64,000 nucleotides of DNA from a virus. The DNA lies in IMG/VR virus record IMGVR_UViG_3300043449_002688, positions 1 to 64,000 of that record; one strand, written 5' to 3'. The notes beneath the pieces were generated by a model. That model saw only the letters and a program-made list of their open reading frames with translations, had not been told where the DNA came from and made no database searches. The translations under genes and the position numbers were made by a program. The stretch's first letter is position 1. The number at the start of each line of letters is the position of its first letter. Shown here one piece after another: positions 1 through 64,000 of this stretch.

Positions 1-385
1 CAATGTTCTTTCCTTCAGGATGAGTGTTTTGTTTTATTGATTCGTTAAAATCTTCATCATCAAAAGCTTTTTTTAGATCAAATGCAGAAAGATAATATAG
101 TGTTTCGCATAAATTTTTAGCGGATTTAAGGTATTTTTCTTCAACTAAAAGTTTATGAAAATTAGATGGTTGATTTTTTAATAAAGTATTAAGGTTTAAA
201 GGGTTTTTAATAAATTTTTCTAAATCTTCTAAATTAACTTCTATTTTTTCTGATAAATATTTTTTTAAAAGAATATGAGTTTCTTTATCTAAAGACAAGA
301 AAAAATCATTTAATGATTTTGGTATTTCCAAAACCTCTTCTTTTTTTTGTAATGATCTTTTTTTTATCCAAGATTTTAAGTCCAT
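1..385 (-). CDS. Hypothetical protein, 3' end outside the window
   Basis: ATG at 385; frame stays open to the window edge (MDLKSWIKKRSLQKKEE...); directly follows the neck gene. Confidence 0.7.
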   Translation of the reverse strand, partial: MDLKSWIKKRSLQKKEEVLEIPKSLNDFFLSLDKETHILLKKYLSEKIEVNLEDLEKFIKNPLNLNTLLKNQPSNFHKLLVEEKYLKSAKNLCETLYYLSAFDLKKAFDDEDFNESIKQNTHPEGKNI

Positions 386-402
386 TTAGTTATTATACCT
401 TA

Positions 403-1296
403 TTAGACGTTAGAACTAAATAGCTTATTGCCGTATAAAGATTTCAATCTTTGAATAATTTTAATGTATTCTTTTTCAGCCAAATCTCTTTTAGTCTGCA
501 AAAGCTGTAGCATGTTATCGCTAATAGATTGAGATAATCCGTCAGCTCCCATAGACTGGCTTACGTTTCTAAATAATGGCAATAAATTGTCTATTAAAAG
601 CATTGCAGCTTTAGCCCCAATAGCTTCATTAATTATAACAGGTACGTCGCCTTGATCGCCCATCATGCCATGTAGCACTTCTACTGTCCAATATGCAGGA
701 ACCCATCCTTGTTGACCTATAAATTGCAATATTGTAGCACCGGCTGCAGGTACGGCTGTAGCTGTACCGATTGCGGTAAATGCCGGAGAAATAGGATTTA
801 CGTTAATATATCCTCTAGCTGCATTTCCCATTTCAATCCATTCTTTGGGGATTTCATAAATTCTTCCACCAGATGGGAATTGTTTATTTGCTTCAGGATT
901 TCCTTCGTCATCTAAGATATCAGTATAATTAGAAGAACAAATAGCCAATCTAATTACTTTTTTAATGGGCTTATTTGGAACTTCTAAGAAGATATTTTGA
1001 TAGTACAAATTTGGGTCAAATGACAGCCTATGCCTACGTACAGTAGGTAAAACATCTAATTGAGATTCAAGCTCAAACATGTTCATTCCACGTTTGATTA
1101 CATCAGAAAGCATTTTATTTGTTATTTTTTCACCAGTAATAGGGCTTGTCATTGGAACGCCAAAAAAGTATCTTTCTTTTAGCGTTTTTGCATCAATTAA
1201 AGGCTCGTATCTATCTATCGGGCCAACAGAATCTATTGCCCGTTCTGGATAAATTCCACCAGTTCCTTTTTTTGCTTTAGTAAAATTAGTGCTCAT
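403..1296 (-). CDS. Probable head-tail adaptor / neck protein
   Basis: C-terminal SQSMGADGLSQSI motif resembles neck proteins of SPO1/Twort-like phages; AGGAG RBS. Confidence 0.6.
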   Translation of the reverse strand: MSTNFTKAKKGTGGIYPERAIDSVGPIDRYEPLIDAKTLKERYFFGVPMTSPITGEKITNKMLSDVIKRGMNMFELESQLDVLPTVRRHRLSFDPNLYYQNIFLEVPNKPIKKVIRLAICSSNYTDILDDEGNPEANKQFPSGGRIYEIPKEWIEMGNAARGYINVNPISPAFTAIGTATAVPAAGATILQFIGQQGWVPAYWTVEVLHGMMGDQGDVPVIINEAIGAKAAMLLIDNLLPLFRNVSQSMGADGLSQSISDNMLQLLQTKRDLAEKEYIKIIQRLKSLYGNKLFSSNV

Positions 1297-1311
1297 TTTA
1301 GCTCCTAAGAT

Positions 1312-1719
1312 TTAGCAGTAAAAACGTTCACTGTCGTTAACAATGACATTTAATCTTCCATCTAGCAAAATAGGAATAGTTTTGCCTCCATCGGTTAATG
1401 TAGCAGTAAGATTGCCAGAAATTTTATCGGTTGGCATCATATCAATTCGCCAAATTGACTTATCATCGGTAGGATAGGCCATTACGCCAGTTCTTGTAAT
1501 TTTTCCGCTTGAATCAATATTATCAAAAGTAAATTGCATTGTCGCAGAATTGGAAGGAATCCATCTCATTCCTTTGCATTCTGTACAACTATTTGATTTT
1601 TCTTGAATAAGTTGTATGTATATAGAATCGCCGGAGTCTTGAGTGTACTCAAGCTGGTCTACTGAACAGTAATTATTAACGCTAGAAACGCTTTCTAAAA
1701 GGCGCATGAGAATTCTCAT
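1312..1719 (-). CDS. Hypothetical beta-rich protein, probably virion
   Basis: ORF with GGAG RBS, CCTAATCTT motif 21 nt upstream, adjacent to the neck gene. Confidence 0.5.
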   Translation of the reverse strand: MRILMRLLESVSSVNNYCSVDQLEYTQDSGDSIYIQLIQEKSNSCTECKGMRWIPSNSATMQFTFDNIDSSGKITRTGVMAYPTDDKSIWRIDMMPTDKISGNLTATLTDGGKTIPILLDGRLNVIVNDSERFYC

Positions 1720-1740
1720 AAAGTCTCCTATCTTTGCAAA

Positions 1741-1749
1741 AAGATTAGG
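1741..1749 (-). promoter_or_regulatory. Putative late promoter element CCTAATCTT
   Basis: Exact motif recurring upstream of structural and lysis genes. Confidence 0.6.
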
Positions 1750-1785
1750 ATTACTTTACTTTTGCGCCATTAGATTTTTTATAAG

Positions 1786-2511
1786 TTATTTTAACCTATT
1801 AGACATAGGTGCTTTTGTATTTTTTTGTTTTTGGGGCTTTGGTTTTTGAGGCTTTGGTTTTTGAGGTTTTGACTTTTTTGCTTTTTCATCATATGGATTA
1901 GGCTTAATAAGCATAGTAGTCGGCATAGATTCCGCAATTCTTGGAACCGCGATATGATCAATTATACCCCATTTAATAGCCTCATTTGGTTCTAAATACC
2001 AATCTGCATTTCGCATATCTTTCATTTTATTTTTAATTTTAGCTAATGGAATATTTGTATCTTTTGCAAAATTTACATATACCATTTCATTTAATCTTTC
2101 GAAAGATTTAGCATTTTCTGAAATATCTGCAGCTTTTCCATAAGAGACCCAAGAAGCTTCGTGGACCATCATTTGTGTGCTTGGTGCCGCAAAACGCATG
2201 CCTTTTGTTCCTGCTGCAAGCAAAAGAACGCCACATGACATAGCCATACCTAAAGCTATCGTGGCTACAGGCTTATGGGAAGATTTAATAATATCTCTCA
2301 TGGCGAGTAAAGAATGAGCATCTCCACCATAGCTATGAATATAAATAGGAATTACTGGAATTGCAGGATTTGCTTCCATATATTTAAATTGCGACAAAAA
2401 TGAAGCGGTAGTAGTATCTGTAAATTCAGATACCCAAATATAATCTTGACCTACCAAAGGTGGTAAATAAGAGTAGGCTCCTGGTTTTGCTAGTTTATTT
2501 TCTTGATTCAT
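1786..2511 (-). CDS. clpP: ClpP-family serine protease (paralog 1)
   Basis: YIHSYGG, GMAMSCG (Ser), MMVHEAS (His), ADWYL (Asp), EAIKWGIID; Lys/Pro-rich tail. Confidence 0.9.
   Translation of the reverse strand: MNQENKLAKPGAYSYLPPLVGQDYIWVSEFTDTTTASFLSQFKYMEANPAIPVIPIYIHSYGGDAHSLLAMRDIIKSSHKPVATIALGMAMSCGVLLLAAGTKGMRFAAPSTQMMVHEASWVSYGKAADISENAKSFERLNEMVYVNFAKDTNIPLAKIKNKMKDMRNADWYLEPNEAIKWGIIDHIAVPRIAESMPTTMLIKPNPYDEKAKKSKPQKPKPQKPKPQKQKNTKAPMSNRLK
1825..1870 (-). repeat. 15-nt tandem repeat encoding (KPKPQ)n in the ClpP tail
   Basis: KSKPQKPKPQKPKPQKQK. Confidence 0.8.
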
Positions 2512-2798
2512 GATTCCTCCGCTATTACTTCAACTGATTGATTATTTAACTTATGCTCTGAAACAATAATTTTTTCATATCCGCCATGCTTTCCGCAAAG
2601 GGGAGTAGCATAAAACGGCGTTTTTGATGAAATCGATAATGAAGCTGGATGGCCTACTCCACTAACAAAACATTCAATATTACCATTAGTTGACACTGTA
2701 AATCCGCCTATTAGCTGAAAATATTCATCATAAATAGGCCAAGATTTGTTTGCTTCTGCCCATCCTAATTTTAAAGAAAACCTATAGACCCTTCCCAT
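2508..2798 (-). CDS. Hypothetical protein
   Basis: ORF overlapping its neighbours in operon fashion. Confidence 0.6.
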   Translation of the reverse strand: MGRVYRFSLKLGWAEANKSWPIYDEYFQLIGGFTVSTNGNIECFVSGVGHPASLSISSKTPFYATPLCGKHGGYEKIIVSEHKLNNQSVEVIAEES

Positions 2799-3039
2799 TT
2801 GTTTCCTCTAAAAATTTTAAAACATTTTCAAGCTTATTTTGTTTTTCTTTATTAATCCAAAAGGCTACAAAAGAAAGAAAAAACACAAATACAGAAAAAG
2901 CCAAAACAGGCTCATTTAAAATTGCCTGAAAAAGCATTATAATAGTTTGCCACATCATAAGATAAAAATTTACGTTTGCAAAAAAACCGTAAAGCTTAAT
3001 TTTTCTTTTAATTTGACTTAAAGGATCAATTTGTTGCAT
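2782..3039 (-). CDS. Small membrane protein with two predicted TM helices
   Basis: Two hydrophobic stretches with charged termini. Confidence 0.6.
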   Translation of the reverse strand: MQQIDPLSQIKRKIKLYGFFANVNFYLMMWQTIIMLFQAILNEPVLAFSVFVFFLSFVAFWINKEKQNKLENVLKFLEETNGKGL

Positions 3040-3053
3040 TTACTTTCTCTTTA

Positions 3054-4106
3054 TTAAAGAACTTTTGTAATAACCATGTCATCTTCTTCGCCTAAGACTT
3101 TATCTGCTAGCCCTAATTTAACGGCTTCTTGAGCTGTATAAACCGTATCTTTAGAGCATTCTTTTTCCCAAAAAGAAGAATCTTTTTTAGATTTTTTAGA
3201 ATAAATATCGTACATCATTTGCCTTGCTCTTTTAGATTCTTTACTCCAAGATTCTAAAGATTTTGGTTGTCCATCAAATTCTTGCGTTCCATCGTGAATT
3301 AAAAACCTGCAATTAGCAGTCAACTGTCGTTGATCTCCAGCTTGAAAAATAATAGTTGCCGTTGAAGCTACCATTCCTGTTCCAATCATAATTTTAGGAC
3401 AATGACTATTAACTAAAGCATCATAAAAAGCCAATCCGCTGTAAAAGTCTCCGCCGTTTGACATTATTTTAACTGTTACAGGAGCAAATGGGTTAATTTT
3501 CTCCATTAGCTCTAGCCCTTTTAAATAATTAGACGCTGATTCCTCAGTAATTTCATTAAACATAAATATGGTTCTACCTTCAACGTCATATCCATTATGA
3601 AAAATTTGTTCAATCCTTAAGTTCCTAGACTCTTTAATAGAAGACAAAGCGTTAATTGTTTCTATTACAGACAATTTGTCTCCTCTTATAGAGCTACAAG
3701 TTGAACAACATGGAACCACATTATCTATACTATACCCTATTTTTTTATCTAATGAAAGTCTGTCTAATCCTACGCCAGACAAAGGTAAGTTCCCACCACA
3801 ATAAAAACATGGTTTACTGTTTAATTTGATATAATCTTCTTTAGAAAGATTCCATCTTATTTTTCTTAGTTTTGATTCAGTTTTACCTTTATTATATCTA
3901 TCATTAACTGTATAAATTCTATTTTTTTGATAAAGCTTTATAGTCTCTAAAGTTTGAGGATTAGTTTCTTTTTTATAGCAATTTACGCATTTTGGCCCTT
4001 GATATTTAACATTTTTTATTGTTTTACAAGAAATACATTCTTTAGGGCTTAAAGGTTTTGTTTCTACCGTAGAAATAACACTTGGTTTTTCTTTGGTTTT
4101 TGACAT
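3054..4106 (-). CDS. HNH-type (CxxC...DR...GY...NxVPCCxxC) domain fused to ClpP protease (paralog 2)
   Basis: Likely start MSKTKEK at 4106 after AAGGA; CFYC/GLDR/GYSIDNVVPCCSTC, then IMSNGG, GMVASTA, FLIHDG, KDTVY, EAVKLGLAD; no stop between the domains. Confidence 0.85.
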   Translation of the reverse strand: MSKTKEKPSVISTVETKPLSPKECISCKTIKNVKYQGPKCVNCYKKETNPQTLETIKLYQKNRIYTVNDRYNKGKTESKLRKIRWNLSKEDYIKLNSKPCFYCGGNLPLSGVGLDRLSLDKKIGYSIDNVVPCCSTCSSIRGDKLSVIETINALSSIKESRNLRIEQIFHNGYDVEGRTIFMFNEITEESASNYLKGLELMEKINPFAPVTVKIMSNGGDFYSGLAFYDALVNSHCPKIMIGTGMVASTATIIFQAGDQRQLTANCRFLIHDGTQEFDGQPKSLESWSKESKRARQMMYDIYSKKSKKDSSFWEKECSKDTVYTAQEAVKLGLADKVLGEEDDMVITKVL

Positions 4107-4108
4107 AA

Positions 4109-4687
4109 TTAAATCCTTATTGCCTTTTCTAAAACCTGAATGCATACAAGAGTGTCATATTTTGCGCCATGAAGCTTGGTTTGGTCTACGTTAACCCCAA
4201 GCCAATTTGCTATTGCTCCAAGACTTAAACTCTGCTCTCTTGGTATTTTACCTTGATTTTTTGCCTTTTTCAATATTTCTCTGGTATCTAATCTATCAGA
4301 TTGAAATACGTATTTATTCCAAACTGTTTTTGGAATTAAATTTAATGTAATAAATTCTTCATCAAAAGGAATATTTTGACCAATTAAGGTTAGTTTTTTA
4401 TTTCCATTTTGGGTATGTTTTTCTAATTTTTGAAATAAAAGTTTTGCTGCTTCAGCAGGAGTAATAGCTGTTTTTTGAAGTTCTTTTAGGTTTATTTTGT
4501 TAATATTTAATGCCTCTTGCGTTACTCTATATCCTACTGGATCAGTTAAAGCAAGATCTAATTCATCTATTATTTTAAATTTATCTTCGCTTACTTTAAC
4601 ACAAAAAGCAAAATAAGCTGTCAGCAAAGAATTATTTACTGGGCTTAATCCGCCAGTTTCGGTATCAAAGGCAAGATAGATTTCCAT
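4109..4687 (-). CDS. DEDDh 3'-5' exonuclease (DnaQ/epsilon-like)
   Basis: FDTETGG, GQNIPFD, LDT, HGAKYD motifs. Confidence 0.9.
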   Translation of the reverse strand: MEIYLAFDTETGGLSPVNNSLLTAYFAFCVKVSEDKFKIIDELDLALTDPVGYRVTQEALNINKINLKELQKTAITPAEAAKLLFQKLEKHTQNGNKKLTLIGQNIPFDEEFITLNLIPKTVWNKYVFQSDRLDTREILKKAKNQGKIPREQSLSLGAIANWLGVNVDQTKLHGAKYDTLVCIQVLEKAIRI

Positions 4688-4695
4688 TTAAATAT

Positions 4696-4827
4696 TTAAT
4701 CTTCTGCTTTTTTGTCTTTTTTGTCTTTTTTAGCTTTTAAATAAAAATAAGCAGCTAAAATAGGTATCCCAAAAGGTACAAAAACTGCAAAAGCAACTCC
4801 CAGTGTTTTTAAAACTTTTTTCTTCAT
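4696..4827 (-). CDS. 43-aa membrane peptide missed by the ORF track
   Basis: MKKKVLKTLGVAFAVFVPFGIPILAAYFYLKAKKDKKDKKAED fills the gap between genes. Confidence 0.6.
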   Translation of the reverse strand: MKKKVLKTLGVAFAVFVPFGIPILAAYFYLKAKKDKKDKKAED

Positions 4828-4842
4828 TTATACTTAACCTTT

Positions 4843-4863
4843 AAAAAAGCCCATCCTTGGGCT
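4843..4863 (-). terminator. Rho-independent terminator
   Basis: AGCCCA-AGGA-TGGGCT hairpin followed by a T run on the minus strand. Confidence 0.6.
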
Positions 4864-4879
4864 AAATAAGGTAAGCCAA

Positions 4880-5341
4880 TCATTGGCCAGATTCTTCTAA
4901 AAATTTTGTCAAAGCAACATCTGCCTGTTCTTCTAAAACATTTTTTTCTTCAGAAGAAAGCTCATCTGAAACAGTAAGTACGGCTGTGCTTACATAGCCT
5001 ACTTTAAATAAGCATGCCTCATCTGAAGATGAACAAACTCCATTACCTTGCATGTGGCTCGCAATGGTATCTCCTAAAATTTGCAAACAAACATTTCCTT
5101 GAGTAAACATAATAATTGGGACTAATTCTGGATTTTCTAATCCTCTCATAATACATCCACTAACAAGATTTTTCATAACTTTTTTAGCGTTTTCACTTTC
5201 TTCAATTGCAGATGCAACAGGAGAAGGAGACAGCTTTTTTAGTAAAGTATTTCCAACCACCATAAGTAAAACCAACAAACCAACTACAACAACTTTACGT
5301 ACCCAATTACCTGTTTTCATTTTTTCTTTCACTTTTTTCAT
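4880..5341 (-). CDS. Hypothetical membrane-anchored or secreted protein
   Basis: N-terminal hydrophobic segment and four Cys. Confidence 0.6.
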   Translation of the reverse strand: MKKVKEKMKTGNWVRKVVVVGLLVLLMVVGNTLLKKLSPSPVASAIEESENAKKVMKNLVSGCIMRGLENPELVPIIMFTQGNVCLQILGDTIASHMQGNGVCSSSDEACLFKVGYVSTAVLTVSDELSSEEKNVLEEQADVALTKFLEESGQ

Positions 5342-5763
5342 AAAGCCTCCTTTGTATCAGAAAAGTAGGCTTCATCTATGCCTTCAAACCGCTTCATTGA
5401 TTGAGCTGCTTCAACAAGATTTTTGCCAACTAATTCAATAATTTTTTTATTTTGTTCTGTTTTATTTCCAAAAAATAATCTATTTAATTTAGATTGTTTA
5501 ACTGTAAAAGAAGTATTGTTATGATCTTTAACTACAAGAACGGCAGTATCAATTGCATCTTTTAAACTTTTAACTGTCATTTTGTAAGGAAGAACGATTT
5601 TAAGGGTTTTTAAAATTTCAGAATAAGCTAATTCAGTGTATTTAAATTTTTCTTTATCTAAAACTTTTTTTAAATGAAAATTTTTAGTAGTATTTGCTAC
5701 TATTAAAAAAGTTTCATACCAAGAAGGAAGTTGGCTATTATTTTCCTGTTGAACCAAACCCAT
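5338..5763 (-). CDS. Hypothetical protein
   Basis: ORF; start placed at the ATG after AAGGGG. Confidence 0.55.
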   Translation of the reverse strand: MGLVQQENNSQLPSWYETFLIVANTTKNFHLKKVLDKEKFKYTELAYSEILKTLKIVLPYKMTVKSLKDAIDTAVLVVKDHNNTSFTVKQSKLNRLFFGNKTEQNKKIIELVGKNLVEAAQSMKRFEGIDEAYFSDTKEAL

Positions 5764-6175
5764 TTTGGCCCCTTTGTGTTTCAGATAAAAATTCAACTTC
5801 TTCAAAATTTGCTTGAATTACTTCTGACAAAACACCTTGAGCAATTCTGTCGCCTTCATTAATAGTAAATGAATTTTGCGTATCAATATTTGTTACAATA
5901 ATTCCAATTTCGCCCCTAAAATCTGAATCAATTGTTCCAGGAGAATTGGCAATTCTTAAAGAAGTTTTATATGAAGTCCCAGAACGTGGTCTGATTTGTA
6001 ATTCATATCCTTCTGGGATTTCCATACAAAGACCTGTTTTAATAATAACTGTTTGTTGAGGTAAAATAATTATTTGATCAAGAGCTTGAAAATCAAATCC
6101 AGCAGCACCAGAAGTTGCATATAAAGGAGTTTTAGCGTTTACAGATGTTTTTTTAATTTTTACATTAATTTTCAT
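5738..6175 (-). CDS. dut: Trimeric dUTPase
   Basis: AAGFD, RPRSG, GTIDSDFRGE, GDRIAQ, RGQNGFGSTG motifs. Confidence 0.95.
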   Translation of the reverse strand: MKINVKIKKTSVNAKTPLYATSGAAGFDFQALDQIIILPQQTVIIKTGLCMEIPEGYELQIRPRSGTSYKTSLRIANSPGTIDSDFRGEIGIIVTNIDTQNSFTINEGDRIAQGVLSEVIQANFEEVEFLSETQRGQNGFGSTGK

Positions 6176-6210
6176 AAAACCCTTTATTAAAGTAAATCAT
6201 GAAAATAATG

Positions 6211-6855
6211 TTAAGGCAATTTTTTGCGTTTATTTAAAGCAGAATTTTGTTCTAGCCTATATTTTTTACCAGTATATATTTCATATAAGCTTTCAGAAAT
6301 TATATCTTTTTTGCTTAATTCAAGTACGTTTTCTGCAAGCATTTTTTTCCATTTATTAAGAATTTTTAAACTTTCTTTTTCTGGTACATTATGGACTTCT
6401 ATTTCAAAGAAAGTTTTTGCAGCAACTTTATATTGAGATTTGGGTACAGTTATTACATACCACACGATAGAAATCTCAGCTTTACCGTCTTGAATAAAAT
6501 ATATATCGCAGTCTTTGTATATAGAAAAAGAATGATTAAACCCCATTAAATTTAAGGCACGTTCTACTTCTGTTACTGGCATATCTTCTGTAATTTTAAT
6601 GTTTGCTTCATGCCGAACGGTAGTAGATTTATTAGATAGCCTTGCTTTTATTGTGATTTCGTTTAAATCAGAGCCTTGCCTATGTCTTGCCACTCTGCCA
6701 GAGTCAGATTCATAATAGTAATCAAAGCCATAAGCATGTTTTCCTTCAGCCTTATAGCTATGTTTTGAAAGAAATTCTGTTACTTTTTTATTATAAGCAG
6801 CCCTAGAAAGACTGCTTGCATCCCATTTAATTTCTATTTCTTTCAGTTTAGCCAT
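6211..6855 (-). CDS. CYTH / triphosphate tunnel metalloenzyme
   Basis: N-terminal EIEIK (ExExK), DYYY, RHR, ITIK, RHE, FFEIEV. Confidence 0.75.
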   Translation of the reverse strand: MAKLKEIEIKWDASSLSRAAYNKKVTEFLSKHSYKAEGKHAYGFDYYYESDSGRVARHRQGSDLNEITIKARLSNKSTTVRHEANIKITEDMPVTEVERALNLMGFNHSFSIYKDCDIYFIQDGKAEISIVWYVITVPKSQYKVAAKTFFEIEVHNVPEKESLKILNKWKKMLAENVLELSKKDIISESLYEIYTGKKYRLEQNSALNKRKKLP

Positions 6856-6869
6856 TTTATACCTATTAG

Positions 6870-7208
6870 TTAAGATACAACTGGATTTTCTGTAGGTTCC
6901 ATTACATTTTCTGTAACTGGCTCAGTTGAAACTTCCATATTTAAAAATGCCTCAATTTGGTCCAAAGGTGCATTTCTTAAGCGTCTAACAGTTCTTCGTA
7001 ATGGATTCATTGCTACTGGAATATCTATTTCTTCAAAAACAACTTGTCCGTCTTCTACTTTAACTTGATCATTTTCAAAAACAGGTCTTTTAATTTTTTT
7101 ACCAGAAGGAGTATATTTAATCTCATCTTCAACTCCCATAGCTTTTAATTTGTTAGCGAGAAGTTTAGACAAAGTTTTTTTATCTTTTTTAGACAATCCG
7201 TTATTCAT
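6870..7208 (-). CDS. Hypothetical protein
   Basis: ORF with AGGAGG RBS. Confidence 0.7.
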   Translation of the reverse strand: MNNGLSKKDKKTLSKLLANKLKAMGVEDEIKYTPSGKKIKRPVFENDQVKVEDGQVVFEEIDIPVAMNPLRRTVRRLRNAPLDQIEAFLNMEVSTEPVTENVMEPTENPVVS

Positions 7209-7268
7209 TTAAGCCTCCTGTTGGTATAAATTAAGAATATCTCAAAACGATATATTTGCAATAATTAA

Positions 7269-7297
7269 TTGCTTTTTGTAAAAAATACAAATATACT
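7269..7297 (+). promoter_or_regulatory. Sigma70-like promoter
   Basis: TTGCTT-N17-TATACT upstream of 7327. Confidence 0.55.
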
Positions 7298-7326
7298 AAT
7301 TTTGTACCTTAACAAAAGGAGTAAAT

Positions 7327-7596
7327 ATGAAAAAGCAAAAAGCAGTAAGCCAAATTATCGATCAAGTTTTGGAAAATGGTCGTTGCCTTGTTAAGCTTAA
7401 TCCTAAAAATCAAAAAATGGTACGTCAATTGGCAGAAGATTGTGTTGGTAGTAGTGTTATTCGCGCTGTACCTTGGGGATGCGGCAACGAAAAATACATT
7501 CTTTTTGCTGATATTAATCCAGTCGCAGTACAAACAACAGGTGAAGTAATTTTTGTTGATTTTAAAGCTAAAAAAGTCTTGAAAAGAGTGTCTTAA
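7327..7596 (+). CDS. Hypothetical protein
   Basis: AAGGAG RBS; promoter upstream. Confidence 0.7.
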   Translation: MKKQKAVSQIIDQVLENGRCLVKLNPKNQKMVRQLAEDCVGSSVIRAVPWGCGNEKYILFADINPVAVQTTGEVIFVDFKAKKVLKRVS

Positions 7597-7634
7597 TACT
7601 GTTAAGATATTAAAATACTTTTCTAGGAGTAGAA

Positions 7635-7832
7635 ATGAAAATTGATTTAAAAGATTTAAAAAAAGCTGTTCAATGGATTGAAAGCAATACAAATGCAGAT
7701 AAAGTTCAAGTTTACATAGGCGACAATAAACTTAACATTAGCACTATGGATAAATTTGGAGCACAAGTTGAAATCATTATTTTTGATGAAGCATCTATGA
7801 TGCCTAAAATTAAAAAAACAGATCTTTTGTAA
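7635..7832 (+). CDS. Hypothetical protein
   Basis: AGGAG RBS. Confidence 0.7.
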   Translation: MKIDLKDLKKAVQWIESNTNADKVQVYIGDNKLNISTMDKFGAQVEIIIFDEASMMPKIKKTDLL

Positions 7833-7842
7833 TATTTAAAAT

Positions 7843-7868
7843 AAAAAAGGCGGCCTTTCGACCGCCTT
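7843..7868 (-). terminator. Rho-independent terminator after the major capsid gene
   Basis: AAGGCGGTC-GAAA-GGCCGCCTT followed by TTTT on the minus strand. Confidence 0.85.
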
Positions 7869-7893
7869 AAAGTTCCATTACTTATACTAAATC

Positions 7894-9291
7894 TTAGTAC
7901 AAGTTGTCTACGATTACGTTCTTGCGAGGCTGATAGCCAGCAAGTGTCAAGAAGCGGAAGTGCGCTTCAGGAACGCTTAGATCGCTGATAGCAAGCTTCA
8001 TACGGCTGTATGGAGCAAGTTCATGGAATCCCCAAGTATCTTTTTGTACAAGGTAGCCTGTTACGAAAGCAGGAGCTTTGTTACCAAGATCTACGAATAG
8101 AGTAGTAGAAAGTCCTGAATTTTTAACTCGACCGATGTATTTAGCAGCGCCTTCAGAAGAGCCGCGATACACGTTAAAGTGAGTCGCGCCTGCTACGTTA
8201 GCGATTGTAAGCTCTACGCGGTTTCCAGCAGAAACTGCAGCAGTAGTAACTGCTTTGTAAAGACCTTCACCGATTTCGTTTTCAGCCGTTACAATATAAA
8301 CGTGTCCTGATGCAGATGGAGGAACCATTGCGCCAGAGCCAGTTACAGATGCAGTAAGGGTAGCTGGAGCAGCAGGTGAGCCGATCTGTGGACGAAGAGG
8401 AGCTGTTTTACCAGAAAGGAAACGAGAATCCTCAATAGCTACAGTACCGTTTGATACCCACTGACGACGAAGATCAGCACCTGAAGCGTCTTGAGCAGAA
8501 CCGCTCAATACGATACGTTGAATGCTGTTTGCGCCAGAACCAAGAGCAATTGCTTTGTTGTAGCCAGAAAGAACAACTGGGTCAACAAAGAGAGTCTCGG
8601 CTTTACCCATGTTCATGCGTGAACGAAGGGCAGCGTCTTCTACGATAGGTTGATCAAGTGCGCCATTCTTAGAAAGAACAACTGATTGATTTGAACCGTA
8701 AGAAGCAAACATAAGATCTTGAGTAGAAACAAGAATATCCGACATGCGGATTTGTGAATCTACGCCAAGCATGCTTGGAAGTTCAGGCATTGCAAGAGGG
8801 TTTCCGTCGAAAACACCGTTGTTTGAGAAGTCTGATTTACCTTTGAAAGAATCAAACTCGATGTCACCGGCAATTTTCATTGTGATATTTTCTGCTTCAC
8901 GATCTTCAGCCTTAACACCGTCGATAGTTTCCATCATGTTTGCTGCAACTGTTACACGAGTAACTGCGCTGTAGAAACACATTGGAACTGTCGCTCGAAT
9001 GTAATCGCCAACATTTACGTTACCGACTGCACCTTCGCGCTGAGCTGAACCACCAAATCGTCCATAAGACAATTGACGGTTGAATTGAACAAGAAGCGAT
9101 TTTGCTTTCTTGGTTGAGAAGAGTTTTTGCAATTTGATGTGGCTATCATCAAAAGTCACATTATGCATAACTGCTTCTAGGTTTTCGATCTGGAGTGCAG
9201 AACCTTGCACCAATTGTGAGGGAGCGGTATTATAGTTACCTGCCTCCAATGTTTTAACCAGACCTTCTAATGTTTTAATAAGGTCATTCAT
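7894..9291 (-). CDS. Major capsid protein, SPO1/Twort (Herelleviridae)-style, with an Ig/FnIII-like insertion
   Basis: N-terminal K-TLEAG...GSALQIENL arm; IEFDSFKG; PAAPATLTA...YIVTAEN...FNVYRG; ends PRKNVIVDNL; distinct codon bias; position after scaffold and before a strong terminator. Confidence 0.9.
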   Translation of the reverse strand: MNDLIKTLEGLVKTLEAGNYNTAPSQLVQGSALQIENLEAVMHNVTFDDSHIKLQKLFSTKKAKSLLVQFNRQLSYGRFGGSAQREGAVGNVNVGDYIRATVPMCFYSAVTRVTVAANMMETIDGVKAEDREAENITMKIAGDIEFDSFKGKSDFSNNGVFDGNPLAMPELPSMLGVDSQIRMSDILVSTQDLMFASYGSNQSVVLSKNGALDQPIVEDAALRSRMNMGKAETLFVDPVVLSGYNKAIALGSGANSIQRIVLSGSAQDASGADLRRQWVSNGTVAIEDSRFLSGKTAPLRPQIGSPAAPATLTASVTGSGAMVPPSASGHVYIVTAENEIGEGLYKAVTTAAVSAGNRVELTIANVAGATHFNVYRGSSEGAAKYIGRVKNSGLSTTLFVDLGNKAPAFVTGYLVQKDTWGFHELAPYSRMKLAISDLSVPEAHFRFLTLAGYQPRKNVIVDNLY

Positions 9292-9292
9292 T

Positions 9293-10126
9293 TTATTTTC
9301 CTCCCTTAGAGTTAATCAATTTAGCAACTTCATCTACGCCTTCTTTATACAAGAAAAAGCGATTAATTGTTTCACGTTCTGATTTAGACAATGAGCCTGT
9401 TTTAGCAAGTTCATTTGCTTTTTTCTGAATTTCTTCAGAAGTTAGCGGTTTTTTTGCAAAAGTTTCTTCGCCTTTTGCAATGAATTGCATATCAGTCACA
9501 CTTTTGCGTTGAGGTCTTGCAAGGGTTTCAAACGCTTGAGTGATAACCTTTAAAGCTTGGTCTTGTTCTTGAATTTTCTTTTCAAGAGCAGTAATCTTTA
9601 AAGATTCTGATTTTTGCATTTCAGGTTGTTCCATTTCTGGTTGACCTTCCATTTCAGGTTGTTCCATTTCTGGTTGACCTTCCATTTCAGGAGCTTGTTG
9701 CTCGTCTTGAGCATACGCTTGTCCTAGTACCTCTCGAATTACTGAAAAATGTCTTTCCAATTCTTCTGGAGGCATGCTGCTGTAGATCTGACCTAATTCT
9801 TCATCAGAAAGAGGTTGATCTTCGCCTTCATCTTGAAGGGCTTCTTCGCCTTCCATTTCTGGCTGATCTTCCATTTCTGGTTGACCTTCCATTTCTGGTT
9901 GACCTTCCATTTCAGGTTGTTCCATTTCTGGTTGACCTTCCATTTCAGGAGCTTGTTGCTCGGCAGGAGCGTCTTCTAGAGCAGGCGCAGCATCTTGTTC
10001 TCCTTGTTCCTCGCCTTCATCTTCATCTTTTTTAAGAGAAGATTTAGCAAGACTTTCAGCTTTCGCCAAAGTGTTTTCAACAGAAGAAATCAAATTGTCG
10101 ATATCCTGTTCAGTCCATTTGTTCAT
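9293..10126 (-). CDS. Probable capsid scaffolding protein
   Basis: Very acidic and helical, several LxK-S/A sites, directly upstream of the capsid gene. Confidence 0.7.
   Translation of the reverse strand: MNKWTEQDIDNLISSVENTLAKAESLAKSSLKKDEDEGEEQGEQDAAPALEDAPAEQQAPEMEGQPEMEQPEMEGQPEMEGQPEMEDQPEMEGEEALQDEGEDQPLSDEELGQIYSSMPPEELERHFSVIREVLGQAYAQDEQQAPEMEGQPEMEQPEMEGQPEMEQPEMQKSESLKITALEKKIQEQDQALKVITQAFETLARPQRKSVTDMQFIAKGEETFAKKPLTSEEIQKKANELAKTGSLSKSERETINRFFLYKEGVDEVAKLINSKGGK
9617..9963 (-). repeat. Two blocks of 15/18-nt tandem repeats encoding QPEME(G)
   Basis: ccatttctggttgacctt / ccatttcaggttgtt units at about 9617-9704 and 9851-9963. Confidence 0.9.
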
Positions 10127-10168
10127 AGTCTCCTCCTTTTAAAATTCAGTTCTTTAACCTTTAAAAAA

Positions 10169-10624
10169 TTATTGAGACTGAATCAAAGGATTGATTTCGT
10201 CAGATGGTAGAACGTCTACGAGATCGCAAACCGCAGAAAGATCTGCAACATCTGCATAATCTTGTGCGTTTACTGGAATAGAAGCGTCTGCAATTTCCCA
10301 CACTACAACTTTCATTCCTAGTTTAGCTACAGCAGCAGCCATTCTTAGTTTAAGTTGTTTAGAATCTGTATCTGTAAGATCAGAATCTTGAAGCATTTCT
10401 GCAACGTGAGGTGAATAAACTCGTTGTGGAAGTCCAAGTCCATCAACTCGGCCTGCGTTGCCATCCATTTTAATGCGTAGGCAAGCCTTAGCGGTTCCTT
10501 TTTCTACACGAATAGATGGAAGTCCATTAGCATCTTGTGCTTGATCGATTGTAGCTCCAGCAAGAGAGAGTTTTAGGCGTTGAACAAGTTCTCTCATGTG
10601 AGCTTGTGCTTTAAATGCGCTCAT
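10169..10624 (-). CDS. Probable abundant head protein of unknown function
   Basis: AGGAGG RBS, capsid-like codon bias, first gene of the scaffold-capsid unit. Confidence 0.55.
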   Translation of the reverse strand: MSAFKAQAHMRELVQRLKLSLAGATIDQAQDANGLPSIRVEKGTAKACLRIKMDGNAGRVDGLGLPQRVYSPHVAEMLQDSDLTDTDSKQLKLRMAAAVAKLGMKVVVWEIADASIPVNAQDYADVADLSAVCDLVDVLPSDEINPLIQSQ

Positions 10625-10678
10625 TTTAATCCTCCTAAATTTAGGTAAATAGTTTTTTGGTTTGCAAAACCCATATAT

Positions 10679-10688
10679 AAGTATTAGG
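10679..10688 (-). promoter_or_regulatory. Variant late promoter CCTAATACTT
   Basis: One-base insertion variant of the motif, upstream of the capsid operon. Confidence 0.4.
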
Positions 10689-10718
10689 CTTTACTATAAT
10701 ATTTACTTTTTGTCATAT

Positions 10719-10727
10719 CCTAATCTT
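10719..10727 (+). promoter_or_regulatory. Putative late promoter element CCTAATCTT
   Basis: Exact motif upstream of the GIY-YIG-like ORF. Confidence 0.55.
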
Positions 10728-10780
10728 TCAATTAGTTGATTTTAATAAATTTTATGTTAAAACAATAGAAAGAGGTGGTT

Positions 10781-11233
10781 ATGATTACGGTTTTTCAATG
10801 TATTTTTCCTGACAACAAACAGTTTATAGGTAAAACAAAATTGCCATTAAAAAAATTTATACATCAAACTACCTTAAGGGCTAATAATAAGCCAAATACC
10901 ATATTTTTATGGGCTTTAAATAAAGCTAAAGGAGATGTTAAGTGGATAGAAATAGGAAGTTACTGGTCGAGCGTAGAAGCAAATGGCGTGTACAATAATT
11001 TAGTTAATGTTAATCAGACTTATGATAGAAATTTTGGGTATAATTATCTTACTAAAAATGGCAATAATTGGAGTCAAAAACAATCTGCTGCCGAAAAAGC
11101 AAGCTTATCTAGGTTAAGAACTAGATTAAAAAAGCTTTTACTTGCAGTAAACAATAAAAAACTTGCTAAAAGTATTGAATCTGTTATTTTGAATACAGAA
11201 AAATATCTTAAAACTATTAAGGATTCAAAATAA
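10781..11233 (+). CDS. Degenerate GIY-YIG-like protein
   Basis: TVF..(10)..FIGKT, ALNK, FGYN pattern; canonical Tyr, Arg and Glu missing. Confidence 0.55.
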   Translation: MITVFQCIFPDNKQFIGKTKLPLKKFIHQTTLRANNKPNTIFLWALNKAKGDVKWIEIGSYWSSVEANGVYNNLVNVNQTYDRNFGYNYLTKNGNNWSQKQSAAEKASLSRLRTRLKKLLLAVNNKKLAKSIESVILNTEKYLKTIKDSK

Positions 11234-11660
11234 CTACTTTAACCACTACGGCTTCATTAGATATTTTATCTTTTCCAAAAATTTTATAAGAATTGCTGTC
11301 TGTAGATTTATTAACGCTTTCTTCTAAGGTCTTTAAACCGCGTTTTCTAGCCCAATCTAAAGCAGCTTTTTTTACTTTTTCATTAACTTTAGCTCCAAAA
11401 TCCATTTTAATTGTGCCATCGTCAAAAAAAGAAGCTGCAATTTGATGTTTTTTAAGTGATTTTATAGTTTCAATATCTTTAACCGCTTTTTCTACGGTTG
11501 ATAAAAGCTGCTGATCTGTTACTTTAGGAGTTTGTTGACGTAATTTTTTAATCCATCTATAATAGCGATAGCGCAATTTTGGCGGTAAAGCTTTTTCTAA
11601 GCTAGACATTTGCATTTCTTGTGTTAAATCAGCCGACAATGAATCTATATCTTTATTCAT
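11217..11660 (-). CDS. Hypothetical protein, possibly head-internal
   Basis: ATG at 11660 with GGAG RBS and CCTAATCTT upstream; LEKA/VEKA/VNKS sites. Confidence 0.6.
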   Translation of the reverse strand: MNKDIDSLSADLTQEMQMSSLEKALPPKLRYRYYRWIKKLRQQTPKVTDQQLLSTVEKAVKDIETIKSLKKHQIAASFFDDGTIKMDFGAKVNEKVKKAALDWARKRGLKTLEESVNKSTDSNSYKIFGKDKISNEAVVVKVVILNP

Positions 11661-11676
11661 AAAAACTCCGTAATAA

Positions 11677-11685
11677 AAGATTAGG
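11677..11685 (-). promoter_or_regulatory. Putative late promoter element CCTAATCTT
   Basis: Exact motif 16 nt upstream of ATG 11660. Confidence 0.6.
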
Positions 11686-14600
11686 GTAAATCTAAATACC
11701 AGCAATGCGATGGAAGTCCTAATTTTTTAACCTTAGAAAGTAATTTTGGGTTATAATTAGGATAATCTGTATAATCGCATTTTTTAAAACCATATTTTTC
11801 TGGCATTCCATCGTAAATTTCTACTATTCTTGGGTTAATATGTTTTTTGCTGTAGCTTGCATAAATACCATTAACTCGGCCTCCGCCAGACATTTCAGAT
11901 CTAATTCCATGGCCATGAATATATACTTTTTTAATTCCATGTGCTTTGGCATTTTGTAAAACTGCTTCAATTGAAGCTTTTTGCCAATTAGCAAACGCCT
12001 CATCTATTTTAGACATATGTTTTTTAATTTCTTCTGAGGTTACGATAACATCGTCTAATTTAAGCCCAGAAGGGGAATTTTGAAGCAAGTATTTAATATT
12101 TTTTCTAAATTTTTGAGCTACATCAGATTGAATTTCTTCTATAATCCAAGCATCTTTATTAGATACATCAACTCTTGACCAAGCAATTAAATGTGGAGTT
12201 GTTGGATGTAAGCCTACGTCTTGTCCTTCAATTCCGTTTGAATGTTTTAAAATAAATTGATACAGCGCCCAAGTTTTGGGGTCTTTTGAAAGTTCATTAT
12301 CGGCTTTTTGTGATGTATTTATTTGTACAACTAAATTTGGATTTTTATTGTTGTGCCTTTGCATCCCATCCCAATCTGAAAAAGTAACATGAAAAGAATT
12401 AAATTTGTCTTTTTCATCAGCTTGAGCTAAAAGATGAGTAAAATCTTCTGGAATAGCAGGTTTGTTGTTTTTGCTCATAAATACACTTTTAACTTCTTGC
12501 AAATTTTCATATTTAGGAAATTTTCTTTTAAATTCAGGCCAAGTAATTCCATCCAAAGGAATGTTTTTGATTACTTCGTAAATTTTTTCTTTAGATTTAC
12601 TTTCAGCCAAAATATCTCTTTGCATTTTATTTGCAGATATTCCGTATGATTCCATTTTTGGCGGTATGCTAGGAGGCATTTCTCTTAATAGTTTTGATCC
12701 ATGAATAGGATTTAAAAATACCGAAGGGAATCTACTGCCAGATGAAAAAGTAAAACTATTTTCTTTAACTGTTAACGAAAAAATGTTTTTAATGCTTTGG
12801 TAAGAAATTTTTGGGTTTTTTGATATGTCATTTACTAGTTTTTTGTTTTCTAAGTCATTTACTAGTTTTTTGTTTTCTAATTTATTAAAATTTTCTGTAA
12901 TTTTATTTGCCAAATAATCAGCAGTTTTATTAGATATATGCTTATTATCGATCAATCTGCCTATTACTTTATTTAATTCAAAAGAATTTTCTTCAAAAGA
13001 ATTTAAAGCTTTTTCTGCCATTTTGTCTGTGATAAAAGGAGAATCTAAGAATTTTCCTGAATATTCAAGGTCAAATAGCCCACCTTCTTTTAAAGATTTA
13101 TCAAAAAGATCATTAATTAAATCTTGACCGCCAGTGCCATTTTCAATGCATATATCTTCAGCTACTCTTTTTTCTAATGAAGGTAGTTTTTTTAAAATAT
13201 TTTTTACAGATTCTGCATTCATAAATCTTGAGCCTAACCTTAGTCCTTGATGTATTGCGTTGGAAAGATACATTGGCATTTGTTCTTTGGGATCTGATTT
13301 AGTTATCAAAGCATCCATAATTTTAGGGCCATGGGCTTTTAAGGCTTCATTATCCATTTTTTCAAACCAATTTGTTAACTGACGACAAAAATCGGGTGTA
13401 TTTTCATCTAAGGCTGACTTTATGTTTATTGGATTCAACATTTCTGAACTAATAGAAGTTTGAAATAGCATATATGGATATTCTGGGTGTTCATTTGAAA
13501 TTTTTTGCCAAACTTCAGGATTAACATTTTCTGATTTTTCAATTAGTCTTGTATATGTAGGCAATAGCTTGTCTTCTTGTCCAGGCATTTTTTCTTGGAG
13601 TTTTTTCGTTACAGAAAAAGTATTAGATAAATCTTCTCCATTAATTGGCATTTTTGCCGATTGTATGCCATCAATTGCACGAAATACAGAATTTATATTT
13701 TGTTCGTTTTCTAAATCTCCAATATTAAGATCTAAAATTTTATGACCAGCATCGCAAATTGATTTTATGGCATTTGAATATGAATTAAAAGTTTCTTTTT
13801 GGCCAACCATATCATCTTCTAAAGACGAGCCCCAAAATATAGTTGACATTGTTTCTATTTTAGAAGATAAGCTGTCGATTAAACTTTGAGAATCAACAAT
13901 CTCAGAATATTTATTAGGATTTTTAGATACATCTGAAAGTTTTTCACTTAAATGATCAAGCAACGGAGAAACATGTGTTTCAAGAAAATTATCTTTATTT
14001 AAATTGATATAATTATTGATATCTTTTTCTGGTAAGGCTCTTATTAGTTTAGTTAAATCTTGATGTTTTGTTGCAGAATTTTGCATTAATTTTGATAAAA
14101 CAAAATCTTTTCCTTTGAATTTTCCATAAATAGTTTCAAGTTTAGACCCTAAATCTTTAAAGCTTTCTGTATTATCAGATGTAACAATTCTATTAACCAA
14201 AACAGAAACGGTATTGCTATTCATGTTTTCAATAGAATTAATTAAAGAATTAAACCTCCAGCCAGATGTAGATTTTTCTAAAATTTCTTCATCATTAACT
14301 AAATTTTCACTTAAAATAGGAAGAGATTGAGCTGAAATATATTGATCTTCTGGCAAATTTAAATATATAGATTTTTTATCTTTTTCTGACAAAGATTCCA
14401 TTTTTAAAGAACGACTTAATATTTTATTGCTTCTTTCTTTTGTTTCTGGAAAAGTAGCATATTTTTGTAAAATAGAAGCAAAGAACCCGGCTTTTCCTTG
14501 ATCAGCATCTGAAAAAGATTGACTAATTTTATCTAAATATTCATTTTTTAAAACAGATGTTTCTTCATCTGATTGAGAATGTAATTGAATAGAATTTTCA

Positions 14601-17600
14601 AAAGCAGCATTTGTTTTTTTTATGCTACTTAAAGTAAATTGAGGATGGCTATATAAGTCAGAAATATTAATAATATTTTGCGGATCTAATTCTTTTGAAT
14701 TTTCAATAATTTTTGTAATTTTAGTTGATAAAGATTTAGGGGCATTATCATTTTTATATAATTTTACAAGAAAATTTATATCATTTGCTTTTGCTGCAAA
14801 ATCACCTAATTTTCCTAAAGTTTTTGCAGATAACGTCGCTATTTGATTTGTTTCTTTATAAAAAGTTTTAATCTTATCTGGTGAATTAGGAGTGTTTAAA
14901 ACATCTTCTACTAAAAGGTTGCCTACAAGATCTTTATTTTTTTGGCTTAAAGGTCTTAAAGAATTCATGATTAGATCACTATGATGCTCAGTAGATAAAG
15001 AATGTTGATCTATTAAATTTGATAAAAATTTTACTTTTTCAACATATGATGCAGCAAGAGATGTATTTAATCGTATATTCCTATATAAAATTTCTCCAGT
15101 TAAAGATTCAGGGGTTGCTCTATCTAAGAAATGCTCAACATCTTGTTTTTTTGGAAAAATTTTGCCATTTTTCCAAGAATCTAAAGTTGTTGACATAATT
15201 TTATCGCGGGTAGAAGTATCGAGAGAATCTAAGTATTCGCCAAAATTTGAAAAAGTATTTCTTAGTTCTTCTTTTTTAGATTCGCTTAATATATTTTTAG
15301 AAAGTAAAAGGTTTTTTATTTGTTTGTTTTCTTTTCCTAATTCAACCAAAAAATCTAACTTTCCATTAGTGTTTTGCATTTTATAATTATGACCTAAAAT
15401 TTCTCCAATAGCATTATTTTTAGTTTGATCATAATTTTCTAGAACATTTTCCCAAAATTGATGAGCAGACTCTTGTGGGTTACTACTTCCAGCAACAAAA
15501 TCATTAGCTTCTTTTTTTAAAAAATCTAACGCTTCATCTTGTGAGATTTTTTTATGATTAACTTTTTTGTATATTGTTTCGTTAATTGAATCTAAATATA
15601 AATTTGGATATGAATGTGCATGTTTTTTAAATATATCTGAATTATTTCTTAGCCAATTAAGATTTAAATAATGAGAAATATTGTGATCTGATGGCCTTTG
15701 CTGATCTTTAAGATGATTCAAATAAGAATCTAAAGTGTTTTTATCTTCTTCATTGTTATTATCTAACAATTTTAAAGCATTTTTTTCATAAGAAGTAAAA
15801 TCTTTATTTTTTAACTTTTCAGTATAGGTAATTGATTCATCTGGATAATTATATTTTCCAAATAAAGCGTTTTTTAATATTTCTGATGAAAATCCTACTA
15901 AATGATTGCTTCTGTCAACAACTAAGTCATGCTTTTCATCTGGAGTTAACATTTCAAATGCTTTGTCTTTTAAATCTTGAGGGGCAGTACCTGATGCGGC
16001 AACTGCAAAAGCGTGTTTTGGCGTCAAATATTTTGAAAATTTTTCTGCCTTTTCTTCATCTGATAAATTTCCATATCTTGAATCTAAAATTGTTCCATTT
16101 TTAGCATCCCATTCTGATTTTAAATATTTTGCTGAAGCTGGACCAAAGTCTTTGTTTATATATTTTTCAAAATTTTCTTCTGATAAATTTGGAAATTGTG
16201 AAATATTTTTAAGATTTTCAAGTATTTGATTTTCTTCTATAGGTTGAGGAATTCCAAATCTATTAAGAACAGTTTGGTTTTTACTATTTTGTATTTTTTC
16301 AAATGCTTTATTTAAAAAACGAGAACTTAGTGAACTTTTATCTTTTTCATTTTTAAAATGGGTATTTAAATTTAAAAGATATCCAATTTTATTTAAAGCA
16401 GAATCTTCTGCTTTTTTGTTTCCATCTTTTATTAAATTATTAAAAGAATCATAAGAATCTGGTTGGGAGCTTCTAAAAGAAAAATCTGTAAAGTTATGTG
16501 GAACTTTAAAAGCTTCTACAATATCTTCGGCATTTTGAGTTTTAATATGTTCTGGAACATCTGGAGATGAGGCTAAATGATATTTTAGTTTGAAAATATG
16601 TTCTATATCTTCTTTTGATTTGTCTTTAATTTCTTCAATATTTGTTCCTTTTAATTTTTCTGAAATTTTTTCATAAGCGTGTGCTTTTTCTTCTGGAGTA
16701 AGTTTATTAAAATGTTCTGATTCTTGTTTTTTAGTTAAAATACTAGATAATTTAACCTTTCCCTCTAAAAATCCTTTTTTAAGTTCTTGATTTGCTACTA
16801 AAGGATGTTTTCTCGCTGCATCTTGAACATCTTTCATTTTTCTGTTAAGTCCAGCTTGAACCACTTCTTTATCAGCATTTTCATGATGTAATGCTTTTAT
16901 TGCTACATTTTTATTTTTATGACCAACAAGTTCTTTTAAAATTTCTGCAGGTACTTTATCAGAGCTTAAAATATCGTTTGCATCTTCAGTTGTTTTATTT
17001 GTGTTTTCCCAAAATTTTTTATGCAATTCATCGTCAGCATTTTCATGAACTATAGCTTGTCTGCCATAACCTTTATCTAATAAATGATTTAAATGCTCTT
17101 TAGTTAAAGCTGGGTTTTTTGATAAACCGTAATTTTTTTCACTTAATTCTTCATCGTTTTGTAAAATTGCATCAATAACTTCATGTGGAAGTTTTGGATT
17201 ACGTAATGCTGAAGATATTTTTGAATCATGATATGACTCTTTAGAAGATCTAGCTGTTTTAGCAAGCAACATCGGGTCTACATTTTCATGTTCTAAAATA
17301 GCAGTAGGTAATTCATTATTACGCCAATTTGATATATCAGTTGTTGGTCTTTCTAAGGCTTTTTGGTATATCAAATTTAATTGATCTTTTGTTAATCCTT
17401 TTTGATTATTAACAAAATCTGTTAAATAATCAAATTGATCGTCTTCTGTTTCATAAGAAAATCCGTAATATTTACTTGTTGGAATTTTATTAATTTCTTT
17501 ATCCATTAATAAATTTAAAGTTTCTTTTAAGGACTCTGGAGTATGTTTTTGTGTTTTAATAGCTCCTTCTAGTCCAATTATGCTATGTTTAAGCGCTTTT

Positions 17601-18127
17601 TTATTAACTTTGTTTTGCTCTTCGCTTAAATTTTCTCCATATGAATGCTGTGGTTTTGTTTTTAATATATTTAAATAAAAATTAGGGTTAAGATTCATTG
17701 ACTCATAATGTGGAATAGAACTAGCTTCATGTGAGTCATCATCAATATCTTTTAAAATACGTTGTTCTAATGGAGATAGATCTAAATTTGAATGTTTTTC
17801 AGTTAAATGTTGAATTAAACTATAAGGTATATCTTCAGATTGAGAAGAGTTGTTAATGACAGTATTTGCATGATTAAGCGTCCAGCTAGGATGATCTGTT
17901 AAAGCTCTTGTGATTTTATAATGATGCATTAAATCTTCTGGAGAAGAAAAGTTTTCATAAATTTTGTTAAAATTTTCTTGATTTAAATTAGGATGAGAAA
18001 TAGCACTTTCAATACTATCTTGATCTTCATTAAGATATGAATCTTTTTTTTCTTTAGCTTTAGGAATAAGATCATTTAAATATGTGCTGATTTCTTCCGG
18101 CGTAGACTGATCATGCAGTTTATTCAT
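11681..18127 (-). CDS. Giant helical-repeat protein with a C-terminal EEIQSD / GNAT-like domain (polyvalent-protein-like)
   Basis: About 2148 aa; LRV/HEAT-like repeats (ALRNPKLP, LSKNPALT, AIVHENAD, ALHHENAD); C-terminal AWSRVD..IIEEIQSD..AVLQNAKAHGIKKVYI..YDGMPEKYGF. Confidence 0.6.
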   Translation of the reverse strand: MNKLHDQSTPEEISTYLNDLIPKAKEKKDSYLNEDQDSIESAISHPNLNQENFNKIYENFSSPEDLMHHYKITRALTDHPSWTLNHANTVINNSSQSEDIPYSLIQHLTEKHSNLDLSPLEQRILKDIDDDSHEASSIPHYESMNLNPNFYLNILKTKPQHSYGENLSEEQNKVNKKALKHSIIGLEGAIKTQKHTPESLKETLNLLMDKEINKIPTSKYYGFSYETEDDQFDYLTDFVNNQKGLTKDQLNLIYQKALERPTTDISNWRNNELPTAILEHENVDPMLLAKTARSSKESYHDSKISSALRNPKLPHEVIDAILQNDEELSEKNYGLSKNPALTKEHLNHLLDKGYGRQAIVHENADDELHKKFWENTNKTTEDANDILSSDKVPAEILKELVGHKNKNVAIKALHHENADKEVVQAGLNRKMKDVQDAARKHPLVANQELKKGFLEGKVKLSSILTKKQESEHFNKLTPEEKAHAYEKISEKLKGTNIEEIKDKSKEDIEHIFKLKYHLASSPDVPEHIKTQNAEDIVEAFKVPHNFTDFSFRSSQPDSYDSFNNLIKDGNKKAEDSALNKIGYLLNLNTHFKNEKDKSSLSSRFLNKAFEKIQNSKNQTVLNRFGIPQPIEENQILENLKNISQFPNLSEENFEKYINKDFGPASAKYLKSEWDAKNGTILDSRYGNLSDEEKAEKFSKYLTPKHAFAVAASGTAPQDLKDKAFEMLTPDEKHDLVVDRSNHLVGFSSEILKNALFGKYNYPDESITYTEKLKNKDFTSYEKNALKLLDNNNEEDKNTLDSYLNHLKDQQRPSDHNISHYLNLNWLRNNSDIFKKHAHSYPNLYLDSINETIYKKVNHKKISQDEALDFLKKEANDFVAGSSNPQESAHQFWENVLENYDQTKNNAIGEILGHNYKMQNTNGKLDFLVELGKENKQIKNLLLSKNILSESKKEELRNTFSNFGEYLDSLDTSTRDKIMSTTLDSWKNGKIFPKKQDVEHFLDRATPESLTGEILYRNIRLNTSLAASYVEKVKFLSNLIDQHSLSTEHHSDLIMNSLRPLSQKNKDLVGNLLVEDVLNTPNSPDKIKTFYKETNQIATLSAKTLGKLGDFAAKANDINFLVKLYKNDNAPKSLSTKITKIIENSKELDPQNIINISDLYSHPQFTLSSIKKTNAAFENSIQLHSQSDEETSVLKNEYLDKISQSFSDADQGKAGFFASILQKYATFPETKERSNKILSRSLKMESLSEKDKKSIYLNLPEDQYISAQSLPILSENLVNDEEILEKSTSGWRFNSLINSIENMNSNTVSVLVNRIVTSDNTESFKDLGSKLETIYGKFKGKDFVLSKLMQNSATKHQDLTKLIRALPEKDINNYINLNKDNFLETHVSPLLDHLSEKLSDVSKNPNKYSEIVDSQSLIDSLSSKIETMSTIFWGSSLEDDMVGQKETFNSYSNAIKSICDAGHKILDLNIGDLENEQNINSVFRAIDGIQSAKMPINGEDLSNTFSVTKKLQEKMPGQEDKLLPTYTRLIEKSENVNPEVWQKISNEHPEYPYMLFQTSISSEMLNPINIKSALDENTPDFCRQLTNWFEKMDNEALKAHGPKIMDALITKSDPKEQMPMYLSNAIHQGLRLGSRFMNAESVKNILKKLPSLEKRVAEDICIENGTGGQDLINDLFDKSLKEGGLFDLEYSGKFLDSPFITDKMAEKALNSFEENSFELNKVIGRLIDNKHISNKTADYLANKITENFNKLENKKLVNDLENKKLVNDISKNPKISYQSIKNIFSLTVKENSFTFSSGSRFPSVFLNPIHGSKLLREMPPSIPPKMESYGISANKMQRDILAESKSKEKIYEVIKNIPLDGITWPEFKRKFPKYENLQEVKSVFMSKNNKPAIPEDFTHLLAQADEKDKFNSFHVTFSDWDGMQRHNNKNPNLVVQINTSQKADNELSKDPKTWALYQFILKHSNGIEGQDVGLHPTTPHLIAWSRVDVSNKDAWIIEEIQSDVAQKFRKNIKYLLQNSPSGLKLDDVIVTSEEIKKHMSKIDEAFANWQKASIEAVLQNAKAHGIKKVYIHGHGIRSEMSGGGRVNGIYASYSKKHINPRIVEIYDGMPEKYGFKKCDYTDYPNYNPKLLSKVKKLGLPSHCWYLDLP
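12827..12880 (-). repeat. Perfect 27-nt tandem duplication (LENKKLVND x2)
   Basis: gtcatttactagttttttgttttctaa occurs twice. Confidence 0.95.
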
Positions 18128-18731
18128 TTGAATCTCCATATTTTAATGCATAAAGCATTTTTTTGCAATATTCTGGATCTTCAGCGCCAGAATAATCTTT
18201 ATTCTCTATTTCATAATCATATGATTTTGTTGATAAAGATCTAATTTGTTGCAGCTCTGATTGCCTTTTTTGTACTGCCTCAAGCATTTGTTTAGATATT
18301 TTACGCTCTGTAGAATCTGCAATAACAGGTTTTTCAAAATTAGTTGGAAAAACAGGAATTGGATTTGATGGATCTGACTTTCTTGCTACTTTAATTTTCC
18401 CAATTTTTATAGCATCAAATAAACCATCTTTTTCTTCTTGACTAAGAAGATTGTTATTTAAAACAACGGTATGGCCATCAGTTGTAATTTCAACTATATC
18501 TCCATTATCTAATATATATCTTAAAAGATTTACTGTAGGAGAATGATCTTGCGTTAATTTTAGTATTGAAGAATTTTTAACATATTTTAAAACTTGATCA
18601 AATGTTTTAAACTTTTTAGCAATTTTTCCATTTGTATTATCAACAAAAATATCCACTGCCTTTCCGTCAGTTCTGATTTCGGCTAAAGGATAAGGGCTGT
18701 TGATTGATATAAGTTTGTAAACCTTAAACAT
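18120..18731 (-). CDS. Hypothetical protein in the head module
   Basis: GGAGG RBS; overlaps both neighbours. Confidence 0.7.
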   Translation of the reverse strand: MFKVYKLISINSPYPLAEIRTDGKAVDIFVDNTNGKIAKKFKTFDQVLKYVKNSSILKLTQDHSPTVNLLRYILDNGDIVEITTDGHTVVLNNNLLSQEEKDGLFDAIKIGKIKVARKSDPSNPIPVFPTNFEKPVIADSTERKISKQMLEAVQKRQSELQQIRSLSTKSYDYEIENKDYSGAEDPEYCKKMLYALKYGDSNE

Positions 18732-20418
18732 TTTTGCCTCCAAACATTACATCGCTGGAAACAAGCTGTCCGGCTTTTCTTAAAGAATAATTTTTATTAA
18801 TGTAATTTTGATAATTTTTTAAATTTTTAACAGCACCTTTTACTTTGTTTTTATCTAATCCAAGCTTTAACATGTGTTCAGCAAGTTTAGCTGGATCTAA
18901 AGAATTTAGCCATTTGTGAGCTTCTGGATGTGCAGGGTGATCTGCATATGCAGTTTCTTGAAAATAAAAACCATGGTCTGGATTTGCTGTTTCAGGATTC
19001 ATAGCTAAATCATTATCAATATGATATAAATTTCCTTTTTTGTCTAGCATAATATTTCCAGAATGTCTGTCTAGATGGCCTAAAATATGATCCATCATCA
19101 TAAGCTTATGTAAATCGCCTGATTTAAAATGCTTATCTAAATGTTTTTCTATTTGAGAATTGTCCATTTCAAGCGGCGTCTTTGCATCTGGAATATGAGC
19201 CATAGCCGAAAAATTGCCAGTATGAAGCTCTGGATGAGCAAACATTGCTGTTGTTGGAACATTTTTTCCTAACCCAAAATAGTCTTTTGCTAATCTATAA
19301 TAAGAAGAAGCATTATGGGCAGTGTCACCAAAATCTCCAAAACCTACGTCACCTGATTCTGGTTTTTTTACTAAAACTCGTGTACCTGCATCGTTTTGTA
19401 AATCATATAATGATCTAGAGAATTCTTTATGGGAAGGATGAAATTCTTTTGCAGGTTTAAACGAATGCTGCATATAAAGTCCTTCTATAAGCTCATTTTG
19501 GTCGTCATCGTGAGCTATATGTCCATGAGATTTTCCAATTCTTTTTAATTGAGGTTTTGGCAAACCTTTTTTTAAAGCAAGGTCTTCGGCTAAATCTACA
19601 AAAGTGTCAATATATTCATCTGATACTTCAGGTAAAGCAGCTTTTATTATTTCTTTTAAAGGTCTTTTTCTATTCCAATCTCTAACTGCTGCTTTTACTC
19701 TATTTTTTCTATTGTCAATATATTCACGGCTAAGGGCTGCACCACCAACTAAAGCAGAAGGAGCAATATTGCCCATTCCTGCAGTTAAAGTTTTATTTAG
19801 ATCTTCTAAATGTTTAAATAATGTATCTGGAGTTATTTTTTCTTCTTCGGTCAATATAGATGAATCTAGCTCTAATAGATTAATAGCTTCGTCTATATTT
19901 TTAGACATAAATTCTATAGATTTTTTTACTTCTTCTGATTTAGCATCTTCATAAAGATCTGCAATCGCTGTTTTATTGCAACTTCTTAAAGTCATAGCAA
20001 CTCTACGACCTACTGTTTGCTTAAGTACGTTGCCATCTCTTTCTAAGGTTGCTCCTTCAATAGAAAAACCAACTAGCATTTTTTCTTTTTTAGAAGCATA
20101 GTATCTTACCATGGCAGCTACTGCTATAGCGCCTGGATGCTCTTGATCATCAAATAGCTCGCCTATAATATAAACGTAAGGTTTTTTAACAAAATCCCAA
20201 TATTTTCTTTGCCTTTCGTTTTCGCAATCATCTTTTTTAAGGATTTTTTTAGCATAGATTACGGCACCAACAATATCTTCATGTTTATTGGAGTGCTCAA
20301 AGTTAAGGACACCTTTGCCTTCAACTAAATCAGATATGTCATGATTTTCGATAATTAAGATTTCTCCTGAACTATCTATATGTTCAGATGTAGCAATCCC
20401 ATCTACTTTTAATCCCAC
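18724..20418 (-). CDS. Prohead protease fused to a PI3K/PI4K/HipA-like kinase domain
   Basis: N-terminal GIATSEHIDSSGE, LNFEH, GFSIEG (HK97/S78-type); C-terminal VLVKK, DHILGHLDRHSGNIML, YHIDND. Confidence 0.85.
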   Translation of the reverse strand: MGLKVDGIATSEHIDSSGEILIIENHDISDLVEGKGVLNFEHSNKHEDIVGAVIYAKKILKKDDCENERQRKYWDFVKKPYVYIIGELFDDQEHPGAIAVAAMVRYYASKKEKMLVGFSIEGATLERDGNVLKQTVGRRVAMTLRSCNKTAIADLYEDAKSEEVKKSIEFMSKNIDEAINLLELDSSILTEEEKITPDTLFKHLEDLNKTLTAGMGNIAPSALVGGAALSREYIDNRKNRVKAAVRDWNRKRPLKEIIKAALPEVSDEYIDTFVDLAEDLALKKGLPKPQLKRIGKSHGHIAHDDDQNELIEGLYMQHSFKPAKEFHPSHKEFSRSLYDLQNDAGTRVLVKKPESGDVGFGDFGDTAHNASSYYRLAKDYFGLGKNVPTTAMFAHPELHTGNFSAMAHIPDAKTPLEMDNSQIEKHLDKHFKSGDLHKLMMMDHILGHLDRHSGNIMLDKKGNLYHIDNDLAMNPETANPDHGFYFQETAYADHPAHPEAHKWLNSLDPAKLAEHMLKLGLDKNKVKGAVKNLKNYQNYINKNYSLRKAGQLVSSDVMFGGKNV

Positions 20419-20486
20419 TGATTGATCCCCGTAATGCTTTATTTTGCATTATTTTTATGGATAATGCTGTACTTTTGTATAGTTAT

Positions 20487-20495
20487 AAGATTAGG
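20487..20495 (-). promoter_or_regulatory. Putative late promoter element CCTAATCTT
   Basis: Exact motif in the intergenic region upstream of the prohead protease. Confidence 0.6.
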
Positions 20496-20504
20496 GTAAT
20501 GTTT

Positions 20505-21359
20505 TTATTTTTCTAAATGATGGGTATGGTTTAAATTTAAGGTTAGATAATCTTCATAATCGGAAAAATTTGGTAATGGAGCGCTTTTAAGTTGCTCTGT
20601 TTTATTTAAAGCCCAATATTCCTTATAATAATCATATCCGAATTCTTTAAATTCTATTATTCCATTTGCAGTAAAACCAAAATTTGGCGGAACGAAACTT
20701 AAAGAGTGTCGGCAATTAGGGTGTAATGGAGCCTGATTAGGGGTTTTGTAATCCCATTCTTTTGGCCTAAAATATCCTTCTTTTACCTGAGATAATTTAT
20801 AAGGTTTAGGCAGTCTTATGTTGTTTGCGTCATGATACATTGCTTTGCAAAATTTACATATTTTATGATCTGTAACACCAAGAAAAACAACAGTAGGGTC
20901 TTTAACACCTATATCAGATGCCAATAAAGAAATGCCTTCTCTGCTGGCATACGCTTGTGTAATCCTAGTTTCATTAGCAACAAGCATGCTTACGTATTTT
21001 TCAGCTTTATCAAAATGATCTTTTACTGAATCTAAAGCATCTTTTTTAGTTTTTGCGTTTAAAATGTCGGCAATAATATGATTTTTAATTTTTAGCTTTT
21101 GAGCATCAAAATAATTATTTGTAATTTCGGCTAAATTTTCTACTGTTTCAGGGTCGGGGGTAGCGCCTGCTCCATATAGCATGTTAAGCGTGTATTTATA
21201 TATACCTTCAATTGTATAAAATGGGTCAGCTTTTTGTGCAATTTGAAAAAATATTCTTGGACCTTGAAAATAACGACCTAAAAGACTTGCTTTAGCTGAT
21301 TCAAACAGCATTTCAATGTGTTTTAAAATAAAATTTCGTTGAAATGGATTTAATCGCAT
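20505..21359 (-). CDS. MuF-like minor head morphogenesis protein
   Basis: NET, CKFC and PLHPNCRH motifs; located between portal and protease. Confidence 0.8.
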   Translation of the reverse strand: MRLNPFQRNFILKHIEMLFESAKASLLGRYFQGPRIFFQIAQKADPFYTIEGIYKYTLNMLYGAGATPDPETVENLAEITNNYFDAQKLKIKNHIIADILNAKTKKDALDSVKDHFDKAEKYVSMLVANETRITQAYASREGISLLASDIGVKDPTVVFLGVTDHKICKFCKAMYHDANNIRLPKPYKLSQVKEGYFRPKEWDYKTPNQAPLHPNCRHSLSFVPPNFGFTANGIIEFKEFGYDYYKEYWALNKTEQLKSAPLPNFSDYEDYLTLNLNHTHHLEK

Positions 21360-21375
21360 TTTTTACCAGCAATTT

Positions 21376-23403
21376 TTATTCTTTTTTATCTTTTAAAGAT
21401 TCCGCAATCTTGACAATTGCTTTTTTAGATTCTTTTTTCCAAGTATCCATATGCCGGTCTACCAATTGCTTATGTCTTTCTAATAATTGTTTAGAAATAG
21501 TATTATGATTGTCTTGGACATTTTTTTCTAAAAGTTGATAATTTACTGCAAGTTGCTTTTCATTTTTTTGCATTTCTGATTGATCTTGTTGCGATTCTTC
21601 TTGCATTTGACCTTCTTGTCCCATTCCAGCCGCCGCTTGCTGCTGCATCATCATTTGCTGTTGCATTTGCTGTTCTACCATCATTTGTTGTTGCATTGCC
21701 ATTTGAGCTTTTTGCAATAAAATTTGCTGATATTGAAACCAAAATGGATCTCGAACATATTGATATCTAGGGTCACTTGCAGCACCTTTTCTTCCAAAGA
21801 AATTCTCTAAAATTTCGCCCACAGTTAAATAAGTTCCCAAAATTTGTTGGAACTGTGGATTCATTGGAAAATCGCCGCCAATTTCCTTTGGAATTGGATT
21901 TTTTTCTACCTGTTCCATGACTTCATTGTAGGTCATATGAACAGCCATATCTTGTTGCAATCTAGTTGCTTCTTTTTCTGGAGAATCTTTTTCTAATCCA
22001 GCCAAAATAATTTGATGAGTTTTAGCTAATTCTTCATCAATATGAGGCAAAATATGTGTGTTTAAAAAATCCTGCAATTCATATATAAGCGGTCTTAATC
22101 CAACGTCTCTTGCTGCAGTTAATTTCCATTCATTATCTGATTCAGAAAGCGCTTGCGTATTTGTTCCGCGAGCAAGATGTGCATATCCTGGAAGTTCTTC
22201 TGGAGAAATTTGGAAAGAAGAAAGAATTGTTCTTGCGTTATTATCCAAAAGATATTGAAATTCTGCATCGCGTCCAGAAGTATCAATTGCTTGCCAAGCT
22301 AAATCGTCAGATGTGCCGACTCCAAAAACTGGCATTCTCCATGAATTTTGAACAGAATTTATAGATTGATGAAATTGTAATCGAATTCTTTGAACTGTTC
22401 CTTCATCAATGTCGTCCGATTTAAATACTAGCATTCCTCTAGCAGCACGACCATGTTGAAAATAAAGCTTATTGTGTACAGTGATATTAATATGCGTCGT
22501 GATTGCGTTTAAAGCTTGGTCAATTGGAGTAAGCGGATATCCATTGTATTCAACGTTTGTAGTTGGATACATATTATGAACTACTAATTCTTCCGCTGTA
22601 AAAGCTTGAACTGGCTTTCCTTCAATAGTTTGAACCCAGCGATATTCATCTTTTTTATATTTTTCAACATCAAATCTTTTATTTTTCATTTGCTGTAGCA
22701 TTCTTAATGCTTCAGCTCTTAAAGATTGATCTTTTTCAGATTGTGGTAAAATTTTATATATAGTACCTGCGTCTACAGCTCTAAACGCATACATATATTT
22801 TTTGCCGGTATTTTTATTTATACCCCAAATTCTTTCTACGGCAAAACGGCCATATCCTAATCCATCTCTTGTAATTAATTTAAATAATTGAGAAAGATTA
22901 ACTTTATCAGTTTCTTCGTCTTCTAAAGTTCCATGCCCGCAATTCCAAAGAACTTTTTTTACTTTATCTATTTTTTCTTGCAATGCTCTCTGTTCTTCTT
23001 CAGAACGAACAGCATTTTTGTCCATGTCTTGAAACTCAAATCCAACAGCAAATCGATGTGGTCTTGGGCGACCAAAAGCAGAGGCGTGATTTGATCTTGC
23101 TTGTAAAATTTGGCAAACTAATTCATCGCCTTGTGGACCTATAACTCTTTTAATAATATGATCTGGAGTTAATCCAGTTTTCATCCGATAAAAACCATGC
23201 ACTCCTGCAAAGTTTTTTTGCGGATCTACTTCAAATGCCATTCTTTCCATTTCTTGAGCAGAATGGGTTTGTAAAGACTTTAAAATCATTCCAAGAACAG
23301 AGTCTGGTTTAATATTAGAGTCCTGCTCTTCTTTTTTAAGAAGAGCGTCGGCATTTGGATCTATAGCTATTGCTGTTTTCTTTTTTGGTTTTTTATCGTC
23401 CAT
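21376..23403 (-). CDS. Portal protein
   Basis: VDAGTI, GYPLTP, YFQHGRAARG, DAEFQ, FQISPEEL, GLRPL; Q/M-rich tail; position after terminase. Confidence 0.9.
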   Translation of the reverse strand: MDDKKPKKKTAIAIDPNADALLKKEEQDSNIKPDSVLGMILKSLQTHSAQEMERMAFEVDPQKNFAGVHGFYRMKTGLTPDHIIKRVIGPQGDELVCQILQARSNHASAFGRPRPHRFAVGFEFQDMDKNAVRSEEEQRALQEKIDKVKKVLWNCGHGTLEDEETDKVNLSQLFKLITRDGLGYGRFAVERIWGINKNTGKKYMYAFRAVDAGTIYKILPQSEKDQSLRAEALRMLQQMKNKRFDVEKYKKDEYRWVQTIEGKPVQAFTAEELVVHNMYPTTNVEYNGYPLTPIDQALNAITTHINITVHNKLYFQHGRAARGMLVFKSDDIDEGTVQRIRLQFHQSINSVQNSWRMPVFGVGTSDDLAWQAIDTSGRDAEFQYLLDNNARTILSSFQISPEELPGYAHLARGTNTQALSESDNEWKLTAARDVGLRPLIYELQDFLNTHILPHIDEELAKTHQIILAGLEKDSPEKEATRLQQDMAVHMTYNEVMEQVEKNPIPKEIGGDFPMNPQFQQILGTYLTVGEILENFFGRKGAASDPRYQYVRDPFWFQYQQILLQKAQMAMQQQMMVEQQMQQQMMMQQQAAAGMGQEGQMQEESQQDQSEMQKNEKQLAVNYQLLEKNVQDNHNTISKQLLERHKQLVDRHMDTWKKESKKAIVKIAESLKDKKE

Positions 23404-23409
23404 TTTTTA

Positions 23410-24390
23410 TTACTCGCAAGTAAAATATTTTATATTGCAATTCGTAATAGATTTATTGATTATTTCACAACTGTATGTGTTTCCCCATTTATGAAGATAC
23501 CCAGGTAAAGTTTTGTCTCCGGCTTTTACAGGAGATACTTTATTGGAATTATCCATGCCATTGTCAAATCTAATTACGCATTCTTGGTCAGCTTCAATAT
23601 AAATTAATTTTTTAGTTCCAGTATAGAAAACCATTGAATCTGACAAATAAGAAACAGATGTTTCTTCTGGGATCGGCATAGAACTCATTATAAATAATTC
23701 TGTGGGAGTCACATCTTTAATCTCATAAACAGAAAAAGATGCAGGAGAAAAAGAACCTGAAATACTTAGTTTATTTCCTTCAGACAATAAATCATCAGAA
23801 TAAAAAATTACATCTAAACTACTGTCTGCTACAAATTCAGTTACGCCTTCAAATTGAGAAGTAACTTTTCTAATTGCTGAAATTTTTGTACCAGAAACTC
23901 CAATTACAGTCCAATTCCCAGAATTTAAAGGATTAAATGCAAAACTAGGCAAGGTTGAATAAGTTTTTAATCCTGAAATTCTCATAATGTCGCCAACTTC
24001 GACGTTTGAAAGATCGGCTCCAGAATAATCAAAAACTGCCAAAGCATTATTGTTAATAGTTACATTGCAGCTACTAAGGCCAGTAACACTTTTTTGTGTT
24101 TTAAATGTTCCAGAACCTGAATCGATCTTTAGTTTATAAATTGAATCAGAAGGTGAAGCTAAAGTTAAATCTAATACAGATGTGGAATCTAATCCAACAG
24201 TTAATGAATTTTCAAAAATTTTAAAAGATTGCCCTGGTTTTAATACCAAATTGTTTTGGTAAGGATTTTTAACTGGCAAAGATTCCATTCTTCTGCGGTG
24301 GTCTATTGCCCTCATATGGGGATTATCGGTAACGGTAGGGTCTCCATAACAAAGTAGCTGGTTAATTATATTTAATATAAAATCTGCCAT
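23410..24390 (-). CDS. Beta-rich hypothetical protein, probably virion
   Basis: Lies between terminase and portal; GAGGA RBS; late motif upstream. Confidence 0.55.
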   Translation of the reverse strand: MADFILNIINQLLCYGDPTVTDNPHMRAIDHRRRMESLPVKNPYQNNLVLKPGQSFKIFENSLTVGLDSTSVLDLTLASPSDSIYKLKIDSGSGTFKTQKSVTGLSSCNVTINNNALAVFDYSGADLSNVEVGDIMRISGLKTYSTLPSFAFNPLNSGNWTVIGVSGTKISAIRKVTSQFEGVTEFVADSSLDVIFYSDDLLSEGNKLSISGSFSPASFSVYEIKDVTPTELFIMSSMPIPEETSVSYLSDSMVFYTGTKKLIYIEADQECVIRFDNGMDNSNKVSPVKAGDKTLPGYLHKWGNTYSCEIINKSITNCNIKYFTCE

Positions 24391-24428
24391 TTTATCCTCT
24401 ATAGTATTAAAATCTCTATTATTATTTT

Positions 24429-24437
24429 AAGATTAGG
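24429..24437 (-). promoter_or_regulatory. Putative late promoter element CCTAATCTT
   Basis: Exact motif immediately after the terL stop codon. Confidence 0.6.
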
Positions 24438-24438
24438 C

Positions 24439-26304
24439 TTATTCGTCGTTACCGCCAAAATCCCAAAAAACAGAGCCGCTATTACCTTTTTCACTACCAG
24501 AAGGGCCTGTAGCAAGTTCTCTTGCTTTTTGAGTAAGCCAATCTTCGTATTTTCTTTCTGTTATATTATTTGCTATCTGTGTATTATTTACATTGCTTAA
24601 TGGATTATATACTTGTCCTTTTTTCTTTGGTTGAAAAAGGTTTTGAGCCATGTATCTTAATGAATCTGCAACGTCTGCTACTTCAGAATCATCTGGCTCT
24701 TGGGTTAAATTGCCGTTTGAGTCAAGCAAAAAGCAGTGTTCGGCGAATACTTTTAATAGCCAGTCGTTTCTATCATGTCGAATTACCTTAAGCCTTCTAC
24801 GCCCTGTAGCGTCGATAATTTGGCCCCTTACGGCAGATATTCCGCCCATAATATCTTTTTTAAATTCTCCGCATGGCATTTTGTTGTTTTTAAAAGCCTT
24901 AATAAACATTGGCTGAGCGGTATCGCAAAACCATTTTTTAGGCCTATACATGTCTCGTATACTTTTTGCCAAATCCATCATCTGTTCAAATTCTAACCCA
25001 GAAACAGAATAAGTGTCAACTAACCACCATTCTCCATTTGGCATTATTGCAGACACAGTTATTGCAAATGCATGTCTAAAGCCCCAATCTGTTCCGCAAT
25101 AAAACTTAATATCTTTTTTATGTAAACTTTCTATTAAAAAAGGTAATGTTATGCCTGCTGGAGCTTTATCGCCAGTAAAAGCTTCCCATGCTTGGGCTAA
25201 AGTATATGTATTGCCATCAATATCTTTATTTAAAAACCTTGGATATACCATACCGGCTGAAGACGGTTTCCAGCACATAAGCTGTGCTTCAGCTAAATCT
25301 GGGTCTGTTTTTTTAAATTGAGATATGGTAAAATCTATAGGTTTCCATAATCCGCCCTTATCAGAATCTTTTCTTTCTGCAAGTCTGCCGCGACAAACAG
25401 GCAAAAGAGAACATGTAGCGCATCCTCCCATAGCTTCAAATTTATCAAATTTTTCTTGTTCTTTATTGGTTAAGCTTATGTATTCTGATTCAATTATTGT
25501 TTTAAGAGGCAAGCTTTGCGATAAATATAAGGTTTGTAAAGGTAAATCTGGCCTATGCCTTTCCGTAGGACACTTTTCGGTTATATCAATAATATTCCAT
25601 CTTCGAACTTTATATCCATTTTTAGCTGCCTTTTCCATTTCTTTGGAAAAAAGCCCTCCAGGGAATTTCATTGTGGAAGTTTTAATAGTAATTGGGTATT
25701 GTCCATTGAATACCCCTGGAATCATTTGAGCTTCTTTATAAGCTCGTATGCCTTCTTGAGATCTAATAGTATCAATTTCGTCTATAGTAAATAAATTGGT
25801 GTGAGAAGAGTTTGCTCCTGTAATAGTGCAAACAATAATTTTCATAAAAGAAACTGTGCCATCTGGATTTTTAATTGAAATTTCTTTTGCGTTTTGGGAA
25901 TTTAAAGCTCTATTGTGATATTCAAGGTATGGTGCTACTTTTTCCATAAAAGAATTAATATATTTTTGTGCAGCAGTAGCTTGAGGAACAATTGCTGCCA
26001 TATGAGCTAAAGTAGCGCCAAAATGTATCATCATTATAACGCCAAAAACTGCTTCAGAAAGAGTTTTATAGCTTTCTCTTGATGAAATTACTATAATTTC
26101 TGGGTTTATATTCCCTTCATTTTTTTTATAACTCATGTAAGTTTCATACATCCAGTCTATTGGGCTAGAATTTGAATCAGGGTCTACCCATGAGTCTGGA
26201 AAATCTAATTCTAAAAAAGTAGAAATCCAATTTTTAATATGATCTTTTGTTTCAAATTTAGCTAAAAATACCTTTGCTAATAAAGGGTCTACAATGTTTG
26301 CCAT
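24439..26304 (-). CDS. terL: Terminase large subunit
   Basis: SRESYKT (Walker A variant), TIDEID (Walker B), GTDWGF, CDTAQP, DVADSLRY nuclease motifs. Confidence 0.9.
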   Translation of the reverse strand: MANIVDPLLAKVFLAKFETKDHIKNWISTFLELDFPDSWVDPDSNSSPIDWMYETYMSYKKNEGNINPEIIVISSRESYKTLSEAVFGVIMMIHFGATLAHMAAIVPQATAAQKYINSFMEKVAPYLEYHNRALNSQNAKEISIKNPDGTVSFMKIIVCTITGANSSHTNLFTIDEIDTIRSQEGIRAYKEAQMIPGVFNGQYPITIKTSTMKFPGGLFSKEMEKAAKNGYKVRRWNIIDITEKCPTERHRPDLPLQTLYLSQSLPLKTIIESEYISLTNKEQEKFDKFEAMGGCATCSLLPVCRGRLAERKDSDKGGLWKPIDFTISQFKKTDPDLAEAQLMCWKPSSAGMVYPRFLNKDIDGNTYTLAQAWEAFTGDKAPAGITLPFLIESLHKKDIKFYCGTDWGFRHAFAITVSAIMPNGEWWLVDTYSVSGLEFEQMMDLAKSIRDMYRPKKWFCDTAQPMFIKAFKNNKMPCGEFKKDIMGGISAVRGQIIDATGRRRLKVIRHDRNDWLLKVFAEHCFLLDSNGNLTQEPDDSEVADVADSLRYMAQNLFQPKKKGQVYNPLSNVNNTQIANNITERKYEDWLTQKARELATGPSGSEKGNSGSVFWDFGGNDE

Positions 26305-26337
26305 AACTAACCTTTTAAAACATTAATATTCAATGTT

Positions 26338-27231
26338 TTATTTTACTAATTGAAAAATTTTTTTATATTTATAAATTGTTTCCATTGAAGCTGTAGCAAT
26401 CCATTGGCAATAAGATGCTGCGTTTAAAAAAGCTTCATCAAAAGAAACAGCCCAGTCTTTATATGTTTGTTTAAAATAAGCATGTTTTGACCATGGAATA
26501 TCAGAATGCCAAGCATGAATATGTAAAACATTGCTGCCAATTAAAGAAGTTTCCCAACATTTATTGTCCAAAGAATATAAATTTACATGTTGATTGTTAA
26601 AACAATGGTTAATTGCTATTTCGCCTGCAATCATAGAAACTACGCCAGAATGAAATCCGCTTTCTTTATCAATATTATTTTCTTTAAAATATTTATTTAA
26701 TAAAAATTCTGTTATTTCTGATTGCAAACTAACAACATTTAAAACATATTGTGTTTTTGAAAAAAAAGACGCGCCTACATTTGGCATATTATTATGCTGA
26801 AGATTTAACTCTTTACTAACTTTTTTAATAAAACTTATTTTAATATCGTCTTTTTGATCGTAGTACCCGCCTTCTCCTACCATAAATTTACTAGGAGTAT
26901 AGTTTTTTAAATTATGGGTCAAAAAAACATCGCAATCTGTTTTTAGTAAAAAATCATATTTTTGTAAAGGTTCATTATATTCTTTTAAGCAAAAATAATG
27001 AGAATTTAAAAATTTATACTGCTCTGCCATTCTTGTGTAAGGCATTTTTATAGGAATAACTCCTGGGAAGTTTTTAATTCTTTCTTCTGCCGTAGGATTA
27101 TAATAAACTACAAGATCGTATTCTTCTTCTAATGAATGCAAAAGCCAAGTCTTGTAAAGCCAAGTTAACTCTTGCTCTATTTTATCATAATCATCTAAAT
27201 AAACGGCAATTGCTTTTGTATTATTTTTCAT
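26338..27231 (-). CDS. GT-A-fold glycosyltransferase-like protein
   Basis: YDFLLKTDCDVFLT (DxD) and C-terminal LHIHAWH. Confidence 0.6.
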   Translation of the reverse strand: MKNNTKAIAVYLDDYDKIEQELTWLYKTWLLHSLEEEYDLVVYYNPTAEERIKNFPGVIPIKMPYTRMAEQYKFLNSHYFCLKEYNEPLQKYDFLLKTDCDVFLTHNLKNYTPSKFMVGEGGYYDQKDDIKISFIKKVSKELNLQHNNMPNVGASFFSKTQYVLNVVSLQSEITEFLLNKYFKENNIDKESGFHSGVVSMIAGEIAINHCFNNQHVNLYSLDNKCWETSLIGSNVLHIHAWHSDIPWSKHAYFKQTYKDWAVSFDEAFLNAASYCQWIATASMETIYKYKKIFQLVK

Positions 27232-27895
27232 TTGTTTGTTTTCTTTTGGCATCTGCTAATATTTTTAATATGGTGGCTGCATCTTCAGTTTCTAAAGTCT
27301 CTATGCCATTCCCAGCAGCAGAATTTATACTTCCGGTAATATTAACATCTAAACTTTGTTTTGATTCGTTTATATTTTTTACAGTAATATTTTTATCTTG
27401 GCCAGTAATTTTCATCAATCCTTCAACAATGTCTTTTAGTGTTTTTAGCGAACCAATATTTAAGGCTTCTTCAAGTTCTTTTTCATCACCAGTTTGTAAA
27501 TATCTTTTTAGCTTTGCACTATTTTTCTTTTTTGCAGCCAAAAGCATATCAGACATTAAGTCTGCTGTTTCTAATTGAGCTTGAGTAACCTTATTTTTGA
27601 TATCATTTTGAAGGCGAATTGCATATTCGTCTTTTTGAGCATCCCATTTAAATTTAATTCTAGCGTCTAATATAGCGCCATAAGGAAAAGCTTTGTTTAG
27701 TTTCCATATATCGTAACAATTTGTCCCATTGAGAAATAATTCAAAAAATTTAGCAGCAGTATCTGGAGAAAGGGGATGTCCTCCGTTTTCTAAATAAGAA
27801 ATAAGCTCTTCTCTTTCTTCGGTGGAAAGAAATAAATTCATTTCGGCAAGATACTTTTCATTTCTTATTTGATCTATTTTAATGATATTAGACAT
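27221..27895 (-). CDS. Possible terminase small subunit
   Basis: HTH-like N-terminus ending KFKW, then helical or coiled region; upstream of terL. Confidence 0.45.
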   Translation of the reverse strand: MSNIIKIDQIRNEKYLAEMNLFLSTEEREELISYLENGGHPLSPDTAAKFFELFLNGTNCYDIWKLNKAFPYGAILDARIKFKWDAQKDEYAIRLQNDIKNKVTQAQLETADLMSDMLLAAKKKNSAKLKRYLQTGDEKELEEALNIGSLKTLKDIVEGLMKITGQDKNITVKNINESKQSLDVNITGSINSAAGNGIETLETEDAATILKILADAKRKQTNEK

Positions 27896-28214
27896 TTTTA
27901 CCCTCTGAGCTGTAAATAGCTTTTTTATCATATTTAAAAACTATTTTAGTATTATCCCAAAGTATAAGCCTAGTCCATTCTTTAATGGCAGAAAACATTT
28001 GTTTTGTTTTTTTAGTATTTTTAATATTTCCTTTTAATTCAAAAATAACCGTTTTATTTTCTGCACTTACTTTTGCTACAGACGAAAGAACTCCTGGGAT
28101 TAATTTAGGCCAAACTTTTAACTGTAAAGCTTGGGCTTCATGAATAACCCCTGTTTTCATGGTCATCATTTTTAAAAGCATTAATTGTTCTTCTAAATTA
28201 TTAATATTATCCAA
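27888..28214 (-). CDS. Hypothetical protein
   Basis: ORF coupled to its neighbours. Confidence 0.65.
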   Translation of the reverse strand: MDNINNLEEQLMLLKMMTMKTGVIHEAQALQLKVWPKLIPGVLSSVAKVSAENKTVIFELKGNIKNTKKTKQMFSAIKEWTRLILWDNTKIVFKYDKKAIYSSEGKNV

Positions 28215-29211
28215 TTGAACCTCTCAACTGAGGGCAAGCCTCATAAACTTGAATTAAAACTTCGTTTTTAATTTCTTCTGGCAGATTTTGTTCTTTAAAA
28301 TATTTTAAAAAAGAAGCTGGTATTCCATCTGATTCTTTAACTTTAATTTCTTTAAAAATATCGGTATAAGAACAGTAAACTTTTGTTCCTGTAGGAATTT
28401 TTGTTTCAATTTTTTCACACCATTTTTTTGTACCACAAAGCTGAATATAAGTCTTATTGGTAAATTCTACATTTGGTATTTTATCGCCTTCTTTTAGAAT
28501 TATTTCTTTAAAAGGTTGGCAAACGCTTTCTGGGGTTGGCATAAAAGTTTCAACATTATTAATTGGGTCATAAATATGGATTCCTTTAATTTCTCCAATA
28601 TCAGACTTGGTAAGGTGCCTTGGGGTTCCCAAATAAGATATATTGCCGAAACTTTGTTTTTTATGAAAATGACCTACCCTAAAATATAAATCGGTAGGCA
28701 AGGTTGTTGGATCAACTCCATGGGGAGCATAAGCACCAGATTCATACATGGCTCCTTGAAACTCTTGGTGACAATATATTGTTTTTACTCCATTTGAATA
28801 AAGATTCATGGTTTCTTTTAAAAATTCTTCATTACTTCTAATAAAACCAATAGCTCCTATTTTTGGATAAAGAATCTTTCCTTTTTTATCTATAAGATTT
28901 CCTTTTTCCCAAAAAGCAAACATGGCGCTTTCGGTTCCTTCGCTGTTCCTATCGTGATTTCCTACAAGATAATGAATTTTGTTTTTTGGCAATATTTCTG
29001 ACAATTTATGGGTAGCTGAAGTCCAAAAATTAATAACTTCTACTCTTGCTACTCCAAAATCATTAAATTGATCTCCTAAAAAGATTAAATTTAGGTTATC
29101 TTCTTTTTTCTTTAGTTCATTAATAATATCGACAATCCAATCAATAAATTTGACAGATTCTTCAATATTATCTTTTTTAACATGCATATCGCCAATTTCA
29201 ATAAATTTCAT
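28207..29211 (-). CDS. SbcD/Mre11-like metallophosphoesterase nuclease
   Basis: GDMH, LGDQF, GNHD, CHQE, GHFH, YLGTP. Confidence 0.85.
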   Translation of the reverse strand: MKFIEIGDMHVKKDNIEESVKFIDWIVDIINELKKKEDNLNLIFLGDQFNDFGVARVEVINFWTSATHKLSEILPKNKIHYLVGNHDRNSEGTESAMFAFWEKGNLIDKKGKILYPKIGAIGFIRSNEEFLKETMNLYSNGVKTIYCHQEFQGAMYESGAYAPHGVDPTTLPTDLYFRVGHFHKKQSFGNISYLGTPRHLTKSDIGEIKGIHIYDPINNVETFMPTPESVCQPFKEIILKEGDKIPNVEFTNKTYIQLCGTKKWCEKIETKIPTGTKVYCSYTDIFKEIKVKESDGIPASFLKYFKEQNLPEEIKNEVLIQVYEACPQLRGSIG

Positions 29212-29212
29212 A

Positions 29213-29512
29213 TTAGTTCTCTTTAGCTATATACCCTACAATTTCAGTTTCTGGCACTAAGACAAAAGATAATCCTTCAAATTCTAAAACTTGTTTTGCC
29301 CAAGGAGTTAGTCCAGCATCTCCTTTTAAAATAACATAGTCTCCAGGATTAAGGCTAACGCTTTCGCTTTGGTAGTTTAATAAAACTTTTGATTTTGTAA
29401 GTTCTACCCTTTGAGCAATTGTAGCAATTCCGCCTTTAATTTGAGCTTCTATTTTTTTAAAAACCGGCTGTTGAATTGCTATATATCCTTTTTTTGTAAA
29501 AATTTTACTCAC
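29213..29512 (-). CDS. Divergent GroES / Cpn10-like co-chaperonin
   Basis: GTG start after GGAGG; 99 aa; KGGIA mobile-loop-like segment, LNPGDYVIL, LEFEGLSFVLVPETEIVGYI match the GroES pattern. Confidence 0.65.
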   Translation of the reverse strand: MSKIFTKKGYIAIQQPVFKKIEAQIKGGIATIAQRVELTKSKVLLNYQSESVSLNPGDYVILKGDAGLTPWAKQVLEFEGLSFVLVPETEIVGYIAKEN

Positions 29513-30539
29513 ATAAACCTCCATACATGTCGCCAAATTTCATTAATACAATCTTTTTTTCTAAAACAGTTAATTGATTAAAAACGCTTAACATTTTAAT
29601 ATTAATTTGTAAATTCTCTACTTTGTCGTGAACAGATTCAGACGTATCTATAAATTTTTCAACAAAAGAGTGTTGTCCGTCAATTTTTTCATCAATACTG
29701 ACACCTTGATTTGCTGCAGCTTCAATTCTTTCAATATCAGAAGATGTAACGCCGCCGAATGATTGAGATACATAATCAACAACTTCTTCTTTAGAAATAG
29801 ACATTTTTGTTTCTTTGGCTTTTTTAGTTCTATATAAAATTCTTTTTTCTTTTGGAGGCAATTTTACCAAAGTTTGACTATTGTTTTCTTGCATTTCAAG
29901 AGTCATTTTTCCTATTGAGACTCCGTTAAATTCTCTATTATTTGTTATTCTTCCTTTTGCCGGAACAAATTTATCAACCGCAATCAATAGTCCTTCTGCT
30001 GCATTTTGAATTAAATCCATGTAATCTAAATATGGATTAGAAGTATTTCTCCAAAATAAATTAGCTCTATTGATTGCTAAAGGTAAATTTTTTTCACATA
30101 TTGCTTTTCTTATATCTTCCATTTTATTTAAGATTTTTGTTAAGGCACTTTTTTTTCTTCCTGTGTATTTTTCCAAAGCCCAAACACAAAATTTATAATT
30201 TATTTTAAATACTTGTAATTTTTTATAATTTTTTTGATGAAAAGCTGTGTACATTTTTTTAGAAAAGGTATCTTGCCTTTCTCTAAAATATACTCTAGCC
30301 GACAGCATATTTCCTTTGCCATCTTCATCATCTAAAATAAAATGCATAAACTGTTCATATATTTTGTTTCCATGAGGAGTATCTAATAGCGTTTTTTTAA
30401 ATGTTTTTTCTAAACTAATCAACTCATTAATGTATTGTTTTGTTTGTTTAGATTCTTTATTTTCTTTTTCTCTTAACATTACATTCATTTCTTCAACAAA
30501 AGAAATAAATAATATATCTGATTTGATATTCTTCCTCAT
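29505..30539 (-). CDS. Phage sigma70-family sigma factor
   Basis: KNLPLAINRA, YMDLIQNAAEGLLIAVDKF (region 2), VSIDEKI, LTVLEKKIVLMKFG. Confidence 0.85.
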   Translation of the reverse strand: MRKNIKSDILFISFVEEMNVMLREKENKESKQTKQYINELISLEKTFKKTLLDTPHGNKIYEQFMHFILDDEDGKGNMLSARVYFRERQDTFSKKMYTAFHQKNYKKLQVFKINYKFCVWALEKYTGRKKSALTKILNKMEDIRKAICEKNLPLAINRANLFWRNTSNPYLDYMDLIQNAAEGLLIAVDKFVPAKGRITNNREFNGVSIGKMTLEMQENNSQTLVKLPPKEKRILYRTKKAKETKMSISKEEVVDYVSQSFGGVTSSDIERIEAAANQGVSIDEKIDGQHSFVEKFIDTSESVHDKVENLQINIKMLSVFNQLTVLEKKIVLMKFGDMYGGLCE

Positions 30540-33088
30540 CCTATCTCCTGAACTTCACCAAGCTGATTGTAAATAGCCATTCGAGCATTACAATGCCTTT
30601 CCATTGATGGAGAACCTTCGACTTTAAAATCAAAAATAAAAGCATCTTTTTTATTATCTGTAACTCTAGTAGCTCTGCCTATTCCTTGTTTAACTTGAAT
30701 TTCCGATGTTCCGCCTTGCAAGTAAATTAAAGCCCCAGTAGGTTGAAGGTCTACTCCAGTAGAAATAGCAGAAGTTCCGATAATAAGTTTGGTTTCGCCT
30801 TTATTAAATCGTTCTACAATTGCTTCAGTGTCTGATTTCCAGTATTCTTTAGGAACAATATCTTTTAAGTTAGTTCCATCGGCATTTTGTCTGTTTGATA
30901 TTCCGCCGTGAGCAAATTCAAAAGGAACAGTAATATAATTTTTTAATTGCATAAACTGAGCGAATTCATCTATCAAAATAACTGTTTGTCTGTTTAGCAA
31001 ATTAACGCATTTATGTGCAATTTCTCCAGCCAACTTATTGACGTTTGGATTTAAATAAAGTTGTTGTCTTGTTTCTTTATTAATATCATTTGCTCCAGAA
31101 AACCCATGCGATTGAACTTTAAATATTTTAAAAAAAGGTCTAGAAAGATATCCTTTTTCTACTAATTCTTTAAAATCTTTTCTGTAAACTGTAGGACCTG
31201 TAATGCCTTTTAAAATCATTTCAGAGCCATCGGTTCTAATTTGTGTAGCAGATACAAAAAAACGATAATAACAATCTTTTAAGAGATTCATTACAACTTT
31301 TTCAAAAGTCTCTGCTGGGGTAGTATGACAATTATGTGCTACGATTCCTGTAGCGCCCGATGAAACTATAAAATTATGATTATCTTCAACTTCTATATCG
31401 TAAAGGTTAGATAAATATTTTTTTCTTTTTGGCAAATTAAATGAAAATTTTTCAACAGATACTACTTGTGAGTATCCATATTTACTTTTTTCAGGAATCC
31501 ATTTGTATGTTCCAACAAGATTTTGAAATCTTTTTGAAATTTTATAAGAAAGAGAAGGGTGTATATAATTTGATATCTTTTTGCTTAAAAGATTGTAACC
31601 TTCTTTGCTAAAAAGAATATACTTGTATCCTTTATTGACAGCAACTCGACATTCAATTCCTTTATTTTTAAACCAAGTGACAATAATTTCTTGAGATTGA
31701 TCGTCAAAAGATGATGTATGTAATTCGCCTCTATTGTCGCCATTTCCGTATCCATCATCCATAAACCATACGGCTAGCCCTTTATCATTTACATTTTCTA
31801 AAAATTCTTTTGTTATTTGTTTTTTTCTTTTTTCAAAAGGCAATTTTGAATAAAAAAGTTTTGTAGAAAAACGGTAAGCTGGTTTTTTTGCATATCCATT
31901 TTTTTCAATAAATTCTATATTTTTGATTCCTAAAAGATTTGCTCCCCATTTTAAGTAATTTAATTGTTTTGCAGAATGAATAACTCTCATTCTTATTCCA
32001 TTTTTATGAATAGAAATTGAACCGTCTCCCAAATAACTGCCTAAGATATATTGTTCTGAATCGCCTAAATATTCTGGAGAAAATGAACTTTTTTTATCAT
32101 TAACATTTCCTAGTATAAAATGTTTTTTTGTAAGATCCCCAGCTTTTACCCAACCTAAATTTGTTAATATTTTATGATCAGAAGTGCAAGAAAAGGTGGA
32201 ATTTGAACACCTTACTTTTACCATATTATCTTTTTTTTCTCTTTTCCACGTATTAGTTATTGTTTTATATTCAAATTTTTTTTCTATTTCGTTAAAAGAT
32301 AAAACTTTAGGAAGAGGTTTGCCTTTAATAAAATTATTATGCAATGTGCTTATTCTTATTGGGCCTTTTTCTGTTGCTATTTTTGTATCATAAGGAAAGC
32401 ATTCGTCCCATATTAAAACGTCTGTTTTGGTTAAATTATTCCATTGCTCTGAACCTTCTTCAACTCTTACTAAAGCTTGAGCTGTAGCAACAGTAAACAA
32501 TTTGTCTATCTCTTTTTTACCATCACCATACTTACCAATATATTTTTTACCAAAAAGTTTAATAAATTCTTTGTAAAGTTGATCTGTAATTGAGGCAGAT
32601 GGCGTAGCAATTATTGTTTTAAGGCCTAATCTTTTACAGAGTTCATAAATTATCCGACTTTTGCCTGAACCTGTAGGCAATTCAATTGCTCCATGACGCG
32701 CTTTTATAAGCTCTTCAACTGCTTCGCTTTGATAATCTCTTAAGAGTTTAGGTTGAGATGCCCAAGGAATTAGTTTACCTTCATCCAATTTATTTAAATT
32801 ATTGGTTAAATCCCAGTGAAATCTATTTTGTAAATCTTTATAAAGACCAGAATAAGTATATGGGTTGCCGGAATCATCATAAAACAACAAACATTTTTGC
32901 ATTTCAGACTTAAGTTGATCAAGCCTTTGATTAAAGCTATCTGGATCTGAATTTGCCCAACGATAATTTTGTTTTAATTTTTTAATTTGATAATCAACGC
33001 CGCGATCTCTAAATGTAAGAAAATTTTTTACTTCTTCTGAATCAGAAGGAAGATAAATCTTTGAAAAATCCATAAAAGACAATTTCAT
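30536..33088 (-). CDS. SF2 DExH helicase (UvsW-like) containing an intein
   Basis: LRDYQ, PTGSGKS, WDE[intein]CH, SAT, TGVD, QGIGRATR. Confidence 0.9.
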   Translation of the reverse strand: MKLSFMDFSKIYLPSDSEEVKNFLTFRDRGVDYQIKKLKQNYRWANSDPDSFNQRLDQLKSEMQKCLLFYDDSGNPYTYSGLYKDLQNRFHWDLTNNLNKLDEGKLIPWASQPKLLRDYQSEAVEELIKARHGAIELPTGSGKSRIIYELCKRLGLKTIIATPSASITDQLYKEFIKLFGKKYIGKYGDGKKEIDKLFTVATAQALVRVEEGSEQWNNLTKTDVLIWDECFPYDTKIATEKGPIRISTLHNNFIKGKPLPKVLSFNEIEKKFEYKTITNTWKREKKDNMVKVRCSNSTFSCTSDHKILTNLGWVKAGDLTKKHFILGNVNDKKSSFSPEYLGDSEQYILGSYLGDGSISIHKNGIRMRVIHSAKQLNYLKWGANLLGIKNIEFIEKNGYAKKPAYRFSTKLFYSKLPFEKRKKQITKEFLENVNDKGLAVWFMDDGYGNGDNRGELHTSSFDDQSQEIIVTWFKNKGIECRVAVNKGYKYILFSKEGYNLLSKKISNYIHPSLSYKISKRFQNLVGTYKWIPEKSKYGYSQVVSVEKFSFNLPKRKKYLSNLYDIEVEDNHNFIVSSGATGIVAHNCHTTPAETFEKVVMNLLKDCYYRFFVSATQIRTDGSEMILKGITGPTVYRKDFKELVEKGYLSRPFFKIFKVQSHGFSGANDINKETRQQLYLNPNVNKLAGEIAHKCVNLLNRQTVILIDEFAQFMQLKNYITVPFEFAHGGISNRQNADGTNLKDIVPKEYWKSDTEAIVERFNKGETKLIIGTSAISTGVDLQPTGALIYLQGGTSEIQVKQGIGRATRVTDNKKDAFIFDFKVEGSPSMERHCNARMAIYNQLGEVQEIG
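31331..32401 (-). mobile_element. 357-aa intein with a LAGLIDADG homing endonuclease, inserted in Walker B (DE|CH)
   Basis: Starts CFPYDT; block B TSDHKILT; LGSYLGDG and LAVWFMDDG; YDIEVEDNHNF; ends AHN before Cys+1. Confidence 0.93.
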
Positions 33089-33188
33089 ACCCCGATTGTC
33101 TCAAATTTTACATGTAAATGCAATAATTTATTGATGTTTTATTAATGTTTTTAAATAAAAATTGCCGGCGGCGTCTGTTTACGTATTA

Positions 33189-33278
33189 AATATGTCACCT
33201 TAGTAAACTAATAACATTCTGTAGTAATTACATTCAATATTACTAACGTAGTTAAATAGATTACTAAAGTGACATATT
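33189..33278. repeat. 22-bp imperfect inverted repeat, candidate replication origin or operator
   Basis: aatatgtcaccttagtaaacta (33189-33210) versus tagattactaaagtgacatatt (33257-33278), 20/22 match; at the coding-strand switch. Confidence 0.75.
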
Positions 33279-33293
33279 CTTTCCTTTTACAGG

Positions 33294-34169
33294 ATGATTA
33301 TCCAGAAACAGCTCGCGCCCGACAAAAAAATATGTTACTGTTTAAATATGAGAACAATTAAAATAGCTAAAAAAGCGATATTTGATATATCGCATTATGA
33401 CGATAGGCATATAAAACGATCTGACTGGGAAAACCCTCCAAACTTTAGTAATCTCAAAAAAGCAAAAGATGTTTTTAAAACAAAAAAACACATTAATTAC
33501 CAGAAGTTATATACATTGCTTATAGCTAGAAGTAATGAATTAAAAGGTGATACTAAAGTTTCAAACGAAAATGTTGCTAAAATTTTAAAAATTTCAGTTA
33601 GACAAGTAATTAGATGTTTTCAGTTTTTAGAAAAACATAGGTTGATTTCTTCTATTAAAAAATGTTATAATTTCAATGGAAAATACAAGACAGTTAGAAT
33701 TATAAGGGTTTGGCTTACTTATTATAAGCACAAGTGTCGTCCAACCTATGAAAAAGTGTTTAAAAATGATATTCGTCCAGGCAAAGAAAAAGACGAACAA
33801 ATTTCTAGAAAAATTCCATTAAAGTTTAGGGTTTGGGGTAACTTTGTACCTAAAGCTCCTTGTAAATTTAAAAAAGAATTTGTTCCAATGAAAAAAATGG
33901 ACTACAGTTGGTTAAATTTAACAAAGCAAGGTTATATCAACAACGATATGAATATTGCTATTAACCAAATAGAAACAATAGCTTCTGACGTTAACATGAG
34001 AAAAAACATTTATAGTATTGTTGGGTACAATAAAGATTTTCTTATTTATAAAAACACCGGAATTAAGAAATCTGATAAATACAAAAAGAATTTTTCAGTA
34101 AAAGAAGAAACAAAATTTTTAAAGCAAAAATTTGAGCACTGGAGGGAAAATGGGCCTATTTCAAACTAA
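33294..34169 (+). CDS. Basic HTH DNA-binding protein, possibly a replication initiator
   Basis: SNENVAKILKISVRQVIRCFQFLEKHRLI winged-HTH pattern; true start may be MRTIK at 33348. Confidence 0.65.
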   Translation: MIIQKQLAPDKKICYCLNMRTIKIAKKAIFDISHYDDRHIKRSDWENPPNFSNLKKAKDVFKTKKHINYQKLYTLLIARSNELKGDTKVSNENVAKILKISVRQVIRCFQFLEKHRLISSIKKCYNFNGKYKTVRIIRVWLTYYKHKCRPTYEKVFKNDIRPGKEKDEQISRKIPLKFRVWGNFVPKAPCKFKKEFVPMKKMDYSWLNLTKQGYINNDMNIAINQIETIASDVNMRKNIYSIVGYNKDFLIYKNTGIKKSDKYKKNFSVKEETKFLKQKFEHWRENGPISN

Positions 34170-35925
34170 TAAACCTAAATCAGCTTCAAAGGTAATGATT
34201 CCATCAAGCCAAAAACTTGAGAACGAAGTTTTAACAACATTAAACCATATTGCTGAAATGGTAGGGGTTACATTAGGCCCAGGCGGAAAACAAGTTCTTA
34301 TTGAAAGACCAGAAATTGGAATGAAGCCTATTATGACTAAAGATGGAGTTACAGTTATTAAACATCTTGGTTATGAAGAAGCTACAAAACAGCTTATTCT
34401 TGAGGCAGCTAGAGATGCAGCTATTCGAACAGCAAACGAAGCTGGAGATGGAACAACAACTGCTACTATTCTTTCTAATAGTATTGCTCAAGCAGCAGCT
34501 TCGGTAGTAAAAGCAAACCCAAAACTCAGTCCTCAAAAAATAGTAAGGGAAATGCAAAAACTGGTTCCATATCTTACAAAAAAAATTGAATCTTACAAAA
34601 TTGATGTAGATGGCGAAAATTACGATGACGTTTTACTTAAAGTAGCTACGCTTTCTGCTAACGGAGATTCAGAGCTTGCTTCATCTATCGTCAAAGGTCT
34701 TGATTTAGTTGGAGAAGAAGGAGATATGACAATTGTTGAATCTCAAGGTCCAAGCAAATATGAAATTAATCGCATCAATGGATATACTGTTGAAAGAGGA
34801 TATGAAGAATCTTGTCGTAATTTTGCTAATGGCTTTATCAATGATAAAAGCGGAACAATGGTTGTTCTTGAAAAACCAATTTTTATTTTATACGATGGCA
34901 TTTTAAATGACATGTCTCAAGTTTTTGAACCTCTTACTCGCTTAAACGAACATTTTAATGAAATTAAATCTGATTCTAAAAATGTTGTAATTGTTGCTCA
35001 TGGTTTTTCTGAAATAGTGTTAGGCGATTTGCATACGAATTGGAATCATCCTCAAACTACAATTAAAATGTATCCAATGTTGACGCCAGAAAGAGCTATT
35101 CAGAATTGGAGGACTAATTTCCTTTATGATCTTCAGGCTTATACTGGAACTCCTGTTTTTAACCCAATAGATAAACCTATCGTAGATATGGACCCTCAAA
35201 TTTTGGTAGAAAATAATCGCGTTACTAGAGTAGAAGTATCTCGATACAAATCAATGATTTTTGCAAACGAAGATCAAGAAGCTATTTCAATTAGAGTAGA
35301 GGAATTGCGACTACAAAAACAAAATCCAGAATCAGAATATGAACTAAATGATCTTAATGTTCGTATTGGAAAGCTAACCTCTGGTATCGTTCGCTTAATT
35401 ATTTCTGGCCCATCTGCTGGCGAAACCAGAGAAAAAAGAGATAGAGCAGATGACGCATGGATGGCGATTAAGGGAGCAATTAATTATGGAGCTGTTCCTG
35501 GCGGTGGGTATGTATTAGTACGTTTAGCTGCAGACTTATCAGTAACCTCATCTAAGATGCCGATTGGAACAACAAGATATGCTACTGAAATTTTATCTTT
35601 AGCATTATTAGCGCCAGTAGAAACTCTTTATAGAAATTATGGCTATAATGAAGAAGAAATTGGCCAACAAATAACAGCCATCTTAAATAATGATTCCCAG
35701 GCTTTTGATGTTTCTGAACAAGAATGGGTAGATAAACATAGCCTTTTAGACTCGCTACCAGCGGTAGTAGAAGCAGTAAGGAACAGTATTTCTATTGCAT
35801 CATTGCTTGGCACTGTTGGAGGTATTGTAGCTTTTAAAAGGGACTATGATTCAGATAAACAAGAAGAAAAGCTTGTTAGACAATTTGAAACGAGTATTGG
35901 TGAAAGAGGAAGCTTAAGGGAATAA
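34150..35925 (+). CDS. groEL: Chaperonin GroEL-like
   Basis: TLGPGG, TKDGVTV, AGDGTTTA, GAVPGGG; GGAGGG RBS; lacks the GGM tail. Confidence 0.93.
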   Translation: MGLFQTNKPKSASKVMIPSSQKLENEVLTTLNHIAEMVGVTLGPGGKQVLIERPEIGMKPIMTKDGVTVIKHLGYEEATKQLILEAARDAAIRTANEAGDGTTTATILSNSIAQAAASVVKANPKLSPQKIVREMQKLVPYLTKKIESYKIDVDGENYDDVLLKVATLSANGDSELASSIVKGLDLVGEEGDMTIVESQGPSKYEINRINGYTVERGYEESCRNFANGFINDKSGTMVVLEKPIFILYDGILNDMSQVFEPLTRLNEHFNEIKSDSKNVVIVAHGFSEIVLGDLHTNWNHPQTTIKMYPMLTPERAIQNWRTNFLYDLQAYTGTPVFNPIDKPIVDMDPQILVENNRVTRVEVSRYKSMIFANEDQEAISIRVEELRLQKQNPESEYELNDLNVRIGKLTSGIVRLIISGPSAGETREKRDRADDAWMAIKGAINYGAVPGGGYVLVRLAADLSVTSSKMPIGTTRYATEILSLALLAPVETLYRNYGYNEEEIGQQITAILNNDSQAFDVSEQEWVDKHSLLDSLPAVVEAVRNSISIASLLGTVGGIVAFKRDYDSDKQEEKLVRQFETSIGERGSLRE

Positions 35926-35927
35926 AA

Positions 35928-36188
35928 ATGGCTTGGTTTTCTTATAAGTGCAAAGAACATGGAATTTTTACAAAATCTTTAGAAAAAAGAGAAAAAACTG
36001 TTTTATGCCCTATTTGCAATCAAAATAGTGTAGCAATTATCAAATCTGGTACAATATCAGTAGTAGAAAAGCTTGATAATGGTGCCATGTCTAGATCTGT
36101 TGAAAGATTGCACAATATTGAAGAAATAATGAACGATAGAGCAGACAACCATGATAAAAAAATGGGAATAACTGAAGAGGAAGATTAA
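35928..36188 (+). CDS. FmdB-like zinc-ribbon protein
   Basis: YKCKEHG...CPIC. Confidence 0.6.
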   Translation: MAWFSYKCKEHGIFTKSLEKREKTVLCPICNQNSVAIIKSGTISVVEKLDNGAMSRSVERLHNIEEIMNDRADNHDKKMGITEEED

Positions 36189-37963
36189 TGTCTTCATATA
36201 GACTAAGCTATATTGAAATAGAAGGATTTCGATCTTTCTTTGAAAGGCAAAGAATAGAATTTCCAGAAAAAGGCATGATTTTAATTTCTGGAAAATATAA
36301 AGGAAATCTTGTTTCTTCTGGAGCAGGAAAATCATCTATTGTAGAAGCTATCGCGTTTGCCTTAGATATATGTGATATTCCCGCTACTGAATTAAAATGT
36401 TGGCATTCAAAATCTTTGTACGTTAAATTAGGAATAACAAACGGAATCGATCTTATTGAAATAGAAAGAACCCCTAAGCTTAATTTAATCATAAATGGTA
36501 GCTCATGGTCAGAACTTTCTCTTGGGGCAAAAGAAAAACTTTACTCTTTACTAGGATTAAGCCCAGAAATCCTTTCTCAAGTATCTTATCGTCAACAAAG
36601 AGAAAAAGGCGTTTTTTTAAATTCAACAGACTCTGAGTTAAAAAAATTCTTAACCAAAACCTTAAAATTAGAACAAATTGAATCGGAAGCTGAATCTTTT
36701 AATAAAAAAGCTACTAATCTTAAAAACAATATCGAAATGTTAAAAAGAGATATCGATAATTTGGAAAGCTTTTTAGCTTCTTCTATTGTTACCGACGAAG
36801 AAATTAATCAAGCTAAAATTTCTTTAGATTTATGTATTGAAAAGCTAAACAGCTTGAATGAACCAAACAGCTTGTTATTTCAAAATGAAATTAATCAATT
36901 AAATTTAGATTTATTTGAAGTACAAAAAAATATTATAAATATTTCTAAAGAAATTGAAAAAATAGAAGATTTAAAAAATAAAATTTTGTTGATAAAAAAC
37001 GAAAATTCTCAGCTTAGAGATCAAATCGTGCTTGGCAATTCTGAGCTTAATAAGCTTAAAAGTAATATTTGTCATACTTGCGAAAGACCTTTTAACGGAG
37101 AAAATCATTCTCATATTGCCGCAGCAAAAGAAACTCAAGTTAACGATATGATAGCTAAAATGAGATTTAACTTAGAGTATATCAAAAACGCAGAAAACGT
37201 ACTAATATCTTTAGATTCTCTAAAATTGCAAAAAGATTCTTATCATAAAAAACAAAATGAGCTAAATTTAAAAAAACATGAAATTACCCTAAAATTAGGG
37301 CAAGCTAATGCTCCATTAGATTTAGCGCTTCAGGCAAAAAATTTTGCGCAATCAAATTACAATACCTTGTTATCTAAAAAGCAAGCTTATGATAATATTG
37401 TTTCTAAAATACAGCTTGCAAAAACACAGTTAAATAAAGAAGAAAAAGATTATTTGATTAATTTTTACTGCGGAAAGACTATAGGCAAAAGCGGATTCTT
37501 GGCTTTTATTTTTGAAGAAACTTTGGTTGGCATTCAAAATCGATCAAACGAAATAATAAAACATATTCCTAATATTGAATCTTTTAATCTTGAAATATCT
37601 ACTACAAAAACTACAAAAACTACAAAAACTACAAAAGAAGAAATTAAAAAAACTATCTTAAAAAATGGTTTTGAGGTATCCTTTAAGAGTCTTTCTGGAG
37701 GTCAACAAGCCGCTATGGAGCTTTGTACCGATTTAGCTGTAGCAAAAGAAATAAAACAAAAGGCTGGGGCTGGAATTGGCTGGATTATGTTGGACGAAGC
37801 AATGGACGGATTGGGATCTGTAGAAAAACAAGCAGCTTTAGAAATAATAAAAGACAAATTTGATGGCCAAATTTTTATTATTGATCATTCTACAGAAATT
37901 AAAGAAGCTTTTACTCAAGTTATTGAGGTAGAATACGATGGAAAATTCTCAAAAATTGCTTAG
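36188..37963 (+). CDS. SbcC/Rad50-like ATPase
   Basis: GFRSF, GAGKSS, coiled coil with CHTC hook, LSGGQ, LDEAMDGL, IDH. Confidence 0.92.
   Translation: MSSYRLSYIEIEGFRSFFERQRIEFPEKGMILISGKYKGNLVSSGAGKSSIVEAIAFALDICDIPATELKCWHSKSLYVKLGITNGIDLIEIERTPKLNLIINGSSWSELSLGAKEKLYSLLGLSPEILSQVSYRQQREKGVFLNSTDSELKKFLTKTLKLEQIESEAESFNKKATNLKNNIEMLKRDIDNLESFLASSIVTDEEINQAKISLDLCIEKLNSLNEPNSLLFQNEINQLNLDLFEVQKNIINISKEIEKIEDLKNKILLIKNENSQLRDQIVLGNSELNKLKSNICHTCERPFNGENHSHIAAAKETQVNDMIAKMRFNLEYIKNAENVLISLDSLKLQKDSYHKKQNELNLKKHEITLKLGQANAPLDLALQAKNFAQSNYNTLLSKKQAYDNIVSKIQLAKTQLNKEEKDYLINFYCGKTIGKSGFLAFIFEETLVGIQNRSNEIIKHIPNIESFNLEISTTKTTKTTKTTKEEIKKTILKNGFEVSFKSLSGGQQAAMELCTDLAVAKEIKQKAGAGIGWIMLDEAMDGLGSVEKQAALEIIKDKFDGQIFIIDHSTEIKEAFTQVIEVEYDGKFSKIA
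37601..37636 (+). repeat. (ACTACAAAA)x4 in-frame tandem repeat encoding TTK x4
   Basis: Read directly from the sequence. Confidence 0.95.
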
Positions 37964-38369
37964 ATTTAGCTTAAAAGATACAGCTCCATCCGAAGCTTTA
38001 GTTGAATATTTCGATAACTTATATTGGAATAGCTCTTTATATATGTGCCTTGTAAATAACAAAGATAATTCTCCTGGATTATATTTAGAAAAAACTAAAA
38101 ATTATGAAAAAATTATTAGAGTTTTTACTGGAGTAGAAGAAGCTTCTATATATGCAGAAATTGTAGCTGAAAAAGAATCATTGCCGCTTGAATCAGTAAA
38201 AAAATGGGAAATTAAATTTTATGATCTTATAGAATATCTTAATAAGGTTAGTAAAAAATATAAAGAAAATAATAAAACTGTAATTAAAGTTGTTGCATCT
38301 GGAGTTTACGAAGAAAAACTAGTAGAATTAGATGTGTTGTGGACTGACATCGAAAAGTTTATTAATTAG
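37938..38369 (+). CDS. Hypothetical protein
   Basis: ORF in operon. Confidence 0.65.
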   Translation: MENSQKLLRFSLKDTAPSEALVEYFDNLYWNSSLYMCLVNNKDNSPGLYLEKTKNYEKIIRVFTGVEEASIYAEIVAEKESLPLESVKKWEIKFYDLIEYLNKVSKKYKENNKTVIKVVASGVYEEKLVELDVLWTDIEKFIN

Positions 38370-38378
38370 AGGGTTTTT

Positions 38379-38603
38379 ATGAAAGCTATGGTTTTAAAAA
38401 ATGATTTTTCTAAGCAATTACAAGATACAAATACAAGTATTTTAGATTTAACTAATCAAATTAAGGCTTTAGAAGTTAAGCGTGAACAATTAAAAGGCGC
38501 TGTATATGCTTTAGAAACTTTAATTAACCTTGAATCAGAGTCAGTTACAGAAAATGCAGAAAAAACAGAACCAACTAATTTTGAGCTAAAAAAAAAGAAA
38601 TAA
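38379..38603 (+). CDS. Small coiled-coil protein
   Basis: GAGGG RBS; heptad pattern. Confidence 0.65.
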   Translation: MKAMVLKNDFSKQLQDTNTSILDLTNQIKALEVKREQLKGAVYALETLINLESESVTENAEKTEPTNFELKKKK

Positions 38604-38622
38604 CCATTGAAGGAGATATTTT

Positions 38623-38934
38623 ATGGGAAGAAAAAAAGGAAGCTCTGCACCTAAAACACCATTTGAAAAATTGGTTGCAAAACTTAAAGAAGTCGATCCG
38701 TATTTTGTTGAATCAATCTATTCTTCCAAAGATGAAGATCTTAATTCAAAATTTGGCTCGCTTGCTAAGCAAATGACTGAAATTGAAAATGCCCGTGACA
38801 ATGACGACGATCTTAAGGCTAAAAAAGAAGAACTTAAGGTTTTAAATGAAACTTACACAGAACCGCTTAAAGCAATTAAAATGAAAAGAAAATTTATCTA
38901 TAAAGTTTTAGAAGAAAGAGGAAAAGTTCCATAA
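38623..38934 (+). CDS. Hypothetical helical protein
   Basis: AAGGAG RBS. Confidence 0.7.
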   Translation: MGRKKGSSAPKTPFEKLVAKLKEVDPYFVESIYSSKDEDLNSKFGSLAKQMTEIENARDNDDDLKAKKEELKVLNETYTEPLKAIKMKRKFIYKVLEERGKVP

Positions 38935-39513
38935 GTGAAAATACTTGGCTTAGACGTTAGCACTAAAACAGGGTACGCCGTTATGGAAAGCGACGTACTC
39001 ATAGAATATGGACTTCTTAAGTCAGATGCAATTGTATCTGACGAATTAGAAGACTTTTTAATGCTAAAAAGAGCTGAAATTGCATCAAATAAAATTTTAC
39101 AGCTTATTGAAAAACATAAGCCTGATTTTATTTTTTGCGAACAAACAAATGCTGGAAAGTTTCGCGGAAGTCAAAAACAATTAGAATTCATTCATTGCAA
39201 ACTTTTAACAGAAATATTAAACATTAAAATGTCAAAAAAATTTTTTTATGTAGATACATCAAAATGGAGATCAAAATTAGGCGTAAAACTTTCTAAGGAA
39301 CAAAAGAAACATAATAAAAATGTTAAAATTGGAACTTCTAAAGGAAAGATTACACCTAAACATCTTGTTGTTTCTTGGGTAAATGAAAAGTTTAATTTAA
39401 AAATGTTAAAAAAAGATCACGATATTTGCGATGCAATAGCTATTTGCGTTTTTGGTAAACAGGCTACGACTTCAGTTCAAAAATATGACCTAGATAATAT
39501 ACTTAAAAATTAA
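38935..39513 (+). CDS. RuvC-like Holliday junction resolvase
   Basis: ILGLDVS..TGYA, PDFIFCE, HDICDAIAI. Confidence 0.85.
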   Translation: MKILGLDVSTKTGYAVMESDVLIEYGLLKSDAIVSDELEDFLMLKRAEIASNKILQLIEKHKPDFIFCEQTNAGKFRGSQKQLEFIHCKLLTEILNIKMSKKFFYVDTSKWRSKLGVKLSKEQKKHNKNVKIGTSKGKITPKHLVVSWVNEKFNLKMLKKDHDICDAIAICVFGKQATTSVQKYDLDNILKN

Positions 39514-39531
39514 ATAACAGCAGGAGTTCTT

Positions 39532-40494
39532 ATGGCTTTGTTAGACACCAGAGAAGTTTATAAGCCTTTTAAGTATCCTCAATTTGAGGAAATTCATAGA
39601 AAATTATATACAAGTTTTTGGCATCCAGATGAAATCTCTCTTAGCGAAGATTTAACGGATTTTAACTTTAAACTTACGGATAACGAAAAAGAGATCGTTT
39701 CTCGTATTTTAAAAAACTTTGTTCAATCTGAAATCCATGTAGGATGTTTTTGGGGAGACTTTGTGTCTTCTTGGTTTAAGCATCCAGAAATTCAAAACAC
39801 ATCTAGATACATTTCTGGTAACGAAACTATACATGCAGTTGCTTATGATTTACTAAACGCGACTCTTGGACTAGAAGAATACGATAAGCTTAAACAAGAT
39901 AAAAAGCTTTATGCCAGAATTGAAATGCTTTCTAAGAAAAAAGCTAAAACTAAAGAAGATATATTAAAACAAATATTTACAATGTCAGTAATGGGAGAAG
40001 GGGTTTGTTTATTTTCTTCTTTTATTACACTGTTTGCTTTTACAAAAAAGAACATTTTAAGAGGATTAGGCCAAATTATTAGCTGGAGCACTTTAGATGA
40101 GCAACTTCATTCTGAAGTAGGTGTTATTCTTTTTAATATTTTAAAAAAAGAATATGATTTATTTGATGAAAAAATGAAAGATGAGCTTTATAAGATAGCA
40201 GAAGAAATTGTAGAAATGGAAATGAGCCTTATTGATAGGGTTTTTGAAGATGCAACTACAGATGTTGTTTCAAAAGAAGCTATTAAAAATTATATTCACA
40301 ATAAAGCTAATAAACAGTTAAAAAAAGTTGGATTAAATAAAAAATTTAAAGTAGATAAAGAACTTTTGAAAGAAACAGATTTTTTTGATATTATGATTAA
40401 CGGAGAATCTGTAGTAGACTTTTTTGCCAATAGAGAAACTAATTACTCTAAAGGTCTTTTAATTTTTGATGATAAGATTTGGAGTAACAAATGA
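39532..40494 (+). CDS. nrdB: Ribonucleotide reductase beta subunit, class Id / NrdBi-like
   Basis: YKPFKYP, FWHPDEI, QSE ligand, ETIH..AY, EGVCLF, DEQLH, DFFANR..Y. Confidence 0.92.
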   Translation: MALLDTREVYKPFKYPQFEEIHRKLYTSFWHPDEISLSEDLTDFNFKLTDNEKEIVSRILKNFVQSEIHVGCFWGDFVSSWFKHPEIQNTSRYISGNETIHAVAYDLLNATLGLEEYDKLKQDKKLYARIEMLSKKKAKTKEDILKQIFTMSVMGEGVCLFSSFITLFAFTKKNILRGLGQIISWSTLDEQLHSEVGVILFNILKKEYDLFDEKMKDELYKIAEEIVEMEMSLIDRVFEDATTDVVSKEAIKNYIHNKANKQLKKVGLNKKFKVDKELLKETDFFDIMINGESVVDFFANRETNYSKGLLIFDDKIWSNK

Positions 40495-42221
40495 CAGTTT
40501 TAGAAATCTTAAAACAAAAAGATGAAGCACCAGAATGGTTAACAGAAGAATCATTAAAAATGCTTGAAGGCGGATACCTACAAAAAGGTGAAACTCCTAA
40601 AGATGCATACAAAAGGGTTTCTAAAGTTATATCTTCAGATCTTAATAAGCCAGAACTTGAATCTGTTTTTTTTGAAATGATTTGGAAAAATTGGCTTTGC
40701 CCTGCTTCTCCAGTGTTAGCCAATTCAGGAACAAAAAACCTACAAATTTCTTGTTTTTCTGGAACCCCATTAGACGACACATATGACATCATGAGACACA
40801 TCCAGGAAATGGTTATGTTAACAAAATACGGCGGTGGAGTTGGCAGCTCATTTTTGTCTCTTAGACCAAAAGGAAGCGCAATTTCTAGGGGCGGATATAG
40901 CGACGGAATTGTTCCTTTTTTAAAAACATTAGAGTCTGCCATAGACGGAACTAGACAAGGAGCTACTAGACGCGGTGCCGTTGCTTCATATTTACCTTTA
41001 AACCATGGTGATATTGAAGAATTTTTAGATATTCGCAAGCCTACGGGAGATTTAAACCGAAGGTGCTTAACAAAATCCTTTCATAACGCTGTTATAATTG
41101 ATAATGAAACAATGGAAAGAATTAATAACGAAAATGGGAAAGAACGTGCTCTTTGGAATAAATTGATGACCAACAGGGTTGAAACTGGTGAACCATATGT
41201 AATGTTTACAGACAATTCAAATACAAATTGTCCAAATGTTTACAGAAACCGAATTACTCAAAGTAATCTTTGCTCAGAAATTATGGCCCCTGTTACCGAA
41301 AAAGAAACCTTTGTCTGTTGTTTATCTTCTATTAACGCAGCAAAATATAATGAATGGAAAAATTGGAAATGTCAAAAAACAGGCAAAACTTTTATTGAAC
41401 TTTGTATCTATTTTTTAGATGGGGTTTTAACTGGGTTTATTAAAAGTGCCTCTCAGCTTCCAGGATTAGAAAATGCCGTAAGATTTGCTGAAAATCATAG
41501 ACTTTTAGGATTAGGCGTTTTAGGCTGGCATACTTTATTGCAAGCTGAAAATATCGCTTTTGAAAGTTTTGAAGCAATGACTTTAAATGCAAGCTTTTTC
41601 CAAAGCATGAGAAAACTTGCCGATAAAGCTAGTATAGACTTAGCTAAAGAATATGGCGAATGTAAAGAAACGGCAGGCACTGGAAGAAGAAATACAGCTA
41701 CCCTAGCTATTGCCCCTACCATGTCAAATTCTGTGCTTTCTGGCGGGGTTTCGCAAGGAATTGAGCCTATTACAGCCAATCTTTTTGTTCAAAAAGGAGC
41801 TAAAGGTAATTTTATTAAAAAGAATCCTGCTTTATTAGCTAAACTACTAGAGCTTGGAAAAGATACATCAGAAGTATGGGAACAAATTAATCAAGACAGA
41901 GGATCTGTAAAAAATTTAAAATTTTTGTCTCAAACTGAGAAAGAAGTTTTTGCTACAGCAAGAGAAATTAATCAATATGCAATTATTAGGCAGGCTGCTC
42001 AAAGACAAAAATGGATAGATCAGGCTCAAAGTATTAATTTGTTTTTTAGCCTGCCTCAGTCTAAAAATGATATAGTAAAAGCAGCCAAATACATTAATGA
42101 AGTTCATATAGAAGCTTGGAAATCTGGCATTAAAAGCCTATATTACCTTAAAACAGAAAGCCCAATTAAAGGCGAAAGCGTTTATAAAGAAGCTAGCGAA
42201 TGTAAAGCTTGTGAGGCTTAA
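40491..42221 (+). CDS. nrdA: Ribonucleotide reductase alpha subunit without ATP cone
   Basis: ISCF, QGATRRG, SNLCSEI, AIAPT, DQAQS, KSLYY, C-terminal CKACEA. Confidence 0.95.
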   Translation: MTVLEILKQKDEAPEWLTEESLKMLEGGYLQKGETPKDAYKRVSKVISSDLNKPELESVFFEMIWKNWLCPASPVLANSGTKNLQISCFSGTPLDDTYDIMRHIQEMVMLTKYGGGVGSSFLSLRPKGSAISRGGYSDGIVPFLKTLESAIDGTRQGATRRGAVASYLPLNHGDIEEFLDIRKPTGDLNRRCLTKSFHNAVIIDNETMERINNENGKERALWNKLMTNRVETGEPYVMFTDNSNTNCPNVYRNRITQSNLCSEIMAPVTEKETFVCCLSSINAAKYNEWKNWKCQKTGKTFIELCIYFLDGVLTGFIKSASQLPGLENAVRFAENHRLLGLGVLGWHTLLQAENIAFESFEAMTLNASFFQSMRKLADKASIDLAKEYGECKETAGTGRRNTATLAIAPTMSNSVLSGGVSQGIEPITANLFVQKGAKGNFIKKNPALLAKLLELGKDTSEVWEQINQDRGSVKNLKFLSQTEKEVFATAREINQYAIIRQAAQRQKWIDQAQSINLFFSLPQSKNDIVKAAKYINEVHIEAWKSGIKSLYYLKTESPIKGESVYKEASECKACEA

Positions 42222-42264
42222 AAAGATATTTTACAATTTAAAATAATAATGCTAAGGTAGTATT

Positions 42265-43095
42265 ATGAATAATCTAAATAATAATTTTTTAGAAAACGAA
42301 GATTTAGAAAACGATGAAATTTACGAAGAAATCGTAGAAGAATTTCTTGAGGAAGAGCAAGAAGAAAATGAAATTCTTTCTGAAGCAGAAAAACGTATTG
42401 AGCAAGCCAATTTATATCAAGCTTTATTAAAACATGATCTTTTTGCTCCAGGTTCAGCTCGTCAAGAGATTATTGATTCAGTTAGGAAAGAATTTAAAAC
42501 TTTTATTCTTTCTAGATTAGAAACATTACTTGGCATTAAGCAAGAAAACCTAAAATTAGAAGCACCTCAAGTGCAAAATATTTTTTCAGACGAAGAAGTA
42601 TCTGCATTAAAAGCCATTGCCTCTAGGTTAGCTAAAAAAGAATCATCAGCTTCACCTTCTCCTATTATTAATCCAATTCAGAATCAACAACAGCCTGTTG
42701 TTCATCAAAAGCCTATTATTAACACCATAAACGGCAATCAAATGCCAGTTGCTGAAAAAACTACAAAAAAAATAGTAAAAAAGACTATTATTCATAAGAA
42801 AAAGGCAGATGACCACGCTACCGATTCCTTAAGATATGAACATGCTCCTGTAGCAAAAAAGACAAAAAAACGTCAAACTCAAAATATTTCTTCAGTTACA
42901 GGAGAAGATTATAGCCAAGCCGTAGTAGAAGACAATGAAGCTTTAAGACCTAGAGGAATGCCAAGCCAAGCAGAAATGGATGCCATTAATGCAAGGCAGG
43001 CGGAGATGAATTCTAGGTCAGCGTCTCCAGTTAACGGAGAAGCCGGTACAGCGGGACTTGGAGCAAAAATTGCTGCCGCTTTAATGAAATCTTAA
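42265..43095 (+). CDS. Hypothetical protein with an acidic N-terminus and low-complexity tail
   Basis: ORF; contains DDHATDSLRY. Confidence 0.65.
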   Translation: MNNLNNNFLENEDLENDEIYEEIVEEFLEEEQEENEILSEAEKRIEQANLYQALLKHDLFAPGSARQEIIDSVRKEFKTFILSRLETLLGIKQENLKLEAPQVQNIFSDEEVSALKAIASRLAKKESSASPSPIINPIQNQQQPVVHQKPIINTINGNQMPVAEKTTKKIVKKTIIHKKKADDHATDSLRYEHAPVAKKTKKRQTQNISSVTGEDYSQAVVEDNEALRPRGMPSQAEMDAINARQAEMNSRSASPVNGEAGTAGLGAKIAAALMKS

Positions 43096-43118
43096 TTTAA
43101 ATTAAAAAAGGAGATTAT

Positions 43119-43739
43119 ATGAATACTTTAGACAAAGTTTTAACACTGGAAACAAAAGTTACAGATATGCAATCTGCATTAGGAAATTTTCAAGTACAAG
43201 CTCAACAAGTTATTCAAATTTTAAATGCTAATATGCAAAAACAAGATTTAGTAGTTAACAGGCTTATGTCTATTGAACAAAGTTTTGCTGCTATGGCAAA
43301 AACTATGAATGCTATTGTACAAGAGTTAGAAGAAACTAAAGTTTTAAATTCCTCAAGCGTTATGAAACGAATTCGAACAATGGACGAAAGTGCAGAAAAA
43401 GCGCGAGTTAGTGCAATGCTTGAGCATAAAGCTATTCAAAAGGCTGAAGTTATTACTGAAAACTCTATGCTAGTAACTTCTCAAATAATTAAAAAACAAG
43501 ATGGTCAAACAGAGGTCGTTGCCGAATATCGAGTTTTTGAGCTTTCTTCGCCAATGCATGATAAAGAAGTCGTACAAAAATTTATCGGCAAATCAGTTGG
43601 TGATGTTGTAGAAATTACAACAAGTGATGCAACCCTTTGTACTACAATACTTGAAGCATACGATCATGTTCAAATGAGTAATCAAGAGCAGTTTTTTGAT
43701 GAAAATAATACTATTGAAACCGAAACTTCAGTAGGGTAA
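43119..43739 (+). CDS. Coiled-coil protein with a C-terminal FKBP/GreA-C-like domain
   Basis: FELSSP...KFIGKSVGDVVEI. Confidence 0.45.
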   Translation: MNTLDKVLTLETKVTDMQSALGNFQVQAQQVIQILNANMQKQDLVVNRLMSIEQSFAAMAKTMNAIVQELEETKVLNSSSVMKRIRTMDESAEKARVSAMLEHKAIQKAEVITENSMLVTSQIIKKQDGQTEVVAEYRVFELSSPMHDKEVVQKFIGKSVGDVVEITTSDATLCTTILEAYDHVQMSNQEQFFDENNTIETETSVG

Positions 43740-43773
43740 TCTTAATCTATTACCTATAGTTAAGGGGTTTAAA

Positions 43774-45063
43774 ATGGCTTCAAAAAAAGAATCAAATAGT
43801 AAAGAAAAGGCGCTTGAAGGAAAATCTCTTATAAGTGCAATTGCAAAAGACATAAAATCTATTGCAAATCAAGCTGAGATTGACCCAGCTTTACTATCTT
43901 TGCCCAAATATTATGAATTTGGTGGAGGATTTAAAGAATGGCAAATGAGAAAAGTTGGCGGATATAATGCTATTAAGAAAACTTTTTTTGAAAAAGATTT
44001 AGAAAAAGATCGTGCAGCAATTGGAGAACTGAAAGATTTAAGGAAAAGATATCTTCAAGTAGAAAAAAGCCTTGAAGAAAGAGAACTTTTTCTTGAAAAA
44101 CTTAAAGAATCCGTACTTAATATTGCCCCTGTTAAACTTAAGCCGTTTCAATATGGATTAAAAAAGAAAAAGAAAACAAGCAGAGTAGTTAATGCCTTAC
44201 TTTCTGATCTTCATTTTGGCTCAGATCTTGATGAAAGGGAAACTGGGCATAAATGGGGCAAGGTAGAAGAATCAAGATGTTTTGCTAAAGTAGTAAAAAA
44301 CATTTGTAATTACAAAATGCAATATCGCCCAGAAACAAAACTAATAGTATCTATTCTTGGTGATATAATCGAAAACTCTTTACATGGAGTGTCTAGCTCA
44401 GCTCCACTTCATGAACAAGCTTGCAGAGCTATTCATTTGCTATCTCAAGGAATCGCTAGATTTTCAGAAGCATATCCAGAAGTAGAAGTTTATTTTGCTG
44501 TTGGCAATCATGGAAGAGATGTAGGTATCCATCATGGAAGAGCAACTTCTCAAAAATGGAATGCAATTGAATCAACAATTTATTATGCTGTTAAAACTGC
44601 TTGCCGACACCTTACAAACGTAAAATTTACTCAACCATTAACTCCTTGGGTTGTATATGAAGCTTGCGGACATAAGGTATATAATACCCACGGCGATACA
44701 AATTTTAATATTGGCAATCCAGGAAGTTCTGTAAACATTAAAGCAATTGAAGGTGCTGTTAATCGCTTAAATTCATCATTGAAAGATGACGAAAAGTATG
44801 CCGTAGTAGGAATAGGCCACGTCCATCTTTCTTTAAGCACACAGCTTCCAAATGGAACTTTTGTTATCATGAACGGAGCGCTAGTCCCGCCTAATTCTTA
44901 TGCACAAACATTTGGCATCATGAAATCTCCACAAAATCAAGTTATGTGGGAAACTACAGAAGAATTTGCAGTAGGAGATCAAAGGTTCGTTAACGCTAAT
45001 GGAGCAGAAAAAGATGCTACTTTAGATGAGTTTATTCGACCTTTTGAAACAATCGAAAAATAA
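43774..45063 (+). CDS. Calcineurin-like metallophosphoesterase
   Basis: SDLH, GDIIE, GNH, HGD, GHVH. Confidence 0.85.
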   Translation: MASKKESNSKEKALEGKSLISAIAKDIKSIANQAEIDPALLSLPKYYEFGGGFKEWQMRKVGGYNAIKKTFFEKDLEKDRAAIGELKDLRKRYLQVEKSLEERELFLEKLKESVLNIAPVKLKPFQYGLKKKKKTSRVVNALLSDLHFGSDLDERETGHKWGKVEESRCFAKVVKNICNYKMQYRPETKLIVSILGDIIENSLHGVSSSAPLHEQACRAIHLLSQGIARFSEAYPEVEVYFAVGNHGRDVGIHHGRATSQKWNAIESTIYYAVKTACRHLTNVKFTQPLTPWVVYEACGHKVYNTHGDTNFNIGNPGSSVNIKAIEGAVNRLNSSLKDDEKYAVVGIGHVHLSLSTQLPNGTFVIMNGALVPPNSYAQTFGIMKSPQNQVMWETTEEFAVGDQRFVNANGAEKDATLDEFIRPFETIEK

Positions 45064-45074
45064 CCGAGGTTTTA

Positions 45075-45404
45075 GTGGCAAAATCTAACGGCGATAGAGC
45101 AGACGGATCAGACAAGCTTAGAGTTGCAAAAAAAAGAATTGAATCTTTAAAAAGAGAAGTAGACAAGTTAAGAAAAGAATTAAATAAAGCTAGACAATTT
45201 GTTGAAGAAGCTAAAAATGTTTTAGAAGAAAAACAAATAGAATACGACGAAACGCCCAGAAAGAAAAAAAAGGAGATCTATGGCTGCGACAATTGCGGCA
45301 AAGGTGAATATGAAACCTTTAGTCTTACAGTTGCCGGAGTCGTAAAATTTTATCATACTTGCAGTTTATGCGGAAGTAGAAAAGTTGAGATTAAGAAAGA
45401 ATGA
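45075..45404 (+). CDS. Coiled-coil plus zinc-ribbon protein
   Basis: CDNC...CSLC. Confidence 0.65.
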   Translation: MAKSNGDRADGSDKLRVAKKRIESLKREVDKLRKELNKARQFVEEAKNVLEEKQIEYDETPRKKKKEIYGCDNCGKGEYETFSLTVAGVVKFYHTCSLCGSRKVEIKKE

Positions 45405-45781
45405 AACTATGGTTTGCTTCAAATGAAAACATACATACAATTGAAGTTGTCTTTCAAATAGAAACAACAAAGGCAGATTTACAGCATGTTCAATATGAAG
45501 CAAATAAAGCTGTTGAAAAACAAAAATCTATTACTGCTGCAATTCAAGTTTTAAAAAGAAATTTAAAATTTTTAAAAACCGAAGCAGAAATAGTAAGTAT
45601 TAATCAGTATAAAAAAACCATATATCAACTTTCTGGCCTTTATCAAGAACAACTTAGTATTTTGTATGATATCTCGGAATATAAAAAAGAAATTAATTTT
45701 TTGTTAGAAAAAATTCAAATGCTAGAATTTAAAAAAGAACAGGTTAAATTCAGGCTTTTGGAGTTTAAAAAAAATGAATAA
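45401..45781 (+). CDS. Hypothetical coiled-coil protein
   Basis: ORF coupled to its neighbours. Confidence 0.6.
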   Translation: MKLWFASNENIHTIEVVFQIETTKADLQHVQYEANKAVEKQKSITAAIQVLKRNLKFLKTEAEIVSINQYKKTIYQLSGLYQEQLSILYDISEYKKEINFLLEKIQMLEFKKEQVKFRLLEFKKNE

Positions 45782-46001
45782 AATTGAACTTATTGAAAAA
45801 ATCAAAAATGATGACGATTTTATTAATTTGTTAAAATATAACAACAGTTTAAAAAACCTATTATCTGAACATCCCACAGGAGTATCTGATTCAGTTATAT
45901 GCAAAGCGCTTTGTATATCTCAAGCCGAGCTTGACGAAGCCCTTAGATCTGCTATAATGAAATTCAAAGAAAGTGTTGGGATTACCGATGACGAAATTTA
46001 A
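45774..46001 (+). CDS. Small HTH protein, sigma region 4-like
   Basis: GVSDSVICKALCISQAELDEALRSAIMKFK. Confidence 0.5.
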   Translation: MNKIELIEKIKNDDDFINLLKYNNSLKNLLSEHPTGVSDSVICKALCISQAELDEALRSAIMKFKESVGITDDEI

Positions 46002-48090
46002 ACAGCTAATCAATCCTCATTCTCATTCAGATTACAGTTTAGACGGTGCAGCAACAGTTTCTCAAATAGTTGAAAGAAATAAACAACTTGGCGCTTCATA
46101 TGTAACCTTAACAGAACATGGAAACATGAATTCTGCTATGGAGTTATATAAGACAGCAAAGCAAAAAGGCATTACCCCCATTCTTGGGATGGAAGCTTAT
46201 CTAATCAACCCTTGGCACAATGAATATGTAGAAATTTATCGAAAAGCTATTTCTTCTGGAGTATTGCAAATAAGAGAAAAAAACCCAGAAGCTATTGAAA
46301 ATGCCATTCAAAAAAAGGCAATGAATCATTATTTACATATTACTGTCCATTTTAAGGACGCTTGGGCTTATCAATATTTTTGTAAAATTTCCCCAAAAAT
46401 GTGGTCTCGTTCTATTAAAAAATACAGCGAAGAAAAACCATTGATTACAATGGAAGAATTAGAAGCCGCCGCAGGCCATATTACTATTGGCTCTAGCTGT
46501 ATGAAGGGTCCAGTTCAATACTTTATGTTGCCATCAAAAGATGGACTGATCCCTCCTCAGCCAGAAAAATCAAAATACATGTATGAATGGCTGAAAAGAA
46601 TTGCAGGAAAAGAAAGTTTTTTCGTAGAAGTTTTTCCTCATCAAGTTACACATGAATGGCAAAAACCAGAAAAAGATTATTCTGGTCGAATCATTAAAGA
46701 AGGCTATTTTAAAGCCCACGAATGCACCTGTCATGCTCCAAACGGAGATTACCAAAAACCTCTTAATGAGTGGGTTATACATTTAGCAGAATCAAACAAG
46801 GATAAGGCCATTATTTCTTTAGATTCTCATTATGCGACAAAAAATCAAAAAGTTATCCAAGATGCAAGGCTTGGAAATGGCGATGAAAATTGGAGATTTT
46901 ATAATTATTATCACATAATGTCCACAGAAGAAGCCGCTGAAGTTTTAAGAAAAACGCTTGGCATTAATGATAGAAAAATTGAAGAATGGGTTGAAAACTC
47001 ATATGATTGGGCTTCAAATTTTGATTCTTTTAAGCTAGAAACTTCTGAAACACGATGGATTTTAGCTGGAGATTCAGACCGATTTATGAATAGGTTAAAA
47101 TCAACTATTGATAAATGGGGAAGGATGGATTGGTCAAATCAAGAAATGGTTGACCGACTTAAACATGAAATTCAAGTTTTAGCTCATAATAAAAAGCTTA
47201 ACCTTTTGGCTTACTTTGAAACGATAGAAGATGTTGCTAATTTTTGCAGAGAAAATGGCGTATTAATGAACGTTCGAGGCTCTGCAGGCGGGTCACTATT
47301 GCTTTATTTAATTGGGGTTAGCGGCATTAACCCAATGAAACATGACCTTTCTTTTGGACGATTTTTGACTGAAGGAAGAATTGAAGCAAATACTCTTCCT
47401 GATGTTGATATGGACGTTTCAGATCAAGAAAAAGTTATTGAATACTTAAAAAGTAAGTATGGAGATGGCATTTGCAGGCTCTCAACTGATTTATTGCTTC
47501 GAATTAAATCTTCAATTAAAGATGCAGAAAGATCTATATTAGGTAAGGTCAGAAAAGAAACTGAAGATCTTTGTAAAAAACTGCCCTCTACTCCACAAGG
47601 AACCGAAGATATTGCATTTATTTTTGGGTTTAATGACAAAAATACTGGCGAACATATTCCTGGCATTTTTGATAAAAATTTTGCATTACAAAAATATGCA
47701 GAGGATAATGCTGAGATTTGGAATGTAGTAAAAGAAATGCTTGGAATCCAACGCAATAAAAGTTCGCATGCTTGTTACGTTGGCGAAACCCTAATCTTAA
47801 TTTACGAAGACAACCAAGTAAAAGAAAAAAGGATAGATGCATGCGACGGAAAAACAGTATTTACAGGCCAAGGCTCGATAGCCAAAGCAAAATTAATAAA
47901 CCAGGGGAAGAAAAAAGTAAAAAAATACACACTAGAGAACGGAAAAACTTTAGTTGTAACTCCAGATCATTTGATGTTAACGAAAAAAGGCTGGATGACA
48001 ATAGAGCAAGTTTTTCAAGAGGGAGAGGGCCTAATATCACTATCGAAGACTGTAGACGGGCTGCTGAAGAAAGAAAAGGAAAGTGTTTAA
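45988..48090 (+). CDS. dnaE: DNA polymerase III alpha, N-terminal part, ending in the N-intein
   Basis: PHP motifs HSHSDYSLDG, TEHG, DSHY; RGSAGGS; PDVDMD; then SSHA|CYVGET. Confidence 0.95.
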   Translation: MTKFKQLINPHSHSDYSLDGAATVSQIVERNKQLGASYVTLTEHGNMNSAMELYKTAKQKGITPILGMEAYLINPWHNEYVEIYRKAISSGVLQIREKNPEAIENAIQKKAMNHYLHITVHFKDAWAYQYFCKISPKMWSRSIKKYSEEKPLITMEELEAAAGHITIGSSCMKGPVQYFMLPSKDGLIPPQPEKSKYMYEWLKRIAGKESFFVEVFPHQVTHEWQKPEKDYSGRIIKEGYFKAHECTCHAPNGDYQKPLNEWVIHLAESNKDKAIISLDSHYATKNQKVIQDARLGNGDENWRFYNYYHIMSTEEAAEVLRKTLGINDRKIEEWVENSYDWASNFDSFKLETSETRWILAGDSDRFMNRLKSTIDKWGRMDWSNQEMVDRLKHEIQVLAHNKKLNLLAYFETIEDVANFCRENGVLMNVRGSAGGSLLLYLIGVSGINPMKHDLSFGRFLTEGRIEANTLPDVDMDVSDQEKVIEYLKSKYGDGICRLSTDLLLRIKSSIKDAERSILGKVRKETEDLCKKLPSTPQGTEDIAFIFGFNDKNTGEHIPGIFDKNFALQKYAEDNAEIWNVVKEMLGIQRNKSSHACYVGETLILIYEDNQVKEKRIDACDGKTVFTGQGSIAKAKLINQGKKKVKKYTLENGKTLVVTPDHLMLTKKGWMTIEQVFQEGEGLISLSKTVDGLLKKEKESV
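47773..48087 (+). mobile_element. Split intein N-fragment, 105 aa
   Basis: Cys1 (CYVGETLI), block B VTPDHLMLTKKGW, followed by a stop codon. Confidence 0.9.
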
Positions 48091-48920
48091 GCGAGGAATA
48101 TAAAGGATTAAAATACCCACTTAAATGGCAATGTGATCATGGGCATTTATGGATATCAAATTTTCATAATATAAAATATTCAAAAACTTGGTGTCCATCT
48201 TGTTTTAAAAATAAAACTCGCCATAGGTTAACTTTTAGTTTTGAAAAAGTTAAAACAATTTGTTTATCAAAAGGATTTGAAATCATTTCTAAGGAATATA
48301 AAAATAGCTTAGAACAAATTGAAGTCAAACATATACCTTGCCAAACATCTTTTAAAACTACCTTTCATAATATTACGCATAAAAAAGTTTGTCCAGAATG
48401 CTCTTTAAGAAAAAGAGCCGATATAATAGAAGCTGAAAATTTAGTTAAAGTAAAAGAAGGAAAAATAATAGGTTTTGCTAAAAAATCTAAAAATAATTCA
48501 ACATGGGAATGCGCTAAAGGCCATCAATGGAGAACCACTTGGAGTAATATTAAAAAAGGTTCTTGGTGTCCTTTTTGTGCAGGTAAAAAAAGTATTTCTT
48601 CAATACATAAACAAGCTGTTGCTAAATTATATCAACATAAAAGATGGGATGCTGAAAAAGGATATCAGACTACAATCGAATTAGAAGATATCGTAAATGC
48701 ATTAAAGTCTAAATGTGTTTATTGTGACAATAATGCTACCAATGTAGATCGTAAAAACTCAAATTTAGGGCATTTAAAAGAAAATTGTGTTCCATGTTGT
48801 GGAAGATGTAATAGAGTCAAAAATAATTGTATTTCTTATGAAACCATGCTAAAAATAGGCAAGATATTAAAAGAAGAGGAACAAAATGAAGATAATAAAA
48901 GCGGAGGAGCTGGGTTATGA
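47841..48920 (+). CDS. Zinc-ribbon-repeat HNH-type homing endonuclease between and overlapping the dnaE halves
   Basis: AAGGA-N7-ATG at 47841; three WxCxxGH/H...CPxC repeats; CVYC..VDR..GH..NCVPCCGRCN. Confidence 0.8.
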   Translation: MRRKNSIYRPRLDSQSKINKPGEEKSKKIHTRERKNFSCNSRSFDVNEKRLDDNRASFSRGRGPNITIEDCRRAAEERKGKCLSEEYKGLKYPLKWQCDHGHLWISNFHNIKYSKTWCPSCFKNKTRHRLTFSFEKVKTICLSKGFEIISKEYKNSLEQIEVKHIPCQTSFKTTFHNITHKKVCPECSLRKRADIIEAENLVKVKEGKIIGFAKKSKNNSTWECAKGHQWRTTWSNIKKGSWCPFCAGKKSISSIHKQAVAKLYQHKRWDAEKGYQTTIELEDIVNALKSKCVYCDNNATNVDRKNSNLGHLKENCVPCCGRCNRVKNNCISYETMLKIGKILKEEEQNEDNKSGGAGL

Positions 48921-48993
48921 GCAAGTTTATGACTTATCAGTTTTTCACGAAGATCACAGTTTTGTTCTTGAAACTGGCAATGTAACGCACAAT
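48886..48993 (+). mobile_element. Split intein C-fragment, 36 aa
   Basis: MKIIKAEELGYEQVYDLSV..HSFVL..VTHN followed by Cys+1. Confidence 0.92.
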
Positions 48994-50841
48994 TGCGGAT
49001 TTATTATTTGCGATAAGCCAGTAACTGACTATATGCCTGTTATTAAAATAAATAACGAATGGGTCACAGGCTTTTCTCCAAAGTCAGTTGAAGCAGCAGG
49101 CGGCGTTAAATTTGACTTATTGGGCCTTAATACATTAAGAGACATTCAAATTTGCCTGGATTCTATTAGAAAACGAACAAATGAGAATCTAGATCCATGG
49201 AATTTGCCTTATGACGAAAAAGTTTGGGATATTTTTATAAAAGGCGATGTTGATGGAGTTTTTCAATTTGATACACCAACAATTCGTCCATATGTCATAA
49301 AAACAAAGCCAAAGACCATTGATGAACTTGCTGCGCTAACGGCTCTTGGCAGACCTGGAACGCTAGATGCCCCTGCAGGAGACTCTACGGCAAGGACATT
49401 AGCAGAGCTTTATGTTGACAGAGCAAACGGCGAACCTGTTCAGTATTTGCATTCTGATCTTGAACCTATTTTAAAGCAAACTTATGGAATTCAATTGTTT
49501 CAAGAACAAACAATTAAAATTTTTACATCAATAGGCGGAATGTCTGATGCAGAAGCCGATGAGGTTCGTAGAGGTATAGGCAAAAAGAATAAAGCAGTTC
49601 TTGATATAGCTGCAGAAAAACTTAAGATTGCCTGCTTAAAAAGAGGATGGACCGAAGAACAAGTTGCCGTATTAATTCAACAAATTGAAGCATCTGCTAA
49701 CTATTCTTTTAACAAATCACATGCAGTTTCATATGCTTATGTAGCTTACGCTTGCATGTATTTAAAAACAAAATACAAGCTTGATTGGTGGAAAGCCATT
49801 CTTTCTAATGCTACAAAAGATGAACTTGCTACTAAATTTTGGAAAAACGTACAAGAATTTACCACACTTCCAGATATTAATATTTCTACAGATGATTATG
49901 AAATAGTTGAAAACAAAATCGTAGCGCCTTTTTCAATCCTTAGCGGTGGGGTTGGTGAAAAAGCTTATGAAAGTTTAATGAAAAATAAACCTTATAAAAA
50001 TCTTGAGCACTTTGTTTCTTGTCATTTTCCTACAAAAGAAGAAGAAGATCGCAAGAAAGCCTTGAAAAAGAATGGTATTGATTTAGAAAAAAATGTAAGA
50101 AAATCAGCAGTAACTGCAGCTATAGCTAGAAAATTAATTGCTGGGGGCGTTTTAGATTCATTATTCGAGCCAAATATGTTAATTGAAGAAAAATTGTTTC
50201 AATTTGAACAAGTTAGAGGTCAAATTAAAGGCAAAAAGCCAGAAAAAGTGCCAGATGAATATGTTGGAGTATCTACTTTAGGTAAATACTTATTAAGAAA
50301 AGAGCTTATTCAAATCCATTCTGACGATTTAAGAGAAATAATGCTCCCTAGCCGACATGGTAAAAAACTACCTTGCAGAATTGGAAATGAATATGAGTCT
50401 TGGTTTTCTCAAGATGGGGTAATTGTACTTGATGGAAATCAAATACAATGGTTTAGAAAATACTTTGATTTAGGCGTTTCTATAGAAACTTTAGTTCAAA
50501 AATTTGACAGTCTACTTCAAAATAAAGACCCTTATCAAATTTCTGTTCCTAGTCAAATAGGACACAATGAAAGGTATTTCCAGGCAATAGGTTATGTTGT
50601 AGGCGAAAAAGCTTTTCCTTACAAAAATAAAACCAAACAAGCAACTAGATTAGTTATTGATTTTAATGGATATTTTACTGAAGAAATGATGTGGCCAGAG
50701 CAAGACGAAGACCAAGCGGAAATGGGCTTTAAAAGCCTTCCCGTATTGGCAATATTTGGATTAAATAAAAAAGGAATTTATTTAAAAAAGGTTTTAAAAC
50801 TCTTGAGCGAAACTGACTTAGAAAAGTACAACATGACTTGA
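48886..50841 (+). CDS. dnaE: C-intein plus DNA polymerase III alpha, C-terminal part
   Basis: GAGGA RBS; THN|CGFII; KFDLLGL, GVFQF, GRPG, YSFNKSHAVSY. Confidence 0.95.
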   Translation: MKIIKAEELGYEQVYDLSVFHEDHSFVLETGNVTHNCGFIICDKPVTDYMPVIKINNEWVTGFSPKSVEAAGGVKFDLLGLNTLRDIQICLDSIRKRTNENLDPWNLPYDEKVWDIFIKGDVDGVFQFDTPTIRPYVIKTKPKTIDELAALTALGRPGTLDAPAGDSTARTLAELYVDRANGEPVQYLHSDLEPILKQTYGIQLFQEQTIKIFTSIGGMSDAEADEVRRGIGKKNKAVLDIAAEKLKIACLKRGWTEEQVAVLIQQIEASANYSFNKSHAVSYAYVAYACMYLKTKYKLDWWKAILSNATKDELATKFWKNVQEFTTLPDINISTDDYEIVENKIVAPFSILSGGVGEKAYESLMKNKPYKNLEHFVSCHFPTKEEEDRKKALKKNGIDLEKNVRKSAVTAAIARKLIAGGVLDSLFEPNMLIEEKLFQFEQVRGQIKGKKPEKVPDEYVGVSTLGKYLLRKELIQIHSDDLREIMLPSRHGKKLPCRIGNEYESWFSQDGVIVLDGNQIQWFRKYFDLGVSIETLVQKFDSLLQNKDPYQISVPSQIGHNERYFQAIGYVVGEKAFPYKNKTKQATRLVIDFNGYFTEEMMWPEQDEDQAEMGFKSLPVLAIFGLNKKGIYLKKVLKLLSETDLEKYNMT

Positions 50842-50882
50842 TAATTTACATTTAATATATTAAAATTAATTTAGGAGTAAAT

Positions 50883-51602
50883 ATGAATAAACTTAAAGAA
50901 ATGCTTAATGAAATCAAAGAACAAAAAGCTATGTTGGCCGTTAACCCAGAAGATGTAGACCCTCGCATTCGAAACACTTTTGAAGGCGAATTGCGCAATG
51001 CAACAGAACGCTTAAAAGAATTAGAAGAAGCTTATAAAAATGCTGTTATGGAACATACTGTAGTTATTGTCGTTAAAGGCTCTGAAGCAGAAGAATTTGC
51101 TTCTGTAGCAAAAGAAGCGGCTGTAGCTTTAGATTATAAATTCATTTTAAGTGACATTGTAACGGCTCTTAGAGAAAGAAATGCTCCAGAACCATACGAT
51201 ACAAATACTCATTTTTTGTTATTGGATGAATTAAATAAAATTAAACTAAAGTATAATATGGTAAGATTGCCAATTCCGCAAGTAAATGGATACAATGACA
51301 ATGTTTATGGCTCAGATCTTTATACTGCAATCGATATTTTATTTGAAAAAAATTATGGAGAAGGACTGTATTCTGCCGTTGTACGCAGAGAAATTGGAAA
51401 AATTGCTTTAAGCGGTGAATTTCAAGGCAAAAAACTGCCAGTGTTTTTATACAATCATTCCGGTAAAGTTGATGTAAATTTTTTACCAATTCCAGTTAGT
51501 GTTATTGAAATTAATGAAAAGATGGACAAAGAAAAAGTTTTAGGTAAAATTAAAGAACTAAGAAGCGTTATTAATGGAAACAAAAAAGAAGGCCAAGAAT
51601 AA
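50883..51602 (+). CDS. Hypothetical protein
   Basis: AGGAG RBS; TTGATA-N17-TAAAAT promoter-like sequence upstream. Confidence 0.7.
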   Translation: MNKLKEMLNEIKEQKAMLAVNPEDVDPRIRNTFEGELRNATERLKELEEAYKNAVMEHTVVIVVKGSEAEEFASVAKEAAVALDYKFILSDIVTALRERNAPEPYDTNTHFLLLDELNKIKLKYNMVRLPIPQVNGYNDNVYGSDLYTAIDILFEKNYGEGLYSAVVRREIGKIALSGEFQGKKLPVFLYNHSGKVDVNFLPIPVSVIEINEKMDKEKVLGKIKELRSVINGNKKEGQE

Positions 51603-51619
51603 GGCTAAAAGGAGAAAAT

Positions 51620-52681
51620 ATGAATAACGTACAAATTGGAAAAGCAAATTACGAAAAAAATGCTACTGGATTTGGTGGAGGCTTGTCTTGGTTTTATATC
51701 GAAGACAATAAACCTAACGTATATCGAGTTTTACCACCGCTAAAATCTTTGGCTCCAGCAGGTAAAATTGCTAAGTATTATCGAGTACATCGCGGTATTC
51801 GAGGCACTGATAAAAGACAAAAACCTTTTATGTGTATTGAAGAATCTGATTATAAAACAAAAGTAATTACTCAACATTGCCCAATTTGCGACCATGTTCG
51901 AGATCTAGAAAAAAATCTTGAAAGCGCAAGACTTTCTGGAGCTACTAAAGAACAGCTTATGGAAGTTCGAAAAAATACCATTTTTCCACTACAAAGTGAA
52001 GGTAAATATTATCTGAACGTAGTAAACCAAGAAGGTAAAATGGGCGTTTTATCAGTTGGTTCTAAAATGTTTGCCGGATTTACTGCTTTGGCAAAAGAAA
52101 TGGAATCAAAAGGATTTGATGTCACTGGAATGCAAGGAATTTATCTTAATTTCAAAAAGACAACAGCATTTAAGGGCGACAAAAACGCTGTACTTGCTGT
52201 AGAGCCGTACTTGGCTCCATCAGGGGATGGATCTTTTAGATATGTAACCCATGATCTTACTCAAGATGTGATTAATCGCTTAGACAAAGAAACAGCAGAT
52301 CTTGGCAATTTGTTTAGGGTTTTGTCTTCAGAGCAAATCGCTACCATTATGTCTTACGAGGGTGAAGCTAGAGCTAAGCTGATGGACACTTACTTTGATG
52401 CACCAGAAAAAGTTCAAGCTCAAAGCGTAGACGCCACAGTTCCTGGCACTAACGCTACCTTAGTAAGTAATGTTGTAGCTTCTCCAAGTGGAGGCTTTCA
52501 ATTGAATACACCATCTTTGCCGCCACAAGAACCTGTTGTGCCAAACAATAATGTTGGAGCTTTTTCAGGCACAATGACTTCTGCTCCTCAAGGAATGGGT
52601 CAAACTGTAGCTTCAGCTATGGTTAAGCCTATGGGTCAATTAAGCGATGATGAATTTTTAAGCATGATGCAGAAAAAGTGA
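51620..52681 (+). CDS. Single-stranded DNA-binding protein, T4 gp32-like
   Basis: YRVLPP, H..C..CPIC, YYLNVV, acidic end SDDEFL; sits in the replication cluster. Confidence 0.75.
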   Translation: MNNVQIGKANYEKNATGFGGGLSWFYIEDNKPNVYRVLPPLKSLAPAGKIAKYYRVHRGIRGTDKRQKPFMCIEESDYKTKVITQHCPICDHVRDLEKNLESARLSGATKEQLMEVRKNTIFPLQSEGKYYLNVVNQEGKMGVLSVGSKMFAGFTALAKEMESKGFDVTGMQGIYLNFKKTTAFKGDKNAVLAVEPYLAPSGDGSFRYVTHDLTQDVINRLDKETADLGNLFRVLSSEQIATIMSYEGEARAKLMDTYFDAPEKVQAQSVDATVPGTNATLVSNVVASPSGGFQLNTPSLPPQEPVVPNNNVGAFSGTMTSAPQGMGQTVASAMVKPMGQLSDDEFLSMMQKK

Positions 52682-52688
52682 GATTATT

Positions 52689-53249
52689 ATGAATAATCTT
52701 TCTGAACCAAGAGTTTTGAGAGTGCCTCGCGGCACTCCAAATAAGCCTCCATTAGAACTTAACATGGAGCTTCTTGATACTGCAGAGAAAAGATTGCATG
52801 AAGTAAGGTTAGCCAATCCTGCTATGTCTAAAGACTTAGAAGGGCTTTTTAACGAAGCAGCTAACCTTGCTACTAAATATCTTGCTTGGATTAAATATGA
52901 AATTTTGCAAGCAGAAAAAAATTACTCATTAGATAGGGCTACAGTCATTTTAGAAAAACTTCCAGAAGAAGCGCTTAAATTAAAAGAAAAAGGCATTAAA
53001 ATAAATGAAGATTACAGAGAAGCTTTAATTATTAGAGATGAGGCTTGCGCTAAATCTTTAGATATATTAAACTCACTTAAAGCTGTGCAAGCTTTATTAG
53101 AGGCTTGTTCTGAAACTTTTATTAGAGCGCATTATTCTTCTAGAAACAAAGAAAAAGAACTAGCCCCTACTCCTAATTTTAATGGAATTGTAGGGCAAAC
53201 TTTTGAAGTGCCACAGGCCAATTTTATGGGTAAAATCGGAGGAAAGTAA
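52689..53249 (+). CDS. Helical protein, possibly a UvsY-like recombination mediator
   Basis: All-helical sequence located between SSB and RecA. Confidence 0.4.
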   Translation: MNNLSEPRVLRVPRGTPNKPPLELNMELLDTAEKRLHEVRLANPAMSKDLEGLFNEAANLATKYLAWIKYEILQAEKNYSLDRATVILEKLPEEALKLKEKGIKINEDYREALIIRDEACAKSLDILNSLKAVQALLEACSETFIRAHYSSRNKEKELAPTPNFNGIVGQTFEVPQANFMGKIGGK

Positions 53250-54331
53250 TGAACAAATTTTTGTCTAAATTAAGAAAACTAGAAGGCGCGGTTGATTTTA
53301 GCGTAGGTAACAGCAAAATGCTCGATACACTAAAATGCCCAAGCCCTTCCGTTAACTGGGCATTTGCTACACCAGGATATGGCATTCCTTATGGCTCTTC
53401 CATGCTTTTGTATGGCCCACCAAAAGGCGGCAAATCTATTATTACTAATGCTTTTATTGGCCAACTTCATGCCGACGACCCAGAAGCAATTGCAATTAAA
53501 TTTGATACAGAAATGAGAGGCGCTTTTCAAACAAATGGCGCGTCTTTACAAAAATGGGGAATTGATCCAGAACGATTTATTTCTTATGATGTAAATCAGC
53601 CAGAACTAATTTTTGATAGAATTAATACAGAAATTGATGCTCTTTGTCAAGAAGGAGCAAAAATTAAACTGGTTATTATTGACTCTTTGTCTAATATTGT
53701 TGGGCGAAGAACTCAAAATGCAACATCTGTTTTAACTCAACAAATTGGCGACCAAGCATTAACTCTTAAAGATGGACTAATGCAAATTCTTCCAACTTTA
53801 AGAAAACATGGTATTTGCCTTATTGCTACGGCACATGTTCGAGCTGAAATGGACATGAAAGAACAAATGAGAGGCAAAACCGTAAAAATGCATGCTTCAT
53901 GGGCAACAAAGCATATGTTTGAATTGTTTTGTTATGTAGAACCTAATAGATCTAAAGACGGAAGAGTAAGCTTAGGCGGAGAAGAGTTTACAGATAAAGA
54001 AACTTTGGATTTTATGGATAAAGCTCAAAAAACTGGCCATAAAATTCGATTTAGAGTAGAAGAAAGCTCTTTTGGTTTTGCAGGAAGAACAGCAGAATTT
54101 ACTTTAGATTACAATGAAGGTATTACCAATAAATACGAAGAAGTATTTACCCTTGGGGTTAATTATAAAATTATTGAACGCCCAAATAATGTAACTTATA
54201 AGTATGGGGAAAATCAATACCGAGGGCTTCCTGGCATTCTAACGGCCTTACGAGAAAATCCAGAATTACAAAAAGAAATTTTGGAAAAAGTTATGGCTAA
54301 AGATAGAGATATTTTGAATGCGACAGTCTAA
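53249..54331 (+). CDS. recA: RecA/UvsX-like recombinase
   Basis: YGPPKGGKS, FDTE, VIIDSL, IGDQA. Confidence 0.88.
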   Translation: MNKFLSKLRKLEGAVDFSVGNSKMLDTLKCPSPSVNWAFATPGYGIPYGSSMLLYGPPKGGKSIITNAFIGQLHADDPEAIAIKFDTEMRGAFQTNGASLQKWGIDPERFISYDVNQPELIFDRINTEIDALCQEGAKIKLVIIDSLSNIVGRRTQNATSVLTQQIGDQALTLKDGLMQILPTLRKHGICLIATAHVRAEMDMKEQMRGKTVKMHASWATKHMFELFCYVEPNRSKDGRVSLGGEEFTDKETLDFMDKAQKTGHKIRFRVEESSFGFAGRTAEFTLDYNEGITNKYEEVFTLGVNYKIIERPNNVTYKYGENQYRGLPGILTALRENPELQKEILEKVMAKDRDILNATV

Positions 54332-55338
54332 TGGCTTCAAGAAATAAAATTATAGAAATATTGCAAGAAAATGGCCTGGATTTCAAAGAGAAGTCCAGGA
54401 CTTTTGTTGGCATCCCTTGTCCTATGTGCGGAAGGGAAGATAAATTTTCTATTTTAAAAGCAAATGGACATACTATTTGCTATAGAGGCTCTTGCGATTA
54501 TGGCAAAAAAAGCTTTGTTGGATTTATTCAAGCGCTTTTAGGTGTTTCTACTGAAGAAGCAATAGAAAAACTTAAGGGTGAAAAAGATGAATTTAAAGGA
54601 ATTTTAGATTCAGGTTTGATTTTAGACTTTGAAATAAAAGATCCTTTTGAGATAAAAGACGAAATTGAATCAGATCTTTTGTCTGAGCTAGAAGCAAAAA
54701 CTTACCCAGAATGGTATATGATACCTGTTGTTTCTTTAGAAGCAAAAGAAGGTATGGATTATTTAGAAAGTCGCGGTATTACAAAAGAAATTGCCCAAAA
54801 ATTAGAAATATATTATTCTTCTTTTTATAAAAGAGTATATTTTCCTATAAAAATTAATGGAATTTTTTACGGATATCAAGGTCGGGCTATTAAAAAAGTT
54901 AGCGATAAAGATAGAGTTAGGAATAACGAAGGATTTCGGCGTGACACTTTAGTTATGTTTGCCGATAATTTATTAACGTGCAAAGATGCAATCTTGGCAG
55001 AAGGTCCTGTAGATGCAATAAAATTTGACCTAGTAGGCGGATATGTTGCTACCATGGGAAAAGAAATCACAGAAAAGCAATTGCAAATTATATTAAATTA
55101 TAATCCAGACAGAATATTTCTTGCCTTAGATGACGATGCATCTTACGAAATGATGTTATTGATCGATAAAATTCCCAAGCCAATTTATAAAATAGAAGTT
55201 CCAGAATCTTGCAAACAAAGATGCAAAATCTTAGGTAAAAAAGCAGATTTTGGAGAATGCACGTTTGAAGAAGCAAAAGAAGCAAAAGAAAATGCAAAAC
55301 TTTTAAAAAAAGAATCTTTATTATTGTATTTAAAGTAA
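54331..55338 (+). CDS. DNA primase (Zn finger plus TOPRIM)
   Basis: CPMC..C..C, YLESRGI, YQGR, AEGPVDA, LALDDDA. Confidence 0.88.
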   Translation: MASRNKIIEILQENGLDFKEKSRTFVGIPCPMCGREDKFSILKANGHTICYRGSCDYGKKSFVGFIQALLGVSTEEAIEKLKGEKDEFKGILDSGLILDFEIKDPFEIKDEIESDLLSELEAKTYPEWYMIPVVSLEAKEGMDYLESRGITKEIAQKLEIYYSSFYKRVYFPIKINGIFYGYQGRAIKKVSDKDRVRNNEGFRRDTLVMFADNLLTCKDAILAEGPVDAIKFDLVGGYVATMGKEITEKQLQIILNYNPDRIFLALDDDASYEMMLLIDKIPKPIYKIEVPESCKQRCKILGKKADFGECTFEEAKEAKENAKLLKKESLLLYLK

Positions 55339-55375
55339 AACACTGGAATAATAAAGCATACCGTTCGGAGTCCAA

Positions 55376-57034
55376 ATGTCTGCTGAAGAAAAACAAGATT
55401 ATTTTGTTATAGATCAGCCAGCAATGCTTGCAATTATTGGACATTGTTTGTCTGATTTGCAGTTTTTAAGAAATTGCGCTAAAAATTTAACAAAAAGCCA
55501 TATCGAACATCCTATTCTTGCAGATTTATATGATTACATTTCAGGATATTATAAGCAATTTGAATGCGCTCCTACAGTTAATGAAGTAGAAAGCCATTTG
55601 TTTGCAAAGTATCCCGATAAAATATCTTACGATAAATATAGACTTGCTTTACATGAATCTGTAGCTAAAAGAGAAAATTTTTCAAAAAAAATGCTTACAA
55701 CTAGGATTTCTGGTTGGCTAAAACTTATTACCATGAAAAAAGGGTTAGTTCAAACAGCCCATCTTTTTAATGGCAATAAATATGATCAAGCTGAAAGAGA
55801 GCTTTCTCAATTAGCAGTAAAGCTAAGAGAAGCTAAATTTGAAGAAGAAACTAGAGCAAATCTTTCTAATATTCGAGATAGACTTGATAAGCTTGCCTTG
55901 CAAAAAGGCGAGGCTTGTACTTTAGGAAATGCAGAATTTGATAATGCTGTATTAGAAGGCTCAAAACTTACTGGACCTACAGTCTCTCTAAGCGACTTAA
56001 AAACGCAAACAAGCGGCTGTTTGTTACCTGGAGAAATTACCATGGTTCTTGGTCCATCAAACTCAGGTAAAACCACTGCTCTAGCGACAATTGTAGTTTC
56101 AAATATAGCTATTGGCAAAAAAGTTTGCATAGTAAGCCATGAAGAAAGCGAAGATAAAATGGCTATTAAGCTATTTCAATCTTTTACAGAGCTTACTGGC
56201 GAAGAAATGTCATATTACAATAGCAGTAAATTTGAAAACGCAGAAAAAACATGGAAACACTTGGCAGAAAAAAATCTGTTTACGTATGAATGGATTAAAC
56301 CTGGAAGAATGTTTTGTGAAGATGTCATAGATATGATCTCTAATGAACATGAAAAACAAGTAGTTGAAACCGGCAAAGGATTCGATCTTGTTCTTGTTGA
56401 TTATCCTGCAAAAACAAAAAGCCGTGATTATGGAAAAAATAAAAACGATTGGGATGAAAAAGAGTACGTTTACGAACAATATCGGCTTTTAGCAAGAAAG
56501 TATCAATTTCATTGTATAACTCCAGTTCAAACAAACCGAGAAGGATTTAGAGCAAATAAAGACGGGGCGCAAATGCTAGACATGGACAATGCTGCAAGCG
56601 GTTTCGGAATCATGACCCTTGCTGACATTGTAATTTCTATCAACAGAAGTTACAACGACGTTTCTTTGTTTGTCGTCAAATTCTTTATAGCAAAATCTCG
56701 TCAAGGTCCAAATAAAAAGACCTTTATATCAGAAACTAGGTATGATCTTGGCCGAACTCATGGTGTAGGCTATGGATGCTTTGTAGCTCCTCCAGTAGAT
56801 GCAAATAAAATAGATGACAATTACATTACACATCATTTAAGTGCTACAGGAAGGCCCAAAACTAAAGCATTAATTGATAGATTAGCAGAACGAAATGCTA
56901 ATCTAATTCTTGAAAATATCCCTTCGGCAAAGGGCAGTGTGCCAATTCAAGAAATATCGTTAAAGCAAAATTTACAATCTGCTAAAAATTTAGCAGAAAT
57001 TAAAGTAGATTCTAAAGGAAATCCAATAACTTAG
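55376..57034 (+). CDS. DnaB-like replicative helicase
   Basis: GPSNSGKTT, SHEE, LVDYP, VQTNR, AKSR. Confidence 0.88.
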   Translation: MSAEEKQDYFVIDQPAMLAIIGHCLSDLQFLRNCAKNLTKSHIEHPILADLYDYISGYYKQFECAPTVNEVESHLFAKYPDKISYDKYRLALHESVAKRENFSKKMLTTRISGWLKLITMKKGLVQTAHLFNGNKYDQAERELSQLAVKLREAKFEEETRANLSNIRDRLDKLALQKGEACTLGNAEFDNAVLEGSKLTGPTVSLSDLKTQTSGCLLPGEITMVLGPSNSGKTTALATIVVSNIAIGKKVCIVSHEESEDKMAIKLFQSFTELTGEEMSYYNSSKFENAEKTWKHLAEKNLFTYEWIKPGRMFCEDVIDMISNEHEKQVVETGKGFDLVLVDYPAKTKSRDYGKNKNDWDEKEYVYEQYRLLARKYQFHCITPVQTNREGFRANKDGAQMLDMDNAASGFGIMTLADIVISINRSYNDVSLFVVKFFIAKSRQGPNKKTFISETRYDLGRTHGVGYGCFVAPPVDANKIDDNYITHHLSATGRPKTKALIDRLAERNANLILENIPSAKGSVPIQEISLKQNLQSAKNLAEIKVDSKGNPIT

Positions 57035-57042
57035 AGGTAATT

Positions 57043-57546
57043 ATGCCACAGATTATTAAACTTTTAATGGCAGCAATTGTATTAGTAGCAGTTTCTTTTA
57101 TGGTAGGTCGCCATAATGCTCCAGTTAAAACTGTAACAAAAGTTGAAGAAAAAATAGTAGTAAAAGAAGTAATTAAATGGAAAGAAAAAAAAGTTAAAGA
57201 TGAAAACAAAAATAAAGAAACGGTTATTGTAGAAACAGTGTATCCAGATGGTACAATTAAAAGAGAAACCAGAATAATCGATAAAGGAACTATTAAGGTA
57301 GCAGTAGAAAAAGAAGGCTCTAAATCTTCCGAAAAAACAACTACTGTTTCTAAAGAACAGCTTCAAGTGTCGGACAATAAACAGTGGAATGTTTCTGTAC
57401 TTGCTGGAACGGATAAATTAAGTTATAATGATTTAAAACTAGACTATGGACTTCATGTTCAAAAAACCATTCTTGGTCCTTTTTCTTTAGGAGCGTTTGG
57501 ATTAACTAATGGGTCGGTAGGCTTAAGTGTCGGAGGGTCTTTCTAA
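57043..57546 (+). CDS. Membrane-anchored protein with C-terminal amphipathic beta strands
   Basis: N-terminal TM, charged linker, ends GLSVGGSF. Confidence 0.55.
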   Translation: MPQIIKLLMAAIVLVAVSFMVGRHNAPVKTVTKVEEKIVVKEVIKWKEKKVKDENKNKETVIVETVYPDGTIKRETRIIDKGTIKVAVEKEGSKSSEKTTTVSKEQLQVSDNKQWNVSVLAGTDKLSYNDLKLDYGLHVQKTILGPFSLGAFGLTNGSVGLSVGGSF

Positions 57547-58355
57547 TGGTTAAAAAAATTACGGTAAGCACTACCAAAATCCTTGTTTTAATGTCTTTTA
57601 TTTTCAGTTTAGCTGTCCTTTCCCCATTTCTTTATCGAATGGCGCTTAGAGGTTTTTTAACGTCTAAAGTTGTAAAAATGGAAGTTCATGTTAATAATCG
57701 AGCGCTTGGCGGCGGGACTGGGTTTTATGTTAAGGGGAAAAGTGGGAAAACCTATATTTTAACCAACAGGCATATCTGCGACATACCTGAATCTGCTGTG
57801 TTAAAGTTAATTCCAAAATCAGGAAAAGATAAAAATCGTCCTATAAAAGCGAAAATTATAGAGGTTTCTAATAAAAGCGATTTGTGCTTAATTGAATCTC
57901 CCGACAATACTAACGGCCTTACAGTAGGCGATAGTTTAGAATTAGGAGATTTAATTCATTATGCTGGCTACCCCAGATTACAACCTCTTACGATGGATAC
58001 AGGAGAAGCAGTAGGCTATAATTTTATTGGCGTTTTTGTAGGCTTTATTGGCGAACAAGTTAGCGAAAAGCAATGTAAAGCAAATAAAGATATGCAAATA
58101 AGAGAAATTGTAGCTCCTTTTATTAAAAAAACTGATTCTGGAAATGAAGATTTATTTTTTATTAAACGAAAAGTTTGTATTCAATTTGCCAATTCATTAG
58201 TAACAACATTTACAATTTATCCAGGAGCTTCTGGAAGTCCAATTGTTAACTGGAAAGGCGATTTAGTGAGCGTAGTATATGCTGGCCCAGCAAATGGAGG
58301 CTGGGGTTGGGGAGTTTCGCTTTCTCAAATTAAAGAATTTTTGCTACAGAGGTAA
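57546..58355 (+). CDS. Membrane-anchored trypsin-like (S1) serine protease
   Basis: GTGF, TNRH, SDLCLI, PGASGSP. Confidence 0.88.
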   Translation: MVKKITVSTTKILVLMSFIFSLAVLSPFLYRMALRGFLTSKVVKMEVHVNNRALGGGTGFYVKGKSGKTYILTNRHICDIPESAVLKLIPKSGKDKNRPIKAKIIEVSNKSDLCLIESPDNTNGLTVGDSLELGDLIHYAGYPRLQPLTMDTGEAVGYNFIGVFVGFIGEQVSEKQCKANKDMQIREIVAPFIKKTDSGNEDLFFIKRKVCIQFANSLVTTFTIYPGASGSPIVNWKGDLVSVVYAGPANGGWGWGVSLSQIKEFLLQR

Positions 58356-58357
58356 AA

Positions 58358-59071
58358 ATGGGCAGAACTATTATTGCTATAAGCGGCTGGGCTAAATCAG
58401 GAAAAGATACTTTAGCTAATTTTTTAATTAAAGAAAAAAACGCCAAAAGACTAGCCTTTGCTGATTCTTTAAAAGAAATGGTAGCTGCCCAATACAATAT
58501 TCCATTAGAATGGACGCATGATCAGTTAAAAAAAGAAATCCCTTTAAGGGGAATGCCAGTTGAACCTAAAGATTCTTTTTCAAAAATGATAGCTAAATTT
58601 ATGTATAAAGAATTTAGAACTTGGACAGGGCAAACGCCTTCTGGATATTGTTTTTTTGATCACGATTTAGGGCATATTACTCCTGATGGTATTTTTTATG
58701 GAATTGCAAAGGGCGAGAAATTAAAACTTTTTTGGACACCTCGTGCCTTGTGCATACTTGAAGGGTCTGTTAAAAGAACAGCTAATTCAGAATATTGGGT
58801 CAAAAAAGCTATAGAGAAAGCAGATAAAAACGGCCTTTTCGTTATTTCTGATCTTAGATATCAATCTGAAATTTACTCAATTAAAACTTCTATGTCTGAA
58901 GAAGATACGTTAGTGACTGTTAGAGTTAATAGATTTGAAAAAACTCAATCAAATGATCCGTCAGAAAGAGATTTAGATAATGCTGAATTTGATCACGTTA
59001 TTAAAAATGATGGCACTTTAGAAGAATATATGTTAAAAATTAACAATATGCTTAAAGAAAGAGGGCTATAA
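58358..59071 (+). CDS. Deoxynucleoside monophosphate kinase
   Basis: GWAKSGKDT, FADSLK, ISDLRY..E, SE, NDGTL. Confidence 0.85.
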   Translation: MGRTIIAISGWAKSGKDTLANFLIKEKNAKRLAFADSLKEMVAAQYNIPLEWTHDQLKKEIPLRGMPVEPKDSFSKMIAKFMYKEFRTWTGQTPSGYCFFDHDLGHITPDGIFYGIAKGEKLKLFWTPRALCILEGSVKRTANSEYWVKKAIEKADKNGLFVISDLRYQSEIYSIKTSMSEEDTLVTVRVNRFEKTQSNDPSERDLDNAEFDHVIKNDGTLEEYMLKINNMLKERGL

Positions 59072-59283
59072 TGGACAAAAAAGCTGTTGTTGCAAAACAT
59101 CCAAGAATTAAAACAGGTTTTGTTGTAGATATCTTTTTTGGCAAAGAAATTGTCGAAAGCCTTTCTTTTGCGCGAAAAAATTCAAAAGAAGATAATTTAA
59201 AAGATTTGTTTAAATGGTTGCAAAATATTAAAAGTTTTGGAGAAATAAATGTTTACGTACCAAATGGTTCAAATTTATCTTGA
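59071..59283 (+). CDS. Hypothetical protein
   Basis: ORF coupled to the upstream gene. Confidence 0.55.
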   Translation: MDKKAVVAKHPRIKTGFVVDIFFGKEIVESLSFARKNSKEDNLKDLFKWLQNIKSFGEINVYVPNGSNLS

Positions 59284-59473
59284 ACAAGCTTTTAAAGATT
59301 TGGATTTAGCAAGATCAGCTATGTGGGAAGCTGTCCAAAATACTAATATGGCAAAAGATGCAATAGTTGAAGCAAAAGTTGCAGATGCTCGTGCTCATAT
59401 TAAAGATTTAGTTGCTAGATTAGATGAAATGAATGTACAAATTCAAAATATTAAAAATAAATCAAACGAATAA
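59249..59473 (+). CDS. Hypothetical coiled-coil protein
   Basis: GGAG RBS. Confidence 0.55.
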   Translation: MFTYQMVQIYLEQAFKDLDLARSAMWEAVQNTNMAKDAIVEAKVADARAHIKDLVARLDEMNVQIQNIKNKSNE

Positions 59474-59785
59474 TTAATCTACATGAACGTATTCAACATC
59501 TTCTTTGTCGCACCACTTGCAAAACCTTCTATGTCTATTAAATAACAAAATAACGCTCCAAACGTGATAGCAAGCTTCTTGTTTTTCAAAAAGCTTCTTT
59601 TGAAGATCAGTAAATTTTTTACCTTCTTCAATTGACATGTTTGAACCTTTTTTCTTTAATTCTTTTAGCTCTTTTAAAATCTCAGATACTTCAGATTGCT
59701 CCCAAGAAGTTAAACTGTGTTCTTGGCTATCATTACAATCCCAATCTTCTTCGCTTCCCCACATATCAATCAAGTTTTTTGTCAT
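59474..59785 (-). CDS. Hypothetical protein with a C-terminal CxH...CxxC
   Basis: Start placed at MTKNL, overlapping the end of the endolysin gene. Confidence 0.55.
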   Translation of the reverse strand: MTKNLIDMWGSEEDWDCNDSQEHSLTSWEQSEVSEILKELKELKKKGSNMSIEEGKKFTDLQKKLFEKQEACYHVWSVILLFNRHRRFCKWCDKEDVEYVHVD

Positions 59786-60212
59786 ATTTACCGTCCCATA
59801 TATTAGGATTGCATGGAGGCTTTGTTGAAGGTATAAAAACTCTTTTATTTGATTTTGGTGGATATATTTGAAAATGGACCCAAGACCCACATCCATTTGT
59901 CCACCTGATATCTTCAATCCAAAGTCCAGCATCTTTTATAATTTCTAAATTATTTATAACCCATTTAGCAAAATCTCCAGAGTCGTTATCATCTATATCT
60001 ATAGCTGCCCCTTTATAATGCCAAGAGGTAGGCGACCCACCTTTTGGTGCATCCTGCGGTCTCCTATACCCATCATTTACCTTCATTGGTTTGCCATAAG
60101 CAGATCTAACTATATTTATTCTTTGTAAAAGAATTTGCAAATTTTTTTGAATTTCTTCAGAAAGATCTTCTAATTTAGCTCTATTCATTAAAATTTCTTT
60201 CATTATTATCAT
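59766..60212 (-). CDS. Peptidase M15-type endolysin
   Basis: DGYR, SWHYKGAAID, WVH zinc motifs; late motif upstream. Confidence 0.8.
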   Translation of the reverse strand: MIIMKEILMNRAKLEDLSEEIQKNLQILLQRINIVRSAYGKPMKVNDGYRRPQDAPKGGSPTSWHYKGAAIDIDDNDSGDFAKWVINNLEIIKDAGLWIEDIRWTNGCGSWVHFQIYPPKSNKRVFIPSTKPPCNPNIWDGKYDKKLD

Positions 60213-60243
60213 AAAACACCTTTAATAACAAATATTTACAAAA

Positions 60244-60252
60244 AAGATTAGG
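60244..60252 (-). promoter_or_regulatory. Putative late promoter element CCTAATCTT
   Basis: Exact motif upstream of the endolysin. Confidence 0.6.
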
Positions 60253-60258
60253 ATTATA

Positions 60259-60287
60259 TTGATTTAATAAAAAAACATTGATAGACT
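60259..60287 (+). promoter_or_regulatory. Sigma70-like promoter of the def-map unit
   Basis: TTGATT-N17-TAGACT with extended TG. Confidence 0.55.
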
Positions 60288-60303
60288 GAACAATAGAGGT
60301 TTT

Positions 60304-60534
60304 ATGCGTATCATATTTTTAGCACTTATTTTGTTCTTCTATTCTCCTAATGCTATTTCCTGCGAAATAGATATAGATATTTTACAAGGAAAAACCTTAA
60401 AAGAATCTATTGTTGTTATTCGTATTAACGAAAAAAGATATGAAAAAACTTTAAAAATAGATAAAACAACTGAAAGTCAAATTTTTGATTGGGCAGAAAA
60501 AACTTTTAGCGAGGAATGTAATGAAGCACTTTAA
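60304..60534 (+). CDS. Small secreted protein
   Basis: Signal-peptide-like N-terminus; GAGG RBS. Confidence 0.6.
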   Translation: MRIIFLALILFFYSPNAISCEIDIDILQGKTLKESIVVIRINEKRYEKTLKIDKTTESQIFDWAEKTFSEECNEAL

Positions 60535-60988
60535 GGTATTAAAACATCCAAACCCAAAACTAAAACAAGTAGCAGAACCTGTTGAAACTTTTAATGAAGA
60601 ACTTAAGAATACCGTACTAAGGATGATTAATACGGTAAAAAAAGAAGGCGGGATTGGCCTTGCCGGTAATCAAGTAGGCGTATTGCAGCGTATCATTATT
60701 ATCGATACCCTTAAGGCTGATAAATCTAGAGGTTTTTTTGGAGCTTTAATAAATCCTACTATTGTTTCAAAAGCTCTTGATAAAACTGTTTACCCTGAAG
60801 GATGTTTAAGTTTTCCTAATGCTCAATATTGGGTTGAAAGAAACAATGCTATTGTAGTAAAGTTTCAAAATGTTATGGGAGCAGTTCAAGAAAGGGAATT
60901 TAAGGGCATCACGTCAATTTGTATTCAGCATGAAATAGATCATTTAAATGGTGTTACTTTTGATACCAAAGCTCAAATTTTATTGTGA
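60521..60988 (+). CDS. def: Peptide deformylase
   Basis: GIGLAGNQ, EGCLS, QHEIDHLNG; ATG at 60521 after GAGGA. Confidence 0.95.
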   Translation: MKHFKVLKHPNPKLKQVAEPVETFNEELKNTVLRMINTVKKEGGIGLAGNQVGVLQRIIIIDTLKADKSRGFFGALINPTIVSKALDKTVYPEGCLSFPNAQYWVERNNAIVVKFQNVMGAVQEREFKGITSICIQHEIDHLNGVTFDTKAQILL

Positions 60989-60994
60989 GTAAAA

Positions 60995-61771
60995 ATGAAA
61001 TACGACAAAAACTTTGTTTTAAATATGAAAAAAGCAGGTAAACTTGCTGCGAAAGTTTTAAATGAAGTGGTTCGTCATGCAAAAAAAGGTGTTACCACTA
61101 ACGAATTAGATCAAATTGCATACGAACATACTCTTTCTCTTGGCGCAGAAGCAGCATGCCTTGGGTATAAAGGTTATCCAAAAACCATATGTACTTCTAT
61201 TAATGATATTCTTTGCCATGGCGTTCCTGATGACACAAAATTAAAAGACGGAGATATAATTAATATTGATGTAACAATTAGATTACCTTCAGGTCATCAT
61301 GGCGATACTTCTATAACTGTTTATATTGATGGAGAAGAAGCGGATTCCGATAAGACACAAAAGCTTGAATTAATATCTTTAGCAAAACAAGCAAGAGATG
61401 CAGGAATTGCGGCTGTAAGGCCAAAAGGTACGGTAGGCGATATTGGATTTATGACATATAACGCTATTAATAAGTATAAAGGAAAATATGCTGCTGCTGC
61501 AGATATTGGTGGACATGGAATTGGCAAAAAATTTCATGATCATCCTTTTGTACCGCCGACTGGCACTTGGGGAGATGGCTTTATTCTTAGGCCCTGGACA
61601 TGCATTACAGTTGAGCCAATAGTAGTTGATGGCAATCCTGCCTATTCGTCTCATAAGATTGAAAACTCAGAGATAGTGTTATTTAAAACATTAAGCGGTA
61701 AAAATGCTTGCCAATTTGAGCACACTGTATTAGTAACTGACGTAGGTTATGAAATTTTAACTTTGGAGTAA
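60995..61771 (+). CDS. map: Methionine aminopeptidase type I
   Basis: CTSIND..CHG, NIDVT, HGDTS, GHGIG..FH, TVEP, QFEHT. Confidence 0.95.
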   Translation: MKYDKNFVLNMKKAGKLAAKVLNEVVRHAKKGVTTNELDQIAYEHTLSLGAEAACLGYKGYPKTICTSINDILCHGVPDDTKLKDGDIINIDVTIRLPSGHHGDTSITVYIDGEEADSDKTQKLELISLAKQARDAGIAAVRPKGTVGDIGFMTYNAINKYKGKYAAAADIGGHGIGKKFHDHPFVPPTGTWGDGFILRPWTCITVEPIVVDGNPAYSSHKIENSEIVLFKTLSGKNACQFEHTVLVTDVGYEILTLE

Positions 61772-61773
61772 TT

Positions 61774-62334
61774 ATGAATCCAAATATTGTATCTTTTTTT
61801 TCAAAAGCATTATCTTCATACGAATACCATTTAAGAACTTTAGTTGATCCTTCTATAGAAAGATATGTATATGATGGCGTTCATTGCCCAACAGGAAAAT
61901 ATAAATATTATATCATAGGCACACCAGCAATATTCTCTATTTTAACAAAGCATTTAACTATTAGGTTAGAAATGAGAGATACGATTCATTTAGACAATCA
62001 TTTGAAAAATCACACTCATTTTATTGGAATGTTTGTGTATCATGAAGATTCAGACAGAATCCATGTTTCCGCTTGCAGAGATTTTAAAACTGGGGATAGA
62101 GCAGCAACTGTTGTTTCAGATGAAATTAACGATTTTGTATATAAGGCGAATCTTTTGTACGGCAACTCTCCGGTTCAATTGCCGTTAGGTTTTTCTCAAA
62201 AAAACTTTAACGATGAACAGCCATCAAAGCCTGTAAAAACTTCTAAATGTGATTGCGGAGCTTTTGTTTTAGGTTATAAAGATTCAGACGATTATGCACA
62301 TTCTAGATGGTGCAGTGCCTTAAATAAAGGCTAA
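61774..62334 (+). CDS. Hypothetical protein with a C-terminal CxC...H..WC
   Basis: GGAG RBS. Confidence 0.65.
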   Translation: MNPNIVSFFSKALSSYEYHLRTLVDPSIERYVYDGVHCPTGKYKYYIIGTPAIFSILTKHLTIRLEMRDTIHLDNHLKNHTHFIGMFVYHEDSDRIHVSACRDFKTGDRAATVVSDEINDFVYKANLLYGNSPVQLPLGFSQKNFNDEQPSKPVKTSKCDCGAFVLGYKDSDDYAHSRWCSALNKG

Positions 62335-62606
62335 AAAGTCCAGATGACCTTAACTGTAGGGTCATCTTTTGCTTTTACAACTAAAGAAAAATTATTGTTA
62401 ATGCCAATAGAAGCTTCTTGAGCCACAGCAGCTCCAATAATTGGAGCTGCAATTTTTACTACGGCATAATCTATCTTCTTTTCAATTTTTCTTTTAGCTT
62501 GTTCTAATTCTTGCACAAATTCAGGGTTATATGCATAGTATGCTGGCGTAACCTTTTCGCAAAGGCCATTAATACAAGCTGCAACAATACCTATTTCTAA
62601 GATCAT
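62331..62606 (-). CDS. Hypothetical protein
   Basis: Coupled to the subtilase gene. Confidence 0.55.
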   Translation of the reverse strand: MILEIGIVAACINGLCEKVTPAYYAYNPEFVQELEQAKRKIEKKIDYAVVKIAAPIIGAAVAQEASIGINNNFSLVVKAKDDPTVKVIWTF

Positions 62607-63259
62607 TTAGCTTTCCTTGTAAGAATAAATGCAGTTGCTTTTGCGGTAGACTGAGATGTTCCACTAAGAGTAACACCAAATCCAGTTTGATCTTCTCCAT
62701 TCAAAGTAACATCCACAATCTTGCCTTTGTTGGAGGATTTATGATAAACCCCTGCTAACCCATTTCCTACAACTACAATTCGTTTGTCTAAGCAAGCTGG
62801 ATAATAGTTGCATTTTTTATTTAAATCAAAAGACTCGTTGCCTGCTGCCACAACAATAATAGTTCCAGAATCTAATAGTTTTTTTAAAAGCTGATATTCT
62901 TTTGCCCATATTACATTGCCACCAGCAGAAATATTTAAAATATCTGGTTTATCTTTTGCAATTTCAGCTAAAGCATTCATGTAAGATTTAAAATTCCCAT
63001 CTTTGCTTTTTTTAGAAAAACCTTTATAAATGTTTATACAATAATCTATTTTTTTTGGAGTATTTTCAATAATTAATCCAACAACATTTGTGCCATGTTC
63101 AGAATTTTCCCATAATTTTTCATTAGTAAAATTTTTTGTTTTGCAAATTTTTTTATTATGCATATGCTTAGAGCTAATTCCGCTGTCCAAAACAGCAACT
63201 TGAATTTTTGCAAAACAAACAACAGGCATTAAAACAAATAATGATATTGATTTAATCAT
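62603..63259 (-). CDS. Minimal secreted subtilisin-like (S8) protease
   Basis: Signal peptide; VAVLDSG, HGTNV, AAGN, SGTSQ. Confidence 0.88.
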   Translation of the reverse strand: MIKSISLFVLMPVVCFAKIQVAVLDSGISSKHMHNKKICKTKNFTNEKLWENSEHGTNVVGLIIENTPKKIDYCINIYKGFSKKSKDGNFKSYMNALAEIAKDKPDILNISAGGNVIWAKEYQLLKKLLDSGTIIVVAAGNESFDLNKKCNYYPACLDKRIVVVGNGLAGVYHKSSNKGKIVDVTLNGEDQTGFGVTLSGTSQSTAKATAFILTRKAK

Positions 63260-63279
63260 ACTTAAAGAATACCACTTTG

Positions 63280-63308
63280 TTGACTTTAAATCAAATAAAT
63301 GGTCTAAT
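63280..63308 (+). promoter_or_regulatory. Sigma70-like early promoter
   Basis: TTGACT-N17-TCTAAT. Confidence 0.65.
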
Positions 63309-63337
63309 ATTAATACAACCCAAGGAAGGAGGGTAAA

Positions 63338-63730
63338 ATGTTCTCATCAGAGCTGTCTGCAAAAGAGCTAAAAGATATAACTAATATTTTAGAAAACCTT
63401 AAAGCTATTGGAATTGTTAGCGATTATGATATAACAAAAGGAAGTGTTAGTATTTGCGACACTTTTTCGGCCATCAGAAGGATGGAACGGCATGCCTTTA
63501 ATGCCTTTAAATTAGCTTTTCCGGATTCTATTATTAGAAAAACTGCCATAGATTTTTATTTAGCAAGCTTAATGAACAATAATCTCAAAATGGGACTAGA
63601 TAAAAATTCTATTATTTTAAGCATGTTACTCTCTTTAGAAAAAGAGAATCAAAATCAGTTTAAAGATCTTTCCAAAATACTAGTTAAAGAGTTTTCTCAT
63701 TACAATTTTGAAAAAATAAAACTTCAATGA
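63338..63730 (+). CDS. Hypothetical early protein
   Basis: AAGGAGG RBS. Confidence 0.7.
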   Translation: MFSSELSAKELKDITNILENLKAIGIVSDYDITKGSVSICDTFSAIRRMERHAFNAFKLAFPDSIIRKTAIDFYLASLMNNNLKMGLDKNSIILSMLLSLEKENQNQFKDLSKILVKEFSHYNFEKIKLQ

Positions 63731-63785
63731 ATTTTTTACTTGTATTAAAATAAAAACAATGCTATCCTTATTTTAAGGAGGCATT

Positions 63786-64000
63786 ATGGCTAAAATTAAT
63801 GTTATTTCTGATTCGCTGGGAAATGAATTTTATCAAGCTACTGCTAATCATGAAACTTTCGGTAAACTAAATGAAGTAAAGTTTCAAAGCAAAAAAAGCA
63901 AAGAAATAATAGATTTTTTGGTTCAATATAATGTAGAAAAATGTGAAGCTGAAAGAGCAATCGATCTTCTTGACATTGAAGGTCATAATGCTGCTATTTT
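63786..64000 (+). CDS. Hypothetical protein, partial
   Basis: AAGGAGG RBS; TTGTAT-N17-TATCCT upstream; frame open to the window edge. Confidence 0.7.
   Translation, partial: MAKINVISDSLGNEFYQATANHETFGKLNEVKFQSKKSKEIIDFLVQYNVEKCEAERAIDLLDIEGHNAAI

Follow-up and report, generated by a model that had tools for sequence, protein, structure and literature searches.

ClpP is functionally most sensitive at its N-terminus, which gates the pore and contacts the unfoldase, and in the canonical enzyme this is the work of N-terminal axial loops, which also couple the barrel to ClpX or ClpA. Many ClpPs remove short N-terminal propeptides. In other proteases the catalytic part is joined to a DNA-binding module, and the DNA-associated enzymes Lon and SPRTN/Wss1 carry out proteolysis on DNA. 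Non-virion ClpP of phages is mentioned in a survey of jumbo phages only as a likely anti-host protease (PMC7824862). The Clp protease-like protein of Myxococcus phage Mx1 (WNM70285.1, 187 aa) is non-structural and its gene follows the primase-helicase gene. On the side of the nucleases, R.PacI (PDB 3ldy/3m7k) is a free-standing, homodimeric restriction enzyme of 142 aa. It is a His-Me finger without the catalytic His, whose role is taken by a loop Tyr before the helix (PMC5714182, PMC4081073); its metal ion is held by one Asp and one Asn (PMC4081073), and Jablonska et al. 2017 placed it in group 20 of the His-Me fingers (PMC5714182).

In a large, uncultured freshwater phage, whose genome is a 154.8-kb IMG/VR record that is 96% complete, a single protein combines a zinc ribbon and an HNH-like domain with a complete ClpP domain. 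Its gene lies on the minus strand of the window, that is, the whole stretch of 64,000 nucleotides analysed here; the stretch is present in only one DNA sequencing run, probably that of the sample of origin, and no RNA run is listed. The reading of the ORF gives one uninterrupted frame with a product of 350 aa that begins MSKTKEKPSVISTVET, organised as follows:

3054-4106, minus strand: whole CDS, 350 aa plus stop (stop at 3054-3056), a PacI-type HNH domain fused to a ClpP-like protease
4114-4118, minus strand: ribosome-binding site AAGGA, 7 nt before the ATG at 4104-4106 and within the end of the exonuclease gene (sequence reading)
4044-4106, minus strand: residues 1-21, leader, variable and of low confidence (pLDDT 40-55; homologue alignment, model)
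3963-4043, minus strand: residues 22-48, zinc ribbon C24xxC27...C40xxC43, kept throughout the fused family (homologue alignment)
3819-3962, minus strand: residues 49-96, helical region preceding the nuclease core, also found in stand-alone members
3669-3818, minus strand: residues 97-146, PacI-type beta-beta-alpha-metal core (profile, structure match, alignment)
3576-3668, minus strand: residues 147-177, long helix that closes the nuclease domain and enters the ClpP core, the junction (model)
3087-3575, minus strand: residues 178-340, ClpP fold (Pfam, structure match, alignment)
3363-3365, minus strand: catalytic Ser248
3294-3296, minus strand: catalytic His271
3147-3149, minus strand: catalytic Asp320

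The gene upstream of the fusion encodes a DnaQ-like 3'-5' exonuclease (4109-4687; Pfam RNase_T, PHROG 'DNA polymerase exonuclease subunit'). Only 2 nt separate its stop codon from the fusion ATG, and the ribosome-binding site of the fusion is inside the exonuclease gene; hence, both genes are translationally coupled. The gene caller of the protein database starts the protein at an upstream ATG at 4145 (363 aa), and the homologues begin at or near MSK. Matches to homologues reach E 1e-122, so the ORF exceeds what chance would produce. The preliminary description, made from the letters, had placed an HNH-type domain and a ClpP protease in a single frame, with neither a stop codon nor an internal Met ahead of the protease and with no intein motif, and in all these points it was borne out. 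The single frame has its own ribosome-binding site; in the window it runs without a stop codon from the nuclease domain into the ClpP domain, and the first in-frame ATG, GTG or TTG after the codon of residue 1 is that of Met185. Met185 itself lies inside the first ClpP strand, is non-conserved and is preceded by a Shine-Dalgarno-like box that is badly spaced. Pfam scans of the fusion protein contained no intein or Hint family, and the domain is N-terminal rather than internal. The GC3 of the two halves (0.17 versus 0.22) falls inside the range of the neighbouring genes; thus, base composition marks neither half as foreign. The exonuclease gene and a strong terminator-like hairpin (4848-4863) also flank an ORF of 43 aa (4695-4826, minus strand). 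Its product has a hydrophobic core and a tail rich in Lys (MKKKVLKTLGVAF...), and its ATG overlaps a TATAAATG word.

The N-terminal domain is, as judged from profiles and conserved residues, of the HNH type, and specifically of the PacI-type His-less branch, which refines an earlier assignment to HNH at large. Residues 1-175 matched no model of Pfam or NCBIfam, permissive thresholds included (Pfam to E 10). They do match, at about 1e-11, PHROG families annotated as HNH endonuclease or endonuclease VII, and relatives of the domain reach Pfam HNH_5/HNH below threshold (E 0.01). It is not a canonical HNH domain (PF01844, PF14279 and related), since no such profile is matched and the position of the His is occupied by Arg. 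The signature of 23 aligned family members reads C-x-Y-C...G-x-G-L-D-R-x-D...G-Y...N-V-x-P-C-C-x-x-C-N-x-I-(R/K); none of the 23 members scanned gave a Pfam model above cut-off, and the profile built from them matches PacI (3ldy) at E 3.9e-7 with an alignment that spans the whole core (GVDRSDSFEGYSPQN..LACFICNRIK). Structure comparison may point in the same direction: PacI was the top structure among 48,161 chains for the AlphaFold model of the domain (pLDDT 80), with Z 6.8 over 94 residues, under the tool's safe level of 8, and the next row had Z 4.8. Foldseek of the domain against the PDB gave nothing significant, with PacI first at E 0.086, and phmmer with the single N-domain sequence against the PDB gave weak HNH matches.

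The core residues of the domain are C100xxC103, D115-R116, the loop tyrosine Y125, N129, C133/C134..C137 and Ser138, in the motifs C100FYC103, GLDR (D115, R116), GY (Y125) and PCC..C (C133, C134, C137). The motif shared with PacI is CxYC...(G)xDR...GY...N...C..CN.I(K/R); both have Arg at the usual catalytic His, a conserved loop Tyr and Cys4 zinc sites. The fusion domain differs from PacI by its extra N-terminal zinc ribbon, by a Ser for the metal-ligand Asn in the window phage and by an identity of only about 18-20%, and it is welded to a protease whereas PacI is free-standing. The Arg at the His position could be read as the mark of a dead nuclease. This reading was rejected because PacI likewise lacks the catalytic His, and Arg116 therefore marks the PacI branch. 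In the alignment to the DR and EGY of PacI, Arg116 is present in 205 of 211 domain copies and Tyr125 in every one; Asp115 and the four zinc Cys are invariant or nearly so across the same 211 copies. Within the fused proteins conservation is complete, as Asp115, Arg116, Tyr125, Asn129 and the Cys ligands are found in 21/21. The exception is position 138, the Asn of the CN pair and second metal ligand of PacI, which had already been noticed to read CS here: it is Asn in 18 of the 21 fused relatives and Ser in the window protein and two other fused members. A residue other than Asn at this position occurs in 3/21 fused versus 3/190 other copies (Fisher p 0.014).

The second half of the protein is a complete ClpP with Ser, His and Asp, as first described. 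Residues 176-339 match Pfam CLP_protease (PF00574) at E 2.7e-31 and 109.3 bits (cut-off 20.2), and Ser248, His271 and Asp320 are kept in all the homologues that cover those positions. The AlphaFold model of the whole protein superimposes on solved ClpPs with TM 0.78-0.89, rmsd of about 2-3.8 A and Foldseek E 1e-15, at 22-30% identity; the scores of the NCBIfam ClpP equivalogs are far under their cut-offs. The whole fold and the Ser-His-Asp triad are thus common to the fusion and to bacterial ClpP (M. tuberculosis ClpP1P2, E. coli; PF00574, MEROPS S14). The N-terminus is where they part: bacterial ClpP has about 29 N-terminal residues that form the axial loops and the first helix, whereas the fusion has there a folded domain of 175 aa. 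The alignment to a canonical phage-borne ClpP begins at residue 30 of the latter, the core of the fusion starts at Arg178, and the sequence upstream of this core is a helix of the nuclease domain; sequence comparison found no counterpart of the roughly 29 N-terminal residues in the fusion. On the sequence evidence, the nuclease domain takes the place of the axial N-terminal loops of ClpP. Unlike the bacterial ClpP systems, the fusion phage encodes no cognate ATPase, as no ClpX-type AAA_2 ATPase is encoded in its genome.

The ClpP part is also matched by phage ClpP-type head maturation proteases (NF045542, phrog_94/2976) at E 1e-20 to 1e-27, although the NF045542 score of 78.5 bits is below the NCBIfam cut-off of 120. 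In contrast to these proteases, the fusion gene is outside the head module, has no scaffold or capsid fusion and follows an exonuclease gene. Another head-protease candidate (phrog_1028) adjoins the genes of the portal and the minor head protein (18724-23403); therefore, the ClpP-like genes are not in the head-protease position. A reading as head-protease cargo was rejected, the head-protease motif [LM]-x-K-[SAG] of the phage being absent from the fusion protein.

Between the two domains there is, in the model, essentially no linker. Stand-alone members of the domain family end a few residues past the position of Arg161 (approximately residue 165), within about 12 residues of the ClpP core at 178, and residues 147-171 are modelled as one helix that joins the nuclease domain and the ClpP core. 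No conserved junction or cleavage motif is visible in the alignment of the homologues, and several of these have a Met about 16 residues ahead of the ClpP core, perhaps an ancestral start.

The preliminary description had proposed a search for orthologs with and without the insert, and such a search was productive. A first round gave 16 proteins of the same two-domain layout, which match about 91% of the length at 37-58% identity and stem from JGI, ENA and Logan assemblies, with contigs of up to 160 kb; five further, more distant members confirmed with Pfam brought the number of fused homologues to 21. By sequence, then, the fusion is conserved in about twenty related phages. At the place of the leader some relatives have nothing, others additional zinc ribbons and others helical repeats of about 95 aa. 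The latter were observed in P0007 and P0012 (L006:5710-6975), where the approximately 95 extra N-terminal residues form two helical repeats as on phage homing endonucleases, and three other fused members have an additional CxxC...CxxC ribbon.

The identities of the halves (52/51, 45/53 and 42/46% in relatives) are nearly equal, so both halves diverge together and at similar rates. The pairwise identities of the two halves are correlated (Mantel r 0.55, a value reached in 20 of 5000 permutations), with means of 54% for the nuclease domain versus 61% for the protease. A maximum-likelihood tree of 71 N-domains unites 20 of the 21 that are fused to ClpP in one clade (SH-aLRT 92) and places the remaining one beside it without resolution. 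In the tree of ClpP domains the fused proteins group together with weak support (SH-aLRT 60). Their closest neighbours there are the unfused ClpP-like proteins of phage Mx1 and contig L008, with the second ClpP paralogue of the window and canonical phage-borne ClpP further out. The Mx1 protein, which is 34% identical to the ClpP half and belongs to the same clade, is one of the two closest unfused relatives, and it has no N-terminal nuclease domain, unlike the fusion. All ClpPs above about 37% identity carry the domain and the closest unfused ones are 25-34% identical; no unfused ClpP closer than 34% was found, a further search with the ClpP half only included. A scan with the window's ClpP half as a single protein gave no match. 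These results point to one old fusion that has since been inherited, and neither to an assembly error nor to an endonuclease now moving in and out. A stop codon or frameshift between the domains, or a ClpP translated from an internal start, would leave the fusion an artefact of two adjacent genes joined by sequencing or assembly error. This was looked for, and its probability is close to negligible: the frame is uninterrupted at the DNA level in three IMG/VR contigs (L004, L006, L007), the same frame is found in more than 15 proteins in all, in independent contigs from different samples, and there is no conserved internal start and none that is usable in the window.

The relative L004 has a DnaB-like helicase gene 2 kb upstream of the fusion gene; beyond such points the surroundings of the gene are not conserved between relatives. 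The gene directly after the fusion encodes in the window an 85-aa protein with membrane-like N-terminal helices (2782-3039, minus strand), and in L004 a protein of 166 aa, likewise with membrane-like N-terminal helices and with a CxxC motif (L004:6957-7457); tblastn of the 85-aa protein against L004 gave no match. One of the few genes common to the vicinity of the fusion in both phages encodes a 214-aa protein without family match (window 6211-6855, minus strand), with a counterpart at 7457-8029 of L004 (29% identity, E 8e-15). The second ClpP paralogue of the window (1786-2511, minus strand) has 241 aa, is 26% identical to the fused ClpP half and has a Lys/Pro/Gln-rich repeat tail (KPQKPKPQKPKPQKQK). 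Its orthologue (46%) is 100 kb away in the relative G002, and none was found in the relative G001 (96% complete). An obligate hetero-complex of the ClpP1/ClpP2 type with this neighbouring paralogue is unlikely, as the partner is so patchy and distant in the relatives.

The family to which the N-terminal domain belongs extends well beyond the fusion. An HMMER search of 1.84 billion cluster representatives gave 9,933 relatives at E <=0.001 and 1,641 at <=1e-10; among the best 150 of the 9,933, about half are small stand-alone proteins of 110-210 aa. P0022 is a stand-alone relative of 177 aa on a 154.9-kb contig, which a sequence scan did not find in IMG/VR. Two tandem copies of the domain are present in 48 of the 166 family proteins retrieved, and these proteins may be single-chain versions of the PacI homodimer. 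In some relatives the domain is C-terminal, behind zinc fingers, and one of them is the 382-aa endonuclease in the split dnaE intein of the window phage. The likeness between this endonuclease and the N-terminal domain, claimed at first sight of the sequence, is real though weak (27% over 71 aa, pairwise E 1e-5). The same PacI-type domain was observed in other metagenomic proteins (P0104, P0106, P0111, P0115, P0129, P0028, P0103, P0124). It is N-terminal and nearly without linker on a dTDP-4-dehydrorhamnose 3,5-epimerase, a nucleoside 2-deoxyribosyltransferase and a dATP/dGTP diphosphohydrolase, and is likewise present in Mom-family and DruA-containing proteins. These recurrent fusions to enzymes may reflect either a DNA-targeting module of general use or a selfish element that is prone to fusion.

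What the fusion does can be approached from these data only in conditional terms. The reading that is preferred here, tentatively and with somewhat less than even confidence, is an ATPase-independent protease with a domesticated crown that binds or cuts DNA, stably inherited from one fusion. An ancestral phage ClpP-like protease, unfused as in Mx1, would have been joined at its N-terminus, in a single ancient event, to a PacI-type HNH module made of the zinc ribbon and the His-less core. The module would replace the axial loops of canonical ClpP, and with them the pore gate and the coupling to ClpX/ClpA, and a clade of Mx1-like freshwater phages would have inherited the outcome as one stable two-domain protein. 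If the usual ring forms, each axial face would bear a crown of seven nuclease-derived domains. The crown would bind DNA, and perhaps cut it in most members, so as to place or gate the protease near DNA-bound proteins; the working mode would be that of a DNA-anchored protease that needs no AAA+ partner, and the stage of action may be replication or host takeover. The lack of a ClpX-type ATPase in the genome, the separate head-protease candidate by the portal, the coupling of the gene to an exonuclease gene and its position near a DnaB-like helicase gene in L004 are consistent with such a crown, as is the enrichment of Asn138 loss among the fused copies. The fit is less good in other respects. 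The neighbourhood is unconserved between relatives and says little on function, the support of the trees is moderate, the homodimer of PacI is awkward on a seven-fold ring, and the N-terminal position of the same domain on several unrelated phage enzymes also fits a promiscuous selfish element. Moreover, 18 of the 21 members have the full catalytic set of PacI, so a working nuclease is possible rather than a mere anchor. This last point leads to an unlikely but sizeable alternative, a bifunctional enzyme in which the PacI-type domain cuts the DNA of the host or of competitor phages by means of Tyr125, Asp115 and a metal ion, and the ClpP part mainly oligomerises the nuclease domains, as the PacI dimer does, and/or degrades proteins independently. 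The Asp, the Tyr and Asn129 are invariant in all 211 domain copies or nearly all of them, the fused ones included, PacI is an active enzyme with the same His-less site (PMC5714182, PMC4081073), the tandem copies suggest that the domain works in pairs, and a domain of the same type ends the endonuclease gene in the split dnaE intein of the window phage. A seven-fold ring, however, would pair such domains unevenly, and in the window phage itself the metal-ligand Asn is a Ser, a loss that is enriched in the fused clade; DNA binding is therefore more likely than cutting there, to judge from this residue. Since most members keep the PacI catalytic set and the window phage has lost the metal-ligand Asn, the split between a DNA-anchored crown and an active bifunctional nuclease is uncertain.

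Two further explanations are less likely than the domesticated crown. The N-terminal domain might be a giant propeptide that ClpP cuts off autocatalytically, which would free the nuclease and unblock the pore. This is improbable, even if it draws on the propeptide removal known for many ClpPs, by analogy, and on the Met that precedes the ClpP core in several homologues: the modelled helix leaves no flexible linker, a conserved junction motif is not visible, the [LM]-x-K-[SAG] motif is absent and a folded zinc domain could not be expected to reach the chamber unless unfolded. Alternatively, a free-standing homing endonuclease gene might have landed upstream of clpP and lost its stop codon, a selfish passenger of no benefit to the phage that persists because its loss would damage clpP. 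The family is elsewhere homing-endonuclease-like, with many small stand-alone phage copies, some with typical DNA-binding repeats, and with one member between the split-intein halves of the window phage, and N-terminal fusions to several unrelated enzymes recur. But a useless domain should decay, and this one is conserved about as well as the protease: every structural residue and almost every catalytic one is invariant in the 21 members; its origin is single, empty alleles were not found, and the patchy presence among close clpP alleles that is typical of homing is not seen. A purely selfish passenger is hence just as improbable as release by self-cleavage, if not slightly more so. The original proposal of a mobile endonuclease that rides in the propeptide and is released by autoprocessing found no positive support, as neither presence/absence polymorphism nor a flexible linker nor a conserved cleavage motif was found. 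The other original proposal, that of a domesticated domain by which the protease is tethered or gated, agrees better with the data, because the fusion is old and has essentially one origin, its halves co-diverge, no close allele without the insert was found, and the domain abuts the ClpP core at the site of the axial loops almost without linker.

Neither an HNH-ClpP fusion nor the Mx1 Clp protein is described in the papers that a literature search by term brought up. The design is real and apparently undescribed, a new combination of known components, the ClpP protease and the PacI-type HNH domain. In the protein database the fused proteins are labelled with the Pfam of ClpP only, which may explain why it went unnoticed. 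The analysis also reveals a very large family of PacI-type His-less HNH domains in phages (about 9,900 cluster representatives at E <=0.001), and the additional fusions to nucleotide-pool and DNA-modification enzymes make the domain a candidate general DNA-targeting or selfish module. The fusion protein is small and soluble-looking, and hence easily testable. In a bolder form of the DNA-anchored protease, which must be regarded as rather doubtful, the PacI-derived ring would dock the ClpP barrel on specific DNA sites or structures and replace both the AAA+ partner and the axial gate. If so, DNA-bound proteins of the host nucleoid, of restriction or of replication, or initiators of the phage, would be fed into the chamber, and the fusion would be a phage counterpart of the DNA-dependent proteolysis of Lon and SPRTN, built from ClpP and a retired restriction or homing nuclease. 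The concept is shared with Lon and SPRTN/Wss1, while the folds and catalytic types are unrelated, so that the analogy is functional only. More generally, a natural family that has exchanged the N-terminus of ClpP for a folded zinc nuclease domain, and that comes without an ATPase gene of its own, would be an example of another means by which the barrel is controlled or targeted.

Follow-up and report, generated by a model that had tools for sequence, protein, structure and literature searches.

A prohead protease gene of an Mx1-like phage encodes a copy of the capsid N-arm and a type II PI4K-like kinase domain

Why should the head maturation protease of a phage carry both a likeness of the capsid N-terminus and a kinase? 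The question is raised by a single gene, P0001, in a stretch of 64,000 nucleotides (the window; positions 1 to 64,000 of IMG/VR record IMGVR_UViG_3300043449_002688) from an uncultivated, Mx1-like phage of fresh water with a genome of ~155 kb (154.8 kb). P0001 runs from a prohead protease through a capsid-arm copy and a helical linker into a kinase. This three-part anatomy, claimed in a preliminary description of the locus, was borne out by ORF, profile, BLASTP and model data, and every motif named there was located: LNFEH (residues 38-42), GFSIEG (117-122) and the segment beginning LNKTLTAG... (207-232; nt 19723-19800), followed in the kinase by VLVKK (348-352), LDRHSGN (449-455) and HIDND (466-470). 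The fusion is real. An assembly artefact had been considered at the outset and is set aside because over 100 clusters (90% identity), independent of one another, show the same full-length architecture. Among sequencing runs, a single freshwater DNA run may be the source, a second contains a small share of the sequence words, and no RNA run was listed. Our preferred reading is that a head protease bearing an arm mimic carries the kinase into the prohead, where it would be freed and from which it may be ejected into the next host; taken as a whole, we regard this reading as evenly balanced between right and wrong.

Table 1 Features of the protease-kinase gene and of the surrounding head genes in the window. 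Residue numbers refer to the encoded proteins.
Feature	Coordinates	Strand	Basis or remark
Protease-kinase gene P0001	18724..20418	-	564 aa; GTG start; single uninterrupted ORF
Prohead serine protease domain, residues 1-160	19939..20418	-	phrog_1028, tblastn, BFVD, pLDDT >90
Linker, residues 161-199, pLDDT 40-67	19822..19938	-	Model confidence low
Capsid N-arm copy, residues 200-235	19714..19821	-	BLASTP, arm HMM, conservation; L.KTL.AG..N.APS.L.GG.AL..E
Conserved helical linker, residues 236-289; W248, P253, K259, K284 invariant	19552..19713	-	Conservation, model
Type II PI4K-like kinase domain, residues 290-564	18727..19551	-	Pfam, AF2, Foldseek, VIA
VLVKK, N-lobe Lys351, presumed ATP-binding lysine	19363..19377	-	Conservation
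Catalytic loop DRHSGN (Asp450, Arg451, His452, Asn455)	19054..19071	-	Aligns with PI4KIII-alpha DRHNGN loop
HIDND, Asp468 as metal-binding Asp (DFG equivalent)	19009..19023	-	Conservation
Major capsid protein P0002, 465 aa, SPO1 gp6.1 homologue	7894..9291	-	phrog_752, PDB 9vel
Capsid N-arm, residues 4-39, original of the protease copy	9175..9282	-	BLASTP, arm HMM
Probable scaffolding protein, 277 aa, acidic, PEMEGQ-type repeats	9293..10126	-	Directly upstream of capsid gene, like SPO1 gp3.3
Giant ORF, 2152 aa, between protease-kinase and capsid genes	11681..18139	-	No Pfam or PHROG match
207-aa ORF, no family found, 20-nt overlap with kinase gene end	18120..18743	-	Conserved in nearest clade
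MuF-like minor head protein, 284 aa	20505..21359	-	phrog_115, phrog_4728, E ~3e-4; conserved in relatives
Portal protein	21376..23403	-	PF04860; phrog_15361 E 1.8e-23
Terminase large subunit	24439..26304	-	phrog_5653 E 3.4e-10

The protease profile phrog_1028 matched P0001 with E 1.6e-8, and tblastn with P0001 recovered the Mx1 protease (E 1e-61) and proteases of the SPO1 group (E ~1e-4). His42 in LNFEH and Ser119 in GFSIEG were invariant across 90 homologues and were kept in 120/120 homologues listed; by analogy, they would form the catalytic pair of the enzyme. Residues 1 to 160 were modelled with pLDDT >90, and a BFVD structure search returned many proteins annotated as prohead or capsid maturation proteases (E 1e-9 to 1e-6). 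One BFVD match carries a Nudix name. No Pfam protease family was detected in P0001 at E <= 0.01, and sequence searches of solved structures yielded kinase catalytic-loop matches only and no protease match. Within the head module, the gene is flanked by portal/MuF on one side and scaffold/capsid on the other. Homology and the invariant His and Ser identify the N-terminus of P0001 as a serine protease of the SPO1/HK97 type. Its likeness to SPO1 gp3.2 and to the Herelleviridae and HK97-type enzymes (phrog_1028, COG3740) comprises the protease domain, the His and Ser, the portal-protease-scaffold-capsid neighbourhood and the presence of a capsid-arm copy behind the protease. The SPO1 protein, however, is 256 aa long and ends ~55 residues after the arm, whereas P0001 goes on into a kinase of 275 aa.

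The capsid protein from which the arm is copied matched phrog_752 (E 6.8e-33) and Gp6.1 of PDB entry 9vel (E 5.7e-17). BLASTP paired protease residues 200 to 235 with capsid residues 4 to 39 (20/36 identical, E 7e-6), and the 16 identities in 26 positions previously given for capsid residues 11 to 36 were reproduced on recounting, with the capsid residues as quoted. An HMM of the arm alone, run over the entire 154.8 kb genome, had two hits and no more, one in the protease (E 1.9e-19) and one in the capsid protein (E 3.3e-15). This whole-genome search found no arm copy on further virion proteins and so lends no backing to a general targeting signal. The arm copy was disordered when the arm was modelled alone and is conserved in 120/120 homologues listed. 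The suggestion that it may be family-wide held good, since the kinase-less SPO1 protease has one too (gp3.2 against gp6.1, 21/43 identical, E 2e-12); the corresponding protease and capsid pair of Mx1 aligned with E 1e-10. The arm mimic and the small helical domain of the protease predate the split between SPO1-like and Mx1-like phages.

The two copies also vary together. Across 21 genomes, cognate pairs share 16.9/26 positions and non-cognate pairs 14.8/26; the observed value was reached in 0/20000 shuffles, in a comparison that does not fully correct for shared ancestry. Furthermore, uncommon substitutions (L to Y, A to V, Y to F) appear in both copies within one genome. We infer that the two arms bind a common partner, for which the C-terminal end of the scaffold, an adjacent capsid subunit and the active site of the protease are candidates. 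The docking on the inner shell that was originally proposed is one among several readings, and the arm might instead bind scaffold or be a recognition element shared by protease substrates. A complex prediction combining the scaffold C-terminus with the arm and linker (residues 195 to 290) gave a score of 0.01 and speaks neither for nor against any of these.

The last of these readings deserves separate consideration. If the arm were a shared recognition and cleavage cassette, the capsid N-terminus and the protease would be cut at the same motif and no docking would be involved. The Glu closing the motif indeed varies little or not at all in either protein (E232 of the protease, E36 of the capsid), head proteases of the T4 and phiKZ types cut after Glu, and co-variation is equally expected where both arms must fit one active site. 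However, the 36 to 43 conserved residues go far beyond the needs of a cleavage site, and the copies differ systematically. At one position the capsid always has Q, whereas the protease has G in 18/21 genomes and never Q; a second position is E in every capsid and mostly T or D in the protease. We consider the cassette rather doubtful as a full account of the likeness. It could, moreover, hold alongside carriage of the kinase into the prohead.

Directly behind the protease domain stands AKSE (residues 159-162, with K[ST]E at 160-162), which we note, as a lead only, as a candidate self-cleavage site at the start of the linker. Across 180 fusions, K[ST]E was seen 71 times in the linker compared with 12.8 +/- 3.7 in shuffles, while the kinase domain showed no enrichment (8 against 11.6 expected). 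This distribution fits cutting between the modules and not within them. As a genome-wide marker of protease substrates the motif was rejected, with no ORF clearly enriched and a scaffold z of 2.8. The cleavage originally envisaged at LNK-T or LKK-G found no specific support: L207, K209 and K284 are conserved, but conservation for cleavage and conservation for structure look alike here. The second linker, helical and spanning residues 236 to 289, is retained by relatives that have no kinase. Searches of the literature did not find the cut position in an SPO1-type capsid.

The expectation that the C-terminal domain would model as a kinase was confirmed by a confident PI3K/PI4K-type model with its catalytic residues intact (AlphaFold2, pLDDT 92.9, pTM 0.92). 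Pfam family PF00454 (PI3_PI4_kinase) matched residues 409 to 511 with E 2.5e-12 and 47.6 bits against a cut-off of 27.1 bits. Using the kinase model as query, Foldseek retrieved 4hne_B (E 3.9e-8, probability 1.00) and VIA retrieved PI4KII-alpha (4pla_A, Z 18.9, rmsd 3.5, 249/275 residues), the next family following at Z 13.4. DRHSGN at 450-455 and IDN at 467-469 align with the DRHNGN...HID stretch of PI4KIII-alpha. R451, N455 and D468 are invariant in alignment A2 and K351, whose placement in the fold was derived from strand 347-351 of the model, is kept in at least 90% of it. From these motifs and the predicted fold, the domain is apparently active as a kinase.

The type II PI4Ks (PI4KII-alpha and -beta) are the best structural match by a clear margin and share the DRHxxN loop and the metal-binding Asp in IDN. 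Type II enzymes also read IDN, whereas type III enzymes have IDF at this point. Identity to the type II enzymes is only 12-19%, and the hosts of the phage probably lack phosphatidylinositol. After PI4KII, the structural neighbours were Fam20 (Z 13.4), CtkA, actin-fragmin kinase, HipA/HipT (Z 10.2-10.9) and CotH (Z 10.7). A protein is a more likely substrate than phosphatidylinositol because these neighbours are mostly protein kinases and because most bacteria are without phosphatidylinositol. HipA and HipT share the same broad atypical-kinase fold, and a HipA_2 cluster ranks 15th in a feature search of the ESM Atlas; however, the match is much weaker than that to PI4KII. No HipA Pfam family was found in P0001 at E <= 0.01 and no HipB-like partner was seen. 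Likewise, no immunity-like partner for the kinase was identified, the adjoining 207-aa ORF matching no family. In HSTV-2, gp16 has a kinase motif in a structural module; it was not counted as the same fusion.

The preliminary description took the enzymatic cargo to be the unusual part of the protein. Within its own clade, however, the fusion is the normal state, cultured Mx1 included, and the protease-arm-kinase design is common to hundreds of related phages. Members of the more than 100 90%-identity clusters are ~540-600 aa long, cover the whole of P0001 and come from contigs of 150-175 kb, and ~60 more representatives at 50% identity (530-1727 aa) keep the order protease, arm, kinase. Hits to the kinase numbered 469. 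P0123 and P0124, which had appeared to be natural arm and kinase forms without a protease, proved to be truncations at the ends of short contigs. The kinase is absent from SPO1, L007, L008, P0114 and P0122; L007 and L008 are close relatives, with capsids 71% identical, and P0114 has a GNAT domain in place of the kinase. Inserted modules in relatives include His_Phos_1, GNAT, DUF5661 and Radical_SAM as well as a module of ~600-1000 aa without known family. Cargo behind homologous proteases thus does vary, being a kinase, a pseudokinase, GNAT, His_Phos_1, Radical_SAM, DUF5661, the large module or none, and comparison across the family indicates that the kinase is an accessory module of it. The giant ORF beside P0001 shows identity of ~26% where the capsid is ~80% identical.

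The closest cultured relative is Mx1, whose protein WNM70322.1 (OR576727.2), annotated as a 'putative prohead protease', is 42% identical in the protease region, the capsid being 53.6% identical. Its modules follow in the same order, with a kinase-like domain (VDRNDGN ... HIDNA) at the C-terminus behind protease, arm and helical linker. It differs from P0001 in its length of 1239 aa, with an insert of ~700 aa between linker and kinase that matches no Pfam family, and in an Asn at the position of the catalytic-loop His452. An extra module of 600-1000 aa without known family also sets Mx1-type proteins apart from SPO1. The Mx1 genome announcement makes no mention of protease, kinase, capsid or virion.

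Catalytic residues are kept in most fusions but not throughout. Among 179 fusions K351 is kept in 134, D450 in 151, N455 in 164 and D468 in 170, and all four together in 124, a retention that speaks for selection on catalysis; ~30% of the sampled fusions have lost at least one yet keep the domain. Such losses suggest that the domain does something other than catalysis, perhaps as a structural or binding element, and count against a purely catalytic effector. The domain might then be morphogenetic or structural, at work in the producer cell or in the prohead as a core or scaffold-like filler, or as a kinase that times assembly by phosphorylating scaffold, capsid or further head proteins, and be digested and lost thereafter, as happens to other fragments of protease or scaffold. 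Such a role would suit the pseudokinase forms, which keep the fold at the same position, the presence of CotH and Fam20 among the structural neighbours, and the very acidic, Ser/Thr-containing scaffold nearby. CotH phosphorylates in spore coats and F10 does so in vaccinia, and fusions of protease and scaffold are familiar from P2 gpO and lambda C/Nu3. Nevertheless, very similar capsids are built by the kinase-less relatives named above, and a separate scaffold gene is present; its product has a conserved, helix-turn-helix-like C-terminal end and is conserved in 31/31 related loci. Additionally, unrelated enzymes (GNAT, His_Phos_1, Radical_SAM) occupy positions in the same protein, which is hard to square with a fixed structural role. 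On this evidence we view a structural role as possible, with the weight of evidence leaning away from it.

A different explanation is that the kinase acts late in the cytoplasm of the producer cell, on proteins of host or phage and before or without being incorporated, the fusion merely coupling its expression or amount to that of the head genes and packaging being irrelevant. Stand-alone members of the family do occur in non-structural modules of other large phages. One of them, P0138, lies in the replication module of its phage and is unfused, so the kinase can work without packaging. The source genome itself encodes a further kinase paralogue of 433 aa (motifs DRHLGN and AIDH) that is not fused. 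In the fusions examined, however, the kinase always follows the arm and helical module and is never N-terminal, this order is conserved over wide divergence, and a fusion partner sequestered in the prohead would take the kinase out of the cytoplasm. We therefore judge a cytoplasmic role improbable.

In the preferred reading, delivery by way of the prohead, the arm mimic would bring the protease into the prohead during assembly or place it there. The kinase is covalently fused to a prohead-internal component, the maturation protease with its arm module, and likely enters as passive cargo because it is joined to a protein that must be built in. Self-cleavage in the flexible linkers would separate the modules. 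The ~30 kDa globular domain would be too big for the capsid pores and so should stay in the DNA-filled head, from which it may be ejected with the DNA and phosphorylate host proteins early in infection, in the manner of T4 Alt and the internal proteins or of MuF-fused toxins. As an indirect precedent, LC-MS/MS of purified virions of a Twort-like phage found the homologous protease (PMC5618024). A fuller version of the proposal, which we put forward tentatively and with more doubt than belief, holds that the arm mimic and helical linker form a portable, co-evolving address tag of the SPO1-like/Mx1-like lineage. The tag would load the protease and any fused enzyme, be it kinase, phosphatase, acetyltransferase or radical-SAM enzyme, into the prohead, the protease would cut the cargo free, and a PI4KII-like protein kinase would be delivered to the next host with the DNA.

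Precedents for the loading of proteins into heads differ from this arrangement. Capsid-targeting sequences of T4 are cut by gp21, and the ejection proteins of phiKZ and SPN3US are comparable. T4 internal proteins and Alt are directed into the prohead core by a short targeting peptide, trimmed by the prohead protease and ejected with the DNA, as is in part described in PMC5512222. The putative targeting element of P0001 is instead a mimic of the capsid N-arm of 36-43 residues, and it is shared with only one other protein in the genome, the capsid protein, rather than with several internal proteins. The MuF-fused toxins and polyvalent proteins described by Iyer, Aravind and colleagues (PMC5512222) are alike in that a head-internal assembly protein carries variable enzymes, which are taken to be packaged and injected; their known cargo types include kinase and GNAT domains. 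The carrier in P0001, however, is the maturation protease and not MuF, the portal or a polyvalent giant, and its kinase is PI4KII-like whereas that in the passages of PMC5512222 is of a truncated Ser/Thr/Tyr type. The phrase 'prohead protease' occurs once in that source, and the passages considered contain no protease-kinase fusion. Neither the fusion of protease and kinase nor the arm mimicry was found described in the literature searches made.

For the biology of these phages, mimicry of the capsid arm, co-evolving with the capsid and conserved between Bacillus phage SPO1 and myxophage Mx1, provides a concrete proposal for how a prohead protease encoded by a separate gene is recruited. A protease acting as enzyme carrier would be a third loading route, beside MuF/portal fusions and T4-style targeting peptides, and the kinase it carries is a type II PI4K-like kinase encoded by a bacterial virus. 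Since cultured Mx1 shares the design, these questions are directly testable there. If the address-tag version is true, the family would possess a programmable means, evolved in nature, of filling capsids with enzymes, and if the arm tag works on foreign proteins, it may be usable for packing proteins into capsids.

The record comprises 154,801 bp from a freshwater metagenome, at 96% completeness by CheckV; the window covers its initial 64 kb and bears a head module on the - strand. A preliminary description had placed a prohead protease, a copy of the capsid N-terminal arm and a kinase in a single reading frame. This frame belongs to the head module and encodes the protein P0001; it is uninterrupted, and every motif was found where it had been reported.

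Head module and a further late-region ORF, in gene order
Feature	Position in window	Strand	Remarks
Terminase	24439-26304	-	first in gene order of head module
326-aa ORF		-	between terminase and portal
Portal	21376-23403	-	
MuF-like protein	20505-21359	-	after portal
Protease-kinase ORF (P0001)	18724-20418	-	GTG start; 564 residues
207-aa ORF	18120-18743	-	after P0001
Giant 2152-aa ORF	11681-18139	-	after 207-aa ORF
Two small ORFs		-	between giant ORF and scaffold-like gene
Acidic scaffold-like protein	9293-10126	-	
Major capsid protein	7894-9291	-	last in gene order of head module
363-aa ORF	3054-4145	-	late region

Residues 5 to 247 of P0001 matched PHROG 1028, 'head maturation protease' (E 1.6e-8). 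Using tblastn, the 'putative prohead protease' of the cultured Myxococcus phage Mx1 (WNM70322.1) was matched at 42% identity over residues 3 to 284 (E 1e-61), as were SPO1-group proteases. His42 and Ser119 were invariant in an alignment of 90 homologues. The full-length AlphaFold2 model exceeded a pLDDT of 90 over residues 1 to 160 and resembled numerous predicted structures of viral proteins annotated as prohead or capsid maturation proteases. In every feature testable here, P0001 belongs with the SPO1/HK97-type prohead proteases.

The C-terminal region modelled as the kinase that had been proposed, so the failure to model as such a fold, named beforehand as a refutation, did not occur. Residues 409 to 511 scored 47.6 bits against Pfam PI3_PI4_kinase (cut-off 27.1 bits), and a model of residues 290 to 564 built from 88 sequences reached a pLDDT of 92.9 and a pTM of 0.92. 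The top Foldseek match of this model was a type II PI4K (4hne_B, E 3.9e-8). An exhaustive structural comparison likewise placed PI4KII-alpha first by a wide margin (Z 18.9, rmsd 3.5 over 249 residues), followed by Fam20 (Z 13.4), Helicobacter pylori CtkA (13.2), actin-fragmin kinase (12.5), HipT/HipA and CotH (~10.7) and PI3Ks (~10). The catalytic elements Lys351, DRHSGN loop and Asp468 are present at their expected positions and conserved. By all features testable here, P0001 also belongs to the PI3K/PI4K kinase superfamily; the solved structure nearest to it is that of type II PI4K.

Within a large clade, protease and kinase are fused as a rule. Over 100 clusters (90% identity) span the whole of P0001, with identities of 33-77%; most lie on contigs 150-175 kb long. 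A search of 1.84 billion representatives with the kinase part alone yielded 469 matches; among the best 150, some 60 show protease, arm and kinase in that order and are 530-1727 aa long. The longer fusions contain 400-1000 residues without a known family between the helical linker and the kinase, and the Mx1 protein is of this type (1239 aa, terminal motifs VDRNDGN...HIDNA). In UniProt, one such fusion is automatically annotated as 'PI3K/PI4K catalytic domain-containing protein [uncultured Caudovirales phage]'. Our literature search found no paper describing a protease-kinase fusion, and the words protease, kinase, capsid and virion are all absent from the Mx1 genome note.

Comparison of related sequences indicates that the kinase behaves as accessory cargo, and variation of cargo among homologous proteases was indeed found. 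The SPO1 protease and some close relatives lack the kinase; capsid identity in two of these relatives (L007 and L008) is 71%, yet their protease stops after the helical linker. Another relative (P0114) has a GNAT acetyltransferase in the kinase's place, others carry His_Phos_1, GNAT or DUF5661 between protease and arm, and one possesses a radical-SAM domain. Among 179 fusion representatives, Asp450 is retained in 151, Asn455 in 164 and Asp468 in 170, and all four key residues in 124. On these counts most fusion kinases are probably active, while about 30% are pseudokinases in which the fold is still kept, and these are the chief point in favour of a second role outside catalysis. The corresponding D, N and D residues are retained in all 69 members of the kinase family without a protease. 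One of these (P0138) resides in the replication module of another large phage; the kinase family is therefore not tied to packaging.

The record also encodes a second kinase paralogue (433 aa, with DRHLGN and AIDH motifs) that is not fused and lies outside the window (G000:C1:153353-154654, - strand; L041:3353-4654). With the contig read as circular, it lies ~8-9 kb downstream of the capsid gene. The adjacent 351-aa ORF contains a transglycosylase-like ES motif. In the related loci L006 and L010, too, a similar second kinase is encoded downstream of the capsid. In the archaeal tailed virus HSTV-2 (L040, KC117376), gene 16 (10647-12119, 490 aa), between the capsid and tail-sheath genes, matched PI3_PI4_kinase (E 1.5e-5) and, structurally, the full-length P0001 model. 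Archaeal viruses, too, may therefore have kinases of this fold within structural modules.

Residues 200 to 235 of P0001 align with capsid residues 4 to 39 (20/36 identities, E 7e-6), and an arm HMM found these two copies and no other in the entire genome. Modelled on its own, the copy is disordered (pLDDT below 50, residues 213-231), as would be expected of an extended arm that orders on binding. The suggestion that the arm copy is family-wide was borne out. In the kinase-less SPO1 protease gp3.2 (256 aa), residues 161 to 203 match residues 15 to 57 of the capsid gp6.1 (21/43 identities, E 2e-12), and the Mx1 protease and capsid arms pair at E 1e-10; the window capsid is itself homologous to gp6.1, for which a solved structure exists (9vel, E 5.7e-17). 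The arm copy predates the kinase.

Across 21 genomes with paired protease and capsid, arm identity averaged 16.9/26 positions for cognate and 14.8/26 for non-cognate pairs; the observed cognate value was reached in 0 of 20000 shuffles, although shared ancestry inflates such tests. Rare substitutions are shared by both copies of a genome, namely Leu to Tyr (L027, L028, L032), Ala to Val (L030) and Tyr to Phe (Mx1); for such changes to arise in parallel in two separate genes, either a common constraint or gene conversion is required. The copies also show fixed differences, at one position Gln in all 21 capsids and, in the protease, Gly in 18 of 21 and never Gln; the Glu ending the arm is conserved in both. 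We therefore read the arm copy as a mimic that would meet the capsid arm's own partner. This partner may be the C-terminal helix-turn-helix of the scaffold, an adjacent capsid subunit or the active site of the protease. The scaffold binds at the capsid N-arm in P22 and 80-alpha.

The scaffold-like protein contains two blocks of acidic tandem repeats (PEMEGQ/PEMEQ) and a C-terminal motif, KS(D/E)R..IN.F, common to all 28 relatives aligned. G+C rises to 0.43 at 8001-10000, over the capsid and scaffold genes, against ~0.30-0.33 elsewhere; a composition typical of highly expressed genes, or the acidic repeats, may explain this rise. The 207-aa ORF, without a family match and conserved in the nearest clade only, overlaps the end of the kinase gene and the start of the giant ORF by 20 nt each, and these overlaps suggest translational coupling of the three genes. 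The giant ORF had no Pfam or PHROG match. Its position between the protease-kinase and capsid genes is kept in the nearest clade, its identity is ~26% where that of the capsid is ~80%, and it is missing in L007 and L008, relatives likewise without the kinase; its product may be a rapidly evolving virion protein that is internal or ejected. In the 363-aa ORF, a ClpP-type protease domain (PF00574, E 2.9e-31) is joined to an N-terminus resembling HNH/endonuclease VII (phrog_3118, E 6.8e-11), and several of its PHROG matches are likewise labelled 'head maturation protease'; it is thus a second late-region protease, unrelated to that of P0001. Near 33000-33300, both GC skew and AT skew reverse sign and coding passes from the - to the + strand; from this divergent point the late (head) genes run leftwards and another module rightwards. 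ARAGORN detected no tRNA gene in the window.

A weak lead to a cleavage motif came from 180 fusions, in which K[ST]E occurs 71 times in the protease-to-arm linker (12.8 +/- 3.7 in shuffles), peaking immediately after the protease domain, and 8 times in the kinase domain (11.6 expected, no enrichment). P0001 has AKSE at 159-162, placing this candidate motif at 160-162. K[ST]E marked no further protease substrates in the phage genome. The T4 and phiKZ head proteases cut after Glu, which a cut after Glu here would resemble.

The observation in the preliminary description is confirmed, and its interpretation, a capsid-loaded effector, is partly supported. Alongside the observed domain order, folds, conservation and co-variation of the modules, packaging of the P0001 precursor is likely. 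A homologous protease was found in purified virions of a Twort-like phage (PMC5618024), which shows that the head can retain proteases of this family. P0001 would work in the manner of MuF-fused toxins, polyvalent proteins, T4 Alt and the T4 internal proteins, all known as head-packaged enzyme cargo (PMC5512222), whereas the carrier here is the protease and the likely address a capsid-arm mimic. The protease and arm module would build the precursor into the prohead and the protease would cut the flexible linkers; the folded kinase, unable to exit, would stay in the head and may be ejected together with the DNA.

Follow-up and report, generated by a model that had tools for sequence, protein, structure and literature searches.

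Fractured genes carrying split inteins have been described from phage-like environmental DNA, where a split intein cuts a conserved replication gene in two and a free-standing endonuclease gene lies between the two halves, all parts being adjacent on one strand. Among them are three fractured dnaE loci with non-cyanobacterial integration points (Dassa et al. 2009, PMC2677866). In these genes the N-inteins (IntN) span 88-105 aa and the C-inteins (IntC) 33-54 aa, the 3' end of the endonuclease gene overlaps the start of IntC by 6-69 bp, and the endonucleases are GIY-YIG or Vsr-like (EDxHD). In addition, an N-positive/C-negative charge polarity was reported for gp41-1 and gp41-8 (Dassa et al. 2009, PMC2677866).

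The locus considered here lies within a stretch of 64,000 nucleotides (the window; bases 1-64000 of a 154,801-bp IMG/VR virus record that is 96% complete) and is known from one metagenomic assembly. It shares with the published fractured genes the interrupted replication gene, the intervening endonuclease gene, the adjacency on one strand, the phage-like environmental origin and a non-cyanobacterial integration point, which could either coincide with a dnaE site among the three of Dassa et al. or differ from them. The endonuclease/IntC overlap of 35 nt and the 36-aa IntC fall within the published ranges, while the 105-aa IntN stands at the top of its range. The cargo differs whereas the layout is the same, since in the endonuclease of the window zinc ribbons are joined to a domain of HNH/PacI-like type.

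The cyanobacterial Ssp and Npu DnaE inteins (PDB 1ZD7, 2KEQ, 4KL5, 7QIL) resemble that of the window in host protein, canonical split point, 36-aa IntC and class-1 residues Cys1 and Cys+1. However, they reside at Y-CFNKSH (the hyphen marks the insertion point here and below) instead of HA-CG in the palm, their halves are encoded at distant loci rather than on either side of an endonuclease gene, and they end in ASN where the window features a penultimate His (THN). A further relative, gp41-1 (PDB 6QAZ), likewise stems from a phage/metagenome fractured gene and displays a lysine-rich IntN interface strand, an acidic IntC and N+/C- polarity, but it differs in its DnaB-like helicase host, its 88-aa IntN and its +1 Ser. 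Fractured dnaE genes with split inteins, N+/C- polarity and the nuclease/IntC overlap are therefore already published, the layout since 2009, and the locus constitutes no new category. New are a charge-swapped member of an intein family, the three layouts in which this family occurs, and an open reading frame across the N-intein that is linked to the presence of the nuclease.

Very probably, the locus represents a fractured phage dnaE in which a mobile cassette of N-intein, HNH-type homing endonuclease gene and C-intein occupies the conserved HA-CG palm motif in the sole DnaE-type polymerase encoded by the phage, the halves being trans-spliced and the cassette spread by the predicted endonuclease. 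The halves would be translated separately as DnaE-N-IntN (700 aa) and IntC-DnaE-C (651 aa), whereupon the intein halves would come together and splice in trans through class-1 chemistry, employing Cys1, TxxH, the terminal His-Asn and Cys+1. This would yield a polymerase of 1210 aa in which the native SSHA-CGFII junction is restored. The endonuclease, in turn, would most likely cleave dnaE alleles that lack the intein, carried by related phages infecting the same cell, and thereby promote spreading of the whole cassette.

Organization of the dnaE locus

All features of the locus are located on the plus strand. A sigma-70-like promoter match (45931-45958; TTGACG, 16 nt, TG-TATAAT; 11 of 12 positions) precedes dnaE-N by about 30 nt, and no comparable match was found ahead of dnaE-C; hence, dnaE-N, the endonuclease ORF and dnaE-C are probably co-transcribed. 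The DnaE-N ORF extends from 45973 or 45988 to 48090, and the gene call in the same record (P0001, 700 aa) starts at the ATG at 45988. It encodes an N-extein of 595 aa (45988-47772) that comprises the PHP domain along with the beginning of the palm, with DNA_pol3_alpha matched up to profile position 215 of 260, and ends in GIQRNKSSHA. This is directly followed by the 105-aa N-intein (47773-48090, coding 47773-48087), which features Cys1, the block B motif TPDH and GWM and is terminated by a TAA stop codon.

The homing-endonuclease ORF (47841-48920) occupies the -1 frame, which is open from 47760 and closed by a TGA at 48918-48920. Within its end resides a Shine-Dalgarno motif, GAGG (48876-48879), placed 6 nt ahead of the dnaE-C ATG. 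The DnaE-C ORF (48886-50841) begins with the C-intein of 36 aa (MKIIKAEELGYEQVYDLSVFHEDHSFVLETGNVTHN; 48886-48993), which contains blocks F and G and the terminal His-Asn, and continues from the +1 Cys (CGFIICDKP) with a C-extein of 615 aa (48994-50841). The latter comprises the remaining DNA_pol3_alpha (212-260), the finger and the HhH domain, as well as the third catalytic Asp, which is part of FDLLGL. A preceding sequence-only reading of the window had proposed both halves with these boundaries, namely a DnaE-N ending in SSHA plus 105 aa of N-intein and a stop, and a DnaE-C with its own ribosome-binding site, ATG and a 36-aa C-intein ending THN-CGFII, and both were recovered exactly as described. 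An apparent split of the RNR or SbcC gene elsewhere in the window was dismissed, as the genes concerned are the usual small and large subunits plus one that is GroEL-like.

Identity and charge of the split intein

The intein carries the hallmarks of class 1 and of a natural split. Block A with Cys1 (CYVGETLILI) directly follows SSHA, and Cys1 is present in all eight family members; TPDH constitutes IntN residues 63-66, aligns with block B of Npu and gp41-1, and is invariant in the window and two related loci, L014 and L023. Likewise invariant are H35, N36 and C37 in blocks F/G (VYDLSV.H..HSF ... THN-C). The halves are separated by the stop at 48088 and the independent start at 48886, the break falling between blocks B and F in the loop where endonucleases insert. 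Alone, the IntN of the window matches gp41-1 (E 3.6e-4, the best single-sequence match) and the Npu/Ssp DnaE inteins in the PDB, while a three-member IntN family profile matches the DnaE split inteins with E values of 5e-10 to 2e-9. The IntC profile matches them with E 3e-5 over all 36 aa, the alignment spanning Npu IntC residues 3-36. A chance match is excluded by the E value of 5e-10 of the IntN profile together with a junction that is precise with respect to intein-less homologues. The two halves of dnaE carry a genuine split intein by which they are most likely joined into one polymerase. In one member, P0130, TPDH is replaced by TPNQ, so not every member of the family need be active.

Net charges estimated at about +4 for IntN and -5 for IntC in the sequence-only reading were computed as exactly these values (pI 9.0 and 4.7, respectively), and the reversal relative to Npu/Ssp extends to the interface strands, which amount to +5 for the IntN strand QGKKKVKKYTLENGK and -1 for IntC as opposed to about -4/+4 in Npu. 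On the other hand, the suggestion that the intein was independently split found no support, since the split point is the canonical one, IntC has the length of that of Npu and, among solved structures, the cyanobacterial DnaE inteins come closest to the family profile (E 5e-10). The profile places gp41-1 (4e-5) below the DnaE inteins, and the resemblance to gp41-1 is therefore partly a convergent charge pattern. Moreover, swapping the charges of the Npu IntN did not abolish its splicing with the wild-type IntC of Npu (Beyer et al., bioRxiv 10.1101/546465), which means that reversed charge alone does not predict orthogonality to Npu, a property that the sequence-only reading had considered possible. 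The IntN/IntC charges of sibling inteins are -6/-1, -6/-2 and -7/+1. Judged by these computed charges, the reversed polarity is not a family trait, the window being a natural charge-swapped member among others of Npu-like polarity.

Insertion site and intein-less relatives

The insertion aligns with HA-AG of Taq Pol III alpha, and the catalytic Asp motif follows some 40 residues further on. An intein-less relative of 1211 aa and 87% identity, P0002, reads RNKSSHACGFIICDRP across this position and thus displays the native junction SSHACGFII; hence, splicing would restore the native palm motif, as had been anticipated for the HAxG motif from the window alone. At the DNA level, five intein-less relatives read KS.H(A/P)-CG. 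The cyanobacterial insertion point is unoccupied: YSFNKSH is continuous in DnaE-C, where ANYSFNKSHAVSY is uninterrupted, and lies more than 250 residues downstream of SSHA-CGF, in agreement with the earlier assignment to a non-cyanobacterial site. Close relatives of the window are devoid of the cassette, and its distribution among relatives is patchy. A related-locus search among viral contigs with DnaE-C found nothing, and one with P0038 returned only intein-less relatives.

An allelic family and two rival readings

Inteins at the HA-CG site are found in DNA ranging from 33% GC to high GC. The phage contig L014 (169.6 kb, 46% GC) has the same order of IntN, -1-frame endonuclease and IntC at the same site, though its DnaE exteins are only 31-40% identical to those of the window, and the high-GC locus L023 is laid out as the window is. 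Between the window and these two loci the intein parts are 40-66% identical, as against the 31-40% of the L014 exteins, which along with the missing cassette in close relatives speaks for mobility. In L036 no endonuclease is present: a stop ends IntN, and IntC follows after a spacer of 39 nt. P0136 and P0141, in contrast, carry IntN and endonuclease fused in one frame. Hence, the family occurs in three layouts, with the nuclease fused to IntN, in the -1 frame, or absent. The same N-intein terminates at least ten more DnaE N-fragments from metagenomes, again at Pfam profile position 215, and the split state is kept in L014, L023, L036 and the protein-only members. With regard to pattern searches, the degenerate pattern TPDH..LT..GWM retrieved mostly other inteins and L014 as the only family member, and an IntC pattern found no family member in 185,579 cellular genomes and, in a metagenome set, L036 and L027, the latter being the same contig as L014. 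With IntC (region 1-60) as the query, a word-based homologue search recovered nothing beyond the protein of the window itself. The HNH-split dnaE of Bacillus phage KLEB27-3 was discarded as a cultured example, for its break lies elsewhere in the gene and intein ends are missing.

These relatives bear on the question of whether the three ORFs are an artefact, in which two frameshifts introduced by assembly or sequencing would have disrupted a cis-splicing intein of the ordinary kind that carries its HNH domain in frame. DnaE-N and DnaE-C of the window indeed share one frame with the endonuclease off by exactly one, and the in-frame fusions of P0136 and P0141 would suit such an origin. However, even these fused members stop before IntC, the three-ORF layout recurs in the independent assemblies L014 and L023, which are only 31-43% identical, the N and C halves of L014 are in different frames, L036 is split without any endonuclease, and IntC possesses its own Shine-Dalgarno motif and ATG. 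Among 94 representative matches checked, none holds a contiguous intein at the HA-CG site. The occurrence of a same-site cassette in distant phage DnaE genes together with this lack of a contiguous version effectively excludes sequencing error, and we regard the artefact as extremely improbable. A functional rather than technical objection would be that the intein is dead and its halves merely clasp the polymerase pieces together non-covalently. This is improbable as well, given that the catalytic positions, i.e. Cys1, Thr and His of block B, Asp of block F, the terminal His-Asn and Cys+1, are all intact in the window and invariant in the family, and that an unspliced domain would stay inside the HAxG palm motif beside the active site, where tolerance is unlikely.

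The predicted endonuclease and its reading frame

The endonuclease ORF encodes 275-359 aa and features repeated zinc ribbons of the treble-clef type, followed by an HNH-like end that resembles PacI (CVYC...VDRKNSNLGH...NCVPCCGRCN). It matches HNH/endonuclease VII-like families in PHROGs (phrog_559, HNH endonuclease, 3e-20; phrog_681, 2e-20), whereas Pfam yields zinc-ribbon modules only (DUF4379, DUF723) and the sole PDB match is a weak one to the HNH enzyme PacI (E 0.21). The endonucleases of the window and L014 are 35% identical over 224 aa, and the motif CxxC...DR...GH...NCxxCCxxCN is kept in L014 and L023, with Arg at the usual first-His position (VDRKN), as in PacI. A pattern search with the HNH motif retrieved only unrelated free-standing nucleases, some of them in giant-virus bins, and a single-sequence AlphaFold model reached a pLDDT of 35.

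The conserved domain begins near 48036 (ITIEDCRR), and no canonical start codon adjoins it. Two candidate starts come into consideration: an ATG at 47841, which straddles the invariant intein Cys codon and is preceded by AAGGA (47829-47833), and an ATC at 48036, with GGGAGAGGG (48021-48029) 6 nt before it. In each of the three loci with a nuclease, namely the window, L014 and L023, IntN is traversed by an open -1 frame (0 stops versus 5.5 expected, P 0.0007; an open run of 81 codons, P 0.008; 0 versus 2.6, P 0.04). In the nuclease-less L036 it is closed, with 5 stops versus 4.7 expected. This confinement of the open frame to loci with a nuclease suggests that the endonuclease is overprinted on the N-intein, a feature undescribed in Dassa et al. 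(2009), and the pattern fits a far-upstream start such as the A/GTG straddling the Cys codon. The A/GTG is weak evidence by itself, as it is forced by Glu/Gln/Lys-Cys codon pairs and occurs in L036, too.

Alternatively, the nuclease may not be overprinted at all, and could start at the non-canonical ATC 48036, or ribosomes might enter it by slipping from the IntN frame into the -1 frame at A_AAA_AAA (47919). This alternative is the less probable one and still deserves serious weight: GGGAGAGGG is a strong motif located at the very onset of endonuclease homology, the heptamer is a canonical slippery sequence in the zero frame at IntN codon 50, and in-frame IntN-endonuclease fusions do occur in the family. 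Both the SD-ATC pair and slippery heptamers are absent from L014 and L023, however, and yet the -1 frame is open over IntN in three of three nuclease-bearing loci and closed in L036. Programmed -1 frameshifting as a conserved route to the nuclease was rejected, the heptamer being confined to the window. Returning to overprinting, its fullest version is an interlocked composite, in which the nuclease would start inside the N-intein in the -1 frame at the A/GTG over the Cys codon, leaving about 75-80 dual-frame codons, combined with a natural swap of charge that affected both interface strands in concert, as compared with the same-site siblings. We hold this combination tentatively, at slightly under an even chance. 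If true, intein and nuclease would not be easily separable, and the coordinated swap would offer a naturally occurring way to test whether, within a single intein allele, partner specificity is set by charge polarity.

With this locus, a natural split intein that has Cys+1 and the junction SSHA/CGF becomes available in well-documented form, along with the surrounding allelic family. Within this one allele the interface charges range from Npu-like (N-/C+) to inverted (N+/C-), which offers material for studying and engineering partner specificity. Moreover, the three layouts, in which the nuclease is fused to IntN, placed in the -1 frame, or lost, look like snapshots of the transition from an endonuclease-bearing intein to a split intein.

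Anatomy of the split dnaE locus

The dnaE gene of this phage is a fractured gene harboring a genuine split intein that, judging from its sequence, is very probably splicing-active. The N-terminal polymerase half, DnaE-N, starts at the ATG at 45988 with an extein of 595 aa, which comprises PHP and DNA_pol3_alpha up to profile position 215 of 260 and ends in ...GIQRNKSSHA. It is followed at 47773-48087 by an N-intein (IntN) of 105 aa, featuring CYVGETLI..., TPDH and GWM, and a TAA stop. The second half, DnaE-C (48886-50841), possesses its own ATG, with GAGG 6 nt before it, and its first 36 aa constitute the C-intein (IntC), which ends in THN; the subsequent C-extein (CGFIICDKP...) covers DNA_pol3_alpha profile positions 212-260, finger and HhH. 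Hence, the sequence-only reading is borne out regarding the break at SSHA|C, the 105-aa N-intein with its stop, and the separately initiated C-half with its own ribosome-binding site and 36-aa C-intein ending THN|CGFII. Its statement that the cyanobacterial split site is intact also holds, YSFNKSH being uninterrupted in the DnaE of the window.

In the -1 frame, an endonuclease ORF ending at 48920 separates the halves. It combines treble-clef zinc-ribbon repeats (DUF4379, DUF723) with an HNH-like end, and matches phrog_559 'HNH endonuclease' (3e-20) and phrog_681 (2e-20), with a further, weak match to the PacI HNH motif. Since the strongest promoter-like site of the region (11/12 match, extended -10) is located just upstream of dnaE-N, while no site of 10/12 or better lies ahead of dnaE-C, the three ORFs probably form one transcript.

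Identity and insertion site of the intein

On its own, IntN of the window matches the phage-type split intein gp41-1 (E 3.6e-4) as well as the Npu/Ssp DnaE inteins. When three family members are combined into a profile, the match to the cyanobacterial split DnaE inteins reaches 5e-10 to 2e-9, as opposed to 4e-5 for gp41-1; the entire IntC profile can be aligned to Ssp/Npu IntC (3e-5). Cys1, the block B Thr and His, His-Asn and Cys+1 are all present in the window and invariant in the family.

Uninterrupted DnaE of 1150-1230 aa occurs in more than 100 related phage proteins. Since the closest relative, P0002 (1211 aa, 87% identity), lacks an intein and reads ...RNKSSHACGFIICDRP at the junction, splicing would restore the native sequence in a protein of 1210 aa, in agreement with the earlier prediction of a restored SSHA-CGFII. 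At the DNA level, the empty site in five intein-less relatives is KS.H(A/P)|CG. The counterpart in Taq Pol III alpha is HA|AG, a palm position some 40 residues ahead of the catalytic Asp motif KMDFLGL and a typical intein target.

Recurrence of the split element

The split element was compared at the DNA level in four loci, the window included. In L014 (= L027), a 169.6-kb phage contig of 46% GC with syntenic flanks, DnaE-N ends in a 93-aa N-intein, the -1-frame endonuclease ORF overlaps both neighbors, and IntC-DnaE-C begins at an ATGA overlap. The layout of L023 (high GC, 169.3-kb contig) is identical. In L036 (52% GC), an IntN of 88 aa terminates at a stop codon and is separated from IntC by a 39-nt spacer containing AAGGAA, with no endonuclease in between. 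Identity to the window amounts to 43% (L014) and 40% (L023) for IntN, and to 66% and 59%, respectively, for IntC plus five extein residues; between L014 and the window, identity is 35% for the endonuclease and just 31-40% for the DnaE exteins. In L023 (= P0124), the DnaE-N/IntN frame continues about 115 aa beyond the N-intein end, overlapping the endonuclease gene, and the N-precursor of this locus may have an extended out-of-frame tail.

With IntN as the query, 1.84 billion representatives were searched exhaustively by HMMER, yielding 94 hits. Among the top hits inspected, almost all were DnaE N-fragments in which the Pfam match breaks off at profile position 215, and they end shortly past the N-intein (P0038, P0121, P0123, P0125-P0130, P0133). 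In P0136, P0141 and probably P0143, IntN is fused in frame to the endonuclease, with a stop before IntC. More distant hits checked were inteins in RNR, portal, PolA and other DnaE sites. The IntC pattern retrieved no family member from 185,579 cellular genomes.

A pair of sequencing frameshifts, which would have broken an ordinary contiguous intein, is not tenable as the origin of the split, since the layout recurs in L014 and L023, the N and C halves of L014 are in different frames, L036 is split without an endonuclease, the fused P0136 and P0141 stop before IntC, and none of the IntN hits checked was a contiguous intein at HA|CG. Likewise, a clasp that merely holds the polymerase halves together without splicing is unlikely because the catalytic residues are all conserved.

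Several further interruptions were observed. The metagenomic P0126 (290 aa) is a DnaE middle fragment; the C-intein at its start belongs to another split intein, inserted at G|SAGG, while its end is an N-intein of the HA|C family. Hence, that DnaE is cut by two split inteins into at least three pieces. The related phage DnaE N-fragments P0038 (1040 aa) and P0128 (1119 aa) carry a contiguous LAGLIDADG intein upstream of the split N-intein at HA|C; in P0038, this contiguous intein interrupts the PHP domain at ICSSC|F. Four viral contigs (L007, L008, L015, L020) contain N-terminal split-intein halves of a further family, which interrupt a PHP-domain polymerase-like protein at ...SAC|L(T/S)GD and each end about 30 aa past TPDH. 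In the cultured Bacillus phage vB_BauM_KLEB27-3 (L059, OM634661.1), the annotation divides dnaE into two CDS that flank an HNH endonuclease gene; its break after ...GLFQIE is at a different site and lacks intein ends, so it was rejected as the same kind of split and may be an intron or intein-less fracture.

Fragment charges

The net charges, estimated earlier at about +4 for IntN and -5 for IntC, were computed as exactly these values, and the polarity holds locally too: the IntN interface strand QGKKKVKKYTLENGK carries +5 and the first 13 IntC residues (MKIIKAEELGYEQ) -1. On the contrary, L014, L023 and L036 exhibit Npu-like polarity, with IntN strands of -1 (QGVRTITEYTLENGA), -3 (QGEREVVEYCLENGS) and -2 (RGDRFVNEYVFDNGE), IntC starts of +1, +2 and +3, and whole-fragment charges (IntN/IntC) of -6/-1, -6/-2 and -7/+1. 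Within its allele, the window intein is therefore a natural charge-swapped member, and this probably explains why gp41-1 is the best single-sequence PDB match of its IntN. The N+/C- polarity as such is not new, as it was published for gp41-1 and gp41-8 (Dassa et al. 2009, PMC2677866). Moreover, gp41-1 and Npu feature opposite charge zippers, and a charge-swapped Npu IntN still spliced with wild-type Npu IntC (Beyer et al., bioRxiv 10.1101/546465); thus, orthogonality is not deducible from charges.

Reading frame of the endonuclease

Starting at 47760, the -1 frame remains open across the whole N-intein and into the nuclease. Over the 105 codons of the N-intein it contains 0 stops, compared with an expectation of 5.5 when codons are shuffled (P 0.0007) and of 9.6 under synonymous resampling, while in the rest of dnaE it is interrupted about every nine codons, with a longest open run of 30. 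L014 displays an 81-codon open run over IntN (P 0.008), the sole stop lying upstream of an ATG, and in L023, 0 stops compare with an expectation of 2.6 (P 0.04). L036, which lacks the nuclease, constitutes a natural control, with 5 stops versus 4.7 expected. In all three nuclease-bearing loci, a -1-frame ATG or GTG straddles the invariant intein Cys codon (xxA/G-TGC), preceded 7-9 nt upstream by AAGGA in the window and L014; the straddling start alone is weak evidence because the Glu/Ala-Cys codons dictate it and L036 has it as well.

The nuclease gene may well overprint about 80 codons of the N-intein, which these stop counts favor as the more likely reading. Alternatively, translation could start at ATC 48036 behind GGGAGAGGG or arise by -1 frameshifting at A_AAA_AAA (47919-47925), a canonical slippery heptamer in the zero frame at IntN codon 50, after which the -1 frame is open into the endonuclease; both are less likely, as neither element is conserved and the heptamer is absent from L014 and L023.

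Relation to known fractured genes and proposed mechanism

Dassa et al. 2009 (PMC2677866) described fractured genes with this layout, in which endonuclease and IntC overlap by 6-69 bp; the nucleases, however, are GIY-YIG or Vsr-like there and zinc ribbon plus HNH/PacI-like here. Beyond this layout, two features are of modest interest: the natural charge swap within one allele, and a nuclease gene that probably overprints the intein.

The two polymerase halves would be translated separately, whereupon the intein halves would dock via antiparallel strands, formed by the IntN end and the IntC start, and undergo trans-splicing. Most likely, the cassette is spread by the nuclease, which would cleave empty HA|CG sites in co-infecting relatives and thereby allow homing into them. 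Homing would fit the distribution of the cassette, which is missing from the closest relatives of the window yet shared with the very distant DnaE lineage of L014 at an identity above that of the exteins.

Genomic context

The source IMG/VR virus record comprises 154,801 bp (96% complete according to CheckV, about 33% GC), of which the window is the first 64 kb; this and the gene content of the window (portal, terminase, RNR, SbcC/D-like, UvsX-like, DnaB-like) identify the source as a large uncultured tailed phage. Throughout the record, DNA_pol3_alpha is matched solely by the split DnaE. A contiguous intein with a LAGLIDADG_2 endonuclease domain (~31331-32308) resides within an SF2 helicase gene (30536-33088, minus strand; ResIII/DEAD and Helicase_C domains), and the phage thus harbors one cis-splicing and one split intein. 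A GroEL-like chaperonin gene (34132-35925, plus strand; Cpn60_TCP1, E 1e-41) adjoins a strand switch at ~33.1-33.3 kb.
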